NCBI GenBank assembly: GCA_964187785.1 | Contig: OZ076415.1 | Location: 53,320,001 to 53,384,000, forward strand | Length of the DNA stretch: 64,000 nucleotides | Direction: 5' to 3' | DNA from: Amphiscolops sp. MND2022 | Taxonomy: Eukaryota | Shown here: positions 1 through 64,000 of the stretch, piece by piece | How positions within the stretch are numbered: position 1 is the stretch's first letter | How the letters are laid out: each line of letters starts with the position of its first letter | The notes under the pieces: generated by a model | Seen by the model: the letters and a program-made list of their open reading frames with translations, nothing else | Database searches by the model: none | What the model was told of the DNA's origin: nothing | Translations under genes and position numbers: made by a program

Positions 1-263
1 GTTTCGAGATGGCTCATTCTTTTTTTAACTATATTCTTCCATTATGGTCTACCTTTCGCTGTGTCGTCGATGTTTTTCCAATCCCATCCGGCTTCTGATA
101 TGTGCTTTTTCCAATCGAAGATTGATTTCCTGGATTTCCCTCTTCGTTTGGGGTGTTGTTCAAGGTCTGTTAACTAACTGAAAACTGCGGCTTTAGTCGG
201 TCTGTTATTTTCCATCCGTAAAACATGTCCAATGCGTTGCAGCACTCTCTTCTCGATCTTCCA

Positions 264-1817
264 TCATAATGAATTCACATCAAGCTTGTTTCTGATGGCT
301 TGCATGTTAATGTGGAGGCGTTGCATCTCGCGAAGAGGCTGGGTTCTCTTGTTACTCCAAATGTATCTGTAGCAGCGGTCAATACTGTATTGTAGTGACT
401 TGATATCGCTTATGGTCCAATTTCGTGTGGCGGCATCGAACAAAATTCCACTTTCCACACATGTTTCTACAATCTTGGCCTATTGTTTCTTTGACAGCTG
501 CCTTCCTTTGAGGCGGTTTTTCACTTGGGCCCAGAGACCATTCGCTCTTTTCTTCCTGTTCTTAACGTCTGCTTCCACTCCGACTCAGCAGCCAAGCATC
601 CGAATTTCTTCCGCTTCGTTGGTACCGAACTGTAGCCACTCCTCCTTGTCGTCGTTGTTTCTTTGTTCAAACTCATTCATCACTTCTCTCATTTTCTGGA
701 CGCCGCTGTCGATTTCTGTTGTTTCACCGAGCGATGTGGTATCGTCCGCGAACAATGAAAGTGAGAATGAAGTTTCAATTGCTTCGCTGTTGTAGTTTCC
801 GATTCTTTGCTTTTTGGGGAATTTGCTTCCAGGGACCATTTCCATTTAACTCCAATGCTTCCATTTTCGCTTTTGCGTTTGTTGTCCAGTTATTCGCATG
901 ACCACTTGGTGGTAGATGTTGAAAAGTGTCGGGGATGTTGAGCATCCTTCTGTGAGTCCACGTTCCAGTTTCCATTGTTCACTGTCGCCAACCTTTCCTT
1001 TGATGCAATATGCAGTTGACTCATGTAGGTCCATGATTGTTTCAAGAAAAAATTCCGCTCAGACCATATCTCTTCAGAATCGCCCACAGTGCAGGCTTGC
1101 TCACTCTCGGGTACGCATTTTTCAGGTCCAGTAAGCAGAGTGCAGGGTCAGCGTCCTCGGGCGTTCCTCTGCGTTTTATAAGGTCACTGGTATCCTCTTC
1201 GATTCTGACGATGATTTGTGTTGCGTCGGCTGTTGACCGGTTAGGTCTGAAACCACCTTGGTTTTTTCCAGGAGAATCGTTTTTTCACTCTGCACTCTCA
1301 GTCGTTTCGTGATTATCCTTGCAAGAATTCTGCTGCACATGGCCAGAAGACATACTCCTTTGTAGTTTTTTTGTGTCAATTTTGTCTCCTTTCTTGAATA
1401 ATGGAACGATTTGGCCGATTTCTGCCGCGGGGTCCCAGCGATCAGCCCTGGTTTCAAACATTCCGCCCACCAGGTTACTGATGTCTGTATTATTCTTGAA
1501 CATGCTGTTTTAATGTACCCCATTCGCACTCTGTCTTTTCCCGGGGCGGAATCATTCACCTCTTCCATGCTTTCACTGATTTTTATCTGGGTCGGAGGCT
1601 AGTTAAGGGTATCATTTGCTTGCTGGAATGCTGGGAGGTGTCTATAGTAGCCCTTTTTACTGACAGTTTCTCCAAGTTCTCCAGGGTTGTTGTCGTACCT
1701 ATCTTGGGAAACTTTCATGTAGTGTGTTCTAAATTCGTCGGCTGTTATCGTCGTGCCCGTTTTGGGTTTGCTGTTTCTGGTTCCTAGGTTTCTCAGGGTT
1801 TTGTACACCATACCCAT
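264..1817 (-). pseudogene. Non-LTR reverse transcriptase domain, frameshifted
   Basis: APGKD (1176-1568); IVPLFKKGD (1285-1503), continuing after a frameshift as NYKGVCLLAMCSRILARII; GCSTSPTLFNIY (846-1034); LSLFADDT, the YADD-type catalytic motif (585-845). Confidence 0.9.
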
Positions 1818-2720
1818 GTCTCCTCGTTCTGCAGCTGCCGTGCACTCGTCAATGATCTGCTGCCATCAGTTTCGTTCTAGCTGATGTATCCGCCCTTCCA
1901 TTGCTCTTCTTGCTTTTCTCAGGTTGTTCCGGCAATGGTCAATCTCTTGTGAAAATGATGACGTCCGCGCCAGGGCTTCGTTTCGCTGCATGACCAGCCC
2001 GTTTATGGTGTCATGTATGTTCTTTAGTTCGTCTTCATGACCTACTGTCCAGGGGTTAGCTGCGTTACGTTTCTTCACTTCACAGGTTTCCTTGGCAGCT
2101 TGGTTCGGAACCTTTGCCAGCTCGTTCCAAGATGGCTCATTCGCCAGTTGGGCACCATACCCATGTCTCCTCGTTCTGCAGCTGCCGTGCACTCGTCAAT
2201 GATCTGCTGCCATCAGTTTCGTTCTAGCTGACGTATCCGCCATTTCATTGCTCTTCTTTGACCTACTGTCCAGAGGTTAGCTGCGTTACGTTTCTTCACT
2301 CCACAGGTTTCCTTGGCAGCTTGATTCAGAACCTTTGCCAGCTCGTTCCAAGATGGCTCATTCGCCAGTTGTACACCATACCCATGTCTCCTCGTTCTGC
2401 AGCTGCCGTGCAATCGTGAATGATCTGCTGCAATCAGTTTCGTTCTACCTGACGTATCCGCCATTTCATTGCTCTTCTTGTTTTTCTCAGGTTGTTCCGG
2501 CAATGGTCAATCTCTTGTGAAATTGATGACGTCCGAGCAAGGGCTTCGGTTCGCTGCATGACCAGCCCGTTTATGGTGTCATTATGTTCTTTAGTTCGTC
2601 TTCATGACCTACTGTCCAGGGGTTAGCTGCGTTACGTTTCTTCACTCCACAGGTTTCCTTGGCAGCTTGGTTCAGAACCTTTTCCAGCTCGTTCCAAGAT
2701 GGCTCATTCGCCAGTTGGGC
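1809..2720. repeat. Internal tandem triplication within LINE ORF2 (~345, ~220 and ~345 bp blocks)
   Basis: Block CATACCCATGTCTCCTCGTTCTGCAGC recurs at ~1809, ~2156 and ~2377. The block encoding QLANEPSWNEL.KV.NQAAKETC.VKKRNAAN recurs at ~2036, ~2260 and ~2602. Confidence 0.9.
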
Positions 2721-3560
2721 TCTCAGTTCATTGGTTCTGCTTTGAAACCTCTCCAAGGTCTGTCGGTCTTTCAACTTTTCATAGTTCGTGTTTGATTGTC
2801 GTTTCAGTTTTATTCTTCGTTTTGGCTTTTTGGTTCCGTTGAGGATGATAAATACCGGTTTGAGGTCGGATAGCACCATCTCTTGCGTCACTTTGATTTT
2901 CTTCACGTTCTTGTGTCTTTGGCTGCGTCTCATGATAAATCCGTCCAGCTCATACCATCTACTGTGGCTATGGTAGAACCAGGCTTCGCTCTTTTTTATT
3001 GGACAAAAGGTGTTTACAAGTTGAAGGTTTAGTGTCTCGCACCAATTTACCAGGTCTTCTCCTGCCTCCGTTGTGATCGTGGAGAGCCCGTACATTCCGC
3101 ACACTCCTGGCCGCTCATTGTTTCTGCCCACGTGAGAGTTGAAATCCATCAATTACCAGAGGCGATTCTTCGGGTGTTCTTGCGATTTCATTTTCAAGGT
3201 CACGCTGAAGTCCTTCAACTGACTCAACTGACTCATACCAGAACTCCAGAGTGGTTGGTAGACCGATATCAGTCGGGGGTTGTTTAATTTGGACTGCTAT
3301 GACTCTCTCGTTCAGACTTTTTTGTTGGTTGCCCTCAATCCAGGATTTCAATGCGTCTCCCTGTAGTATGACCCCACAGCGTTTGTATTACTGCCGCTCG
3401 GGTTTCGTCTTCTCAAAACATATAACCCCGTCGTCCGCTGCTCTGACTTCTGATGTCAGGACTATTTCCCAGTTCCTTTCTTTGGCGTGTGCTACCACCC
3501 GTTTCAATCTGTTTCGGTTTCTGTCTAGGGTAGATACGCCTTGAAGGTTTCAGGTTGTAA
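2571..3560 (-). pseudogene. Apurinic/apyrimidinic endonuclease domain of LINE
   Basis: NLQGV...LTSEVR (3560-3440), DFNSHVG (~3145) and ELDGFIMR (~2935) match the APE/EEP N, E, GDFN and 'IDhh' motifs. Confidence 0.85.
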
Positions 3561-3754
3561 ACATTGTGTTTCTAGACTTCTGTTCCGGTTTTAATTTCTT
3601 TCCGGGTGACTGCTTTCTGTTTGCTTTTCTGTTTCGTTTCTCGATTATCTTTTTCTTTCGTTTTGTCTTTCAGTTTTTCATTTCTTGCTTCTTTCTGCTG
3701 CTCGGTGGGTCTCCGTTTGTTTCCTCGTCGGACTTTCCTTCTTCGGGCTTCCTC

Positions 3755-3912
3755 ACACGTGCTGCACTCGAAGCGATATGACTGTGGTTTGTTTGCTAAC
3801 TTCTGGAGGTCTTTTTTGACAGGTTTGTACACCGCTGGTGTATTCATTGGCTGCATCACGTGCAGAGGATACTGTCGTGCCCCACACGTCTCTCACAGAC
3901 ACTGCATTGTTC
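3755..3912 (-). pseudogene. PHD-type zinc finger upstream of the endonuclease
   Basis: Manual translation gives CSVC-x9-CT*C-x4-HQRC ... FECSTC (C4HC3 pattern), with two in-frame stops and a 1-nt shift in an A-run. Confidence 0.7.
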
Positions 3913-3915
3913 CCC

Positions 3916-3957
3916 GGGACCGGGGTTCTGTTGCACGTCTCCATCCAGTAACAGCAA
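3916..3957 (-). other. 2A-like (StopGo) peptide LLLLDGDVQQNPGP
   Basis: TTG CTG TTA CTG GAT GGA GAC GTG CAA CAG AAC CCC GGT CCC read on the minus strand. It matches LLLxGD(V/I)ExNPG|P except E->Q. Confidence 0.8.
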
Positions 3958-4168
3958 ATATCGAGCCAGGTCGGCTGGGTCATCCGACTCGATTACCAAA
4001 ACCCAGGTGCCCGGGCCGAAGCCCTCGATATCGGACCAGAGAGGGTCCTGGCCAGTAAATTTGTTGGTGTTGCTCGGGGTGACTGGCCCATTTTGGCTCT
4101 GACGTTTCCCAGGATGTCACCCAGTTCGTTGTTGCCAACTTGCTGTGTTCCTTTTCTGGGTAACCTTG

Positions 4169-6043
4169 TGTCGCCGGTTTACCCGTGCGAGATGTCCGGA
4201 GTGCAACATCGATGAAACAGTCAACGCTGCTTACCCATCATGATGGCTGTCTACCCAAATATGGACAAGAACTTGATAAACATTTCAAACTTTAAACTTA
4301 AACAACCCTTGTTATTGTTCGTTTGATAAAATGATGCTTTTAGTTGTACATTTCATCTAAAATGACGATTGTTGAATGTTGTTAGTGTTGTTATTGTTTC
4401 ACCCTTAGGGTGCGTTGATCAATTGAAAAAAAACAACTGGAAAGGTAACGCCAAAGTTATCAAAACAGTGCTAAATCTTTGTTTTGAGGTCTTAAATCAT
4501 AAGAAGGAATTAATTTCAGCGGACCTATATATCTTTGCTACATTAAATCATTTGTAATTCAATCATGAGGAAAACAATCAAAACCAGTATGCTGATCCAT
4601 TTAAAAATCAGCATAACGATTTCGTACGCTTATTTGATACTGATTATGCGGCATTATGCAGTTTTCATAAAACAGCATATGCGGTGTTATTAAAGAAACA
4701 GCATAACGATTGTGTACGCAGTGTAGTTTATACTTTGTATTGCATTACGCGGAAATTCAGTAGAAACAGCATGATGTCTTGAGTTAAAAACAGCATATGC
4801 GGAAATTCAGTAGATACAGCATATGCGGAAATCTAGCAGAAACAGCATGATGACATGTGTTAAAAACAGCATATGCGGAAATCTAGCAGAAACAGTATGA
4901 TGGTTCAGATGGGATACAGCATATGCGGAAACCCCGTGGAAACAGTAGGACGTTTCAATGTAGGAACAGCTTATGCGGGATTTTGACAGAAACAGTATGG
5001 CGTTTTAACTTAAAAACAGTATAAAGATTCTTATTTCAGTTGATAAAATTATACTGAATTATGAGGTTTTCATGAGACAGCATATTATGCATTATGATGT
5101 AAAACAGCATAATTTGCAGGATTTCCATTGCTACGATGTTGTAAGTCACAGTGCTATATTTAGACCTTCCAGGAGTCTGACACAATATTACATTTTTAAC
5201 ATTTGACCCTAGAAACATGACGTTATGATGATTTGCATAAAATTGAAAGTCATGTAACTAAAAATAGTACCCAATAAGATCAGTTGAAAGAGGACCATGA
5301 AAAACCATTCTTCTAACGATCATTCGAAAAATAGCGCACATTCAGAGCAGTCACTCATTTTCACAAACAACTCACAACCCACAAACTTCGCAGTTTCCTT
5401 TCTCTGTAAAATACCTTCCACAGTTTCATTTCGCCAAAATATCTTTGTAATTCAAAGATTTTCGCACCTAACATTGTTTTCATCATGGGAAACAGAAGAA
5501 ATAGACGATCAAGGAGAGTAGAGTCCCAGTCATCAGACAGAGACGAAAATACTTCAGAAACAAGCTTCACTCAAGGTAATGCGAATTTAGTTGGTGTTTC
5601 TGAAAATGTTAATAATGTTCTTGACAGGAACTTAGGCAGCGAACTAACAGAACCTTCTCAGATAAGCATTGAGATAGAAGTTATTTCACAAAGGCTAGCA
5701 GAACAGAATAACGACAAGATGTCACAGATTGAAGAGCAACTAAATAACAAGTTCGAAGAGATACTTAAGGAGATTGGAACAAACAAAACCCACATTGTAA
5801 AAACTGATGAAGAGGATGTCGAGAACAATCAGCCCGGTCCTTCTAACTATAAAAATAAGGGTCTCAGGAACAAACACGCATCAAATTCAACATCAGATAA
5901 AAATAAAAATCAGGATGACCGGTTCTATCCGTCTGAAATGTGTGAGTTAAGACAACCGTACACTCCTCTTGGGATTGCTGAAGACACTTTAGACAAAACC
6001 ATCATCAGAAATGAAAACAGACAGGAAAGGGCCGATCATCACA
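4169..6043 (+). repeat. 5' LTR (visible part)
   Basis: Colinear with 19009-20882 with scattered substitutions. Homology stops exactly at CATCACA|TGGTGAC. Confidence 0.9.
4770..5000. repeat. Degenerate ~22-24 bp repeat (AAACAGCATATGCGGAAA) inside LTR; second copy ~19610-19860
   Basis: Recurrent ACAGCATATGCGG and ACAGTATGA motifs visible in both LTR copies. Confidence 0.7.
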
Positions 6044-7110
6044 TGGTGACAGGACCTACCAAGAACATCCTGAGACAAAGTTCGACTAACTCCAACACCA
6101 CAAATACACAAGGACCACACGCACAAACCCCTCTCGAGCATCCTGAACCAACAAATTCAGTCAGTCAAATTGCCATAGCAATCGAAAATCTCGCACGAAG
6201 AAATACCGAACCATCCCTTTTTCACCCGAAGAACACACTTACTTTCAACGGGAAATTAGAGAAAAATGAAAAATTCGAGTATTTTGAAGATCTTTTCCAT
6301 ACAACACTCAAAATGCAACCACACCTCACAGAAAACATGAAAATCAACCATTTTCATGCTCATCTAAGAGGACTGGCATTGAAAACTTTTAAAAACATCC
6401 AAAGAACTCCGACAACAACACTTGAAGATATACTAGTAGTCTTCAGAAGGAAATATGTCAAGCCTGAATCCAGCGCCTCTGCAAAACACAGATTTAACCA
6501 GCTCATGTTCCAACCAGAAAATCAAAAACTACCCGACTTTCTTGAAGACCTCCAAGAAAGCGCTGAGAGAGCCTTCGGCGAAGCAGCACCACAGATGATT
6601 GAGAGCCTGATATATGCAAAAATGCCCCCTCATCTCAAAAAATCAATCAACCAGGCTTTCCTCGAAAACGGTACCTATGAACAAATAGTGGAACATCTAG
6701 AAAGAAAGATGGAGCTCAATGGACTCGAAGCAGATGAGCCCCTAGCGAAAACTCAAATGACTGCAGTCAAACAACAAACCAACATACAAAACACTAGAAC
6801 ACCCCCACAAAACACACTTCAAGATAACCAATGCCGATATTGCAAAGATGAAGGGCACATAGCAAAAGAGTGCCCAAAACTTGCAAAACGACAGAAAATG
6901 GATCAAGACCCAGAAGCACCAAGATGTTCCCATTGTAACACCCCTGGTCATGAAGAACCAAATTGTTACTTCGGAGCAAACATGGAAAATCGTCCACCTA
7001 AATGGACACTCACTGAAACCCAGAAAAAACTAATTGAAGAATATAAAAAATCAAACAAACCAATCAACCCTCGAAATCTCAAACCTTCAACATCGAAAGA
7101 TTTAAACTGA
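5485..7110 (+). CDS. gag: Gag (541 aa) with two CCHC zinc knuckles; the first 186 codons lie within the LTR
   Basis: Open 541-aa ORF with a retrotransposon capsid-like core (TFNGK..EKFEYFEDLF...) and CRYCKDEGHIAKEC and CSHCNTPGHEEPNC. Confidence 0.9.
   Translation: MGNRRNRRSRRVESQSSDRDENTSETSFTQGNANLVGVSENVNNVLDRNLGSELTEPSQISIEIEVISQRLAEQNNDKMSQIEEQLNNKFEEILKEIGTNKTHIVKTDEEDVENNQPGPSNYKNKGLRNKHASNSTSDKNKNQDDRFYPSEMCELRQPYTPLGIAEDTLDKTIIRNENRQERADHHMVTGPTKNILRQSSTNSNTTNTQGPHAQTPLEHPEPTNSVSQIAIAIENLARRNTEPSLFHPKNTLTFNGKLEKNEKFEYFEDLFHTTLKMQPHLTENMKINHFHAHLRGLALKTFKNIQRTPTTTLEDILVVFRRKYVKPESSASAKHRFNQLMFQPENQKLPDFLEDLQESAERAFGEAAPQMIESLIYAKMPPHLKKSINQAFLENGTYEQIVEHLERKMELNGLEADEPLAKTQMTAVKQQTNIQNTRTPPQNTLQDNQCRYCKDEGHIAKECPKLAKRQKMDQDPEAPRCSHCNTPGHEEPNCYFGANMENRPPKWTLTETQKKLIEEYKKSNKPINPRNLKPSTSKDLN
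6044..6055 (+). promoter_or_regulatory. Primer-binding site (tRNA-Leu-like)
   Basis: TGGTGACAGGAC directly after the LTR-terminal CA. It resembles the complement of a tRNA-Leu 3' end (TGGTGTCAGGAG) at 10/12 nt, compared from memory. Confidence 0.65.
7101..7107 (+). promoter_or_regulatory. -1 ribosomal frameshift slippery site T_TTA_AAC
   Basis: The heptamer sits immediately before the gag stop (7108-7110) in the X_XXY_YYZ register, and the pol ORF at 7335 is in the -1 frame. Confidence 0.75.
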
Positions 7111-10100
7111 TAAAAACACGCCTTCAAACAACAACACCCCAAAAACAATGCTAAGTTGATGACTGGCAGCATCCGCCGAGCCCCAAACCTATAAAAATCA
7201 CAACCTACAATCACAACGCGACAAACAAAAGTGACTCTCCGACTGCAAACACTCAAAATACACCACCCGACCACCTTCAAGAGGATCTTTATGACTTATT
7301 CAAAGATGCCCCAGATAATTATCTACTACGATCCATGTTTGAACCTGAAACTGAAACCGAAACACAAAATCAGCAACCCACAATCTCGCGACCTCAGGAA
7401 ACACAAACTGACCAATTAAAAGTACAATCCACATCGACAACCCAAACTGACGATGACACTACATCGGAACTAACCAACACTCTCTTTAGTGCGTCTCCTG
7501 GAAAACAACCTCTCCTTGATGCCGACGTTTTTAATCACCTCACAACAGACGAAGGTAATAACCTTTCCACAAACCTTACCCTCAAAAAGAAGCGTAATAT
7601 GTACTATTTCCCAATGGATTTCGAGAAATTAACTCTGGATGGACTCATTGATACTGGCGCCCTTACAAGCGCCATTTCTGAAGAAGATCTCAACAAAATA
7701 AAACTCCTTTCAAACGAAGCCATAAAAGATACTGGTCCAGCACCCAATTTTCAAATCATGGTGGCAAATGGTCAACTTGAGCGACCCATCAGCACCGTTT
7801 TACTTCAATTCGAAGTAGCAGATTTCCAATTTCAAGAGAACTTCATTGTCATGAAGGTACTACCCAACCCATTATTCGGCCTGTGTTTTTTAGAAAGACA
7901 CAATGCCATGTTCGACATTCGTCAAAGGATTATTACTTTCCCTTACCTGTCGATGCAACTACGACCAAACCACACAACAAATACCCGAACAACAACACCC
8001 CTTCTAACAGAAACTTCATACACCCTACAACCTGGAGAAACCCTCGCGATCTCCAGCAAAATGCCACACCTGATAGATCACAATGCCACAGGTATTGTCA
8101 CTCCATCATCACATATGGAAGATCACGAAAGTATTTTCATTACATCTTCCCTATGTACGGTTAATAACAATGCAGTGGGCTACCAAGTGATCAATTTTTC
8201 GGATATGCCATACACTCTTCCTATAGATACACACATGGCAGACTTCCGAGTTCTTACGCCCGAACAGATTAAACACATCAAACCTGTTGATCCATCAACC
8301 CTCACATTCATGATCCACCAACACATCGAAAACACGGATCTATACCTCAACCAATTGATGAAAACAAATCAATCATCGGATGAACCAGAAACCTACTGGT
8401 TCCCTACACCTGAGGAACTTGGGGATCCAGATACAGACACTCCAATACAACAACGCATAAATGATGAACTACTAGAACTCAAACAGCTAGAGCAATTAAA
8501 CCCAAACGACAACGACGAGTCAAGAATGAAATTTCTCAGTCACTTCGACTGGAAGGACACTACCCTAAGCCCGTTCGAAAAACAACACATAGAAGACATT
8601 CTGGTACAATATCACGACATCTTTGCAAGACATTGTTTCGACATAGGTACCAATAGAGAATTCAAGGTCAAACTAACTCCGAATGATGACAGACCAGCCT
8701 ACAGTCAAAGTCTTCCTACACCCATCAACTTCAAGGACGACATAACTGTTGAACTGGCCCTTCTTCATCGTTATGGGATCATCGCGACCCTACCGTTCTC
8801 TAAATACGCAAGCCCTATTTTCGCCCAGAGGAAACCAAACGGACGCCTTCGACTTTTGGTGGATCTGCGCAAAATCAACAACCTCATCACTCAGGACTAC
8901 GTGAACAACAATCACCCAGTTAGCACATTGTCAGATGCAGCACAGCATATGACTGGCAAGAAACTTTTTTGCAAACTTGATTGCTCTCAAGCATATCACT
9001 GCTTGCAAATGGCGGACTACCAGTCCATACAGATGTTAGCCTTTAATTTCGTGAGTCGAACATTTGCATATCGCCGCCTTGCACAAGGACTCAGCCGATC
9101 ACTGTCTGCTTTCTCATAGTTCATGAGAGAATATTTGGATAAGGCAATCAAAGCTGATCAATGCGCTCAATATGTCGATGACATTGGCATCGCTGCGAAT
9201 GATTCTACCCAGCTTTGCATCAACATCAAAACAGTCTTTGAATGCATACGCAAAGCAGGACTCAAACTTACGATGGCCAAATGTCATTTTGGAGTCAAAC
9301 AAGTTGACTTCTTGGGTCGGACAATTACACCAGAAGGAGTCTCTCCACAAACTGAAAAAGTCAAACAATTCCTCCAAAAACTCAAATTTCCGAAATCCAA
9401 AAAAGCACTTCAGAGATATATTGGGTTTCTCAACTACTACAGAAACTACATCCCTCGCTTATCAGAAAAACTAACCCCCTTTTTCAAATTGCTCAAACAA
9501 ACATCACAATTCTCCATCCCGGATGCAATTCTCGAAGCATTCAAAAGTCGCAACCAGCAACTGGAACAATCATGCAAACTTGCTCTCAAACAACCGATCA
9601 AAAACAAACAACTCATTTTAATGACCGACGCTAGCTTTACAGCGGCAGGATATGCCATCACGAGTGAAGACGATCCTGACCAAAAGCTCCAATCTAGAAG
9701 GAAAAGCTATGCTCCAATAGCTTTTGGTTAGAAAACCTTTAATCCAACCCAAAAATGGCTATATACGCAAAAGAGTTCCTAGCAATCTATTTTGCGTTTT
9801 CTGAATTTGGACACTTGAGGTGGGGCAGCGTTTTTCCTGTTATCGTATTCACAGATAACAGATCTGTAACACGCTTTTTCCAAACCAAAATCATCCCCCG
9901 GCTCTTTGAAATGCATGCGATTACGTCCTCCAATACAATTTCGTCATTGCTTATGTTGCTGGGGCCATGAATACGGCTGCAGACTTCCTATCGCGAGCTG
10001 AATTGAACCCCACAGAAAAACTTGAGATGAACATCCTCAATGATGTCAATACAAAAGCAATTGAAGTTAACATACAGTCCACTGGGGTCGCCGAATAGGA

Positions 10101-12082
10101 ACTCCTATATATACTTCCCGGTGAATGCCCCACAGAACAACAATTGTGGGAAGAAAAAGAAGCAATTCGTCAATCAGCAAAAACTGAAACCCACAACGAA
10201 CCAGAAAACGAAGTGTTCGAACTACAAACTTTCCACAAACCCACAGCGGGAACCATCAACTATAGGGAGGGCCACTTCAAAGACAATGCAAAAATCCGCT
10301 AGGAACAAAACAATGATGAAGTCCTACGCAATTTGAGAGCCAAAATTGAAGGCGAACCCTACGACGAAACACAATTCACACAAGACTACCGATACAAACA
10401 TTATTTACAAAACATCACGAGGAGAGGATTGAAATCAGGCAATATGTCCTAACAAGAAGATACTACAATGTTACTGGGATGATATCCCATTATCAAATTC
10501 TTTTACTCAAACAACTCCTAGATGAATTCTTTCATGCCCTTCATGGTCATAACGCAAACCATCCGGGAATAACCAAAATGATCCAAGAAGCACGACAAAA
10601 TTACTACTACCCGTGTATCGCCAAATATATCCGAAATTGGGTAACAAAATGTCAAATATGCATCCAAAACAAACGGATCAACAATGACCTACTCAAAACG
10701 GAACTACTAAACTGCCCTGAATGGGATTTAGGCCCGGAAGACATCCTACAAATGGACATCCTTCCCAATCTCCCACCAAGCGGAGGATATGACAATATCA
10801 TCACTGCAATAGACGTTTTCTCACGCTATTTGTTTGCCTATCCAGTCACGAGAATCACTGCTCCAGCAGTGGCAGAAATCATTATGGCAATTTTGTGTGA
10901 ACACACATATCTACCCACATCAATCATTACCGAAATGGGCACCCAATTTAATTCTCAGGTTACAAAAGAAGTAGCCGCAGTCCTGAACATAGAACTGAAA
11001 CATGCAACGACAAAACTCGCCCAAACAATCGGACTGTTAGAACGTACTCATCCATCAGTCAAAGCACACCTTAAGGCAGCCACTGGAGAATTTAGAAACA
11101 ATTGGCACAAGTTTTTATCATTGGCGGTCTTAAACCATAATACAACCTACCATGCAACACTAGGATGTGAACCTACACGGGTCTTCCATGGAAGAATTCC
11201 ACACAATATATTAGATTTAAAACTTGGATACAACCCAAATCCTCGCTTCCAACCCCTAACTGAGGTAGCAGAGGAAGTACAAAGAAGGATTGCTTTACTT
11301 CATGATCAAACGAAGAAAAACATCATGCAATCTTACCTCAAATATAAAGCATATTACGACAGGAAAGCAAAGGCATCACCTCTAACGACAGAGGATTATT
11401 GCTTTATCCTGAATCCAAAGGCCGACACACAAGCCACGAAGATACCCTTTCGTGAATTTCGTTGGGTTGGTCCCTATAAAGTTGAAAAAGTCCTACCGAA
11501 CAATAATTATATTGTTCGCAGATTGGGCACAAATAAAACCCAACTACTCCACCGCATTCGACTACGAAAATACACTCCACAAGCTCCTGTTGCAGATAAT
11601 TTTGTCAGAGAAACTGACTGGCAGAAAGAGGATACACTTGTCTCTCAAGATGATTTATATGCCCATGCTTGGGACAGTAATTTTGGCAGCATTCCATTCG
11701 ATCCTGACCATGAAGTCTGTGATCAACAGGAAGACACAGCGGAACAGAACCTACTCCTGAACCAAAAATATACCACCCTCCCGCCCTCGATAATTCAAAA
11801 AATAGTGGGAGGATCGCAGCAGGACAACCTGCTGCGAACGACAAAGAACCTCAAATAACTGAAAAAACTTATTCAGAAAATGAAAATCATGAGCCCATTC
11901 CAGAAACGTCCCGAAATCCAGATAATATTCAAGCAAACCCTACCCCAAATTCCCCAAAAACCCCTGAAATTATCCCGGGAAATGACGGACAAGAAATTGA
12001 GGAAACTGTTAACACAAGAGGCGAGAAATATAACCTACGCCCAAACCCTAACCCAAACTACTTAGACTCATACAGATATTAA
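7111..12082 (+). pseudogene. pol: Pol polyprotein (protease, RT, RNase H, integrase with GPY/F), several stops and frameshifts
   Basis: LDGLIDTGA (PR); RLLVDLRKIN, KLDCSQAY and QYVDD (RT); LMTDASF and VFTDNR (RH); HGHNANHPG..C..C and DVFSRY (IN); WVGPYKV; terminal NLRPNPNPNY. Confidence 0.95.
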
Positions 12083-12301
12083 AAACAAACTAGAGACTCA
12101 AAGACTTCAACTATATACGACTGCTCTTTCAGCCTCTTAATTCTCAATTTTCTTTCCTTTCGTCAAACAAAACTATAGCCGAAAGGCTTCATAAAGATGA
12201 GCAAACTATTCCAGGTATAAATATCCTGGGAGGAGAACATATGATAAATACACAAACAACAAAATTGCACTAGATAACAAAGCAAAACTACAACAACAGT
12301 T

Positions 12302-12320
12302 GAAAAGGAATGTTAAAACA
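12302..12320 (+). promoter_or_regulatory. Candidate polypurine tract and 3' LTR start (GAAAAGGAA|TGTTAA at 12311)
   Basis: Purine run followed by TG shortly after the pol end. It cannot be confirmed because the matching 5' LTR start is outside the window. Confidence 0.35.
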
Positions 12321-12341
12321 ATTCGAGAGAGAGAGAGAGAT

Positions 12342-15300
12342 CTATTTGTCCCCAGATCTCTTTTTCTTGACAGCCAATTTTTTCGGTGAACTCGGCCTTA
12401 CATCAGGCAGAAATGACACATCAGTAACAACTCGAGACATAGAGACAACAGGTCTGGCAAGATTAGGGGATTTGTTGGAGTTCCTGTCTGCTGGCCCTGA
12501 TGGTCCTGGTCCTGTCTGGATAGGAGTAGGAGTTGCAAATTTAGGAGGGGTCCGGACAACGTTTGAGCCAGATGATTTAGGACTAGTCTGCAGAGATACC
12601 CATAATTTCTCCTCGTCTCTAACTGTACAAGTATAACGGGAATCCAATTGGTTAACAAGCCTTCGCCTCCGAGGAGGTCACATCCCAGACTGACCAATGT
12701 TCATCTTCAAATAAAACATGTTCTCTCCCAAGCAAGGAAAAGACCGAAGACACAGTCATGGGGTTTGTTAATAATTAAGAAGCATTTGGAATCCCCACAA
12801 GAGATGACTGAACACAGCGCACTGAGGAGTTAAAATCGTGGACATCTGAAGCAAGTTCTGGGACACTCAGAATGAAATTCGGTGGAGAAACAATAACACC
12901 AGATGAACTAAGGCAACATAATTTGAATATAGTAAACAAATTCTCTCGGCAATGAAGTTCATAATAGTTGGCAAGAAAAGTAACCCAATCACCTTCGTAG
13001 CTGACTTCATGAGATCTGAACCTTTCAACGAAAGAACGGTATTCACTAAGAATCATGGGCTTGGTTACAGATGAAATCCACTTTTGCCGAATGAAGTAGT
13101 CACAGAGAATTTCTGACTCATGAGTGTAGTCGACTTCCTCGCCATATCGCAGTACAGCTTCGTCAAAGACAGAAAATCCTCTCACAAGCTTGGATTTGCA
13201 TAGCTCATGTTTCAATAAAAGTTCACAAAAGCTCTTGTGGAAGCACAGGACTTGTTCTGCGAAGTGTGTGGGAATCGGTAAATTGCTTTCTGTTACCAAA
13301 CTAGCGAAATCTTTATTCTGCAAAATATCAGCCGTAGTCTTTAAAGGAAGATCAGGAGATGAAAGGTTGATAGACAGAAAACGGTCTCAATCGGAAACGT
13401 CACCGAGGAAAGAATCAGGGAGAATGGTCTCTAGTTGGCTATAGACGAACGTAGCAAAAGAACTATAGACACGGAAATTGCTAGGTGATGGGTGATGAAC
13501 CTCCGGTTACCCCTTTGGAGGCTGATTAATCTAAACATAAAGAATAATAAGCTTGGCACAAACACTGGAACAACCAACAAAAGGACTAACAAGGAAGGAG
13601 GACATTGCGAATCAGATATAATTTGGCAGAGTATGATTTGTCTTTATAGAATGTCTCGTCAAGACTCTTCGGCTGAAAAAAATATCAAGGAATAAGAGAA
13701 GAAAATAATAACCGACTAAACACAAGACCGAGATGAACCTCTTTAATGTGATACTTGAAAGCTTTGAGACGATCAGCCAATCGAAGGTGGGACATAACTT
13801 TATTCCAGTTTTTGCAAAGTTGTTCAAGGATAGCAACGGACTCTTCGTGCGTGTATTTAAGGCTGGAAATGGCCTAAAACAACAATGCTACAATGATATT
13901 ATGGCAAGAAGAAATCAGTATGCGGTTTTCAGAAGAAAACAGCATAAGAAGAAATCAGTAGGCGGTTTTCAGGAGAAAACAGCATGAGAAGAAATCAGTA
14001 TGCGGTTTTCAGAAGAAAACAGCAAAAGAAGAAATCAGTATGCGGTTTCCAGAAGAAAGCAGCATAAGAAGAAATCAATATGGGGTTTTCAGAAGAAAAC
14101 AGCATAAGAAGAAAACAGTATGCGGTTTTCAGAAGAAAACAGCATAAAAAGAAATCAGTATGCGGTTTTCAGGAGAAAACAGCATAAGAAGAAATCAGTA
14201 TGCGGTTTTCAGGAGAAAACAGCATAAGAAGGAATCAGTATGCGGTTTTCAGAAGAAAACAGCATAAGAAGAAATCAGCATGAGGCTTTCACGAGAAAAC
14301 AGCATGGAAAAACAAACTATATCATCTATACCGTTTTCTGGAGAATGCATTACAGGACTCAGAAGAAGACAGCATAAGAGGAAATCAGTATGCAATTCTC
14401 AAATAAAAACAGCAGAAGAAGAAATAATTATGTGATTTTAGAAGAAAACGGCATAAAAGAAAAGGTTTTGAGGCCAACGAAAAGAAACAATATGCCGTAT
14501 ATTGAAAGAAACAGCATGACAAAGTACAGGTTATGCTGTTTGGCTGTATGATGAAAATAGACAAAGTACAACAAAATTCTGACACTCTTTATGCTACCTC
14601 ATGCGGATTTCATAAAACAGCATAGAAACATAATATCCTATATTATGTAGTACCCCCTGTAACGGTACGTCAGATAAATCGAGTCGATACCACTTATTAC
14701 ACAAACCTCGTATGGAAATTTAGAAATGGGACATTAAAAGAATAATGAGAATACTTACTCTACGTAGTTCAGGAAGATCATTGAGCCATACAGATCCGGA
14801 AGCAGTTCGCAATTTCATCAGCAGAAATTGTAACACGCTGTGGTAATCGTAACGATCCAATATTTTAACTGTGGGACCTGCAAGGGCCTTGTCCAAATCC
14901 TCAAAAGAGAAAGTAGGAACGATGCACACAGCTGGGGCCTGAACCAATTCTGTGACAAGAGATTTTGAAGTACGACTATCGAAGCCCGAAAGAGAATGAA
15001 GTGGGGGTATTGCAGGGAATACTGCGAGGAAAGAACAAACAACTTGGAGGATCCACTTGGGGGTGAAGAGAACGTTAGGGACCTCAGCTAGAGGAAGTTG
15101 GTTGAGTACGTTCCCGGACCAAAAAATCAGGAACACTTGCACGTTGTCAAAAGTTGAATTGACTTTGAGAGAAAATTGGCCCGATTGCCCAATAGATGTA
15201 GTGGAATAGGACTACAAAGTTCGAAACATGTGGACAAGGATACCCTGAAATGTAAGGGAAACATCTGAATTGAGGTACACCAAAATATTGAATATCAAAA

Positions 15301-16669
15301 GAATAATACATACGAAAATGCGCCTGTTTCTCCAATCATACTGTGGAACCTTAGTTGGCCCATGAACCTCCAAGCTAAGATTTGCCCAAAGTAAAGACAA
15401 AATATCCGCCTTTCCTCCGTTTTGAAGACCAATGAGCAGAATCCGGACTTGGGAACAAATTACTGCACAAGGTTCCAGATTGTCCGTGGTAACTGGAAGT
15501 TTTCTTTGCCCAGGCAATAGATAACACTCCCCGAGGACAGGTGTGATAGGGATAACAAGCTCAGCTCTTTCACGTGCCTTGTCTAGCTCTTGCCCAGTAA
15601 GCTCTACTTCATCGCGACCATTGAGCGGTAACCCAGGTATCTCCTTTCGGATACGGTGTCCCCGGATTAAGTGTGTACCTGTTCTGTAATGGGACAGTAT
15701 CTCGAGCGACCCTTTGGTCTTAAGAGACAGCTCAATCTGGCAGACTCTACAACGCCACTTGTGTGGGTTGTTTTCAGCATCAATAGGGGCAGTAACGAAA
15801 AACTTGAAAATCGGATGTTTTCTATACACACTTCCTGGTAATTGTAATCGCGGTCTGGGCCTTTTCGACGCAGAAGGATGCTCTCCTTGAGGATCCTGAA
15901 GTTGGCTGCCCTCTCTAATCTGAGTTCATCTTCGACCTCGACGGGCTTTGCGGGAAGTGAGTGAAGGAATTTCTTCAATAGTACTCACAGGAGAAGCAAC
16001 CAGTGACGAGTCAATATGTGTTCCGCTAGTCTCAGTTTGTAACACAGTTGTATTTGTTCCCATAGGAGAAATAGCGAATTGCTCCAATAATCTAGAACTG
16101 ATGGCGGTTGAGACTTCAGACACCAATACCTGCATACGTTGTTCCAGCGCTTGCAAGTCGGAACTAGTAGCAAAAGTAGGGGTAACTGACGGCTGTGAAG
16201 TGGTTGCCATCACAGGTTCTGTGGTAACATGGGCCGCACTCACTTCAGTATTAGGCAAATTAGTCCTGTTCAGGAAACTAGAAAAGGGCGAGTGGCATAT
16301 TTTCTCGGAAGAGGACCCAGTGACGTTGATATCTCCTGACGTATTGTTTGCATCAGAATTCCTGGCTTGAACAGGACTTGTCCTGAGCAGATTCTCAGGC
16401 ACGTTCTTGTTTGGGGAAGTGGGCGCGCTAGGTTGTGCGAGAAAACTAATCGCAGTCTCAGTCACGGGATTGGTATACTCCTCAGGGTCCATGCTTTTAT
16501 CTATGGAGTGCCTTATCCCGTCAGCATCAACAGACGAACCTGGCACTTCCTGGTAACTAAGCTGGTGATCGGGAGTCGAATGGTGAGGTGGATCACCGAA
16601 TGGGAGCAGTAACGCCAGGTTATCGGCGGCGATTGGAGTCCGAGCAAGTGAATCAGAACTATGGGCGAC
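12342..16669 (-). pseudogene. Antisense multi-exon gene inside the Gypsy element: low-complexity N-terminus, BED/C2H2-like zinc finger, helical C-terminal domain
   Basis: GT-AG introns 15313-15245 (69 nt), 14758-13874 (885 nt) and 13738-13673 (66 nt) each preserve frame. Intron 13590-13531 (60 nt) needs a 1-nt correction, and there is an upstream acceptor at 16669. Motif WRCRVC-x16-HYRTGTH. A few premature stops and frameshifts. Confidence 0.75.
13907..14305. repeat. Tandem array, 10 x 40 bp (AGAAGAAATCAGTATGCGGTTTTCAGAAGAAAACAGCATA)
   Basis: TGCGGTTTT or a close variant recurs at exactly 40-bp spacing from 13921 to 14281. Confidence 0.95.
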
Positions 16670-18110
16670 TGAAACACAAGAGAAATCAAGAAATTCAGAA
16701 GATAAGAAATAGTCAAAGACGACAGTCGACTGTTTAAAATAGTGGGAGCCTATTCAACTCTCAATTTAAACAAACAAAACTAGTTCAAAAAATTATTCAC
16801 GACTTGAAACAGGAAATCCGGAATTAAACCTGCGGATAGTTGGTGAAAACTGAAATTTGCTCAACAATCGGAACAGGATACTCAAAAGAGCCTATAATGA
16901 TTGTTTGAAACCAAATCTTTGAACCTACGCACCGTTTTAATTAAATTGGGCCAAAGAAATTCGGAAAATACAAACCTTGTGTTGGCAGCTCGTTAGTCTG
17001 TTCTCCAGTCTCGTTGCATTCCATGAAAGGAAAACGTCCACAACGAAAACTGATATGAAATCCAAAGTATAAAATTGGTGACAGAGAGTAATCAAAATGA
17101 AAATTGAGTTGATGAGATAGTAACTATGACGAGTAGAAGTAAATGGAGAATACTGGTGAGAAAAGTCTGGAAGAAAAAATCAAAATGGATATCTAAATGA
17201 AGATAATGGAAGAAAGAGACAATTAACAATAGGCTGTTTGGGAATTTCTATATGACTAATACTGTTTGACGGAGATAACTAATCAAAACTTTGAGACAAA
17301 GAAGCAATAGAGCGTAAGTATTACAGCAAGGAAGAAGGCGTGGCTATCAACACAAAGGCAACAAAGCAAATGAATGACGTCAGTTTCACAATGTACGCAA
17401 ACCAGCTTAAATCTGATTGGCCGAGAGAGTGCATGTGGCTCGGAAGTATCTGCCAGTGTGACCAAGTTAATAATGCATTCGCTGCTAACTTGACTATGCG
17501 GAAAAGAACGATGAACAGCATAGTGCAGTAATAGAGTTAATGGGTAGAATCATGATGCATTATGATGAATTCAGTGTGCGGCCTATGATGCAAATGACTA
17601 CTTGTTTTCATATCATCTGTAATATGCTGGAAATACGAATCATGTTATTACGTCAGAAGAAGTGAATAATGCTTGAAGGTGTGAAAACTTTCACTTTGAG
17701 AAACCTGAATGAACCTATGATATATTTAATTATGAGCAATTAAAATTATTCAGACGGAATAAGAAGACAATAACCGAAACATAAAAGAAATTGAAAAGAA
17801 AATTTCAGGATCTGATGATTGTTTATATGACATTAACAATTTTACCGGTGCTATTCTCCCATTTTTCACGATAAATTGTCTGAAAACCCGGGGAATGGGT
17901 GATTCGAGATATGTTTTGATGCTATTTGTAAGAAAACCCCCGTAACCCAATAAAAAAACTATAAAATCTTATCATTCTGATCATAAATCTCCAAAAATTA
18001 GTCGCTTGTTTTTCTCTCTCTTTTTGACAAATTCCTTGAGAATTTAATAATCATATTGTGTTAAATCTTCTTGAAACTTGACTGGAATCAAATAAGCCCA
18101 TAGTCAAACA

Positions 18111-19055
18111 ATGGAGAGTACACCACGAAACTCGATCCTTAACAGAACTGATTCAATAAACCCTGCATTGGATCTGATCAACATCTCAAATAGTTCGGGG
18201 GAAGAATTTATAGTGGAGCCCCTCTCAGTGAACGATCTCGATGAAAGATTTAGAACTGTCCCATACACTCTGACAGACATGTCTACAGCTTTTATGGGAG
18301 CAGCAGGAGCAGTATGATTCCCTAATAGTGTTGATTCACAAGCGGGATATGGTCAACAAATTGATACTAGGGACTCCCGTATCGAAAATGAACTAATGGA
18401 TCTCATGGATGACGTATCTAATATATCCTCCCTGACCTTTATCGGATCATCAGAAGAGGAAGATAATCCGTTCCTTGGCGCCAATTTCGCTAATGTGGAT
18501 CAGGCTGAAAGAAACAGCTATGGTCGACCAGTCCAAAGAGTACAACCTATGGTCAGAACCCCACGAGTAACAAGAGCAACAGTGAATCCCCCGCTCGTAC
18601 CAAGTAGCAGAAGCGCTTTCTCAGTGGTTATACCCGAACAATGAAGAGCACCAGAAATACAAACACACCGACCTATGCAAGCTAATTACTTGCCAATGCC
18701 CGTTCCATTTTACCCCAATAATTGGAACAAAATTACACATCCGCAACAAAAGTTTCACGGTCAAACTCAATTTCAACCTCAGGGGCCACCTAACGGGCCC
18801 ATATTGCAGATGAACCCTCCAGTAATGCCTGAAGTGGACGGGTTTTGTGCTGGCTGTTCCAAAACTTATGACCAAATTGCTGTCGAGACGCTCACCCACT
18901 ATGTTGCGTCCGAATATCCTGAAGAAACAATTCGCGATCGCAATGTGAGATCAAGAGCATTTGTTGATGGGTTTGGAGCAGCGCTGATCTGCTTCAAAAA
19001 TGCTGAACTGTCGCCGGCTTACCCGTGCGAGATGTCCGGAGTGCAACATCGATGA
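18111..19055 (+). pseudogene. Extra sense ORF (~314 codons, two premature TGA) upstream of gag; function unknown
   Basis: ORFs 18111-18317, 18396-18644 and 18675-19055 share one frame, separated only by single TGAs at 18315 and 18642. P/Q-rich, with a CAGC motif near the C-terminus. Confidence 0.7.
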
Positions 19056-20882
19056 AACAGTCAACGCTGCTTACCCATCATGATGGCTGTCCTCCCGAAT
19101 ATGGACAAGAACTTGATAAACATTTCAAACTTTAAACTTAAACATTGCTTGTTATTGTTCGTTTGATAAAATGTTGCTTTTAGTTGTACATTTCATCTAA
19201 AATGATGATTGTTGAATGTTGTTATTGTTGTTATTGTTTCACCCTTAGGGTGCGTTGATCAATTAAAAAAACGACTGGAAAGGTAACGCCAAAGTTATTA
19301 AAACAGTGCTAAATCTTTGTTTTGTCGTCTTAAATCATAAGAAGGAATTAATTTCAGCGGACCTATATATCTTTGCTACATTAAATCATTTGTAATTCAA
19401 TCATGAGGAAAACAATCAAAAACAGTATGATGATCCATTTAAAAAGCAGCATAACGATTTCGTACGCTTATTTGATACTGATTATGCGGCATTATGCAGT
19501 TTTCTTAAAACAGCATATGCGGTTTCATTAAAGAAACATCATAATGATTGTGTACGCAGTATAGTTTATACTTTGTATTGCATTACGCGGAAATTCAGTA
19601 GAAACAGCATGATGTCTTGAGTTAAAAACAGCATATGCGGAAATTCAGTAGAAACAGCATATGCGGAAATCTAGCAGAAACAGCATGATGACTTGTGTTA
19701 AAAACAGCATATGCGGAAATCTAACAGAAACAGTATGATGGTTCAGATGGGATACAGCATATGCGGAAACCCCGTGGAAACAGTATGACGTTTCAATGTA
19801 GGAACAGCATATGCGAAAATTTGACAGAAACAGTATGACGTTTTATCTTAAAAACAGTATAAAGATTCTTATTTCAGTTGATAAAATTATACTGAATAAT
19901 GAGGTTTTCATGAGACAGCATATACTGCATTATGATGTAAAACAGCATAATTGGCAGGATTTCCAGTGCTACGATGTTGTAAGTCACAGTGCTATATTTA
20001 GACCTTCCAGGAGTCTCACGCAATATTATATTTTTAAACTTTGACCCTAGAAACATGACTTTATGATGATTTGCATAAAATTGAAAGTCATGTAACTAAA
20101 AATAGTACCCAATAAGATCAGTTGAAAGAAGACCATCAAAAAACCACTCTTCTAACGATCATTCGAAAAATAGCGCACATTCAGAGCAGTCACTCATTTT
20201 CACAAACAACTCACTACCCACAAACTTCGCAGTTTCCTTTCTCTGTAAAATAACTTCCACAGTTTCATTTCGCCAAAATATCTTTGTAATTCAAAGATTT
20301 TCGCACCTAACATTGTTTTCATCATGGGAAACAAGAGAAATAGACGATCAAGGAGAGTAGAGTCCCAATCATCAGACAGAGACGAAAATACTTCAGAAAC
20401 AAGCTTCCCTCAAGGTAATGCGACTTTAGTTGGTGTTTCTAAAAATGTTAATAATGTTCTTGACAGGAACTTACTCAGCGAACTAACAGAACCTTCTCAG
20501 ATAAGCAATGAGATAGAAGTTATTTCACAAAGGCTAGCAGAACAAAATAACGACAAGATGTCACAGATTGAAGAGCAACTAAATAACAAATTCAAAGAGA
20601 TACTTAAGGAGATTAGAACAAACAAAACCCACATTGTAATAACTGATGAAGAGGATGCCGAGAACAATCAGTCCGGTCCTTCTAACTATAAAAATAAGGG
20701 TCTCAGGAACGAACACGCATCAAATTCAACATCAGATAAAAATAAGAATCAGGATGACCGGTTCTATCCGTCTGAAATGTGTGAGTTAAGACAACCGTAC
20801 ACTCCTCTTGGGATTGCTGAAGACACTTTAGACGAAACCATCATCATAAATGAAAACAGACAGGAAAGGGCCGATCATCACA
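19009..20882 (+). repeat. 3' LTR, minimum extent (true start lies further left)
   Basis: Direct repeat of 4169-6043. It ends CATCACA and is followed by unrelated flank (CCTTGC...). Confidence 0.9.
20324..20882 (+). pseudogene. LTR-borne copy of the gag N-terminal 186 codons
   Basis: MGNKRNRRSRRVESQ...ERADHH is near-identical to the start of the 5485 ORF, and identity ends at the LTR boundary. Confidence 0.9.
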
Positions 20883-22487
20883 CCTTGCTTGTTCTTGACG
20901 CACAAACTTTCGTCGTGCGCTCCCGCCTGTGGCCACTCGGAGGCGACAAGCACTCCACAAGCTTTTCGTGATATATTCAATTAGGAAACGCTCTTCGTCT
21001 TCATCCTGAATTGTCCCTCTTGGAAATTTTCTGTTGTGAAAGTACACGAAAAACATTGTTGTGCCACTGCGCGTCTTGTTTTCATTTAGTTTATTCATGC
21101 ACAAAAATCCAAAAATATTGTTCCCCTTGAGCTCTTGTAATTCCTTATGAGAAACAAGGTTATCTCTGTTGCGTTTTGTTTGAAAATTTAACGAAATTTT
21201 TACTCAGTGTCCGCACTTGACGAGGTAATGAACAAAACAAAATGTTTAAAAAAAACAACTATTGAAAGCCAGTTTTAAATTTTAAAATGGTGTCCGAAGT
21301 TTTGCTTTGTATTGGCCTGAATTTTAAAACAATGCTGTTGCCAAAATTATAGAGTGCAAAATTACATCGGTGCTCATAGAACGTCGTTTTGAAAGTACCC
21401 AAGTTGAATTCGCTGGAGAAAATTTCTAGCTGTTTTCTTGCACACAATTTTTTTCACTAAACATGAAAGTTTCTGGCAGCCTGCTTGGAAAACCACTGCA
21501 GTTTAGCGTTCACTGTTTCAATCAAAACTGAAAATACTTCAACCTTTTCACCTTATCAATCTTTAGTTTTTCAAGTATTCAACTTATGAAATTACCTTAG
21601 TCCAATTTCAGGCTAAACGTGACGTTCTTCAATTAAATGAGGCTTCAATGCAATGGTTCCATGGATGGAAACGAACCGAAAAGATTATGTTTTGTCTGAA
21701 GTCATATGATCTCAATGCAACCTTTACATAACAGTTATGATAACCTAGTCAAAATCGACACTAATTGCCATAAAGGATGATTTTTTCGTTTTTGTCGGTT
21801 CTTTTTCGAAAGCAAAGTACCAGTATGATCAAATTAGGTTCGTGAGCCTCGAATCGAAGTCTTGAAACTTTATATAAAACGACTGGGTAATTTGCTGTTC
21901 AGTGACCATCGAAGCTGTTTTGCAACTGTCTACTCGCTTAAACAAAGAATATGTCTTTAGGCCATTCTACTAAGATCACACTTCTTGAGAATTTTTTTCT
22001 TCTGGAGTTTGCGTTTTTTGGTTTATTCACAATTCAAGAAGTGAGGCTCGGTATCTATCCAGTCGTCTTTTTTGAGTCAGAATTAAATAGACAAAATTGA
22101 AGGGACTGAAGCAAGACTTTTGCCTATTGAACTTTTTCTTTCTGAACAAACAAAGTTTAACTTATGTAAACATTGGGGCCTTGTTGGATGCAAGCCGCTT
22201 CGTTTTCGATAGTTGTCTAGAAAGTTTAGTTTATTTGCATTTATACTTATATTTGAAATAAATTGTATGAATTATGTCAGGATTCCATGCATGGAATCAT
22301 GTTGTTCCATACGATTCCACACATGGAAACGAAAAGAAATTTATCGTATGAAACCATTCATGGAATCGCATGTGACGTTGGATCCGGGTTATAGTAAGAC
22401 GGAAAATGATTTTCATTGATTAGGCGGTAGAGATAATGAGGTCTCAGTGGCAAGTAAAAGGAGAATTGGTGTATATAAAATCTTGCC

Positions 22488-22660
22488 TACCCAAGTTGGG
22501 ATCCCAGGGCTGCCCATCCATGGGCCATCGATGGACCATCGCATTCCCATCGATGACCCATCGATGGTCCGCCGACCTTTTTGCCATGGCCCATCGATGG
22601 GCCATCGATGGGACTATTCTGAGCTCCCATCGATGGGCTATCGCAATTTTTGCCAGGGTA
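22488..22660 (+). mobile_element. Short non-autonomous DNA element (MITE-like) rich in CCATCGATGG palindromes
   Basis: Termini TACCC...GGGTA with repeated CATCGATG. A related inverted copy lies at ~23905-24046. Confidence 0.6.
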
Positions 22661-22929
22661 TAAAAAACACCTTTCTAAGGGACTTCTATGAAAAAACATT
22701 GGAAATAAATAAATTACATTACAGTATAAGCTCAAGAGAACGCTCAGAATGTAAGAAATGTATCAGGAATCGACTGACGGATTCCCAAATACAATCCATA
22801 ACAAACAGTAGCATCTCGAAATCTTAACTTGGAAAATTTGTAACAAAAAAATAACAAACCTTCGATGCAGATGACATCCTTAAAACGGAACACCCATATT
22901 TCTGAAAAAGTGAAGTACGATTGAAACAA

Positions 22930-23640
22930 AATGAAACCAAAAGATCTGAATTATGCAAAAATTTGACCTCCAAAATACAAAAATCTGATCAAAAATACGG
23001 TGTTTTTTTACAGCAAAGTTAAAAAAACTGGTAAAACTGCAAAAAAACGCATCAAAATACCACGGAATAGAGGAGCTTTAATTGCTGGGAAAACCATCTG
23101 CTTGTGAGAAAACAAAAGATCTGAAATATGCAAAAAATTTGACCTTCAAAATACGGAAATCTGATCAAAAATACGGTGTTTTTTCACAGCAAAGTTAAAA
23201 AAACCTGGCAAAACTGCAAAAACACGCATCAAAATACGACGGAATAGAGGAGCTTTAATTGCTGGGAAAACCGTCGGCTTGTAAGGAAATAAAAGATCTG
23301 AAATATGCAAAAATTTGACCTTCAAAATACAAAAATCTGATCAAAAATACGGTGTTTTTTCACAGCAAAGTTAAAAAAACTGGCAAAACTGCGAAAACAC
23401 GCATCAAAATACGACGGAATAGAGCTTTAATTTCTGGGGAAACCATCTGCTTGTAAGAAAATAAAAGATCTGAAATATGCAAAAATTTGACCTTCAAAAT
23501 ACAAAAATCTGATCAACAATACGGTGTTCTTTCACAGCAGAATTGAAAAAATCTGGTAAAATTGCAAAAATACGCATCAAAATACGACGGAATAGAGCTT
23601 TAATTGCTGGGATAACCATCTGCTTGATTGAAAAAACAGA
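22930..23640. repeat. Tandem array, ~4 x 177 bp
   Basis: AAAAGATCTGAAATATGCAAAAATTTGACC (or a close variant) recurs at ~22940, ~23115, ~23292 and ~23464. Confidence 0.92.
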
Positions 23641-23904
23641 TGTTAAGAGAACATAAATATCATCTAGAATTTACCAAAATTGGACCTAAAATTATCCTTT
23701 TTCTGACAGTAAATCAATACAGCTACCCCAAAAATACCCGAAAATCTTACCTATCAAGCGGCTTCAGGAAACGCGGTGCCGAAAAGCGTCCTTAATGCTA
23801 CCCGGGTCATTAAGGTAACCCAGACAAACAAAAAAAAATATTAAAGAGACACGATTATAGAAAATCAACCAAGCTGCCGCCGCAATTCGAATTTTTCAGA
23901 CATG

Positions 23905-24046
23905 TCAGTTTTTCTCCCCCATCGATGGACCATCAATGGCCCATCGATGGGCCGTCCATGGGAAAGCTTTTTTGGATCCAAACTTTACCCATGGATGGTC
24001 CATGGGTGGACCATGCATGGGAGTCCATGGGATCTCAGTACGGGTA
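23905..24046 (-). mobile_element. Inverted copy of the CCATCGATGG MITE-like family
   Basis: Ends ...GGGATCTCAGTACGGGTA, whose reverse complement resembles TACCCAAGTTGGGATCCC at 22488. Confidence 0.5.
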
Positions 24047-24564
24047 ACTTCATAGAGGCAAATTGCCGCCAATTTTAGGCAGGTTGATGAAATTGGATAA
24101 AAACAGTGGACGTTCAATGCATGAATATTGTGGCTGTCTGTTAAGTCAGTCTGTCCACTTTGCAGATCTTTCTTGAATAGAAACATCTCTAGAAGCCTCA
24201 TGCTAGACACTTTTAAGGAAACTCCTAGTCGCCGTGTTGTCTGAACTGATAAAATAGCCGATCAATTAAATCAACGGTTCATTAATCTTGAACAGAAGCG
24301 AAATCAGGCTAAATTAAAATGAAATTGAGGTAAAGTTCCATAGTTCCGAAAATGAGTATTTGGTCCCATAGCTCCAAAATACTTATTCCGGAGCTAGATA
24401 AGTATCTCCGAGCGCAAATATGGCATACTTACCACCCGCGTAACGGGAGAAACGTACAACGTGGTGGTGCCGACGGCGTCAGCTTCCACCCCGATTAGCT
24501 ATAAAATCTTTTTAGTAGGCGTTTTTTCCTTGAAAAGAAAAATGACCAAATTTTACTGTGATCT

Positions 24565-25035
24565 TTTTTTCTTCAGACCACAGACCTCACACTGATCGGT
24601 CCACTTTTACAGGAACTACTAAAACTACTCAGGCCAAGTCCGGCCAAGGCAAACTTAGTGCAAATGGTCCCCCTTTAATTTCTTAGTTTTTCAGCGTAAC
24701 CTACAAAACCGGACGAGACTAAAGGGTCCCACCTTTTGATTGTTTTCGGCACTGTGCGGTTTTCTTTCGAAAATTTTTCAATGTCTCAAAAGGATCCCCC
24801 TTCGAGTTTTCTGATATTTTGCAACAGAATGTATGTTAGTAAATCCCAAAAGGTCCCCCCATTTGCATTTTTTGGCACTATGCGACATTTTCCGAGAGGA
24901 AAAAATTCGAGTCTTATCGAGCATGAAAGGCGCCTTTTGGGTGTATCGAAACGTTTTCTGAGCTTTTCATACATACGTCCTGGGCATGTTTTAAAAACTT
25001 AGCGCTTTTTCAGCCTTAGATATAGCGCCGGGTTA
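24565..25035 (+). repeat. Dispersed interspersed repeat; related copies at 56268-56670 (-), ~57300-57600 and ~50040-50100
   Basis: Shared blocks CAGACCACAGACCTCAC, AAAGGGTCCCC and (G)AGCCTTAGAT.TAGCGCC between the copies. Confidence 0.7.
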
Positions 25036-26044
25036 AGACGTTCTCGTCTTGTTTAATTTTTGTAAATCTGAGACTAAAGGTTCATTTTCGGAGCTATAAA
25101 TGCGAATCGGAACTGCACTGCAGATAAAATGCGGTCGAATTTCTCCACCGCCCGCAGTATGTTGAGCATTGTTCCCAGTATTAACTGTCAGAACGACCTG
25201 TAGTGTCTAAAGTAATGACATTTATACTGTCATATTGGTAGGGGTATTCCATTCCTTGGTAAGGTATTGGTTGGACATGAGTCTTCCAGTAAAAGCTCTG
25301 ACCCAAGTAGTCAATTGATTGATCTGTCGATTCATTTTGTGAACGATTTTCTACTCTGATCCTCTCGTGTTTTCTGTCCTAATACTGGAAGGATTATGCA
25401 TTCATTTCGTCACAAAGACAATTGTGAAAAACTTGCGGAAGGCAGTCAAGGTCATTATCGTTGTAAATGCCCCTTGTATATACAGTTGAAGTTGTTTCAG
25501 TAGTAAGGTTCGTTTTACTCCGGAACATTTGAGTTTTATTGAACAATGAATTGTATGTAATACCGTTTTGAAAGAGTTTTGTTGAGTTTTAAATGTAACG
25601 GTGAGCTACCAGTCGTTGGAGAACAAGTCTTCTTCTTGCGTACAGGTTAGCCCCAAAAAATTCAACTTATTCTTGGTCATGTGACCAAGCCACATGACAG
25701 CGTTACCCTTTTATATTGCGATATTTAGATGAAGTGAATACGCATGGTTGGTTGTGTTGCGCAATTGTTTCGATAGATAGCGTTAAATACATGAGTAGTG
25801 ATTATATGTTACCGTCGTTGCAGCAATTGATTATGGCGAAAATCATGAAATATTCATTTCCGGCTGTCGTGTGCAGTCAAAAGCGATGTTATGTTTTCAT
25901 ATGTTTCGATCCGATTGCATTTGTTTCCGTTGCTGTTATTAGATTTTACTGTTCCGCTCTGCTGTTGGCCGATATTCTCGTGACGATGTATAGGTTACGG
26001 CGTCCATTTCACTACTGCAATCCTTTTGATCTTTGGTGAAGTTT

Positions 26045-26155
26045 CGAAAAAAATAGAAGAATACAGCCGCAAATAAACCAGGTACTTGGAACAGCTTTAA
26101 ACCAAATTTTACCACAATAAAACTCAAACAAGCACTTTTAAAACTTCGAACATTT
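26045..26155 (+). repeat. Left inverted repeat (candidate TIR remnant)
   Basis: 33-bp core 26055-26087 is the exact reverse complement of 46954-46986, with patchy identity extending ~70 bp inward. Confidence 0.75.
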
Positions 26156-26241
26156 GTTTGCTGTTGGGAATAATTATTTGATGATAAGTAGATATTGTAG
26201 AAAAATAAAGAATATTGTCCCCATACAGAGCAGGGAGTTGG

Positions 26242-27024
26242 CTACTCCCGTGACCAGAAGTCGCGATCGGAGGAGCAAATGTGCTCGAAGTGCCGAGCGC
26301 TCTGAGTGAGATCCATCGGCGAGAATCCAGTGCGAACTCGTCTCAGTTTCGGGAACTTTTTACAGAGCTCATATATTCTTTTTCCCTCCGCGATATTGGT
26401 CTTTCCCAGGAAGACACCGAACTGCTGAAGCTCGCTGGCAATGCGAGCGCAATTTTTTGTTGCGAGTTGGTTCTGGAGCACTTCCACAACCATTCCTCCG
26501 ATCCGATATAAAAAACTTGGTCTATCAGACCTAAATTTTGTTCGCGCTCGAGCTGAACGGTATTTCGGCAGACTTGCCCGAAATCCACAGAACGATCGAA
26601 CAGAATCTCATTTCGCAGCGCAGGTGTTGATGACAGTGACTGCAACCCGGACAAAGGCTTCTCTTTAACTTCGGCCTCTGTCACTTGACGCTTTTGTCTT
26701 TTTGCGACAGGGGCCGCATCGGAGGTGACATCAGGTGACGATACGCTAGTTTCTGTAGCTGCCTCTTCCTGCTGCTGTTCCGAAAGGGGGCTGCAGCAAG
26801 AGCTCGTTCAGAAACGAATTAAACGATGGCAGGCTCATTTCCTCATTGGGTGGGGGAGGAACACGGGAACTTGTTCGCGTGCTCACAGAGAGCATTGCGG
26901 ATATCGAACGTAAAACACTATCAGCACGTTCGAATTGATTTGGTCTCACAACCAAACTCGTTAGCGAGTTTCGCAGTTGCATAATAGCTGCTCTATAGCT
27001 ACTTGGCAACTGAAACAAAAACAA
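26242..27024 (-). pseudogene. Hypothetical Polinton gene, interrupted
   Basis: Adjacent minus-strand ORFs 26746-27024, 26343-26684 and 26242-26493 read as one broken frame. No family recognised. Confidence 0.45.
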
Positions 27025-27265
27025 CGAACATACTGAACAGGTAAATTACTATACTTTACAGTAAAAAACAGTGATATATTATGTAAGTCAAGTTGCACAG
27101 CCAAATTTTACAAACTCTGAGCTCAAATATTATCATGCACTCTCTTGAAAATTGAACTAAAAATCTCAAAATGTCTTCTTCTGTGGCATATGACGGAAAA
27201 CTCGAACTTTGGACAAACTTTTGATTTGTAAGTGACTGTTTTGTTCTATATTAAAAGTGTGCCAT

Positions 27266-27664
27266 CTAAATACGATATATGCCACAGAATTGACTGTCAG
27301 GACGCTGAAGTAGCGTCGAAGATGGCTTGTATTGAAAGATACTTTGATTTCTCAGGCGGACGGATTGACCAACTTTTGCAAACATGTCGGCAAAATACTG
27401 TCGGAAATCTCTCCCGAAACTATCGCAGAGTACAACTGTGTCATTTTTCGAAGCGATTAGTAGCCAGTGTTCACCAGGTTGAGTTGAGGGATCTGTGTTC
27501 ACAATAATGAATCCATTATTTTGCAAGGCAGGAAATGTATCTCGGGCATAACAACCTCGAACCCGGAACTTGAATATTGGATCTTTGTTTATTAGTTCCG
27601 TTAGCGGAATGTTGTCAACCATTGTAAATACTGGAGTTTTTGATAACTTCTCTGTTGCGATCAA
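27266..27664 (-). pseudogene. Adenain-like (C5) maturation cysteine protease
   Basis: IVNTDPSTQPGEHW (His), CDSFG (Asp), Q...SQFCG (Gln/Cys); broken after the catalytic Cys. Confidence 0.9.
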
Positions 27665-27733
27665 TTAGAACGATGGACCACCTCTCACCCAACAAAAGAA
27701 GACGAATTGGTTTGGTTGTCGCTTTAGAGAACT

Positions 27734-28944
27734 TCAGTCTAGACCCAGCCTAGCACCAATGAGTTCAGGACGAATTGTGTTGTCCTCGATGTGGTAATCA
27801 GCAGCTAATTTAAAAATCAGACAGAAACGATTATTGAAATTATCAAGAGTGATACCATTACCACCATGTTCAAAACCAAGTGCTTTCAGAGTGTTGTAAT
27901 AAGATCGAACGAGATTATCATTAAGATGCAAAGGTGTGGCCCCTACAAGTGCTCGCTCTCGATTGATTCGAACAGTCTCGAGGTCCATTTGCTGAAAGTG
28001 GAAAGGATTTGTTTCAAAGTTACCACTGAAGCTAGTTTCCGGCACCAAAAACAACACCAATCCGCTAATCGGTGCACGGTTGAAGAGATCGTCCCTGTAA
28101 TACATAGTGACACCGCTGGAGCTTAGGAAGGATTTGGGGACCATTTCACGAAAATCGTAGTGAGCGGCTTTTTTGGACAACATTCGCTCCATTGTTAGAA
28201 AGGTCTCATTCTTCAATTCCAGCTTGTGAACCAGCAAAGAGGCGCTTACAATTTGTAAGGAGAAAGCACCTGCTGAGTTTTTCGCACCTCCTTCATGGAC
28301 CAACACAAATTGGTCGGGGGCGCGATAAAGTCGAATTCTGACCTCGACACCAAGAAGTAGAAACTTATGATTGTCCATCAAGAAGTTATTGGCAATTCTA
28401 CCGTAAAGACTCCACTTTGACGTCAAAGTTTCACCTAGTTTCTTCCTGTTGCTGAATGCCTCATCTCCACTAATATCTCCAGGATTTGTTTCGAAACTGT
28501 ACCCTTGACAGCTTAGCCAGCCCTTTTACACGACGCGTTATGCGAAAGTTCTGCCTCAACCAACGCTTTGTAAGGACATAAGTTGTTTGCTGACGACACC
28601 GCTGTCCCGTTAACGGACACCTCTACATTTTGGAATAAACTATGCAACAAATTGTTTTCAAAAACGAGTTTCTTATCAGTTACATCGTCATCCTCATCTC
28701 TGCCAACAAATTTCATTTTGACCTCCAGTTTCAGGAAAAGGTTAACCAAGTCTATTACTGTACCTCCAATGTCGGCCCACTGGAAATCAAACTCCCACAC
28801 TGGCCCATCCGCACTGCTTGCAGTGAAATATTCCTCATGATAACCCCGTTGAAAATCGACAAGGATCTCTGAGGTCACAAACAATGACAGTCCTGAATGC
28901 ATGCCAGGTACTGGTGGCTCAGAGTGAACAAATATATCAGGCAT
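27734..28944 (-). pseudogene. Major capsid protein (double jelly-roll, hexon-like)
   Basis: IDLVNLFLKLEVK, NNLLHSLFQNVEVSVNG..VSSANNLCPYKAL, GVEVRIRLYR, FSGNFETNPFHFQ and GITLDNF are typical Polinton MCP blocks. Confidence 0.85.
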
Positions 28945-29113
28945 AATGAAAAATGAAACATCCTAAACAATTGAAAGGTTTTAACTACAGTTATCGTAGC
29001 AAACAAAAGATGGTCAGGCGCGATCAACTAAAGAAGCAAAAAAGTCCTGCCGACTTCTTTTTTTTATTTTGTTCTCCGTTGACGGACTGGTTTCCGTCAG
29101 AAAAAAAAAAGAA

Positions 29114-29520
29114 TCAAGTGACATTTTTTTCTTTCTTTTCAAAAGTTTTCGACGGCGCTGTTTGCTTTTCTTCTTCTTTGGCTTCGAGTTCCTTCTTAGA
29201 TTCGGGTAGCCGCCTTTTTTCCCCGAGGAACATCACTAACACGACCACAGTGACCGAAGCCCATTTGTTGTCGGATAGTTTTTTAAAGGCAATTTTCATG
29301 GCTGCTTTTGGCTTTGTACTTCCGTCCAAAAGGTTTATAACTTTTGAAGAAAAGACATTGCCACAGGAAAACCATAACGCTTAGTCATGGGAATAACGAA
29401 GCCTTTGAGGCCTGCTTTAATTGTGGTACCTATGCTGCTACCGTATCGGCGGTATGGTGATCCTTAGAAGTAATTCAAAGTATGATGTTGCGGTCTGTTG
29501 TGATTAGAGCAGCTCATGAC
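29114..29520 (-). pseudogene. Putative basic core protein
   Basis: Manual translation GSPYRRYGSSIGTTIKAGLKGFVIPMTKRYG..., continuing as DGSTKPKAAMKIAFKKL. It is small, basic and located between the capsid genes. Confidence 0.5.
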
Positions 29521-29724
29521 ACCTCCCTGTTGACTTTTCTCCTAGTACGCAAAGTTAAAGCAACCAGTTTGGTCTGAAGTGAATACAATTATGAAATACA
29601 ATTTTAATAAAAAATAGGCCAATGCTCTAAAAAAACAGTGGTAACAATCATGCGCTTTTGGAACTACAAAATACTATGCAGAGGACATAAATACCATACG
29701 TGTTATAACAATGAAAACGGAATA

Positions 29725-30555
29725 TCAAGTCTTTTTTCTCATTGAAAGTGTCAATGTCGTTCTTTCGACACCAACGAAAGGTATGAGGTCTCCGGTATTA
29801 GTGCGTAACTCTATCAGCAAATCGGTCAGTGTTTTCTTTGATACTTTTTTGAAAACTGGAGGTGAAAAAGACTTGAAGGAACATACACCGTATCCGAAAC
29901 TCCCCCCAGGCTTCTCCTCCATATCTCGCGGCGGCATCTGCTCTGGGTTGAACAAAGGGAAAGTGTTCAATAGAGGCGCTCTACTGTTTCCGACAAACTG
30001 CTGTTCTATGAAATCGCCATACAAGTATACTTGATGCCAATGATGAACATCAACTGGAAAATAGGACGGCATGTCATGAAAATGAGGTGGATGCTTCCAG
30101 GGAGACTTCACCCGCTGGCATCCGAGAATGTGGAAAAGATCGGGTGACATATTTGCAAAATTGACAGTGTTGGGGTAATTCAAAACAAATTTATTTTTGG
30201 CATCGATTTTCCAACTGAAATAAACTTTCAACTTTTAATTATTCCAAGCCGCTCGCGCACGATGAATGATTCTATTCATCTCATCAATGATTTCTTGCAC
30301 GTCGCTATAAACACCCCTCTCAAACTTGCAGTTTTTGATCCACTTCTTTCCACCTACATCCCAATAGAAATCAAAGTAGGAGTCGCGTACGTTGTAAATC
30401 TTCCCGGGATACGCAATTTCGGTGATCGCAACCTCCCACTGTCCATCGAGTTCAATGGAAGTTGGGAGGCATGTCCTGAATGAACCCAGAGTGTTCGACG
30501 GATACACATCAAGGGAAGCATTGGAAGAAAGTGTGATTGTGAAGGTTTCACTCAC
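29725..30555 (-). pseudogene. Minor capsid protein (penton-like, single jelly-roll)
   Basis: FTITLSSNASLDVYPSNTLGSFRTCLP..IELDGQWEVAITEIAYP at the N-terminus; VYLYGDFIEQQFVGNSRAPLL and IELRTNTGDLIPF at the C-terminus. Confidence 0.85.
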
Positions 30556-30901
30556 AGTACCACCAGTTACATTACTTAACCAAATACATAGAGGCTTGAT
30601 AGTAGATTAATTAATTGTGGGTGGTGTAGTAGACTTTGCTAAAGGGTAGCAACTACAGCTCAATTTGAGATACGTTGATGACGCGGCCGGCTTTTATTCT
30701 GTAGATAGTTGAAATGAGTGGAGAGGTATAGATTCCATGGAGTTTACGATATTCTGACTCAGATATTTCTCTCCTTGATATTTCGATGCCTGCTGGGGTC
30801 GAAAGTCATTGCATTCGCTGTGTATGAACATTTTGATTGGTGATGTAGTTGAGACAATCGCGATTAATTACAAGGTCATTGGCCCGTTTTAAAGAAATTG
30901 C

Positions 30902-31359
30902 CTATGTTGGGGTGAATAGAATGTCCAGAACAAGAATATTTTCATAGGGCACCTTTTTCTGATACTGTTGAAGATCGCGGAGAAACTGTAGAATTTTGAT
31001 GCTACTTGTCGAGGTTTCATGAGCCAAATCGTCACTTGTGAAAGAGAACGTAGCATTGGATTTATTGAATCTTATTCCTCTGGTCAATATCATCAGCTCT
31101 ATTAGCACCTGTATTTTTGTCTGCGGATGGGCGATTCATTTTGTGTCTTTTGTAGGTCTTTTTCAGATTCGTTCTCTGTTTTAGATCCCGGTAAAGGTTC
31201 AACAATTCTTTGGAGCCATTCTTTTTCAGGGGCGAGAGGGGCTTCACTGGGGTTTGATTGTTTCACATCGGGTTCAGAGTTCGGCGCTTTTGGAGAATGT
31301 ATTTGGTGGGGCGTGAAAGGTGAAGTATCTGCTGTAGTACTGTTGAGGTCGTTGACCAC
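30902..31359 (-). pseudogene. Hypothetical Polinton gene, frameshifted
   Basis: Overlapping minus-strand ORFs 31102-31359, 31062-31247 and 30902-31108 between the ATPase and the minor capsid gene. Confidence 0.45.
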
Positions 31360-31669
31360 TGAGGTAAGCTCAAGTTACTGAGATAGGGGAATCAAAACAA
31401 ATTCTTCCATTTAAATCGATCCCATTGTCGTACCAAAGTTATTTCGGCTCGGCGTGACCCATTTCATAGCCTCAATGATTTCTCGAATTGCGCAATGCAT
31501 ACTCCAGGTATAGAATAGAGGAGGGCGACATGTTCGGAAAGACAATGATTGGATAGTTTTTGGTCCTGCTTACCTTTATGTCATGGGTGCCAACAGTGTG
31601 ATCTTTTTAGACGCGAGCGTAATTGTTCAAAACTCTTTTAGGAACGTGAAAGCTGGTCGGTAGAACCTT

Positions 31670-32502
31670 TTAGAGATGAAAGGGGATCCGACTGTCTTTC
31701 TTCTCTTTCTTTTGCATAATTTTGGTGGTAGAATGCACTTTCGGTCGATGTTTGTTTTGTTTAATTAGTGTAGTTATGTCATAGCTAGCTCCGCAGATAT
31801 GTGTGCTAAATCTGAGGGCATCATGACAGTCGGTGCTGAGATCAACCAGTAGGTGTCCTTGTTGCACCGATGTAGCCAACTGGTTAGCCTTTTGAAGGAA
31901 CGCAGCATCAGCTAAATCCAGTTCGGACACCAGAAGCCTAAGCTGGCGACCTGTTTATTGGTTACTTGAGAATTATCAATTATGTTATATTTTTGTCAAC
32001 TGTGACACAATATTTACCCTGCTGGTACAATTTTTGCTTTATAAAAACCACATTGATCCCTTTATGTCGACCAGCAATTGCAAGATTAGCGAAGCTTGCG
32101 CTCTGAAAAATTTCTTCGCACGAGTCATCAAAAATTGCCTATACTTTTTCAATTCCAAACGAAGTATGGTAACTGCTTCTCTGTGATTGATGATCCAAAA
32201 GGTTTTGCAAGGCCCGTTTGGTTCTCCGTTTCAACCACGTTTCCGAAGAAAACTTTGCTTGGCACATCTTGAGAAAATTGTTCATAAATTGTTTGCCAGT
32301 GGCGGTAGAAGAGAATAACTTTTTCGAGCCTCGGCCAGAAAATGCTGTCAGAACGACTGGTCAGCATGTTAAGTAAAAGATGTGTTTTACCAGAGCCTGA
32401 TGCGCCACAGATACACATAAAAATGCGATTTTCTGTGGAAATTAATTTTTCATCTTTTGTTTGATCTGTTGAAATTATCAACATTGGGTAACAAGTAAGC
32501 AA
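31670..32502 (-). pseudogene. A32/FtsK-HerA family DNA packaging ATPase
   Basis: Walker A GASGSGKT; manual translation AIFDDS (Walker B) ... AGRHKGINVVFIKQKLYQQGK; GHLLVDLS.. Confidence 0.92.
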
Positions 32503-33472
32503 TGCAAGTGGAAAGAATCATGAAATGAGCAGTTCGTTCTTCGCAAGTCAGTGAGAATACCAATAGCATTCTACTAACGGAGAACAGAACGAGACATATG
32601 ACGAAAAACATTTGTGAGAAGCAAATGAAAAAAGTTTGGCTTACTTGCCAATTGAAGCAGTGCAAAATGTCATAGTCCTCTTCCACGTCAAAGTTTATGC
32701 TGTAGGAAGGATTCGCTCCGTCTTTTGACTTGCTGTAAGGATTTATTGGTGCATTTGATTCTGGCAAATAACTATAGTCAGGATAATCCACGCTTTCAGT
32801 CTGCGTGTCGGGTTCAATCGACAACGCCACCGAAGTGGTTGCAACAGCATGAACCTCAATTTTTCCAAGAATTGCTTTATTTGATTGCTGATCTTGACGT
32901 TGCTGAGGTGATGAAAAATATTTCGCTGTTAATTCCGTTCTTTTTGTGAGTTGATTGAATGATATCTTTAGAGTGCGTTGTCTTTTCTCACTTTGGATTT
33001 TGACAGGTACTCTTGGGGCCGGAATAAGATAGGCTAAAGTTGAGCTCAGAATGCTCATATAAACTGATGTATCGTGACACGAATTGTCATTTATTTCTCG
33101 GCTCTGTTTTGTGCTTGCTTCAGTTGGGGATGTGATAAATTTCAACAGACAGAATGCATCCAAAAAGAAAATGATAGCAAGTTGGTTCAAAAATACAGCT
33201 TGAGAAAACGGTAAGTAACACGATGACTGCTCAATGGACTCACAAAAAGACTCGCATTGTCGATCGCTGGATTTGATCCTCTGACTCTGACTGTGGAGGT
33301 CCACCAACTTGTGAGAGGTTACTTTTGATGACCCAGGGGAATTGTTACCAACATTTCGTTCACAAACACGTGATATGTCGTTCTTTTCTAATCTCGTCTC
33401 TAATTGTGTCCTTGTCTGTTCCCTCGTGTACAAGTTTGTATTGCAACCATGCATCTTAAAAGCAAAAAACAT
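32450..33472 (-). CDS. Hypothetical 340-aa Polinton ORF
   Basis: Long open frame co-oriented with the viral genes. No motif recognised. Confidence 0.4.
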   Translation of the reverse strand: MFFAFKMHGCNTNLYTREQTRTQLETRLEKNDISRVCERNVGNNSPGSSKVTSHKLVDLHSQSQRIKSSDRQCESFCESIEQSSCYLPFSQAVFLNQLAIIFFLDAFCLLKFITSPTEASTKQSREINDNSCHDTSVYMSILSSTLAYLIPAPRVPVKIQSEKRQRTLKISFNQLTKRTELTAKYFSSPQQRQDQQSNKAILGKIEVHAVATTSVALSIEPDTQTESVDYPDYSYLPESNAPINPYSKSKDGANPSYSINFDVEEDYDILHCFNWQVSQTFFICFSQMFFVICLVLFSVSRMLLVFSLTCEERTAHFMILSTCIAYLLPNVDNFNRSNKR

Positions 33473-34153
33473 TTTTACTCGAGAATCTTTTCACAATGGC
33501 TTCTTTCGTATAAGCTGAGACAAAGCAGTAGTGAGAACCCAAAAAGAAACACATTATCCAAAGTTAAAAAATTTTGTCAATAGTATTAGTGGGCACAAAA
33601 AAAAATATTTTGAAACAAACGGATAGGAAGCAAACACACAGTTAGTAAAAAGTTTGACTAAAAGCACAACTGTGGACAACCATCCAAAAATACTACCAAA
33701 CTCTTTAACACAAAAAAAACATGAAGCAGGAACCATGTCAAACAGCTCGTTGTCGATGTAATCGGAGCTACTGGTGTTACCACCAGCGCCGACAAGTTGT
33801 CAATTGTCGAAGCAATGGATGCCATTGAACCAGAAGGAGGTTGATCTTCGTCTTCAGTTACTTCACTGTCAAAGTCAAAGTCACCCTATCATCGCTATTG
33901 TTGCCACCTTGCCCGCTGTCCGTCTCTGACTGCTGGTCAACAGGAGCAAGTGTATTAGCCGCCGGAAGGTAGCGCAAGTCTGATGATGTTGAAGATCGGC
34001 CACCAGCGATAGTTGATGAATTTCAGGAGCTGCTTGGCTGGACTGAATGGTTGTTAGTGAGCGTACTAGCAGCTCGATTGGCGTCAAATGTATTTAGGTC
34101 ATGCTGTGTCATCCCATCAAAACTAGATGTGATCGACTGCGGGACATAACTTC

Positions 34154-34732
34154 TCAATGTGGATTTATAGAAGTTCTCGGCACACAGCAAGTATTGTTAC
34201 ACCAGATACCGGCAATATTCATGAAATGATTGGATCCGTTGGTATGCTGTGATGTATAGTCCCTCGTCAAGCATGGCCTTTCTCTAACCAAAGTGTTTTG
34301 GGCTGAATAACCGTAATTTGCCGTATTGTTAGCAACATGATTGGACGTGAAGCCAGGGGTTTGGAGTGACATTGTGTTACTGGGCTGGGGGGCTATTCCG
34401 CTTTGTAGATGAGAGAGAAGAATTTGTGATGGCCGGCTGTACAATGGGATACCCCGTTGATTTCTTGTGTTGTCATTCTGGGCATTCGTGTAGTTACGAA
34501 ATGTCAAAATATTCATTGCAAAAGGTTTGCTGTGAACTAAGCTGCAACACTCTTCCCAGCTCATATCAAATTGCTGCGTGCGACCGCCAGAATTCAATGG
34601 CACAAGCCCATTTAACCCTCTGGCAGGTTCTCTAACTAGAAACACTCTGGGGTAGAGCACTTGTTGTGGGTTGTGCAAGTAATTGTTGGGTTGTGTGGGA
34701 GGGTTTTGGTAGAACTGCAATGCAATGCGCAA
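34154..34732 (-). CDS. Hypothetical N/Q/P-rich Polinton ORF (192 aa)
   Basis: Open frame co-oriented with the cluster; low complexity. Confidence 0.4.
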   Translation of the reverse strand: MRIALQFYQNPPTQPNNYLHNPQQVLYPRVFLVREPARGLNGLVPLNSGGRTQQFDMSWEECCSLVHSKPFAMNILTFRNYTNAQNDNTRNQRGIPLYSRPSQILLSHLQSGIAPQPSNTMSLQTPGFTSNHVANNTANYGYSAQNTLVRERPCLTRDYTSQHTNGSNHFMNIAGIWCNNTCCVPRTSINPH

Positions 34733-34844
34733 AAAATCTGATTATGGAACATAAGCAGATATGGCTTTTGGATGTCAATCGCTGGAGCAATTATTTGAGA
34801 AATGCGTCTAAGTATCTGAAATGGGTGGAATACCTGAACTTTAA

Positions 34845-35657
34845 TCAAAAGAAGAAGAGAAAACCTAAAAAATGCTCTAGCCAAAAAACATTTGGTAGTA
34901 ACTGAAATGGCAGTATATAGTTGTAACCGGGGCCTTTCTGACGAGACCAATAAAAATGGCCATAAGCATCATGGAAAATAGCGTGTAATTTTAAAATAGA
35001 TGATATAATTGAAAAAACGTAATGCGTTCTGACGTTCATCCCAGGTCCAATTGAACCACCCCAAGGTGCACAATGCGACAAATCACCCATATTGAGAATT
35101 TTGTTGATAGCACATTGATCACAATTTTCCTTGACATGTACAAGTATTCGTTTACACAATAATTACCGATAAAAACAGAATGTGATTGAAAGAGAAACGT
35201 CGGGGACGGAATTGTCGAGTTGTAGGTGAATTTTCCTACAAATACCATGGTGATCGATATTGCTTTCGTATTTTGCTGCAATCTCTTTGAGGCTACAATC
35301 AGCCATTAAATCATAGTTAGTTTTTTTGCAATGCCTGTGGAATTTGCTGGCATTTTCAAAAAAGAACTCAAGTTTTGACAAAGTCAGCTCAAACATGTCT
35401 GGCCGATCCAATGTATTAAAAGTGAGCAAAATGGCATTCTCCAAAATACGCACTACTATATATTCGAGTACGAGCTTGTGAAAGTAAAACCAATGATAGC
35501 CGATTTTACCAAGCAAACATTGAGGAAATATACGCTGGGACGCGCTTAAGTTTTGAAAGAAAAACAAAATAGACAACATTTTATTACAAGTTACCACTAC
35601 AGACAACGTATTTACCACTACGGACTTTGATGCATAGCGATACAGTGAAGTTCCCAA
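34845..35657 (-). pseudogene. ORF with C-terminal PLA2-like motif (parvovirus-type candidate)
   Basis: 35163-35657 and 34845-35159 are in frame, separated by one stop. Motif GGSIGPG-x22-HDAY. Confidence 0.4.
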
Positions 35658-35851
35658 AGAACACGGGCCTTCATTTTAGGGGCTCGCTTCGGAAAAAGCA
35701 TTCTGTTTGCATAGTCTGCCGATTGTCTTTTTCGCTCCATTTTCATTGCGTGATTGAAGACATTTCCAACGATTGTTGTGAAACCGTCATCATCAGCAAC
35801 AACAAAGCTGGTCCAAAAGGAGTAAGGACACCATACATTTCTCTGTTGCAC

Positions 35852-36452
35852 TTAAAAGCTGCCAAATTCTTCCTTCTTGTTTTTCAAGTCGATTCTGAAA
35901 ACGTTTTGTATTTGGCGAACAACTCCTTCAAGCTGCCAATTCATGTTGGTCTCTCTAGTAGCAACTGGGTCAAGAGGGTCTCTAAAAGTGTCAACAGGTA
36001 ATTTTGAGGAGGAAATGGTCGGACTATTCGAATCAGCCCTTTTTTCCTTGACGCTCAGGTTGCCACTGTTTCCAGAAACAGAAACTTGTGCAGCCTTTTC
36101 CACTTTTATACGCTTAGGAGATGGATTCGTTCTTGCAACGGATTCTACAGAGACATCGCAGGATACCTTAAAATGTTGTCCTGTAGTAGTTACTGCTGGT
36201 ACATGGGCTAAAATGTGAAAATGATTGTCGATAGCGGAAGCGTCTTTTGGTTCCGGCAAAATGTAACACCGTCCAGAGGGGAAACCTGCCATTTTGTATT
36301 TGCGGTGACACATCACAAATGCAACGCACTTTATCAAGTTTGTAACTGCATTGTTTGTAACAGTTGGTGAGATGTGACCCTATTAGATAGTCGACATTTC
36401 TGACAGCCAACATCTCACATACTTTTTCCCGTACGTACAGACATTGTTTCAC
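35852..36452 (-). pseudogene. Hypothetical Polinton gene(s)
   Basis: Overlapping minus-strand ORFs 36168-36452 and 35852-36337. No family recognised. Confidence 0.35.
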
Positions 36453-36858
36453 TGCTTTGTCTTCAAAATTTGGGTTCGGCTAAAAAACGAAATGGGCATA
36501 AAAGGACGACGATTTACGTCGGAATTCCATTGACAAAACGTCTGAACACAGCAGTTCATTAATTGGGGCAGTTTTCGTCATTAACCAAGGAGGATATTTG
36601 GTCCAGATGATCAATCGAGATTTGGACACAAATTATGTTTTCAAAAGCAAATCGATAGCAACACAAAAAAGACGATTGTTTTACAAACTTGTTAAAATTA
36701 ATGTATGTCTAAAATAAGAAGTTATTGTTCAACCGACGAAACCAAACGGTGTAGATTCTCCGAAATTTGTGTTGAAAACACGTTTGTTAATTGTGACTCG
36801 GGCTCGTTTTTCACAAAACTGGTTTTTCAGTTGGCCTGTTTGAACACAACGACTCAGA

Positions 36859-39800
36859 CTACTGTAAGGACTTCGCAATTCTCTCGCCAAGCACGGGTTT
36901 TCTGAAGGTATCAGTGTTGAACGTTTTCTCTGTGGCCCTATTCAGCGTCACACGCTTTATTTTGAAAATATTATACTCCAGTCCTGTTTTAACGTTGTGA
37001 CCAGACAAGCAGTAGAACTTTGGCCCTGCACTCCAAAATTTGTCAATCAAGTCTTCAGGAGGCAATTTGTCGGTCATTTCGCCCAGTCCATTCCCAATTA
37101 GGATATCCGGTGATTTTGACCAAATGCATAATTTTGAAATGTATTTTGCGAGCATGTGCAGTTGTGAAGGCAGCAAGAATCACATTTGTTTTCCGTGGAA
37201 CGTCAATATATTGTAGCAGCATCAAATCATCGCCTACTAGAGTCGCATCAGTAACTCTTTTTGTTCGCGATGTGAAATAGTCCACGACCTCTCGATAGTT
37301 GTTGACGTACATCGTTTTTGGCATAATATCTCGCACTCCGAGATACCCCCTTAAGCTGTTCAGAAGTATTTTAGCAAAAAAGCGTAGACCTTCGTTTTTC
37401 TCCATCTTCGCAGGGTCAAGTGAAAATCCTTCTTTTTTCTTCATCTCCTGAAGGTAACGCCTCTTATGCTGGCATATCTTTTCTGTCGATGAATTAGAAT
37501 TCGGGTTCTCTTCACAGCAGCATGTTTCTGGCCAACCAGACGCCTCCATTTTTATTTTCAAGAAGTTATCGATATATTCTTTGAACAATGTAACAGACTT
37601 TTTTGTTCTCGGCCAACTGCAAATCTCTGCTACATCTATCACTCGATATCCATTTTCCAAAGCAAGCTTAACTTCTGGGGTAACAAATGTGCCCCAGAAA
37701 CTCCTGTCTTCTACTTGGCGATGGACACATTTCTTTGTTGTCAAGTCCACATTCGTTTTGTCAGGCATGCTGGATCTTTCTTAAACGCAACGTCGACATA
37801 AGGTAAAAAACAGTTTCGATTGAAATTTGAATGGTAAGATGTTTAGATGTATATCAGACGGCGGCAGTACTTGGCACTTTATCAGACCAAAAAGATCCTC
37901 GTTTTTCAGTTTTAACTCAACATCAGATAAGGGGAACTCCAAAAGCGTTCGTTGCGAAAACTTTCGGAGCCTCTGTGGTGGAGGCAGAGAATGTGATTGT
38001 TATCCTGTCAACCCGATCCAAAAATTTGATCTCCACAACCTTACTCTGAGCTACATTCGCATCCTCGTCAAAACAACATGTTTGACAAAGTTTTTCATTG
38101 GCTGAGTTGCTGTTATTGCGAGCTTTTCGCAATCGATTGTTGTTGCTGCTCTGTAGCAATCAGAATCAAATCACGAGGCCCTGAAGGGTCCACTGACCTC
38201 AAATTCACATAAGGGTACAGCGAACAATAATCCACTTACTTGAAGGTCTGAGACTGTAGTTGTCGAGACTACTTCATGACAAAATTTTCTGTTTTTCCTC
38301 CAAAAAAAGCGTCACGAGGTTGTAACGAATGCTGTCATTTGACATCTTTTGCAGTAGTTTGATGTTACTCAGCCGATAGAATAAATTTTGATGGATTAGA
38401 CGACTTTGTTCGATCTGTCCGATGTCATCGGAAATGCTCGAGAGTGAGCTGCTGAGTCTCGTTGCTACTGACATCGGCAGATGCGTCCATGTTGTATCAA
38501 TTCCTTCTTCGTCTTCAGAGATGGACAGCTCCAATAGTTTTTTAAACTCACACTCCCAAATATACTTTGCAATAACAAAATATACTATGCACAACAAAAC
38601 GTAAGTTATCTGTCGTTGTGAATACTGGGCCGTTCGAAATTTGAGAAGATAGCCAGTCCAGTCTGTCCATAACTGTTGTGGTGTACAAATCAAGCATTGT
38701 TGTAGCATTTCGTTTCTTATTAACGTCATTTCGGTCTGTATAACAAGAAGGACACCCGTGGAAGTAACATCTACAAAACTCCAGAACTTTCGACTGGTTT
38801 TTGTTTCTGGACAATCTTCTATATGCGGTACTCTTTGAGTGAAAAGTACGTTTGTACAAAAGAAGTCCGTCTACTTTGAATGATCCAAGTATCTGCTCCT
38901 TACATCTGCCTCGCTTCAATCCGCCGCCTGACCTATACAGACGAATACTGAACTCGTTTGACTTCTGATCATTCGCAACTTGATCCACCTACGACAACCA
39001 AACGGCGACCGGGAAAGACGTTAACTCATTGCCCGTGTAACCGCTCTGAGGGAGGATTGCAATGGAGTCCTTCGGCATGAATAGTTGTCTATAAATGTAA
39101 TTACATGCTGATGCTGCTGTGCAAGCAACTTCGAACGGATCTATTACGCTGCACACTTTCCTGATTAACGTTCTAAACTCCAAAAACCCTTCTTAGCGTA
39201 GTTTAACATCTGCCTGACAGTACGACACGAGTTCTTGTTGAAAGTCGTAAACGAGGTTATTAATTTTATAAAGCTCGGTCTGTGCAGTGTGCCATGCCAA
39301 AAACGTGCTCACCGTTTGCTGTCCTTTCATCGAATTCAAAGCGAAACGGCAAGCGGGTGGAATTTGGCCTTCTTTGAGTGCAAACTCTTGGCATTTTTCT
39401 TGGTCGTTTCCTGCATTGAAGCAGCTAACATTGCTTTGTGTAGCTAGGCAGTGATTGCAGTCGTTGCAAAACACTTTGCACAGACAGCAGTTTTCCACTT
39501 TCTCGCATGTTTGTAAACTGTGAAGCTTTGAAGTAGCAGCGGGATACATGGCCTCTTTAAATGTCAAAAGTGAAGAAAGTATCCTTTTTTCACTTCCTTG
39601 AGGTTGAAAATTTTGGGAAATTTTGATAAAGGTATCGGGTTGAAAAGATAAGAGTCAATGAATCGTTTATTCCCCACACGCATTGACACAACCTTGTTAC
39701 CTCTGAGCAAAATTTTGGGAACATATTTGTGTTGTTTGTAGAGCCATTCCAGGATTGGTAAGAAATCGAACCCACTGCCAAAATGGGCAATAAACCATTC

Positions 39801-41600
39801 CGTTCGACGAACCCTTTCAATACTAGCGAAAACATCCTCACAAAATTCGTTTATACAATCGTAGCCAGTTTAAATACCTTCATCACCTGTCAAAGACTCT
39901 GCTGCAAGGAGAATTGGTTTATGTAGGCCTTCATTGCCACAACTTTGGTCAGTTTCTATGTCTAGAACCCAAATTTTGTCACCCGAGGTAGCTCGTTCAA
40001 AGTTATTTGCAGGCTGGTCGCGAGACGTAACAGTACCATCGTCATGGACTGAAGCGCTGCTAATTTTCTTGCGTTTGATTTGCGTCATGGGATATTCTTT
40101 CTCAACTTCTTCACGATAATTCTCTCCCCCTAATAGTTCACAGTCACGAAATTCGTTACTGGTATCACGATCCGGTGTTTCTCGCTCTACGCACTTCTTC
40201 GGTTTTTGTACGAAACATTGATATTCCGATGAAGGCGAAGAGTGTTTTTACGGTCTGACAATAAGTAATGAACGGAGCATATAGAACAGCTTTTTTTTGA
40301 ACAAATATGAGTAAAGAATGCTTGCTTAGGTACGGTATTGTCGTGTGTAGGGCACAAGGTGTACAGATGACACACCCCGTAAGTAATATGGCAATCCAGA
40401 CACTTTTGGCTTCGTACTCTGAGCCTGCATCGATCACACTGGAAAAGCGGTGACTGGTGAGGATTCTTTGACAAGTCATTGGACGAGGTAGTCCAATTGA
40501 GCTGCGAATGGTTGATGAAACCGGTCCTATTGAGACAGCCAGGCTGCCGACACAGCAAACAACCACTGGCAGAGCATAAATGCTTCACTGTGGAAAAGGA
40601 CTTGTGACAACTGTAACAGTAGTGGCGACCATCGAAAAGTCCTTCCATTGAGGTAGTCAAATCTACATGTCGGAATGAGCATCATACAAAAGGTCAATTT
40701 TCTGCTGTGCTTCCTGATTATAACATTTAAGAAAAGTACCCATAAAATTGCTATCGTAAACAGATAAACAAAAGTTTTTCAACACTTGCGACTGAGACAA
40801 AAATTCTAATTTTTCTAGATCAAGAGGTTTACTAGAAGCAGGAGAGTTTTGAGCTGTCTGATAGTGAAGCGACCCAGTAGATGAATTGTCATGGGCAGAA
40901 GTGGGAAGTCTTTTTGAGGAAGCACCACCAGCCAATATTGGCTGCAAAGCGCCTTGGGGGATGCTTGGATCAGATTTCAAAAGAGTTATCAAATGCTGCA
41001 GTTCACGGGTTTGCACGGAAGCTCGATCCAGGTGCAAGTTTTTCGTTCTTTTTCTTTTATTAGGCAGGCGCGGAGATCGCTCGTTAACTTTGATGCCAAT
41101 TGCTATAGCCCTCAAAAGACAATTGTTCTGGTTACTTTTGATTACAATGATTGACTTCTTTTGTTTCGTGAAGAGCTTGATATCGGGATCAGTCCTGCTC
41201 TGTATGCCTCCAAGCCGGTTCCCACCCATTGTTGGTAAAGAAATACTCAAAACGTTGACTTTGATATTGTTGCTAATATCAATTTACTCGTTCGAATTAA
41301 CGACCCTGTCAATTTCATTGAGAATCAGTTCGGCGTTGAAAGCCTCGGCGGACGAGAATGGGATATGAATAGGATAGTTGAGGGTAGGCGCATTCAATAC
41401 CAATCGAATTCTGTGTGAATGAACAGGAAGTTCTTGTTATATCTCAGATATCAATTTGTTGATGATGTGGTTGAAAATCTCTTTAATTCGGTCCATCACA
41501 CTTTCAATGTCCGTGAAATACACTTCATAGTCTCTTCTGGCCGCTCGCAACAGACTACGTCTTTGTGGCATTCGATTGATACTATGGTACCGCTCAGGAT
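36859..41600 (-). pseudogene. polB: Protein-primed family B DNA polymerase (pPolB), heavily disrupted
   Basis: SIIVIKSNQNNCLLRAIAIG; Cys-rich N-terminal region; WVLDIET (ExoI); EFCRCYFHGCPSC insert; IWECEF; PRDAFFGG; VDYCSLYPY (motif A); KILLNSLRG (motif B); FWSAGPKFY. The YxDTDS motif C appears deleted near 37120. Confidence 0.95.
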
Positions 41601-42303
41601 TGAACCCCATAGCAAAATCTACAACGAACGCAATGCAACAAGAATTAAACGTTTCACAGAAGCATTTAAAACTACTGTAAGATTGATGAAGGTTTCAAAT
41701 GAAAAAAACAAAGTCAACAACATATTTTATATGAAGGTAAATATATAAATGGTCCGGAAAAAAACTTGTATACGCAATACGTTTAAAAAGGGGTTAGCAG
41801 AATCGAAGTACTGCATGACATAAATGCCTACTTAGAGGTCAATATGTGAAACGTATTGAGAAGTTGGCCAATATGTAAAAATGTCACACTTAATGCATGC
41901 GCAAGAACAAACAAACACTTGCACAACAAAACAACGAGCGATCGTTAGAAGACATTTAGTTCATGAAAACTTCATCATCATCCTCAGCGCCCGGTATATG
42001 CGTACCAACTTCACCGTTGAACATAAAGTCTGGTTTCTGAAACAAATTTTGGTGTTTTACGTCGGCCTCGATCGTTATGTTCGCAGTGCCGCCATCGGAC
42101 AAGCAGTCGTCCCTGACATTTTGAGCCCGCTTCTTCGATGTGCTTGTGGTTGATTAGATTTTCGCGCCATTGACCTTGGAAAACCCTTTCTTGCCAGTAG
42201 GCTTCTTTCCAAAAAGTGAGATTAACGTGGGTTCCCGGAACCCACCCGTAAGAGCTTCCTCCGTTGCTCTGTTGAACTCCTGCGTCGTCGCAGATTTCAC
42301 CCC

Positions 42304-42768
42304 TTATGATTCCAATGCCGCCTTGTCACCTAGACCAAGCAAAGCCACAAACTCAGTCATCTCTTCAACAGTGAACGAAAAGTGACCCTGCCGCTGCCAC
42401 TGGCCGCATTGAAAATCGGGTTTGAATAGTCGCAGCCCAATGTAAGTCGCCGTTGACATCTCCGAAGAGAGGTTGTTTGGGTAGCACTTCGATCCGATTC
42501 TAACCCAGCGATTATGCGACTTGGCAATGTCCCACCACTTGTCGTGGCTGGACTCGTCTTGCTCCGGTGAGATTCGCCAGGAGGACACAACAGACTTTAT
42601 ATCGTTCCCAACAATCCACGGAGTCTTTTTCTGGGAACGCTTACGCACAACACTGTTCAACCAGTTCATCTTTTTTTCGTCAAAACAAGGGGACTCTGAA
42701 ACGAAAAAAGTACTGTGAATCTGAACGCTTGAAAATGTAGTAAAAGATGTAATCTGCGACTTTAACAA
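42304..42768 (-). CDS. PC4-like ssDNA-binding protein candidate
   Basis: WDIAKSHNRWVRIG...YIGLRLFK...QWQRQGHFSFTVEEMTEF resembles the PC4 fold pattern by eye. Confidence 0.4.
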   Translation of the reverse strand: MLKSQITSFTTFSSVQIHSTFFVSESPCFDEKKMNWLNSVVRKRSQKKTPWIVGNDIKSVVSSWRISPEQDESSHDKWWDIAKSHNRWVRIGSKCYPNNLSSEMSTATYIGLRLFKPDFQCGQWQRQGHFSFTVEEMTEFVALLGLGDKAALES

Positions 42769-43171
42769 AAAAACTGAACTGTGAAATGAAGGAAGAAAAG
42801 ATTTTGAGGGGCAACGAATACATATGAAGTTTACTGCAATTCGGACAAGATGGGAGAAAACAATTTCAAGCCTCTAACTTTTTATGTCGTCTGCCAAAAA
42901 AACAATGTCTAGACTGAATATGTGAAAAAATAAAAAACTAGTTCCGGTTACAAACATTTTTTAAATGAAAACTGATTCTTTCTCACTCCTTGGAAAAAGA
43001 GGAATGAAATTTAATTATAGGCAGTTTTTAAAGACCATTCAACGCTTCAAAAAACATCTGCTACAACAAAAAAGAACTGCTTTTCAGCGCAACGCTTTAC
43101 TACATTTTACAGAGCTTGCTTTGGCATTCTGGTAACTCTGTGGGCTTCCAAGAGAGATTTTCGGGAAACCA

Positions 43172-44203
43172 TCAAGGGGTGATGTTCATCAGTGACCGTT
43201 GAACCTTTTGAACAATTCTGAAAAAAGAATTTTTCACCAGATGTTCAACAAATTTGTTGGGCCAATGACAGCTAAACAAATATTCAGCCTGTTCTTGATA
43301 CATAATCAACAGACACTCTGGCACAAGTCTAGACAGGGTTTTTGGCTGATTGAAAACCTCTTGTATCATCCATGATTCCGTAGTTTTTGTGAAGTAAATT
43401 CTAATCTCATAAGGAAGGTCACTGTGGAAACAGATTGTCTGCAGAAGTAATTTGTCGTTGAGGCCAAATCGCAGCACACCCTGCTCAAAATCGACAATGA
43501 TAAGAAATTCAAAGATTTTCTCCTCGTTATTGCTATTGAGCCAAATAGTCTCCAGTTTCTCTAGGCAGTCGTTTGGCAAGAAAAAAAGTATCATTTTCAA
43601 CCAACTGCATTTCTGCAACATCCCAGTGAAATTTAACAGGGAATCCATTGTTGACAGATTCTACCGGCAGGCTGCTCAGACCAAAGATGAAGCGTGTTTC
43701 CCCGACCAGCAAAGATGGGAAATCATCTATCTTCGCGGGAATCTTGAAGACCCTAACCGCTTTGTCGTTGTGGTTGTTGAAAATTATGTCAGGAACTGCG
43801 ACATCATGATTGAAGATCCCATCGTCACTCCACTCGTCGTCCAAATCCAAATCACCACCGGGGAAATCTTTTTCATTTGCGTCGTAATCAATACAAGGAC
43901 TAAATTGTTTAATGGTCGCTTGTAGTGGTAATCCATTACCTCGTATTTTTTCCATTTTATCGGCGTCACGTTCGTGTTTGAACTGAGGAAACCTCGGCAA
44001 ACGTGATTGACGTCCTCGTCAATCGATTGACCGGGAGAAAAAACTTTGCTGTAATCTTTAACTATAGCGCTGTAACCAAGGAAATTGTTCGTGAACGGAT
44101 CAACGTACGGCGTGATGACCAACACGTGGAGACTTGACCGTCGACCTCTTCGATAGCAGTCGTCTAGAATTTGAAAAGAGTCCCGCTGCTTTCGGAACTC
44201 CAT
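43172..44203 (-). pseudogene. Hypothetical Polinton gene, frameshifted
   Basis: Overlapping minus-strand ORFs 43784-44203, 43533-44000 and 43172-43648. Confidence 0.45.
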
Positions 44204-44504
44204 CTTCTGAACAAACAGAAAAATCCCGCCGTTTACAAAATCTACAATTTTGTAGTCTCTTTAGCTGTTTTATTACTGAAACTATTGTTCAAATAAAGGT
44301 CCTGTTAGTGGATATTGATCGGGCCGGACATTGTCGACAGAGTGTTTAGTGATGAAGGTTTGGACCGCTGGCAGGGTCGAGGTTCAACTTTCTGGAAAAG
44401 ATACCACTGTGATTGTCGATGTATTCAGCATCACCTTGCCTTTCCAAGAGGCAGGCGACAATGTCTAGCAAGTCATCATAACCACGACACCAACAAGACT
44501 TTTT

Positions 44505-45905
44505 TGTTTGAACATTGCCACATTTCCCAGGGAGCTTGGCAAAAGGAAAAAAGAAAAATCCGCGCGACGCGGATTTTCTCCGGCCACCCACTGGGTCGTG
44601 AGAGAAGTCCTACGTACGTGTATGCACTTGTATTGTACATTGGCAATGCGCAAACAACACAAAAACAACATTGCCCCATTGCCCAGGGATCTTGGCAAAA
44701 GGAAAGAATATAAATCCGCGCGGCGCGGATTTTCTCCGGCCAACCACTGGGTCGTGAGACAAGTTCTACGTACGTGTATGCACTTGTATTGTACATTAGC
44801 AATGCGCAAACAACACAAAAACAACAATGACCCATTGCCCAGGGAGCTTGGCAAAAAGAAAAAATAAAAATCCGCGCGGCGCAGATTTTCTCCGGCAACC
44901 TACTGGGTCGTGAGACAAGTCCTACGTACGTGTATGCACTTGTTTTGTACATTGGCAATGCGCAAACAACACAAAGACAACATTTCCCCATTGCCCAGGA
45001 AAGCTTCGCAAAAGGAAAAAAATAAAATCCGCGCAGCGCGGATTTTCTCCGGCCACCCACTAGGTCGTGAGACAAGTCCTACGTTCGTGTATGCACTTCT
45101 ATTGTACATTGGCAATGCGCAAACAACACAAAAACAAAATTGCTTCATTGCCCAGGGAGCTTGGCAAAAGGAAAAATTAAAATCCGCGCGGCGCGGATTT
45201 TCTCCGGCCACCCACTGGGTCGTGAGACAAGTCCTACGTACGTGTATGCACTTGTATTGTACATTGGCAATGCGCAAACAACACAAAAACAACATTGCTT
45301 CATTGCCCAGGGATCTTGGCAAAAGAAAAAATAAAAATCCGCGCGGCGCGGATTTTCTCCGGCCATCCACTGGGTCGTGAGACAAGTTCTACGTACGTGT
45401 ATGCACTTGTATTGTACATTGGCAATGAGCAAACAACACAAAAACAACCTTGCCTCATTGCCCAGGGAGCTTGGCAAAAGGAAAAAAATCCGCGAGGCGT
45501 GGATTTTCTCCGGCCACCCATTAGGTCGCGAGACAAGTCCTACGTACGTGTATGCACTTCTATTGTACATTGGCAATGCGCAAACAACACAAAAACAAAA
45601 TTGCCCCATTGCCCAGTTAGCTTGGCAAAAGGAAAAATTAAAATCCGCGCGACACGGATTTTCTCCGGCCACCCACTGGGTCGTGAGACAAGTCCTACGT
45701 ACGTGTATGCACTTGTATTGTACATTGGCAATGCGCAAACAACACAAAACAATTTTGCCCCATTGCCCAGGGGCTTGGGAAAAGAAAAAAATAAAAATCC
45801 GCGCGGCGCGGATTTTCTCCGGCCACCCACTGGGTCGTGAGACAAGTCCTACATACGTTTATGCACTTGTATTGTACATTGGCAATGCGCAAACACAAAA
45901 ACAAC
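44505..45905. repeat. Tandem array, 9 x ~157 bp, each with hairpin AAAATCCGCG-CGG-CGCGGATTTT
   Basis: Hairpin cores at about 44556, 44712, 44867, 45026, 45180, 45335, 45485, 45638 and 45795. Confidence 0.95.
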
Positions 45906-46060
45906 GTTTTTCACAAGGTCAACTCTTGTATGTGCCTCGAACTTGCCAAAAAATAACAAAAAATTTTTTCGACCTGTACCCTCGTTACAATAAGAAATTC
46001 TATTGACGTTACCAATTTTTTGTTCCTTTTTTTCGAATGATTGTGCAACTTGACTTTTGT

Positions 46061-46465
46061 TCAAGCTTCGAATTTTCGCGGAAAAAAACACCCCAATCGC
46101 TTGAAAGGGCGCAAATAAAAAAATGTCAAAAATATATGAATATAGCTTCAAAATACCTCGGAAATTGAGTCGTGGGGGTCCTCCGATGTATAAACTTCTT
46201 TTTCTTCGTACGGCGGCGGTAAAACGAAGATTGGGGTGGTGAGCAGAGGCGACTGCGAGTTGGCGTTGATGATTCTAGAATCAAACAGTTTGATTTGCAA
46301 TCTTGTGAAAATATAATAATACTTAATTTTGCGTGAGTAATCAAACGAGATAATAACTCACATTTACATTTCTGGATTATTCTGGGTGGTGTTGGTGGCG
46401 GCGATGTTGGTGTTGTTGGTGGCGGCGATGCTGGTGGTGTTGGTGTTGTTGTTGTTTTGAGACAT
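46061..46465 (-). CDS. Putative spliced ~93-aa gene with PPxY motif
   Basis: Exons 46466-46368, 46301-46157 and 46099-46061 joined by GT-AG introns of 66 and 57 nt; an upstream 74-nt intron lies at 46540-46467. Product MSQNNNNTNTT...ILQIKLFDSR...VLPPPYEEK... Confidence 0.5.
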
Positions 46466-46744
46466 GCTGTAACAGAAAAAAGTAAAAAAGCTTGCTATTT
46501 TTGTTGATTGGAATTGGAAATTCAGTTAGAAAATACTAACATTTGCTTCACAATTTTGTATCGTTGTAGACGATTGTTTAGTAGAAACGTTGGCGTTGAA
46601 GAAAGAGCTGTTGTTGTTGATAAGGAGTTGATGATGAATAGTTGTGCAATTGAAAAATACAACAGATGAGTGTGTGAGCCAATTCTATTGGCTCAGAAGG
46701 CACACGAAAGCAAAAAAATGCCGCAGGTGGGAACGGTGCGGAAA

Positions 46745-46790
46745 CATCCGCGCTCGTACAGCTTGCGCGGATGCGCGGGGAATACCGCGC
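46745..46790. other. GC-rich double hairpin near the right end of the element
   Basis: CATCCGCGC-n11-GCGCGGATG (9-bp perfect stem) followed by GCGCGG-GGAATA-CCGCGC. Confidence 0.75.
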
Positions 46791-46874
46791 ACGACCGCCA
46801 GCGCGTGCGCAAATTAAATTGAAAGCAGCCACGCGTGTGCGTATAGGAATGAATATTGAATGTTCATTTCCTTC

Positions 46875-46995
46875 ACAGTGACTTTCAAAAGTATTTATAA
46901 ATGTGCTTGTTAAAACTTTTTTGAATATCAAATAGTTTGTTTAAAATTGTTCAAAGTACCTGGTTTATTTGCGGCTGTATTCTTCTGAAATTATT
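46875..46995 (-). repeat. Right inverted repeat (candidate TIR remnant)
   Basis: AAGTACCTGGTTTATTTGCGGCTGTATTCTTCT (46954-46986) is the reverse complement of 26055-26087. Confidence 0.75.
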
Positions 46996-47679
46996 TCCAA
47001 AAGAAGAGATTCCCGTGTTAAAGCTCGTGGAATTTCTGAGAAGACTCTTGCATTTTCCTGAATTCCTTGGTAAAGACCTGATCGAGAGCGCCAACAACAT
47101 GTACGATCTTGCGTGATCTTGCAAGGAGTTTCATGAGAAAAACTACCAAGTAGTTATGAAATCAAACCAAGGCTGACGTTAACTGCTGCTTGATCAGCGT
47201 ACTAATTTTGTTGCTCACGCAGCAGCTGTTCACGCTACCAACGAAGCTATCACGCCCTGCTTTTAATTACAGTGAATGCCGCTAAATCCTTTGCAAAACG
47301 ATATTCCTGATCCAATCAGATGAAAGATTAAATTTTCTAAACAAACATTAAATTTTCTCAATTCGACATTCAACTTTAGCAAAACCCCCAGCGGACCACT
47401 GCTCTTATTCACCTTGTAATTAAGATAGAAAGTTACAATGATGATGCAGTAGCAGATGATCATGCTTCATCAAGAAATTGTACCACGGGCAGTTTTAGTC
47501 TTATTTTCGCGAACTCAGTTGAAAATTTCAAGATTCAGATAATTTGAAGAAAAATTCTTTGAAGAAAAAAAGGTTCTCAGAATTTCATCTAGTTTACATT
47601 ACTTTTTTCAAAACTTGCTGAGATAAAAATGGTGAAGGTTACAAATGGCTAATTGGTCATAAATCTCTCCGTCAGAAAC

Positions 47680-48270
47680 AGCCGTTTATGAAACTTTAAA
47701 AAATCAGCTGGAACATTACATTTACAGTATTTATTTCATGTCTGATGGTCGGTGAAAACCGAACAAAGACAACTTCTTGGGTTCTATCGGCATCTACACT
47801 TGAATGGTTAACGCCAGAAAATTTTCCATATAAAAATTGTTCAATCGGAATCTTTCCATTTCAGAAAGTATAAATGTACAAAAAAGTGTACCTTTCTGTA
47901 TTATTGTCCTTTGGAACAAAACTCTTGTGGGTTTTTTGTTGAATCTAATATTCCTAACTTATCTAATAGTTTTTCATCTAATATCTATCCAATAACGGTA
48001 ATTAGAGGGCTGACCGACTCGCAATCATATAATCCTGTAAACTGTATTTTATAATTGAAATCACTTTTATTTCCGCTACCCAACAACACTCTGTGATATT
48101 CTCAGTCACGATCTAGCTATCGGAATCATTGAATATGGATTACCCGTCGGCTCTACGCCTATCAAAATATGCCCTCTCTTTGGACAAACTTACATTCGTC
48201 CTAAGTTTATCTTGGGAAGAGCAAACCCACGAAACCCGATGGTGCCTCTGCAATACTTGAGAAAGGTCAA
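47680..48270 (+). pseudogene. Possible hAT transposase remnant
   Basis: IYFMSDGR*KPNKDNFLGSIGIY (~47730-47800) resembles the first catalytic D..W/FLG motif, and ETRW follows at 48231-48242, ~490 nt downstream. Confidence 0.35.
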
Positions 48271-48599
48271 CGTTCAATCTGTCGAAGGTAGTGATTAATG
48301 GTTCTACCAGTGGAACCCCAGTTCTTTTTGAGGAATCAGATAACGCTAAGAAGCTACTTTGTGATCTAATCCCGTCGAATGTTTCGTCCAATAGTTAACA
48401 GGAATTTTAAAAAGGTTTTAAAAAACAATAACGGAAGAGCCTCCGGTGAGATACAGAAAATAATCGACAGTCATGCAGGGTTGCAGCCCGAAAACTGCTT
48501 TCAACATCTTCGAATTGAAAACAATTTACGTTCGTCACGAAGTCCACATGTAGTATGACTTTCATCACGTGTCATTGGTAAAGATGGCTTTTTACATGT

Positions 48600-48790
48600 A
48601 TGTTAGCCGTTAATCACAATGTAGACAGTGAAAGTGTATTTACCACAAGATCGAGCCGCAGGTCGGGAGGAGTCTGTAGAGGTGATGTAGGGGGCGCACT
48701 TCTCACACACTATCATGGGGACTCCTTCAAACTATGTCTTCTGGGGGTGCTGGTTGAAGTAGAACATGGGGACACCCAGGTCAGGGCTGA
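48600..48790 (+). pseudogene. Trypsin-like serine protease fragment or exon with catalytic Ser replaced
   Basis: GGVCRGDVGGALL...LLGV resembles C.GDSGGPL...L.G(V/I). A possible donor CAG|GTCAGG lies at ~48780. Confidence 0.35.
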
Positions 48791-50321
48791 TCAGATTTCA
48801 ATACAACTTCTATTTTGAAACTGTCTGGAAAGAACGCAACGGAACACCAATTTTGAGGGGAAAATGCATGTTACTAGCATGACGAAAAACTAGATTAGCG
48901 TCAATATACAAATATATAAAAAAAGTATCAAAGAGTTAGCACTCTACCAGAAGATAACATGATTCAAATTTACTGAAGCTACAACTCTATGCTTCACGTT
49001 TCTACACAATGATTGTTGACTGACATTTGAAAAACCAGCGGCAAGTTTTTGAAATAGGGAAATTTTCGGGAGGACTTCACTGTGAAAGAAAAACGTTTTG
49101 GAAAGCTATAGCTATCAATGCTTTCATTTTTTCAACTCAAGAAATTTGGTTTTTCGATCTTTTCGCATTTTATCGAAAGACACTATAACCGTTACGAACT
49201 TAACAATTCACTATAGAGACGCATGAAATCAAGATGCAAGCGTTTTTCCAAGTCACACTATTTGTCTATATCAAACAGCCTTGTCCTAGAAACAAATCTC
49301 TATCTCTCTGCAACAACAGCAGATTCGGGAATTCGTGAGAGGAAAACGATTCGCTGAGTTCAACGCCAGACTTGTCGATATGATTTGAGTTACACAGAAA
49401 AAATGCGCATCGTTTGAACGATTTAATTGCGAATCTCTATCAATTGATTACTGAATCACTAATATTTATTTTCAGTTCTAATCTTGAATTTAGATGTTTG
49501 AAGAACTTTTATAGTTTTACGTTTATTTAAGTTTTCAAACTACTTTTGTAGTCCTGTACCCGATTAATGTACCCGATATAAACAATTTGTGTTAAAAACA
49601 AAAACAAACTTCTGCTAAATTGCGATTTTTTCTAACGCGAAAATGTTAGCAACTGAACGAGACACCCGCTGATCATCGAAATATTTCACGCTATTATTTC
49701 TCGTAGAAACAACATAAAGACTTGCGGTCCCCAAAAAATAGGCCACACAAAAGCTTCACAATTTGCACAAAAAACATGCTTCACAAAAATGCAAAACATG
49801 AACAATTTTATCTTTTTGGTTCATTTTAGGCAGTTTAATTTTCGTTTTCTTAAGGAAATGAAAATCTGTAGTTTTAGCGTTTTACAACGATATCCGTTTG
49901 AACGTACTAGATTGCTGGAAAATACTTTCCACTTAACCTAGCGGTTAGCGTGCGTGTCTCTGCGCCTAAGCTGGGGCACCAAGCAGGGTAAGTGTGCTAG
50001 AATCCTCCGCAGAACCAAAACTTATGTTCGCAAACATTGCCGAGACCGAAGGGTCCCCTTGAGGTTTTTTCGAGCACTGTGCATTTTTTGCCCAATTATT
50101 GAACAGAGATGGTCTAAGACCTGAAGTAGTTTCAGAGGTGCCAAAGATTCCAACCTTTGAATCTTTAGCAAAAGTTAAAATCGGTAACAGATCAAAGGGT
50201 CTCCAGGTTGGATTTATTTCTGCACATTGCGGAGATTTTCATTGTTCAATGGGTATTTGTCTTCAGTTTCATGCTAAATTCAGTTAAAACCAGACGTCTA
50301 ATTGTCTAACTTAACAACAAC

Positions 50322-50543
50322 TAAAGTAGAGTTAGAAAAAGGTTCTAAGAATTAAAATAAAGCAGCTCAATGGAATGTTAGCTAGGATCAACACGACTGT
50401 AGTTTATCTTGAAAGTGTATATATGTATAATAGCTACATGACTTCAAACATAGGATCATTGGCTGGTAGTTCTATGTCATTCAGTTCGCTGAGTTTCCTG
50501 ATTGACACTTACTAGATTGACACATGTCGTTACCAGTGTCACA
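50322..50543 (-). repeat. 3' LTR (222 bp)
   Basis: Direct repeat of 56042-56267; starts TGTGACAC on the minus strand. Confidence 0.95.
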
Positions 50544-50554
50544 TTCCCTCCTCT
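50544..50554 (-). promoter_or_regulatory. Polypurine tract AGAGGAGGGAA
   Basis: Purine run directly 5' of the 3' LTR on the minus strand. Confidence 0.85.
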
Positions 50555-50671
50555 GCGGCGTTCAAGGGAACCAGTCTTGCGAGGGTTCGCAGTACCTGAT
50601 CCGAGGAGAAGGGGTGGTGGGGTACCTCTTCGGGATGGCGAAGGTATAAGTGCCTGCTAAATGAACCATGG

Positions 50672-53600
50672 TTAGAAATATTCGACACTACCTAATTTAA
50701 CTACCCTTTTTGCCGTTCTTATCCTTTCGGATCTACGTGGTTCTGAATTTGAATCTAATGAACTACTTTCATCGTTAATATTTTGTTTTAACCGTGCTTT
50801 ACCTGCGTAGCCTTGATCTATTGCCTCAGTGTTGAACGTGTTTTGTCCGGTTGTGTCGTCCGGTTGTGTCGTGTCGGCGGCCAGGGCTATCTCTGTGCTG
50901 CAGCCGATTGGAGAGGTCGGCATCGGCGTTTGTGAACGTATTCGTTCCACTTCCCACCCGATCACGGCCATCAGTGCGGTGTCCTCGGTGGCATCTTCCT
51001 CTTCTGAGGTAGCCCTGTTGGCGTAGTTGCTTGTTGATTCCGAGTCACGGCTGGAGGAATCGTACATCACCACGCGGTTATAAGACCGCTTCTTTTTCGC
51101 TGGCATTGTAGGCATTGTGGTGTGGCTGGTGTTCGGTTCGTTGTTGTTGTCGTCTTGTTTGGCGGCCTCGAGACGTAGATGCGTTTCGCACAATTCGCCG
51201 CTACTGAACTTTCCACATCTGCGGCATCTGTTTGTTGGTCTCCTCTGGTCCTCGGGCTTTCTTGGTGTCTGAAAATTCATAAGCTTTGATGCTATTTTTT
51301 TATGTATTACCCTCCCTTCGGAGGTGGTTACTGTGTGTCCTGTTTCGGGTACTGCTGTTAAAATTTTCTTTGTTTTAAAACCGCATTTCATAGAATTCGG
51401 TTTGTTTTCCTTTTCGTAGAACTGGTAATTTTTAAAATCCCGGCTCACCGAACGGCCTTTTTTCTTCGTTTCGTTGAGTACCAGGTAGTCTGCCATCTCT
51501 CCTTCTGAGTCGTTTATGGTGACTACTTAAAGTTCTGTCGGTTGAGCTGAAATATAACTGGTTAATGTTCTCTTCCAATTGGATAGTACACATTCTGGCT
51601 TATCTATCAAATTGGTTAGAGCAGTGCCTGGCTTTCTGCCTAAATGCATCTGAAAATGTGTCATTTTCAATCTGCTATGTGGCGTCAGTCTAATTGATTT
51701 ATCGCTAATTGGACACTATCTTCAAAGGTTAGGCCGTCTGCCATGTTTGCTCTGGTAAATAATTTAATTGTCCGTATAACTCGCTCGACTAAACCGGTAC
51801 CGGTGTGTAAATTAGGCGTGCACCTTATACTTTTAATCTTTTGACCGTCGCAAAACTACTTTTAGAACAACTACCGTTGTCGGTTCGAATAACCCGTGGC
51901 GTTCCATTGTCCGTAAATTATTTCGTTAAAAGTTTTGGGACGGTCCGTGAGTCCGTGCTGTTACAGATATGCGCGGTCGGCCATTTGCTAAAACGGTCAA
52001 TGGCTACTAGAATATATACATCGCCGCGTGTTTTCGATTTGATTGGACCGGCGAAGTCCAATTGGATTTCTTGGTTCGGTTCGGTTGAAATCTCTAGGTT
52101 ATTTTTTTCCGTGGACGGAATTCGAGTAATAATACTCTTACCTGCGGCCCTACAACTTGAGCATGGTTTGGCCTTCTCGTGAACTTCACGGTTCATTCCT
52201 GGCCACCAGAAGGCTCCTGCTAGTTGTTCCATCTTTCCAGGCGACGTGTGTCTGTGATGCAACATGGCAATTACTGTTGTCCGCATATTCTTTGGAATCA
52301 CGATCTTGTCGTTGTAGAACAACAGTCCGAATCTTGTGGATAGGTGTGATCGATGTGGGCGGTAAGGATAAAATATGCTGTCCATTTGTTGATTTTCGAT
52401 GGCAGCAATTGCGTTGAGTAACTTTATATCTCGCGCTGTTTCATCTACGAGGAGAGGAAGATCTAGCGCAAAGTGCTTTTCCACTCTTTTGATGGCTTCT
52501 TCGGTGTTATCATTCTGGTCGGCACTAAGTAGGTTTTTCTTTGCCGTCTGTTTAAGTCTGATCAAATTCACGGTCTCGTGGTGTTTCTTGAATTTCCTCA
52601 AGGCATTTGTCGGGCATTTGTCCTGTTTGGTCCGGCTGGTTTCGCTTTCCCCGCCCGACTGGTCGCTATGTAGCCAGGATTCGTTGTTGTTTTGTTGGTA
52701 TTCCAACAAAGGGGTCGTCCAAGTTGTTTCGCAGTATTGGAAGAAGCGGTTATAGATCTCGATATTAAGTTCTACTATCCTCTTTCTGCTGGCTTGGTTT
52801 GGCCGATACTCCCGTATCCGCTCACTCTCTTTACCTTTTCCAACCATTCGTGTCCGGTCTGGTTTCAGTAGTTGGTTTCTCTTGATCCACAAGCGTTTGG
52901 TTTCCGGGGAGTGGCCTCTCTTCTTGCATATAAAGTTCATGTCAATGCCGTTGACTTTGTCCATTCTTGAATTTGGTAATTTGCGATTTATGGCGTTAAT
53001 GCTAATTGACTGTGGTGAGGTTTCGAACAAATGAGTGTTTGAATTTTGTTCGCGTACGTTCTTATCGCGCTGTGATTGGTCTAAATTTTCTCTCGCGTTC
53101 AGTTGTTCGGGGAATCGTTTTATGCTTCCTCGCTCTCGGTTGAACTCAAATAAACCGTATATTTGATTGACGACGAACTCCTCGTTGGCTTCTGCTTCGT
53201 TTCGTCCGTCGGCTTTGTTTTCTAGTTCGGCTATTTCGGTCGGTGCGATAAGATGACGTCTTCGGTAATCCGTTAGCGGAATGTTTTTGCCGGCTGTGTA
53301 CTGAATAGTAACATCGAAATGGCTCAGCCTATCCAACCAACGAGTCAGCCGTGCGCTGTATTGTTTATGTGCCCGGTTCTTTTTCAGTAATGGTTGTAAT
53401 GCCTGGTGATCTGTCAGCAATTTTACTCTCTTACCGTAAACGTAATACCTGAAATGCTCTAATCTCCATAAAGCTCCCAACAATTCTAATTCATTTATTG
53501 CGTATTTTCTTTCGGAATCGGTTAAAAATCTACTGGCAAAAGAAATGGGTCTAAGTAGTACACGTTCCTTTTGCCACAAGGTCGCACCCAGTCCAGTGTT

Positions 53601-55099
53601 GCAGGCGTCAGTTGTAATGTAATTGTCCCTTTTTGGGTCGAAGTGGGCCAAGCATGGGGCTTCCGTAATCTCCTTTTTCAGTTTTTTGAAATCATCGTCT
53701 ACTTCTGCTGTCCATTCCCATTTGACGTCCTTTTTTCAGTAATTTTCTCATTTGATCGGTATTCTTCACTAGATTGTTGATGAATTTGGACAAGTGTTGT
53801 ATGGAACCAAGGAAAGATTTTAATTCCTTTACATTCTTCGGTGCAGCTAGTTTGGTTATCGCTTCTGTTTTTATCTTTGATTGGCTTTACGCCGCTTTGA
53901 TTGATGAAATTGCCCAGCCAGGTTAGTTCTTTCTTGAACAATTCCGTCTTCTTTTCACTAGCTCGGTATCCGGCGTTCTGCAATTTCTTAAGGACTTCTC
54001 GTACTTCTTTCTCGTGAACTTCGATGCTGCCGTTAGTCACGCAAAAGATGTCATCGAGCCAAACTGGGGTTTTAAACTCTAGCACACTGTCAATGTGTTC
54101 CTGGAACACCGTTGGAATATCTGATAATCCGTAGAAGCCTTTCTTGAAGCGATAGTTACCGGTAAAGTCTCCGCCGATAATCGAAAATACGCAGTGTCTG
54201 GCTGCTTCTTTAGACACTCTTGCCTGGCCGTAGGCGTAGTCTAAGTCTATCTTAGACATCCAAATTTCGCCTTCGCCGTTGATTATCTTGGCAGAAATTT
54301 TACTGATTAGCTCCTCCATGTTTGGCATTGCGGCTTTTCGTTTTATGCATGCCTCGTTAAGCTTTCTTGAATCCAACGCAATTTTGACAGATTTGTCCTT
54401 TTTGATAGTGATGACTGCAGGGGAATTGAAGCAATTTTCTGTAGTTTCATCAGCTTTCTCGATATGTCCCGATTTGATAAGTTTCTCTAGTTCCTCTTGG
54501 ACATTTTTTTGAAAATGTATAGGAACTGGCCGTCCCTTTTGTTGTATGGGCTTGATGTCTTTCTTTAGCTGAATGTCGATCGTTAGGTCTTTTATGGTAT
54601 GGTTGTTTTTGATTAAGTCTTCGTGCTCACTGATGATTTTCTTTAGTCTCTCATCTTCTTCTACATGGCGGATCACATTCGTCTTTTTGCTGCCTTGTAG
54701 CCCAATTTCCAGTTTATCCAGCCAGTCCAATCCCAATAGTGGTTGTGTATTTTTGTTATCTGTGATAAGGATAGGCAGTATTTCTTTACTCTTTTCTGTT
54801 TTCGCTTCGACCATTGCCTCACCCTTAAATCTGATGGGATTTCTGTTCACGTCGACGAAGGTTTTTGTCGTTTTCTTTATTTCTTTTGGTGTCATAATTG
54901 GAGGTATGATCGTCACGGGTGAGCCGGTATCATTGATAATTTCTATTGGTTGACCGTGGACCAATAGGATTGTTTTGTAAAAATCAACTCGGTTCACACC
55001 GTTGACGGACTGAATATGATCGATCTCCGGCCATGGTTCGGTGCTGCTGTCCGATGAAGCTTTTTCTTTTATCCGGCTGACGGTTTTGGATTTGCACAC
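50672..55099 (-). pseudogene. pol: Pol polyprotein (PR, RT, RNase H, long spacer, IN, C-terminal tail), frameshifted
   Basis: INDTGSPVT (PR); IALDSRKLN, KIDLDYAY and WLDDIF (RT); ITTDACNTG and LLTDHQAL (RH); HHRHTSPG..C..C, QLDFAGP and IDRFSKW (IN). Confidence 0.95.
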
Positions 55100-55112
55100 C
55101 TTGGCAAAATGT

Positions 55113-56013
55113 TCATCTTCTTACAGTTGTTGCATTGGGCCTTCCGTGCCGGACAAATGTGTTCCATTGACCAGTTTGGTTTTCCGCAAAAGCGGCAATT
55201 GCGGTTTGAAAACTTTTTCTTCTCGGTAAAATTTGTTTTGCGTTTCCGTGACTGGTTGGTATGAGCGATCTATTCGGTGGATGTCGAGCTGTTTGATGAA
55301 TCTTTTCTGGCTTTTTTGCTTCTCGGTCTCTTGTCCCCGTACTTCCGGTTGTAGTTGTCAAGTTCTATAGTGTCTAGGACCAGTTGTAATTTCAGTGGGC
55401 CTTTTATGAATTTGTCGCGGGCTTTTTTGTTTTGAATTGTTGATGCGAACTTGTATGTAATGATTTCGTCCAGTGTGATAGTGCCAAAATCGCATTTTCT
55501 TTCAATGTCCATTAGTCTTTTCCAGTATTCGTCAAGTGTTTCGCTATCTTCCTGCTTCATGTTGAAGAATTGTGCTCTGCTGTGGAATACATTTCTCGCA
55601 GGGAGGAAGGTTTTCTTGAAAAATGTCAGTAGTTAGGGTAGGTTCACATCTTTCAGTTCACGGCCACATTGGCCTCTCATGATCTCATGTTTGGCTTTTG
55701 GGCCAAGTGCCCAAATGACGTCGCCTTTATTGTGGTAAACCGTATGTGGATCCAGGTACTCTGTTCCTTCGTCAATGATTTCTTCTAGATGAAGGTTGTA
55801 TGTCAGATGGATATATTCCGAGATCTGTTCCCACCACATTTTAGGGTTGGTTTTGGTGAGATCCGTTTCCCTGTCCGATAAAATCGGAATTTTGTATTTA
55901 GTTTCCTCCATCCGTTCTGACGATGTTGTTTGATTGTTGTTCGTTCTGGTTGATCGCTCCGATGTATTCGGTTCACCTTCCGTTAAATTAGGGTTGGTGT
56001 TGTTGTTTTCCAT
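55113..56013 (-). pseudogene. gag: Gag, frameshifted, with zinc-knuckle remnant
   Basis: ATG at 56013 just after the PBS; QEDSETLDEYWKRLMDIERKCDF; C-terminal Cys cluster near 55200-55120. Confidence 0.8.
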
Positions 56014-56026
56014 TGTTTCGTTCAGA

Positions 56027-56041
56027 CTGCTGACTGCGCCA
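56027..56041 (-). promoter_or_regulatory. Primer-binding site (tRNA-Ser-like) TGGCGCAGTCAGCAG
   Basis: Directly follows the 5' LTR and resembles the complement of a tRNA-Ser 3' end (TGGCGTAGTCGGCAG), compared from memory. Confidence 0.75.
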
Positions 56042-56267
56042 TAAAGTAAAGTTAGAAAAGGGTTCTAAGAATGAATTAAAATAAAGCAGCTCAATGGAAT
56101 GTTAGCTAGGATCAACACGACTGTAGTTTACCTTGAAAGTGTATATATGTATAGTAGCTACATGACTTCAAACATAGGATCATTGGCTGGTAGTTCTATG
56201 TCCTTCAGTTCGCTGAGTTTTCTGATTGACACTTGCAAGATTGACAAATGTCGTTACCCGTGTCACA
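56042..56267 (-). repeat. 5' LTR (226 bp)
   Basis: Direct repeat of 50322-50543. Confidence 0.95.
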
Positions 56268-58494
56268 ACAATGTCTAAAGTTGGCGCGAAATCTAAGGCT
56301 CAAAATTCACAAAGTTTTTGAAATTATCAAAGGGGGACCCTTTGGGCTTTTTGAATATCCAGTTTGTTGCAAAATATCAAAAAAATGAAGGGGGACCCTT
56401 TGGAGACATTAAAGAATTTTCGAAAAAAACTCTCACAAAGCCGAAAAGGGGCGCGGAAGTCTCATAGTGCCGAAAAATGGAAAGGGGAACCTTCTGCTTT
56501 GCAGTGGTTTTGTTTTTCATGTTAGAGGTTTTGGACGCGTTCAAAATTAAGTACTACCTACTTTTGGTAAACGTGTACAGTGCACAATAAGTGGTACATA
56601 CATGGTGAGGTCTGTGGTCTGACGAAAAAAAGAACAAAGAAAAAAACTAGCCACTGTAATAGTCGGGCACTTTTCACTAAAAATTGTAATTGGAGCCTCA
56701 AGAATCTTTTTTATGGCCAATGTTTGATTGTGAAATTTTTTTAAAAATAAATATAGGTGAATTTTTTTCTTCTAGTGGTTAACACAGAGCAAGAGTTAGC
56801 ATCTAATCAAAGTCGAACTTGTATTTTGTTTGCATTCAACTATGATAATACCGTTTCCGATAATAACGTCTGATTCAATGAAACAATCGTTTGTGAATCG
56901 CTGACGTTAAATACACATTTGATTAGATCTTGCAAGGAAATAGATGGGCGTTTACATCTGGTTAGTGTCGAACTTTCGTATCTCTTCAATTTAAACTCAC
57001 TAATAAATTGTTTCGGATATAAAGCTTATAGCGTTTAAGAGCGTCACAATCAAAAGTCTTGTTGAAAGGAATAACTCGTGAAATGCTTGGTTTTATAATG
57101 CATTTTGGCAACCCTATTTGATAGTTTTTGCAAAAACTTGTTCTCAGATCTCTAGAAAATTTCTTATGGAGATAATTCCGTTTCTCTGATTACTTTTTCT
57201 TTTCCAAGCAAATGAGGTTTCGAAGCGTCCAAGTTGTTTCTAAAATAGTTTGTAAACAAGTATGAAAGCTATCGCAAAGCCACTGGGCTTCTTGTTTTCT
57301 CTAAATTTCCAACTTTTTCCAAAAACGCCGACTCGGCGCCGACTCGGAGTAGCTAATTGACTTTCCGTTGAGTTTGTAAATTTCCTTGGCGACGAAAAGT
57401 TCATCGAATGAAAAGTCAAAAATTGAAGTAACTAGCCGGGAACGGCTCAAGTCAGACCCCCGCTTAAGCCTCAAAAAAAGCAAAAGTACTTCAAAGCGTC
57501 GATATTTTCTCTTGAAAAAATTCTCAATTTTACAGTTCCGCAAAAACCCATAGGGGGACCCTTTTGGTCTTAAAAGAACTTTTTTGCTTTTACTCACCAA
57601 AAATATCAATTACTTCGGATATAACGTCAAAAATTCAGATATAGTGTGCTTTTTTCGACTTTGGAAGGAAACGAAACATCACAACAGATACAATTTGAAC
57701 CTCCGCATTTGTAGAACTTTAAGAGAACCAATTTGGTCATTGTCAGTTCGTGTGGATTGAAAAAAATGCCACCATAATAACCGCCTTTTATTTTCAATAA
57801 ACCGCCGACTAAAAAAGGCCAAGTTTTCATTTTGGTGCTGTTGATTTTGAGTATTTGTTCCACAGAAGTCAAAATATCTTCTCGAGAAATATTCTATGGA
57901 GCTAAATGTTTAGTCACTGGACTCTGTTGATATTCAATCAGACAAAAACATTCATTTATCGTACAAGAGTTGCAGAAAATTTTGGTTTTTTTGTTTCATT
58001 TTGGTTTTATGTTTCAGGCATTTCCGTCAAAAAAGTTCAGATGTCTTCCTAAATGTATAAAAAAGTTATCTTTCAAATGGTTGCTGTTTTTTCCAAACGC
58101 CGAAGTTAACTTTGGAAAAAACAGCAAACATTTGAAAGATACTTTTTCCCCGTATATAATATGCATCATTGCGATTCGCTTTCAATAAATTGGTTAAAAA
58201 ACGCCATTAAAACCTCTTACCTGTCTTTACAAAATCTGCGTAAAAGTTAGTCGAAATTTTCAACCTAATTCAAAAAGATACCAATATGATGAACAAATGG
58301 GAGAGAAATGGCTTTCCAACGTACCCAGAAATATTGGTATGTTTCGATTGAGAATGATACCCATGCTGTGTGATCTTAGATCTGTTTCTCCTTTTGAAAC
58401 TGGAAAACAATGTTTTTTAATGAGAAAAGATTTCTTTTTGTGGCCCCCTTCACAACACTCTAAGCTTCAAGTCAATTGTTAATTACAATCCACA

Positions 58495-58958
58495 GGTATG
58501 CGGAAAACTCGTCGAAAACAACTCGCCGAATGCAACTCGTCGAAAACAACTCGTCGAAATTAAAGGGCGGAAAACTGGTCGAAAATTAACTCGTCGAATG
58601 ATAATTAAGTGCAAACTCGTCGAATACTCACTGGGATGATTCAGTTCTAATTATGGTTTAATTTTCGTTAATTGATGCGTAAAATCTTAAGTTTTACGCA
58701 TAATATAGCCTTTTCAGTTATATAATTGCTTGAAATGTTTCATTTTTATAGTTTACAGTGTAATACTTCATAACACGATATGATCACAAAGTTAGCACTA
58801 TATTTGCCTGAGATTATTTTCTATTCTTGCGACGAGTTTTCCGTCGGAGAATTTTCGACGAGTTGCTTTTCGACGAGTTTTCCGCCTAGTATTTTCGACG
58901 AGTTGTTTTCGGCGAGTTGTTTTCGACGGGTTGTTTTCGACGAGTTTTCCTAGATTCC
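58495..58958. mobile_element. Foldback/MITE element with modular AACTCGTCGAA terminal repeats and 8-9 bp TSD
   Basis: The left arm (58495-58625) repeats AACTCGTCGAA and the right arm (58825-58958) repeats TTCGACGAGTT. (C)AATCCACA flanks both ends (58486-58494 and 58958-58966). Confidence 0.85.
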
Positions 58959-59413
58959 AATCCACAAGGTACGTTTTGTGCATGAAAAAAAAACAGAGTG
59001 GAACATGCGCCGAAGCTAACTAAACTCACCAAGATTTTTTCAAAAGAGGTTCAAAACAGCTCTTGAGTACTTTTTTAATCTAAGCCAACATGGACAACTA
59101 CACAATTTTGTAACGATTTCATTATTCCATAATATATGTGTTTCATAGAACACTTTTGCGCAGAACTAAAAAAAATCCAGAAACATCAAAAAATTTAATA
59201 TACAATCAGCTCCACATGTCTAATTTTACAACTTTCAGGTTCTTGGTTCAGTTTTTCTTCAATAAGTTGAAAGTTTACGATGAGTTGAAACACGGTGAGT
59301 CCGCTAGAAATTTAATAAACAACAACTTTGATCAAATAAAAGTCCATCTACTGATGTTTGATCCCGTATCAAATTTTCGCCATCATAGAACTTAGATATG
59401 TATCCAATCGCAA

Positions 59414-60334
59414 TTATACAACCATGTCACACACCGAAAAGTATTGTCCACTGTACTGAACATCTCCCAAATACACTCGGTCTGATTTCAACAAGTTTAC
59501 TACCCCATATTGTTTCCCTCCTTTGTTATTGGGTTGCTCATTGGCCCATACAAGTCGCTTGTCTCCTATAGCTTCTCCATCAATGTCTCGCCAAATCTTG
59601 TGATCGGTCGTGTATATTCCCAGCCAATGAGTTTCGCCCAACTTTTGGTGAAAAAAGTCCAGTTGATTTTTCGTTCCATCGACTTGAGAAAATAATTTTC
59701 CTCCTTTTTGGATGCAGTAGTCTTTTGCATCGCGGAAATGTTTGGGAGTTTTTATCCATTTAAGCCAACTGACAACTTTTACTTCATTCGTTTCACCACC
59801 AATGCCTCCATGAGCGGGTTCTATCAGCCGTTGACGCCTATGGAACTCTTTCCAACTTGAAGGCTTATCTTCATTATAGTCAAAACTCCACAATCCCCAC
59901 TGGCCGTCGACTCGTTTTTTGTTGATTCTACAAACTCTGGTGACGTCATCATTCTTAATGTCAACCAATAAGCCATTTTCTTGACACAGAGGACGGCTGT
60001 TTTTCTTCATCTCTGTGTATTCACTGTTCGAGACTTCTGTCAAAAATGTTTGAGCATTTTCAACGGAGAACGTATCATCGGAACTTAGTTCACAAGTAGC
60101 TCTGTTACGAAAGTTGAATGAGCGACAAATAGAGAGCCTATTGCAAGCTAAAGCACAGCCATTTTTTGTATATCCCGTCAATGATTGGACAATGCCATGA
60201 GTAAATCTTGCACCGTTATTCGTTTCCTCAAATGGCGCATACTGAATAGCTTTGGGTTGCAAAGTTACTAATTTAGCATTTGACGTACTCAGAAGCGCAA
60301 TCATATAATTCAACGACAAAAGATAAATCGACAT
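59414..60334 (-). CDS. Secreted PAN/Apple + C-type lectin protein (306 aa), intronless
   Basis: Hydrophobic N-terminus; CALACNRLSICRSFNF...CELS (PAN/Apple); DGQWGLWS (TSP1-like start); AKDYC..GGKL, HWLGI, WANEQPNN and terminal SVCD (CTLD). The ORF is intact. Confidence 0.85.
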   Translation of the reverse strand: MSIYLLSLNYMIALLSTSNAKLVTLQPKAIQYAPFEETNNGARFTHGIVQSLTGYTKNGCALACNRLSICRSFNFRNRATCELSSDDTFSVENAQTFLTEVSNSEYTEMKKNSRPLCQENGLLVDIKNDDVTRVCRINKKRVDGQWGLWSFDYNEDKPSSWKEFHRRQRLIEPAHGGIGGETNEVKVVSWLKWIKTPKHFRDAKDYCIQKGGKLFSQVDGTKNQLDFFHQKLGETHWLGIYTTDHKIWRDIDGEAIGDKRLVWANEQPNNKGGKQYGVVNLLKSDRVYLGDVQYSGQYFSVCDMVV

Positions 60335-62739
60335 TTTTCACTTGACGGAAAGCATTTTGAGGAAGAATTGACGCCTTAACAATTCAATGTTTGTTAGACG
60401 TGCAGAAAAAATTTTCAAATGCCGGACTGCTAGGAGTCAGTTTGACCAGATATTGTGATTTTGAACTGATCCAATTTTATCTTGAGGATTTTAATCGGTT
60501 ACATCATTGTTCTAACCATGAAAAGAAACCTCATTAGATTGAAACATTTCACGTCCACTCCCATTCTTCTATTCATTAAAAAATGTTAAAAAATTCATTC
60601 CAATAAAAGTTCTCTAAAAACTCGCTTCTTTCCTAAATCTTCAATAAAAACTGTGAAACATCTGCCATACATTTTCATTCTTCTTTTCATTGAAAATTTA
60701 TTTTCAATTCTCGTCGAACAAAAGTTCATCTGAGAATCCATTCGTTTCTTCCATTTTTACTGAAACAAAAGTTCAGGATAAAAAACACAAGTGAAGGGGA
60801 GCAAGTCGGGACCGGCCCAAGTTGGCATCCCACTCAAGTTTCAAAAAACAGGTTCTAAAATGCTAAGGACACCTTTGTTAAAATTTCATCAATTTCGCCG
60901 AAAAAAACATGAAGGGATACGCATTGGGCTCGAAAACAACATTTTCACTGCAACAACAAAAACCCATTTTTTTCGAAAATTATTTCTTCGGAAAAAGTGT
61001 CAAAGTGCCGAAAATGGAGCTTTAAGGGGACACTATCAAGAAGTTTTATCAAAATTACAATACCAAAAATAACCGAAGGAAACCCATAAGACTCAAAAGC
61101 CGTGTTTTCCGTAACTCGGAACATCAAAAAAGATTAGGAATATTTTTTTCAATTTTGTTCTGGAAACGTCTGAGCGCCTGAAAACCCAAACGCAGACCCC
61201 TCAAGTTTTTTGCAAGCCGACAACATTCGTGAAAGTGAAGGAGGTACACTTTGATCATAAAAATTTTTTTCGAAAAAGAAGTCGCAAGTGCCGAAAAAAG
61301 AGTAGGTCTTTTCCACAAAAATTGCGAAAAATCTCATCTAGCACCGGGACCAAAAGTGATCAATGAGGTCACCATTAGGACTCAGAAAAGGGTTTTGATT
61401 GTGGAAAACCTTTTAAAAAAAGTAAATTGTATGGAAACGTTTTTTCGAAAAAAATCTTTCCGAAAATTCTTCGGTTATGGTGTCGAAAAACTGTAATGAG
61501 GCCCTCCACTCTCGCAAAACGCTTTGTTTCTAAAAGAACTCACTGTATCAAACTAACAAAAAAAAATTCGAAACATTTTTCAAAGTCCAAACTACCGGAC
61601 TGGCAGGCCGGGCGCCCGCAATTTCACTTGAAAAGAATTAGTTATCCCTTCATCATAGGCAGATATTAAAAACAGATATCAAGGACAAAGGACCTTATAG
61701 ATGAGCAAATTAGTTTCAACCAGGACTGGCAAAAACGTGTTTTTGACCCGAATGAAACAAACACCGTGTTTTGTAATCAAAAACATATTCAATTGTTCTT
61801 TGTTGTTTTTGCTTCCTTTTTGTTGCAAAGGAGTGTTGACAGCTTAAATCCAATGCACAAAGAGAGTACAATCATTCAGCGTTCAACTATTTGAAGTAAA
61901 ATGCAAATGCCTGTGATTCATCACAAGTACAACAGCGCTACCAAACCAAAACCATGTGAATAAAGTCTGAAAGATCAATGTTTTTCAATCAAAAAAGCCT
62001 GAATAGTAAGTCAGAAATTGCCGGCAAATACCTAAACGTGAAAAAATCAAAAGCCTTTTAAATCATGGTCCCGGAAAAAGCTACAAAATCTACACAGCAG
62101 GAGATCTTGAATCTAGACTTCACAGCATATAAGCTAAGTTGTCTTTTCTCTGGATTGCAATTCTTTTTGTTCTCCCAATTGCATAGTCTTTCAACGGAGT
62201 TTATTTTCCCTTTTACAGTTGCTGAAAGCTCCTAAAAGTCAGATACTATAGCCAGATACTGAAGTCAAGAAGTTCTTATTTTGCTATTTGTCGAAATGAG
62301 CTATACTGTTTGTGAAAATGGGTGATGTTATCACTTGGTCTGGAGGTGCATATCGTGGCTTGTGCATAATATATGAGGCCAAAAGCAGCATGGATTTAGC
62401 TAGTGATACAACACATCAAAGTAACTGCCTCAGGCAGATTGAAACGCTAATGAAATAACAGTTGAGCGAAATTCATTCATTAGATTCCCAAAAGTATGCA
62501 ACTATGCAAGTCGATGAAAATGAAGCAACTGTAACATCTCCTTCAGATCTGAATTCCAAATTATCTGAAATTTCCAGATTATTATTTTTGATATTATTAT
62601 TTTTTTTATTTTTACTATCAGATCTGAAATTACCAAATATTCATGAATATTGACAAAACAAAACGTTTCCTTGATCTTGATAACTTATGCCAAACCGCTG
62701 AATCTACTGGCATTGGAACTGCTGCTTCCTCGCATACCC

Positions 62740-63960
62740 TCAGCAAAACACGATTACCATAACTGAATCTTCCTACTTTCAGTGGCAATTACATAAACTG
62801 GACGTCTTTCACTGATCTTTTTAACAGCTCCGTTGATTCAAATGCTATTTCGACACGTTCGCAAAACTTGTAACTTTAAGAACTTTATTAAAGGCTGACG
62901 CTGCCAATTTTACTGTAACGGATAACAAATATGAAAAAAAACCTCCGGGGCACTTTATGATTTCTGCTTTAATCTTTCATTGTGAAAAGAATCATATCTG
63001 AATACCAATACACTCCTGTTTAAACATTATTCAGCGCACAATTAATCGATGTACCAGTTTATACCGCCTTTAAATCTGTTGTCTAAAGAATTTGTACATG
63101 TAAATATCATCAAGTATTTTTTGTTGACTAGAATCAATTCTATCTTTCAGTTGTAATGGTAGTAAATCTCGGACTAAAGCAAATATATATTTGAATGCAG
63201 GCGAAGCTCTCCGCTAAAAAATATTTAACACTCATTCGCTTCATCTCAAAAACTCGGAGCAACGAAAGCACAATTACGAACATTCGCTCGTTTAATCTCA
63301 ATGACGTCAGCATACGAATGCATAATTACCACTCGCTCGTTCCATCGCACGAGAATTGAATTGTCGTAGGCAACTTGAGAAATTTATTTCTCTCGCTTAC
63401 AGTCACTGCCGAACAAAATATCTGAATTATTCAGTATCGTGCGAGTTCTTTACTGAAAAAAAATAGATAACTTCAGATTTCATTATATTCCTGCTATCGC
63501 AGAAATCATAATAACACTCGAAGTTCCGGAAAAAAACGTTATGACAACCCACGTATGATTGCTCGAGCTCACGTTCGAAGCATCTTCGAATTGCCAAAGA
63601 TGAGAAACGACAGTGGCAAGGACTTTCGGAATCTAAATGAGGGAAAAGAAGAACATCGTTTAAGTTTGCAAGTATGGGGTCTGCCAGCGGAGCGTTACGA
63701 TCTCCTGCTCAGTTTCTTTATTGCAAAGGGGCCAGACATAGAAACTCGACGACAGTGGCACAAACATACGATCACGAAATGTATTCATTGAGACAAGATG
63801 CAAGGCTCGCAAAGCATCAACGCCCAGTGTGAAACAATTTAACACAAAACGAATACATCAATAGCAACAGAACATTCGAAATCACGATTAAAGTTATACT
63901 GGAAGACAATCCATCGTTACTTGCCTTTGTTGTGGACTAGAACACGAGCTTCACACTTGT
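62740..63960 (+). pseudogene. BEL/Pao retrotransposon gag remnant interrupted by ~0.6 kb unrelated sequence
   Basis: LNLPTFSGNYINWTSFTDLFNSSVDSN (~62760-62850, DUF1759-like) and IFELPKMRNDSGKDFRNL...LPAERYDLLLSFFI..GPDIETRRQW (63555-63790). Confidence 0.65.
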
Positions 63961-64000
63961 TCAAAGCACAATCAACTGATTTTTGACAAAAAAAGTCTGC

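What the first reader, a model, noticed from the sequence alone, without database searches (positions are those of the whole stretch)
4169..20882. Multi-kilobase LTR that contains the first 186 codons of gag and ends inside the ORF
Seen: the direct repeat stops at CATCACA. In the left copy it continues as the PBS TGGTGAC, with an ATG spanning the junction (CAC ATG GTG). The gag frame runs from 5485 through the LTR end and the PBS, and both LTR copies keep these 186 codons open. Spacing between the copies is 14.84 kb, internal gag-pol occupies only ~6.3 kb, and a candidate PPT lies at 12302-12310. Inference: the LTR could be up to ~8.6 kb (element ~23 kb) and would then duplicate two accessory genes. 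Established precedent: Ty1 GAG starts in the LTR, but with far fewer codons.
Basis: partly seen in the sequence, partly recalled or inferred. Interest (0 to 1): 0.75.

Follow-up and report, generated by a model that had tools for sequence, protein, structure and literature searches.

The report
Giant retrotransposon with gene-filled ends
A 16.7-kb retrovirus-like jumping gene starts its capsid gene 186 codons inside its own end repeat, ends a second gene inside the other end repeat, and carries on the opposite strand an intron-containing gene that looks like a disarmed DNA-transposon enzyme, a layout shared by many related copies.

Summary
Observation confirmed; the 8.6-kb LTR inference is not supported. 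The element is a 16,714-bp Ty3/gypsy retrotransposon with 1.87-kb LTRs; the 'PPT' at 12302 is at chance level. Gag does start 186 codons inside the LTR, family-wide: 113 of 120 listed relatives have HMVTG at the LTR/PBS junction, and 67 of 120 short relatives break off exactly there into unrelated tails, 65 of 67 with an A-initial codon as an LTR ending CAC-A predicts. The 6.9 kb behind pol holds two conserved accessory genes: ORF3 (no known family), ending inside the 3' LTR, and an antisense gene with conserved introns whose product resembles a hAT transposase (BED-like finger, RNase H fold, hAT dimerisation region) lacking conserved catalytic acids. A short motif repeated in its intron recurs in the LTRs. 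This copy is decayed. Expression, start sites and functions are untested. New variant of a known kind.

The parts
4164..4168 (+). left target-site duplication CCTTG
4169..6043 (+). 5' LTR, 1,875 bp, TG...CA
4645..5110 (+). degenerate 26/50-bp repeat array in the LTR, motifs AAACAGYAT and TATGCGG (candidate enhancer or protein-binding array; function inferred)
5300..5484 (+). ATG-free stretch before the gag start (40 ATGs lie upstream in the LTR, the last at 5297): candidate 5' leader; transcription start not mapped
5485..7110 (+). gag, 541 aa; codons 1-186 inside the LTR (Gly2, polybasic stretch, likely coiled coil, otherwise polar); capsid-like region; two CCHC knuckles
6044..6053 (+). PBS-like TGGTGACAGG inside the gag frame (H-M-V-T-G); primer tRNA not identified
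7101..7107 (+). T TTA AAC just before the gag stop, in the phase of a -1 frameshift site (inferred); gag ends in DLN in at least 91 of 119 relatives
   Evidence: no stable downstream structure
7101..12082 (+). pol, order PR-RT-RNase H-IN; broken by stops (e.g. 7152, 9117, 9729) and frameshifts
12342..13530 (-). antisense gene, last exon region (5' border uncertain; stops and a frameshift); resembles the hAT dimerisation region
13591..13672 (-). antisense gene, candidate short exon (splice signals only, no homologue test)
13906..14460 (+). 40-bp tandem array inside the large intron, sharing AAACAGYAT and TATGCGG with the LTR array
14759..15244 (-). antisense gene, exon B: RNase H-like fold, one stop
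15245..15313 (-). 69-nt GT-AG intron; donor position conserved in relatives
15314..16753 (-). antisense gene, exon A: low-complexity N-terminal part, then BED-like zinc finger (about 15650-15800); one stop; start codon not fixed
18111..19055 (+). ORF3, 314 codons, two stops; last 15 codons and stop lie inside the 3' LTR; conserved CxxC-containing C-terminal domain, no transmembrane segment, no known family
19009..20882 (+). 3' LTR, 1,874 bp, TG...CA; preceded by AAAAATGCTGAAC, not a canonical PPT
20324..20971 (+). 3' LTR copy of the gag head, running 29 codons on into flanking DNA
20883..20887 (+). right target-site duplication CCTTG

Best explanation
A full-length, decayed Ty3/gypsy LTR retrotransposon, 4169-20882, with 1.87-kb LTRs whose two ends lie inside coding sequence. 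Shown: boundaries, target-site duplication, gene order, family-wide position of the LTR end inside gag, conservation of two accessory genes and of two introns. Inferred working: transcription starts in the 5' LTR a little upstream of 5485; Gag is made from the ATG at 5485, so R-U5 is at least 560 nt and mostly coding, the att end and PBS are written as H-M-V-T-G, and the minus-strand strong-stop DNA is correspondingly long; Pol follows by a -1 frameshift (80%). The LTR-encoded head is a matrix-like targeting module (Gly2 plus a basic patch for membrane or nuclear targeting; 50%). ORF3 is a Nef/Bel-like accessory gene crossing the PPT into U3. The antisense gene is a hAT transposase taken up by the element, transcribed from an internal promoter; its introns survive because they are antisense to the genomic RNA; it has lost cutting activity and most likely acts as a DNA-binding regulator on the repeated motif in the LTRs and its own intron (hAT origin 80%, integral to the element 85%, binding to the motif 35%). 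Every 3' or solo LTR carries a promoter, an ATG and 186 gag codons open towards host DNA.
For: TG...CA ends and CCTTG on both sides. Pfam order gag, PR, RT, RNase H, IN. HMVTG at the junction in 113 of 120 listed gag relatives. 86 of 119 relatives are under 55% identical in the head (median 38%, capsid region 82%) yet keep 174-196 open codons from an MG(N) start to the junction; neutral chance about 0.001 each at that distance. Of 120 listed short relatives, 87 reach the LTR end, 20 continue with a PBS-type peptide and 67 diverge into 64 different tails; 65 of 67 begin with an A-initial-codon residue against 81 of 184 at the next three positions. Gly2 in 99 of 100. ATG 5485 has A at -3 and G at +4 and follows 187 nt without ATG. 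ORF3: 56 relatives; 30 of 56 carry the peptide that crosses the LTR start, 21 of those 30 ending 12-13 residues later. Antisense gene: 267 relatives; relatives' ORFs continue with Val (GT donor) at the two predicted donors in 23 of 29 and 23 of 27 rows; zf-BED in 3 of 48 relatives scanned, one above cutoff; exon B model pLDDT 89.9, RNase H-like, Hermes transposase aligned over model residues 1-159; last exon close to Dimer_Tnp_hAT clusters, score 0.94. Motif AAACAGYAT on the plus strand: 10 and 12 in the LTRs, 11 in the extra region, 0 in gag-pol, 0 outside (2 on the minus strand outside). Contig lengths of antisense relatives recur among those of close gag relatives, 11 of 130, against 1 of 96 for distant ones, including two 27-kb contigs.
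Against: No DNA of any other copy and no RNA was obtained, so the 5' boundary of the LTR rests on this one copy, and start sites, splicing and translation are unobserved. No canonical PPT precedes the 3' LTR. The primer tRNA is unidentified. The gag search took only proteins of 297-947 aa and ranks by score, which favours copies with the head; relatives fall into few subfamilies and are not independent. 33 of 120 short relatives do not reach the junction; 26 of 56 ORF3 relatives lack the junction peptide (not examined one by one). The canonical MGxxxS/T motif is met in only 36 of 100 and not in this copy. The Hermes match is rank 13, Z 6.2, rmsd 7.5, within the range of common folds; best Z 7.1 is an unrelated protein; no piece of this copy's antisense gene hits Pfam or PDB by sequence. 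Contig length is only a proxy for contig identity. No structure follows the slippery site (z -0.2).
Confidence: 0.85

Rival explanations
1. One reading: the true LTR is 8.6 kb (12311-20882), primed at the purine run 12302-12310; the 5' LTR is cut down by the LINE; the accessory genes are in U3.
For: No canonical PPT before 19009; 12302-12317 is a purine run followed by TGTTAAA, matching the LTR-start pattern TGTTRNR given in PMC3601003 (passages), the only such match in the window.
Against: Both copies begin at the same TG and CCTTG flanks both ends; a 5-bp match at a preset place has about 1 chance in 1,000. The purine run is at chance level. Nothing in 1-4168 matches 12311-19008.
Confidence: 0.04
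2. The element is a normal-sized gypsy element into which a hAT DNA transposon inserted later; the antisense gene is a passenger.
For: The antisense gene looks hAT-derived; nested insertions are common, and this window is full of them. No DNA of other copies was seen.
Against: No terminal inverted repeats among the 25 longest of 70 inverted pairs listed; the intron array shares its motif with the LTR array; relatives of the gene share contig lengths with the closest gag relatives; no conserved acid at the end of the first RNase H strand in 36 aligned sequences.
Confidence: 0.1
3. Gag really starts at the junction ATG (Met187); the upstream 186 codons are an untranslated or optional extension kept open for other reasons.
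For: Met187 is almost invariant (118 of 120); the capsid region lies wholly downstream; the head evolves fast (38% against 82%); no expression data.
Against: Met187 is forced by CA|TGG; its context is weaker (C at -3) than that of ATG 5485; the first 11 residues of the head are nearly invariant and the frame and length are kept at 38% identity.
Confidence: 0.08
4. The repeat is a tandem or segmental duplication of two neighbouring elements, not an LTR pair.
For: The repeat holds coding sequence, which is unusual for LTRs.
Against: TG...CA, 5-bp duplication, PBS only behind the left copy; 67 relatives break at the same base into unrelated sequence.
Confidence: 0.01

Closest known systems
Ty1 of Saccharomyces cerevisiae (Ty1/copia)
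   Same: PBS lies inside the GAG frame (PMC4974528, passages), so GAG starts before the LTR ends.
   Different: Ty1 is a 5.9-kb copia-type element; its PBS is at nt 94-104 of the RNA, so few GAG codons precede it (about a dozen, recalled). Here 186 codons, 30% of a 1.87-kb LTR, in a gypsy-type element; Ty3's PBS is outside GAG.
[quoted passage not shown]
   Same: Long region behind pol (2.9-6.6 kb in Retand) with antisense ORFs, tandem arrays and a proposed DNA-binding, regulatory product; the Retand domain is called Transposase 28 (PMC11963269, passages; PMC7264820, parts 1-2 of 3).
   Different: The host here appears to be an animal (inferred from neighbouring genes); the region is 6.9 kb; the antisense gene has conserved introns ('intron' occurs 0 times in the Retand paper) and hAT-like parts, whereas the review states that such ORFs show no similarity to other transposons and their origin is unknown. 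Gag inside the LTR is not mentioned in the parts read.
hAT transposases (Hermes) and domesticated ZBED-type genes
   Same: Order BED-like finger, RNase H-like domain, helical insertion, dimerisation-like C-terminal region.
   Different: No conserved acid at the first catalytic position; no terminal inverted repeats; it sits inside a retrotransposon instead of its own transposon or a host locus.
Complex retroviruses: nef, foamy bel, MMTV sag; HTLV-1 hbz (recalled; hbz promoter also in PMC7264820)
   Same: An accessory gene running into U3; a spliced antisense regulatory gene in the 3' half.
   Different: No sequence or fold likeness found; no env-like gene (no hydrophobic segment in ORF3); in retroviruses gag starts behind the PBS (recalled).

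Membership tests
Ty3/gypsy LTR retrotransposons (Metaviridae) | two LTRs, TG...CA, 4-6-bp target-site duplication | tested here: met
Ty3/gypsy LTR retrotransposons (Metaviridae) | pol order PR-RT-RNase H-IN, with gypsy-type domains | tested here: met
   gag-asp_proteas, RVT_1, RT_RNaseH_2, Integrase_H2C2, rve in this order; several below cutoff because the gene is broken
Ty3/gypsy LTR retrotransposons (Metaviridae) | gag with capsid and CCHC knuckle | tested here: met
   zf-CCHC above cutoff, Ty3_capsid E 0.005
Ty3/gypsy LTR retrotransposons (Metaviridae) | PBS complementary to a host tRNA | tested here: inconclusive
   TGG-initial sequence directly behind the 5' LTR, conserved in the family; no host tRNA set available
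Ty3/gypsy LTR retrotransposons (Metaviridae) | polypurine tract before the 3' LTR | tested here: inconclusive
   AAAAATGCTGAAC, 9 purines of 13, not a pure tract; the site is conserved at protein level
Ty3/gypsy LTR retrotransposons (Metaviridae) | RT tree places it in a named clade (Mag, CsRn1, errantivirus ...) | not testable with these tools
   no reference set of named elements; the PDB search with an RT piece gave only two foamy-type protease/RT entries, E 1e-5
Retand/Tat lineage of plants | long pol-3'LTR region with antisense ORF and tandem arrays | tested here: met
Retand/Tat lineage of plants | Transposase 28 (PF04195) domain | tested here: not met
   no such Pfam hit in this copy or in 48 of the 150 listed relatives that were scanned
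hAT transposase (antisense gene) | N-terminal BED zinc finger | tested here: inconclusive
   CxxC...H...H conserved; zf-BED in 3 of 48 relatives, one above cutoff, another zinc-finger model in 3 of 48; none in this copy
hAT transposase (antisense gene) | RNase H-like domain followed by a helical insertion | tested here: met
   model pLDDT 89.9; integrase cores by Foldseek; Hermes aligned over 146 residues, Z 6.2
hAT transposase (antisense gene) | C-terminal hAT dimerisation domain | tested here: inconclusive
   23 of 30 Atlas hits in clusters with Dimer_Tnp_hAT, best 0.94; no Pfam hit
hAT transposase (antisense gene) | conserved DDE triad | tested here: not met
   no conserved acid at the end of the first strand, Asp in 16 of 35 after the fourth strand; positions assigned from the fold, not from a residue-level alignment to Hermes
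hAT DNA transposon (region 12083-19008) | terminal inverted repeats with 8-bp target-site duplication | tested here: not met
   none among the 25 longest of 70 inverted pairs shown; decay could have erased them
env-carrying elements (errantiviruses) | third ORF with signal peptide and transmembrane segment | tested here: not met
   highest 19-residue hydropathy 0.84-1.13 in ORF3 and 6 of its 56 relatives

The most novel reading that the evidence does not exclude
An animal lineage of 'complex' gypsy elements in which a retrotransposon has domesticated a DNA transposase as its own transcription or integration regulator: the spliced antisense BED protein binds the motif arrays in the LTR, while the LTR itself is a coding cassette (tail of ORF3, promoter, matrix-like first third of Gag), so that each of many solo and 3' LTRs makes a membrane- or nucleus-targeted Gag-head fusion peptide that can trap host exons or restrict the element.
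Probability: 0.3. Interest if true: 0.82.

Novelty: new variant of a known kind. Interest (0 to 1): 0.62.

Why it matters
It stretches what an LTR can be: about a third of it is gag, and both cis-acting junctions are written in protein code, across subfamilies only 38% alike in that part. LTR-based annotation that looks for gag behind the PBS would cut a third off this Gag. It also gives a concrete origin for an antisense accessory gene of an LTR retrotransposon, which a 2020 review calls unknown for plants: capture of a class II transposase with introns kept by the antisense orientation. And it predicts a testable class of host-fusion peptides made by solo LTRs.

Tried and rejected
No whole genome is held. 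No related loci in viral or metagenome contigs. No tRNA genes or Rfam matches. ORF3: no Pfam family, low-confidence model (pLDDT 48.5), no fold match, no usable Atlas hit. Profiles of exons A and B found nothing relevant in the PDB by sequence. I considered a nested solo LTR at 12311-13591 (TGTTA...TAACA between two AGGAA); dropped because the antisense frame and a candidate splice donor run through its right end; not excluded by other copies. I considered that the junction ATG is a general gag start; the second gypsy element of the window has an ATG there too but out of frame with its gag, so it gives no support. Openness of both LTR copies was rejected as evidence. Literature searches found no description of this layout: 0 papers; 2, one checked by passages and unrelated; 1, listing only; 1, listing only; 21, listing only; 0; 6, listing only; it used a host-group guess, acoels, that is recalled and untested. 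The library lacks most subscription journals, Repbase and Dfam were not available, and no supplements were read, so a consensus entry may exist there.
Full report
Observation. Self-comparison of the window gives one long direct repeat, 4169-6043 against 19009-20882, 96.2% identical; a global alignment gives 1,875 and 1,874 bp with 69 mismatches and 3 gap columns. Both copies start TGTCGCC and end CATCACA. The left copy continues TGGTGACAGG, the right one does not. A frame from ATG 5485 runs through the end of the repeat to 7110 (541 aa), with 186 codons inside the repeat and CAC ATG GTG at the junction.

Boundaries. The five bases before 4169 and the five after 20882 are both CCTTG. With TG...CA ends this defines one insertion of 16,714 bp with 1.87-kb LTRs. 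The purine run at 12302-12310 offered as PPT is at chance level: 28 matches of nine purines plus TG against 28.7 expected, and 1 against 0.70 for the stricter pattern. Against my reading, the sequence before the real 3' LTR (AAAAATGCTGAAC) is not a canonical PPT, and the 5' boundary is known from this copy only, since no genome, reads or related loci could be had. The LINE on the left faces the element with its 5' end; I infer the element inserted at or in that end.

Class. Pfam finds a zinc knuckle and a weak Ty3 capsid match in the first ORF, then protease, RT, RNase H and integrase in gypsy order. pol is broken by stops and frameshifts. T TTA AAC stands just before the gag stop, pol is in the -1 frame, and at least 91 of 119 relatives end in DLN, so a -1 frameshift is likely; no stimulatory structure was found.

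Gag inside the LTR. That both copies are open proves little: differences are neutral (16 non-synonymous, 4 synonymous; pN = pS = 0.036) and 36-39% of neutral pairs would stay open. The family gives the real test. The gag search returned 2,530 clusters, 120 listed, all unnamed; 113 of 120 read HMVTG at the junction. 96 of 119 relatives have both the start motif and the junction; 86 of them are under 55% identical in the head (median 38%, against 82% in the capsid region) and keep 174-196 open codons, which neutral drift would allow about once in 1,000 (substitutions only). The length filter and ranking favour such proteins and the subfamilies are few, so this is strong but not independent counting. 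A search with the 186 LTR-encoded residues returned 267 shorter proteins, 120 listed. 87 of 120 align to the LTR end; 20 go on with a PBS-type peptide and 67 change at exactly that point to 64 different tails. An LTR ending CAC-A predicts that the next codon starts with A: 65 of 67 do, against 81 of 184 at the next three positions (a first regex pass gave 59 of 61). These are 3' or solo LTRs read into host flanks, so the LTR end inside gag is family-wide. The head begins Met-Gly-Asn and a basic stretch (Gly2 in 99 of 100 relatives with the start motif, out of 119; Ser/Thr6 in 36 of 100). The MGxxxS/T myristoylation motif is as given in bioRxiv 10.1101/2025.03.14.642691 (passages); this copy does not meet it, so a matrix-like role is an even bet and a nuclear signal is the alternative. 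ATG 5485 has a strong context and follows 187 nt without ATG after 40 ATGs further up, which points to a transcription start shortly before it (inference).

ORF3. A sense frame from 18111 ends at 19055, inside the 3' LTR, with two stops in this copy. It has 56 related clusters down to 31% identity. In 30 aligned relatives (30 of 56) the C-terminal CxxC domain is the best kept part; 30 of 56 carry the peptide across the LTR start and 21 of these end 12-13 residues later. So the other LTR junction is also coding. No family, fold or membrane segment was found.

Antisense gene. One minus-strand frame runs 16753-14759 with two stops and an in-frame 69-nt GT-AG intron; a second donor at 14758 opens an intron holding the 40-bp array; further coding sequence lies at about 13530-12342. 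The search gave 267 relatives, 150 listed. In two alignments of 35 relatives each, chosen by coverage, the relatives' genomic ORFs go on with Val, the signature of a GT donor, at the predicted exon ends in 23 of 29 and 23 of 27 informative rows. zf-BED hits 3 of 48 relatives scanned, one above cutoff. Exon B folds confidently (pLDDT 89.9) as an RNase H-like domain plus helices; Foldseek ranks integrase cores first; in the wide search Hermes transposase is the row with the longest alignment, 146 residues over model 1-159, but only Z 6.2, rank 13. The last exon falls near hAT dimerisation clusters (23 of 30 hits, 0.94). Each line is modest; their order along the gene matches a hAT transposase. 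No acid is conserved at the first catalytic strand, so I read it as disarmed. It appears to belong to the element: no terminal inverted repeats; the motif AAACAGYAT occurs 10, 11 and 12 times on the plus strand in the 5' LTR, the extra region and the 3' LTR and not on that strand in the other 47 kb; and contig lengths of its relatives (10 clusters looked up, 27 lengths) recur among close gag relatives 11 of 130 against 1 of 96 for distant ones, P = 0.015, a proxy only. Binding of the BED finger to the motif is my inference, by analogy with subterminal repeats of hAT elements (recalled).

Comparison. Ty1 has its PBS inside GAG, at nt 94-104 of the RNA (PMC4974528, passages). Plant Retand elements have 2.9-6.6 kb behind pol with antisense ORFs and tandem arrays (PMC11963269, passages); a review says the origin of such ORFs is unknown and that they lack likeness to other transposons (PMC7264820, parts 1-2 of 3). 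Nine successful literature searches showed no description of this combination; coverage is limited and repeat libraries were not searched. Earlier notes of this scan report an antisense intron-rich gene and an LTR-borne gene in other genomes; I did not test them and they are not support.

Verdict. A real, decayed member of a large gypsy family with an unusual, conserved architecture. The 8.6-kb LTR is dropped; the coding LTR is confirmed and extended, and a transposase-like spliced antisense gene is added. New variant of a known kind; interest 0.62.

Noticed in passing
proteins P0233, P0239, P0273, P0282, P0286, P0288, P0289, P0302: 8 of 120 short relatives carry one to three copies of a 12-residue unit at the junction that begins like the PBS peptide and ends like the LTR end, i.e. 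an in-frame 36-nt tandem repeat of att end plus PBS.
   Followed up: partly
window 50322-56267, minus strand: Second, conventional gypsy element: LTRs of about 222-226 bp, canonical PPT, PBS, gag start behind the PBS, 5-bp duplication with one mismatch.
   Followed up: partly
window 1-4163, minus strand: Decayed LINE with a 221-bp tandem repeat (1801-2720) and, near 3915-3965, a 2A-like peptide followed by a Cys/His finger (labels recalled).
   Followed up: no
window about 27000-44000, minus strand: Many broken ORFs, one matching protein-primed DNA polymerase B (37058-37780, E 2e-9): probably a decayed Polinton-like element.
   Followed up: no
window 16753-18111: The antisense gene and ORF3 stand head to head 1.35 kb apart (candidate bidirectional internal promoter); a pyrimidine tract and AG at about 18005-18040 could instead be a splice acceptor for ORF3.
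   Followed up: no
window 12228-12340: Three purine runs, including (GA)8, lie near the midpoint of the element (12525); a central priming site is conceivable but the run at 12302 is not above chance.
   Followed up: partly
window 22939-23626 and 44511-45895: Tandem arrays of 176 bp and 155 bp.
   Followed up: no
window 59414-60337, minus strand: ORF with PAN and C-type lectin domains, probably a host gene.
   Followed up: no
protein P0167: A relative with gag and pol in one 1,284-aa frame.
   Followed up: no

Follow-up and report, generated by a model that had tools for sequence, protein, structure and literature searches.

The 64,000-nucleotide stretch of Amphiscolops sp. MND2022 DNA analysed here (contig OZ076415.1, positions 53,320,001 to 53,384,000; hereafter the window) contains an LTR retrotransposon that carries on its minus strand, between pol and the 3' LTR, a gene modelled with six exons and about 1,099 codons (Table 1). 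Assignment to Ty3/Gypsy relies on a Pfam search of the window, which gave the plus-strand order gag, protease, RT, RNase H and integrase (gag, then PR-RT-RH-INT), and on a self-comparison that revealed a TG...CA LTR pair of 96.2% identity with an identical 5-bp target-site duplication at both ends, within the 4-6 bp of this class, together with a primer-binding site (PBS). The gag frame opens within the LTR and reads through the PBS (5410-6055), so that ~190 codons from the start of gag recur in the 3' LTR; most relatives show this arrangement as well. Where pol is intact, in 4 of 20 other copies, it forms a single ORF of ~1,670-1,680 aa. No clear polypurine tract was found in the window clade at 18984-19008, before the 3' LTR, yet the sequence there is conserved, and eight copies of a far lineage described below have a short purine-rich patch before their 3' LTR. 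The element measures 16.7 kb in total, with ~13 kb internal, and its relatives 15.7-17.2 kb; the original prediction had called it giant, a term that falls away, since giant LTR elements (Burro class) are those with an internal region above 20 kb in the accessible text of PMC6431247. A 15-mer spanning the LTR end and PBS has 1302 exact matches in the 1.07-Gb assembly that contains the window (G000), against 0 for the control, and young copies are numerous, their LTR pairs reaching 99.5-99.96% identity. At ~16 kb per element, the 1302 sites would put the share of the lineage in this genome, as a rough estimate, at possibly a percent or more. Elsewhere in the window lies a ~21-kb segment enclosed by inverted repeats, which we take to resemble a decayed Polinton/Maverick-type element. 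Fragments of hAT, C-type lectin and polB type make an animal host likely.

Table 1. Features of the window, in positions of the 64,000-nt stretch (exons and introns are those of the antisense gene)
Feature	Position	Strand	Remarks
5' LTR	4169..6043	+	1875 nt, TG...CA; contains motif array 4670-5110 and gag start
gag	5410..7110	+	CCHC knuckle, weak Ty3 capsid match
Primer-binding site (TGG...)	6044..6055	+	inside gag frame; start the same across all lineages examined
pol	7155..11858	+	PR-RT-RH-INT; broken in window copy
Exchangeable cassette	12107..17490	-	whole antisense transcription unit (predicted); sharp identity switch points
Exon 6	12342..13530	-	~396 codons; all-helical domain, then basic C-terminal tail; here with two stops and two frame breaks
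Intron 5	13531..13590	-	phase 1; 60 nt here versus 64-65 nt in close copies; precise loss in L120 and L122
Exon 5	13591..13672	-	82 nt in nearly all modelled intron-bearing copies
Intron 4	13673..13738	-	66 nt, phase 0
Exon 4	13739..13873	-	45 codons, invariant Trp
Intron 3	13874..14758	-	885 nt, phase 0; 40-nt tandem array; missing in far lineage
Exon 3	14759..15244	-	162 codons; putatively aligns with RNase H-like beta strands of hAT transposases; one stop here
Intron 2	15245..15313	-	69 nt, phase 0; missing in intron-less-core lineage
Exon 2	15314..16668	-	~260 aa Ser/Thr/Pro/acidic region, basic KRPRPR patch, C2H2 zinc finger, SGG/GG helix region; one stop here
Intron 1	16669..16975	-	307 nt, phase 1
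Coding exon 1	16976..17024	-	ATG, 49 nt; diverged copies have equivalent ATG exon and phase-1 donor
3' LTR	19009..20882	+	motif array 19508-19948; duplicated 5' gag part (ORF 20249-20971)
Degenerate inverted repeats	24551..24859 and 56332..56644		31 kb apart
Inverted-repeat segment	26042..47001		~100-nt inverted repeats (78%) enclosing ~21 kb with many broken minus-strand ORFs
Protein-primed DNA polymerase fragment	37058..37780		PF03175; inside 26042-47001
Tandem array	44511..45908		156-nt unit; inside 26042-47001
Second compact Gypsy element	50322..56267	-	LTRs ~225 nt
ORF with PAN and C-type lectin domains	59414..60337		Pfam

The four introns that the original prediction had named (introns 2-5) have GT..AG ends where it had placed them, and the further acceptor it had noticed, at 16669, closes a phase-1 intron behind a short ATG exon that it had overlooked. 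The 1-nt correction it had thought necessary at intron 5 is not needed: the intron follows an 82-nt exon in phase 1, and when read in that phase exon 6 stays open over at least 396 codons in 8 of the 17 other close copies. In the window copy itself the frame is interrupted by stops at 15926-15928, 15212-15214, 13387-13389 and 12775-12777 and by breaks at 13491-13497 and near 12672, both within exon 6. Behind the gene, no canonical AATAAA occurs downstream of the stop codon.

Splicing, which is predicted here from genomic DNA, is supported by four lines of evidence. Nineteen close copies were fetched, of which 17 span the region and two, being truncated, were dropped; together with the window they give 18 rows, in which 178 of 180 intron ends are canonical and all six exons are open in three. 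Canonical projected ends number 153 of 159 in 20 further loci (39-100% exon identity), where introns 2-5 vary in length (67-76, 423-1087, 62-76 and 63-138 nt, respectively), and 146 of 158 in another 20, more diverged ones, where precise loss of intron 5 in two copies accounts for 4 of the 12 misses. In those two copies (L120 and L122) intron 5 is gone to the nucleotide and introns 2-4 are retained; because both nest among intron-bearing relatives, the absence represents a loss, and a loss this precise implies back-copying of the spliced antisense mRNA into the element. In the far lineage, where RT-RH is only 62-65% identical to that of the window and the accessory protein ~20%, introns 2, 4 and 5 lie at the same codons, exons 3 and 4 form one exon of exactly 207 codons (in the 9 of 15 loci that a motif script modelled), exon 5 again has 82 nt, and an additional acceptor lies upstream of the finger. 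In a third lineage, with at least 99 members of 74-100% identity, the core is uninterrupted: single ORFs of 726, 820 and 839 aa read through the positions of all four core junctions and contain no additional block. The integrase tree is unrooted, as no outgroup was recovered, and introns 2-4 are compared between lineages as presence or absence. Loss of intron 3 in two further copies (L224 and L232) was considered and rejected, short in-frame introns being present there instead. Among L051-L052 and L053-L054, one copy has most of its cassette duplicated in tandem and another carries ~8.5 kb inserted in intron 3.

The gene is a fixed component of the lineage. When every fifth of the first 100 listed PBS sites was sampled (n = 20, all on contig C1), integrase was seen at 16 sites and the antisense gene at all 16 of these; at the other four, the gene was present with no integrase in view at one, and neither was found at three. 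Position and orientation are the same in the far lineage. Across 621 codons of 17 close copies (one near-duplicate dropped), variants common to at least two copies have a pN/pS of 0.09 and no stop, and singleton variants a pN/pS of 0.57 and nine stops, a pattern that indicates selection during element replication followed by decay after insertion; pol decays in the same copies. The idea of a dedicated, spliced accessory gene of the element thus receives strong support from lineage fixation, purifying selection and natural intron-less homologues, and the dN/dS comparison between copies that had been suggested as a check points to purifying selection. Related proteins number 279 at E ≤ 0.001 among 50% representatives, and none of ten distant ones checked carries a name. 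Protein P0140 is identical in G000 and P0145 reaches at most 29% there, so at least one other assembly contains the family. Metagenome scans, in a set from which records near this genome may be absent, gave no confirmed locus, and a profile search for longer homologues found none among 7,998 candidates.

As for the protein, its C2H2 ligands are near-invariant among copies, and basic, NLS-like patches lie beside the finger and at the C-terminus. A hAT ancestry is probable. The hAT motif register can be followed collinearly over ~560 columns, with a core length and motif order like those of the THAP12/ZMYM1 (DUF4371) group, and Hermes is the top fold match for the C-terminal half, using an exon 6 model predicted with a pLDDT of 44 from 14 sequences and 79.5 from 33. 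Comparison with hAT profiles by hhalign gave P values of 0.09-0.11, the summed posterior lying above all decoys in two runs and being unrecovered in a third. Foldseek searches of the model against the PDB and against viral models returned no match at E ≤ 0.001, and Pfam and PDB sequence searches of the exons and intron-less ORFs returned none above cut-off, the hAT-type profiles PF05699 and PF14291 included. The same genome holds a THAP12/PRKRIR-type hAT transposase (L205, G000:C2:63664700-63669700), which was the seed of the hAT profile; a DUF4371 search in G000 gave two weak matches, both under cut-off. HMM and profile comparisons of the antisense protein with the Ac-like hATs of this genome were negative. 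The BED zinc finger (PF02892) matched in 2 of 12 members (best E 0.049). The possible hAT/ZBED derivation that had been suggested is weakly supported, the best match being to THAP12/ZMYM1 (DUF4371) hATs and not to Ac-like or BED-type ones. Neither a conserved D-D-E triad nor a CxxH motif, as expected of an active hAT, is present: the D1- and E-equivalent columns, assigned from a weak alignment, are unconstrained, and a GFDG resembling the second Asp in that alignment occurs in the window clade only. Around the segment there is no inverted repeat at or above the search floor of 40 nt. The product is likely to be a catalytically dead hAT-type transposase.

Comparison of copies shows that the cassette is exchanged as a block between element backbones. 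Identity falls sharply past pol and returns before the 3' LTR, at ~12107 and ~17490 in window coordinates, and pairs with nearly identical RT differ widely in exon 6 (L071/L077, 99.2 and 65.6%; L078/L080, 99.1 and 71.3%; L088/L120, 99.0 and 64.9%). Synonymous sites of the cassette are saturated and pol dS is 0.04-0.13 (L071/L077, L078/L080, L071/L075); dN is 0.18-0.31 in the cassette protein and 0.01-0.06 in pol. Trees of RT and of exon 6 agree on three deep clades and conflict within them. Such block inheritance may proceed via template switching in the homologous flanks. The stretch formed by intron 1 and exon 1 (16669-16993) keeps 70-75% identity across exchanged cassettes and adjoins a 5' part of exon 2 that is unalignable as DNA; it possibly contains a cis element.

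The non-coding parts of the element contain arrays of a 9-nt motif, AAAC(A/C)GCAT, which occurs 35 times in the window (1.9 expected), 33 of these within the LTRs or intron 3. In the intron 3 array the motif appears twice per 40-nt unit, as an inverted pair. It is common to LTR and cassette throughout the window clade, and the notion that it tracks the cassette allele was rejected for that reason. A related motif is amplified in the L127-L129 clade, and there is little amplification in the L088 clade and the far lineage. In L128 and L129 the motif array is located in a long intron 5 and not in intron 3.

These features can be assembled into a model. Introns that are antisense to the genomic RNA stay unspliced in it and thus survive reverse transcription. 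A separate antisense mRNA would start from a promoter near 17024-17490, and the dead hAT-type protein made from it would enter the nucleus and bind DNA, namely the short motifs of the element's own LTR and introns, where binding would help the element to stay transcribed despite host silencing. A dead transposase with a kept finger, combined with amplified non-coding motifs, is the anatomy of TnpA and VANC. It is quite possible, in our view, that the antisense protein activates transcription of its own element or protects it from silencing. More tentatively, the complete picture would be that of a retrotransposon that domesticated a dead hAT transposase as a multi-intron antisense gene, whose product acts in trans as an anti-silencer on LTR arrays and of which dozens of old, exchangeable alleles reside on near-identical gag-pol backbones.

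Other readings of the same locus have to be weighed. That the segment is a functionless nested DNA transposon or host-gene insertion, or a chance join of ORFs, might be suggested by the broken window copy and the few close copies (3 of 18) with six open exons; however, no break is shared between copies, as would be expected of damage that follows insertion, and pol is decaying alike, position and orientation are kept at the RT-RH distance of the far lineage, and natural intron-less ORFs reproduce the junctions, so that we count this reading as refuted. A real gene of non-hAT origin, or one not acting on element DNA (a captured or novel zinc-finger protein directed at a host defence target, RNA export or host-useful cargo), would agree with the lack of a significant sequence or fold match and with a protein divergence far beyond that of pol, as in host-parasite conflict. 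It is unlikely in view of the hAT motif register, the Hermes fold match and selection among close copies that is strongly purifying rather than positive; in addition, where the surroundings of loci were inspected, no copy outside an element turned up.

If the gene and its ancestry are as proposed, the protein might instead act on the DNA copy while the element replicates, where its binding to LTRs in cDNA or the pre-integration complex would aid nuclear import, end pairing or chromatin tethering. Motif arrays in both LTRs, the position of the NLS-like patches, and the occurrence of the gene wherever integrase is are in line with such a cofactor, and an import role has been proposed for plant antisense ORFs (PMC7264820, accessible text). 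We nevertheless hold it to be rather unlikely, as the largest motif array is in an internal intron and not at the element ends, the 5-bp target duplications have by eye no obvious shared sequence, and the other Gypsy element of the window, of ~5.9 kb, is too small for such a gene. Slightly less probable is a self-repressor or copy-number control, in which the same bound motifs would dampen the element or its siblings, possibly with dsRNA from the antisense transcript. The evidence for binding would serve a repressor and an activator equally, antisense transcripts are able to form dsRNA (PMC7264820, accessible text), and deeply diverged cassettes on near-identical backbones would fit sibling competition; yet the lineage is abundant and young, by its PBS sites and LTR pairs, and the long acidic, Ser/Thr/Pro-rich N-terminus looks more like an activation region.

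Antisense ORFs between pol and the 3' LTR are known from the plant elements Retand, Grande and RIRE2 and the fungal Boty (aORF-3R; TRP28, PF04195) (PMC7264820, PMC11963269), and the accessible text of PMC7264820 gives the origin and function of antisense ORFs of LTR elements as unknown. The gene described here resembles aORF-3R in where it lies and how it is oriented, in being present in nearly all copies, in the tandem arrays between pol and LTR and in a probably nuclear role, as far as the accessible parts of both papers go. It differs in that its protein has no match to TRP28 (PF04195) or any other Pfam family, in its five spliceosomal introns, present according to lineage (the word 'intron' is absent from the accessible text of PMC11963269), and in the exchange of the cassette as a block between backbones; and whereas plant aORFs have no similarity to other TEs in the accessible text of PMC7264820, a hAT origin is probable here. 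Among animal Gypsy-like elements, extra coding capacity is shared with planarian Burro and the bdelloid ORF3 elements. Burro, however, exceeds 30 kb and has its extra domains mostly in the sense polyprotein ('antisense' being absent from the accessible text of PMC6431247), and the bdelloid ORF3s are of env, GDSL and DEDDy types (PMC5408684, accessible text). In a literature search, with subscription journals, Repbase and supplements outside its range, no multi-intron, transposase-derived, exchangeable antisense gene was found described for an LTR element. An antisense ORF at this position is thus known, and its introns, probable transposase origin and block exchange, as read from the genome, are apparently unreported. 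Standard annotation overlooks such genes because their exons resemble short orphan ORFs.

Compared with the THAP12/PRKRIR-ZMYM1 (DUF4371) hATs, with Hermes as structural model, the antisense protein has a similar core length and motif order but no conserved D, D, E or CxxH and no Pfam match, possesses a disordered N-terminus of ~260 aa and is a fixed passenger of an LTR element. The closest functional parallel may be with TnpA of Spm, which is transposase-derived (bioRxiv 10.64898/2026.08.24.746577, in whose accessible text neither 'LTR' nor 'retrotransposon' occurs as a whole word), and with VANC of VANDAL elements: an element-encoded, non-catalytic protein coincides with short motifs arrayed in non-coding parts (PMC5735166, accessible text). 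The likeness is one of anatomy, as TnpA and VANC belong to class II elements of plants, while here a class I element would have adopted a class II enzyme. A dead DNA transposase is the probable origin of the gene in this family, a candidate target motif is at hand, and natural allele swaps occur among hundreds of young copies, so that its function can be put to a direct test; the family also illustrates that a gene with several introns can persist, and its introns can change, within an RNA-replicating element. If the model is true, TnpA and VANC have a class I counterpart in what is likely an animal genome, and the family preserves a natural record of introns gained and lost in a replicating retroelement.

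Follow-up and report, generated by a model that had tools for sequence, protein, structure and literature searches.

A decayed Maverick/Polinton-type copy without a detectable integrase in Amphiscolops sp.

The window analysed here, a stretch of 64,000 nucleotides from Amphiscolops sp. MND2022 (contig OZ076415.1, positions 53,320,001 to 53,384,000), contains an element that runs full length, end to end, from 26,055 to 46,986 (20,932 bp, ~20.9 kb) and has the replication genes, virion genes and termini of a Maverick/Polinton, whereas no integrase was found in it. We regard it as probably the remains of a Maverick from which an internal deletion removed the integrase. This reading is favoured because the AG-ended repeats are intact, the genes stand in canonical order with a short gap at the integrase position, the polymerase gene carries a separate deletion, and the copy has decayed in comparison with its relatives. 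Judged from its sequence, it would be unable to replicate, package or integrate alone.

The ends of the element and the adjoining repeats are as follows:

26,055-26,146, plus strand: left terminal inverted repeat, starting AGAAGA; 33 nt perfect and 92 nt alignable with the right arm
46,889-46,986, minus strand: right terminal inverted repeat, placed by alignment with the left arm; the plus strand closes with TCTTCT
26,049-26,054, plus strand: left flank, candidate decayed target-site duplication with 46,987-46,992, sharing 4/6 or 4/5 bases
44,511-45,895, no strand: tandem array of a 155-bp unit in 8.9 copies, 90% alike (tandem-repeat scan)

Terminal inverted repeats that begin with AG had not been found in the preliminary description; they are present at both ends, reading AGAAGA inward from their first bases at 26,055 and 46,986. 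The arms are perfect over the first 33 nt and can be aligned over 92 nt on the left and 98 nt on the right (92/98), and a repeat scan reported them as 26,055-26,110 and 46,931-46,986. With a 25-nt probe of the inverted repeat, the two termini were the sole matches, against an expectation of 0 (100 shuffles). A 6-bp target-site duplication had likewise been reported missing. A perfect one is indeed absent, but the flanking bases agree imperfectly, at 4/5 or 4/6 positions, which is compatible with a decayed target-site duplication and falls short of proof; Mavericks usually have a 6-bp duplication, and a range of 5-8 bp has been described (bioRxiv 10.1101/2023.08.22.554363). Vertebrate Mavericks span 12.7-24.6 kb, their repeats measure 46-1,447 bp, and the end motifs listed for them are (AGT)2, (AG)3 or (AC)3A (PMC8097293); the AGAAGA end of the window copy shares the AG start and differs from the motifs listed in that passage. 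When the empty site was reconstructed, the reading frame across the flanks was open for 21-23 plus 43 codons in a single frame, which is uninformative. No Rfam family was matched within 25,000-48,000. The 155-bp array lies in the right arm of the element, ~1 kb from the inverted repeat, and is a source of spurious ORFs on both strands.

Between these ends, the following genes and gene-sized intervals were assigned, given here in the order of the minus strand:

41,700-44,400, minus strand: decayed accessory ORFs, no family at curated cut-offs
36,700-41,700, minus strand: protein-primed DNA polymerase B (pPolB) in several frames, limits approximate (Pfam and tblastn); motif C region gone near 37,115
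32,485-36,700, minus strand: decayed accessory ORFs, no family at curated cut-offs
31,670-32,484, minus strand: A32/FtsK-type packaging ATPase with frameshifts and stops (Walker A; Pox_A32 at E = 0.016, under the cut-off; tblastn)
30,806-31,412, minus strand: PZ-position gene, broken, with no family match; named by synteny alone, from its position after the ATPase
30,556-30,805, minus strand: canonical integrase slot, ~250 bases without an assigned gene, flanked by the PZ-position and minor capsid genes
29,725-30,555, minus strand: putative minor capsid (penton) gene with one internal stop at 30,235-30,237 (position and an N-terminal motif)
29,014-29,517, minus strand: basic core-like (PW-position) gene, broken, Lys/Arg-rich, between minor and major capsid genes; named by synteny
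27,618-28,944, minus strand: major capsid protein (MCP) in three frames, with breaks near 28,520 and 27,745 (homology to intact relatives)
27,250-27,622, minus strand: putative adenovirus-type cysteine protease, shortened by a stop (position after the MCP, and motifs)

All the core genes, which encode pPolB, the ATPase, the two capsid proteins and the protease, lie on the minus strand, in line with the earlier claim that they share one strand. The pPolB is present as a pseudogene without motif C. Pieces of it match DNA_pol_B_2 (PF03175) with E-values of 1.9e-09 and 4e-06, and five Polinton-like polymerases align by tblastn in three frames across 36,865-41,463. The motifs on either side of motif C are separated by 20 residues and a frame change, versus 38-41 residues in 4/4 homologs listed, and no DTDS-type motif C is matched in six frames; the deletion of this motif, already proposed from the sequence, is thus borne out. 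Within the polymerase, at 38,551-38,988 (minus strand), a Cys/His pattern suggests a putative VSR-type nuclease insert. Such inserts are known from some Polinton polymerases (nematode preprint). The packaging ATPase is recognisable by its Walker A motif, the weak Pox_A32 match and tblastn, in which all three Polinton-like ATPases matched it (E 1e-4 to 0.013). About 8 kb of accessory sequence has no family match. One small accessory ORF in it, at 34,848-35,090 (minus strand), matches nothing in Pfam or PHROGs; its His-Asp motif resembles that of the phospholipase A2-like domains of adintoviruses.

The element had also been credited with a complete virion module. As an inventory of genes this stands, but every core gene contains stops or frameshifts. 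The MCP pieces abut without spacing, separated by two frameshifts, and introns, considered as a cause of the breaks, were ruled out since the pieces abut directly. A structure predicted for an intact relative of 90% identity (low confidence, pLDDT 48) matched Sputnik with Z 11.9 and the mavirus MCP with Z 11.6. Each of the best 10 PDB matches of this model is a jelly-roll capsid or scaffold protein of a virus, aligned over the N-terminal half with Z 8.4-11.9; among them are virophage proteins, the poxvirus scaffold and further proteins of the double jelly-roll fold. On this model, the MCP is of the double jelly-roll type. For the minor capsid and protease genes, position and motifs fit the Maverick type, with no library match in Pfam, PHROGs or PDB sequences. 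The motif of the putative minor capsid protein is N-terminal, and those of the putative protease are the His, Asp, Gln and Cys motifs in its translation. The first matches of the minor capsid in the Atlas (0.97) were unnamed and Nucleocytoviricota clusters of low recognition value and serve as a lead. The core-like gene gave no family match.

An integrase or recombinase was sought by several routes. Among 250 stop-to-stop ORFs of at least 42 aa, none matched an rve or tyrosine-recombinase family in Pfam (E ≤ 0.05, among the matches listed, up to five families per protein; one tandem-repeat ORF had seven), and a Gypsy ORF outside the element, which served as a positive control, matched rve at 1.3e-05. 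A single polymerase motif search yielded nine distant loci that were used as seeds and controls. We built a Polinton-integrase profile of 124 sequences from a seed at a distant locus and the best 120 of 2,514 relatives, all from sources outside the window's own family. Across 858 six-frame chunks, the best domain E-value inside the element was 4.7, and outside it the same profile detected two Gypsy integrases (2e-10 and 0.054). When the 124 integrases were used as tblastn queries, matches inside the element were scattered (best E 0.023), three queries matching their core weakly at 31,180-31,450 (E 0.17-0.54). In a frameshift-tolerant profile scan, no score inside the element exceeded 22 bits, against 27-55 bits for the Gypsy controls, and no catalytic motif pattern of an integrase or a tyrosine recombinase occurred in six frames. 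The earlier statement that no ORF has an rve or tyrosine recombinase motif therefore withstood both the ORF survey and the profile (best E 4.7 inside, 2e-10 for the control). A supporting argument, that the remaining gaps are 0.7 kb or less, is weak because a gene in decay may no longer form an ORF; scanning with profiles takes its place. As judged by a profile drawn from other families, the absence of an rve integrase from this copy is confirmed, and no tyrosine recombinase was found by Pfam or motif patterns. The description of the element as an integrase-less virus is thus established for this copy alone and is no more than a possibility for its family. Compared by the lengths of its contigs, an integrase cluster (P0201) gave no sign of co-location with the MCP contigs listed, and it did not match the element.

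The position of the missing gene can be read from gene order. Intact vertebrate Mavericks have the modules pol-atp-(pm)-pz and int-mCP-PW-MCP-pro, which lie on one strand in Xenopus tropicalis (PMC8097293). The window copy has pol, accessory ORFs, atp, the PZ-position gene, a gap of ~250 bases, mCP, core, MCP and pro, so that only int is missing from the canonical order, and both neighbours of the gap retain their ends. In this slot (30,556-30,805), word, profile and hmmsearch scans found no significant remnant of an integrase. With one frame, a word search gave 0/17 relatives, a comparison against 1.84 billion representatives gave one match, a repeat protein, and the Atlas returned unnamed clusters. 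All three frames scored without significance against the profile. The best local match to the full profile, just past the catalytic core, reached 16 bits, as did 20 of 144 sequence windows; with the C-terminal part of the profile, the score of the slot was reached by 3/144 windows, and its hmmsearch score was below zero. In a global fit to the C-terminal sub-profile, the slot was equalled by 11-13/283 windows and 2-4/200 shuffles; it fitted an unrelated N-terminal sub-profile about as well (17-23/283 windows, 2/200 shuffles), and with a shorter C-terminal sub-profile 106-110/283 windows scored as high. Intact integrase seeds, themselves part of the training set, score 47-172 in this fit. An impression by eye of integrase ends, which would have placed an integrase stump in the slot, was dropped as evidence, as word, profile and representative searches lent it no support.

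To place the copy among its relatives, we used the MCP. The larger MCP piece has 40 relatives among 1,137 candidates. The nearest cluster has 32 members; of the 15 listed, nine have the full length (444-445 aa) and lie on contigs of 21-665 kb. Distinct loci may be fewer than 32, since some contigs are near-paired in length and one locus was perhaps assembled repeatedly. Eight of the intact relatives are 95-99% identical to one another and the ninth is 89-92% identical to them, while the window MCP shares 88-90% identity with the eight and 84% with the ninth. Because the relatives resemble one another (95-99%) more closely than they resemble the window copy (88-90%), we take the latter as a decayed member of a young family; on these protein comparisons, the family appears to keep recent intact capsid genes, and the window copy appears to be older or to have decayed faster. 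Other MCP lineages, at 47-83% identity, are present in the same protein collection. The only named relatives among the 40 come from the acoel Convolutriloba macropyga (~47%). Its 'F54H12.2-like' proteins (XP_075255191.1 and two more) are homologous to the three window pieces, with 45-53% identity, but represent a lineage other than the window's family, as far as proteins alone were compared. MCP queries confirmed no related locus in viral, metagenome or genome contigs, nor did the inverted-repeat probe or three motif patterns. By exact look-up, 7 of 19 window ORFs occur in the protein collection, all as singletons.

Compared with known systems, the window copy resembles the Maverick/Polinton elements of animals, both the adintoviruses of Starrett et al. 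(PMC8502044) and the vertebrate Mavericks (PMC8097293). It shares with them a PF03175-type pPolB, a packaging ATPase of the A32 type, an MCP of the double jelly-roll type, inverted repeats that start with AG, the module order and a length of ~21 kb, and its putative minor capsid and protease genes fit them in position and motifs. It differs from them in having no rve integrase, no perfect 6-bp duplication and no unbroken gene. The definition of Polintons combines pPolB with rve, and rve occurs in nearly all animal elements of Maverick/Polinton type longer than 10 kb in one survey (both PMC8502044); in corals, the vast majority of elements have rve, and 52/4,862 have a tyrosine recombinase (PMC11131425). 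By its sequence, the window copy descends from a Maverick, but for want of an integrase it would be classed as a defective derivative rather than a full member. It shares the absence of rve and the presence of a virion module with Polinton-like viruses of the tyrosine recombinase or helicase types; unlike these, it has pPolB together with Maverick order and ends, and neither a tyrosine recombinase nor a helicase replicase was found. Degraded Maverick fossils (PMC8097293) are comparable in that they, too, carry frameshifts and stop codons and have lost a core gene while being full-length in other respects. In that study, 96% of vertebrate loci are degraded, and two bird loci each lack one core gene, pro or atp; the window copy differs in lacking int and in having inverted repeats that are still recognisable. 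As a decayed copy, the element is thus ordinary, since such relics are a known kind and make up most Maverick loci. Beyond this, the window suggests a Maverick family that is young and multi-copy, in a host that is probably acoel-like. For acoels, the literature searched gives Mavericks only in a table of repeats (4.5% of one genome, with Gypsy at 28.2%; PMC6451197), and nothing was found that joins Maverick, Polinton, integrase and acoel.

How the integrase was lost can be framed as follows. A Maverick/Polinton genome would have been inserted whole by an rve integrase acting at the AG...CT inverted ends. The copy would then have decayed through the substitutions, frameshifts, stops and internal deletions visible in it, one such deletion having taken out motif C of the pPolB. 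A further deletion, of ~1 kb, would have cut the integrase, entirely or for the most part, out of its slot, where none is present now; it may have occurred in the copy itself or in a defective parental element that was mobilised in trans. Speaking against this reading, by sequence comparison, are the lack of a remnant in the slot scans, slot scores that are only slightly raised, and the imperfect target duplication. The lack of a remnant, with both genes beside the slot keeping their ends, would also suit a family that has spread recently, as a whole has no integrase, keeps replication and virion genes as well as Maverick ends, and uses for its insertion, in trans, the integrase of another Maverick family of the host; the MCP lineages at 47-83% identity are possible helpers if they share that host. 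We consider this unlikely, as the window copy lost other essential sequence by deletion (pPolB motif C), the short gap sits at the normal int position, and in the literature searched we came across no animal family of such anatomy that is autonomous but for the integrase. Were intact copies also to lack the gene, they would represent an integrase-dependent yet integrase-less viral lineage, a link from Mavericks to non-integrating relatives, which would matter because Polintons are defined by their integrase.

The preliminary description had left the choice between loss by deletion and passive capture. Deletion fits the ends, the gene order and the decay, whereas capture of an integrase-less linear virus through DNA repair is very improbable: it would explain a copy with no integrase or recombinase and no perfect target duplication, but it had rested on absent terminal repeats, which are in fact present. 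Moreover, both AG-starting termini are preserved to the base, the flanking bases agree at 4/5 positions, and the 32-member MCP cluster on many long contigs suggests repeated insertion, even if some members are one locus. It is harder still to credit that an integrase or recombinase hides among the decayed accessory ORFs, beyond the reach of a profile built from distant integrases. The ~8 kb of unassigned accessory sequence would leave room for one and the weak core matches of 3/124 queries at 31,180-31,450 could be read in this way, but the same profile detects the far more distant Gypsy integrases (2e-10; 27-55 bits versus at most 22 inside), and catalytic patterns are absent in six frames. 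Least credible of all is an assembly error, by collapse or by a chimera of repeat copies. The region is rich in repeats and the family is multi-copy, but substitutions and stops are spread over the element as in true decay, and the slot has no direct repeat among the 20 largest of 23 repeat families. Deletion from a decaying Maverick copy therefore remains the reading we prefer.

The flanks of the element are rich in Gypsy, as is the acoel genome mentioned above (PMC6451197). On the left, a Gypsy-type LTR element spans ~4,170-20,970, with gag, RT and integrase at 5,410-11,858; its first part is duplicated ~14.8 kb downstream (96-97% identity), and it contains internal tandem repeats of 40-50 bp. 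Between it and the Maverick copy, a 176-bp tandem array at 22,492-23,961 has 11-bp CCATCGATGG-type repeats on both sides and is possibly a small non-autonomous element. On the right, a second Gypsy-type element (50,320-56,270, minus strand) has direct repeats 5.7 kb apart (96%) and RT, RNase H and integrase frames, and a foldback-like element at 58,502-58,950 has 97-nt inverted arms made of 14-bp tandem units. A 307-aa ORF in a single frame at 59,414-60,337 (minus strand) is probably a host gene; by eye, its product resembles a secreted PAN/C-type lectin protein. At distant loci, a Polinton-type pPolB is represented by an isolated fragment of 317 aa (L001:9941-10891, the same in L002 and L008), which lacks motif C in the matches listed and sits among ankyrin-like genes on giant-virus contigs of 339-733 kb, and in a Polinton-like contig the rve integrase is split into two ORFs (L005:5232-6364).
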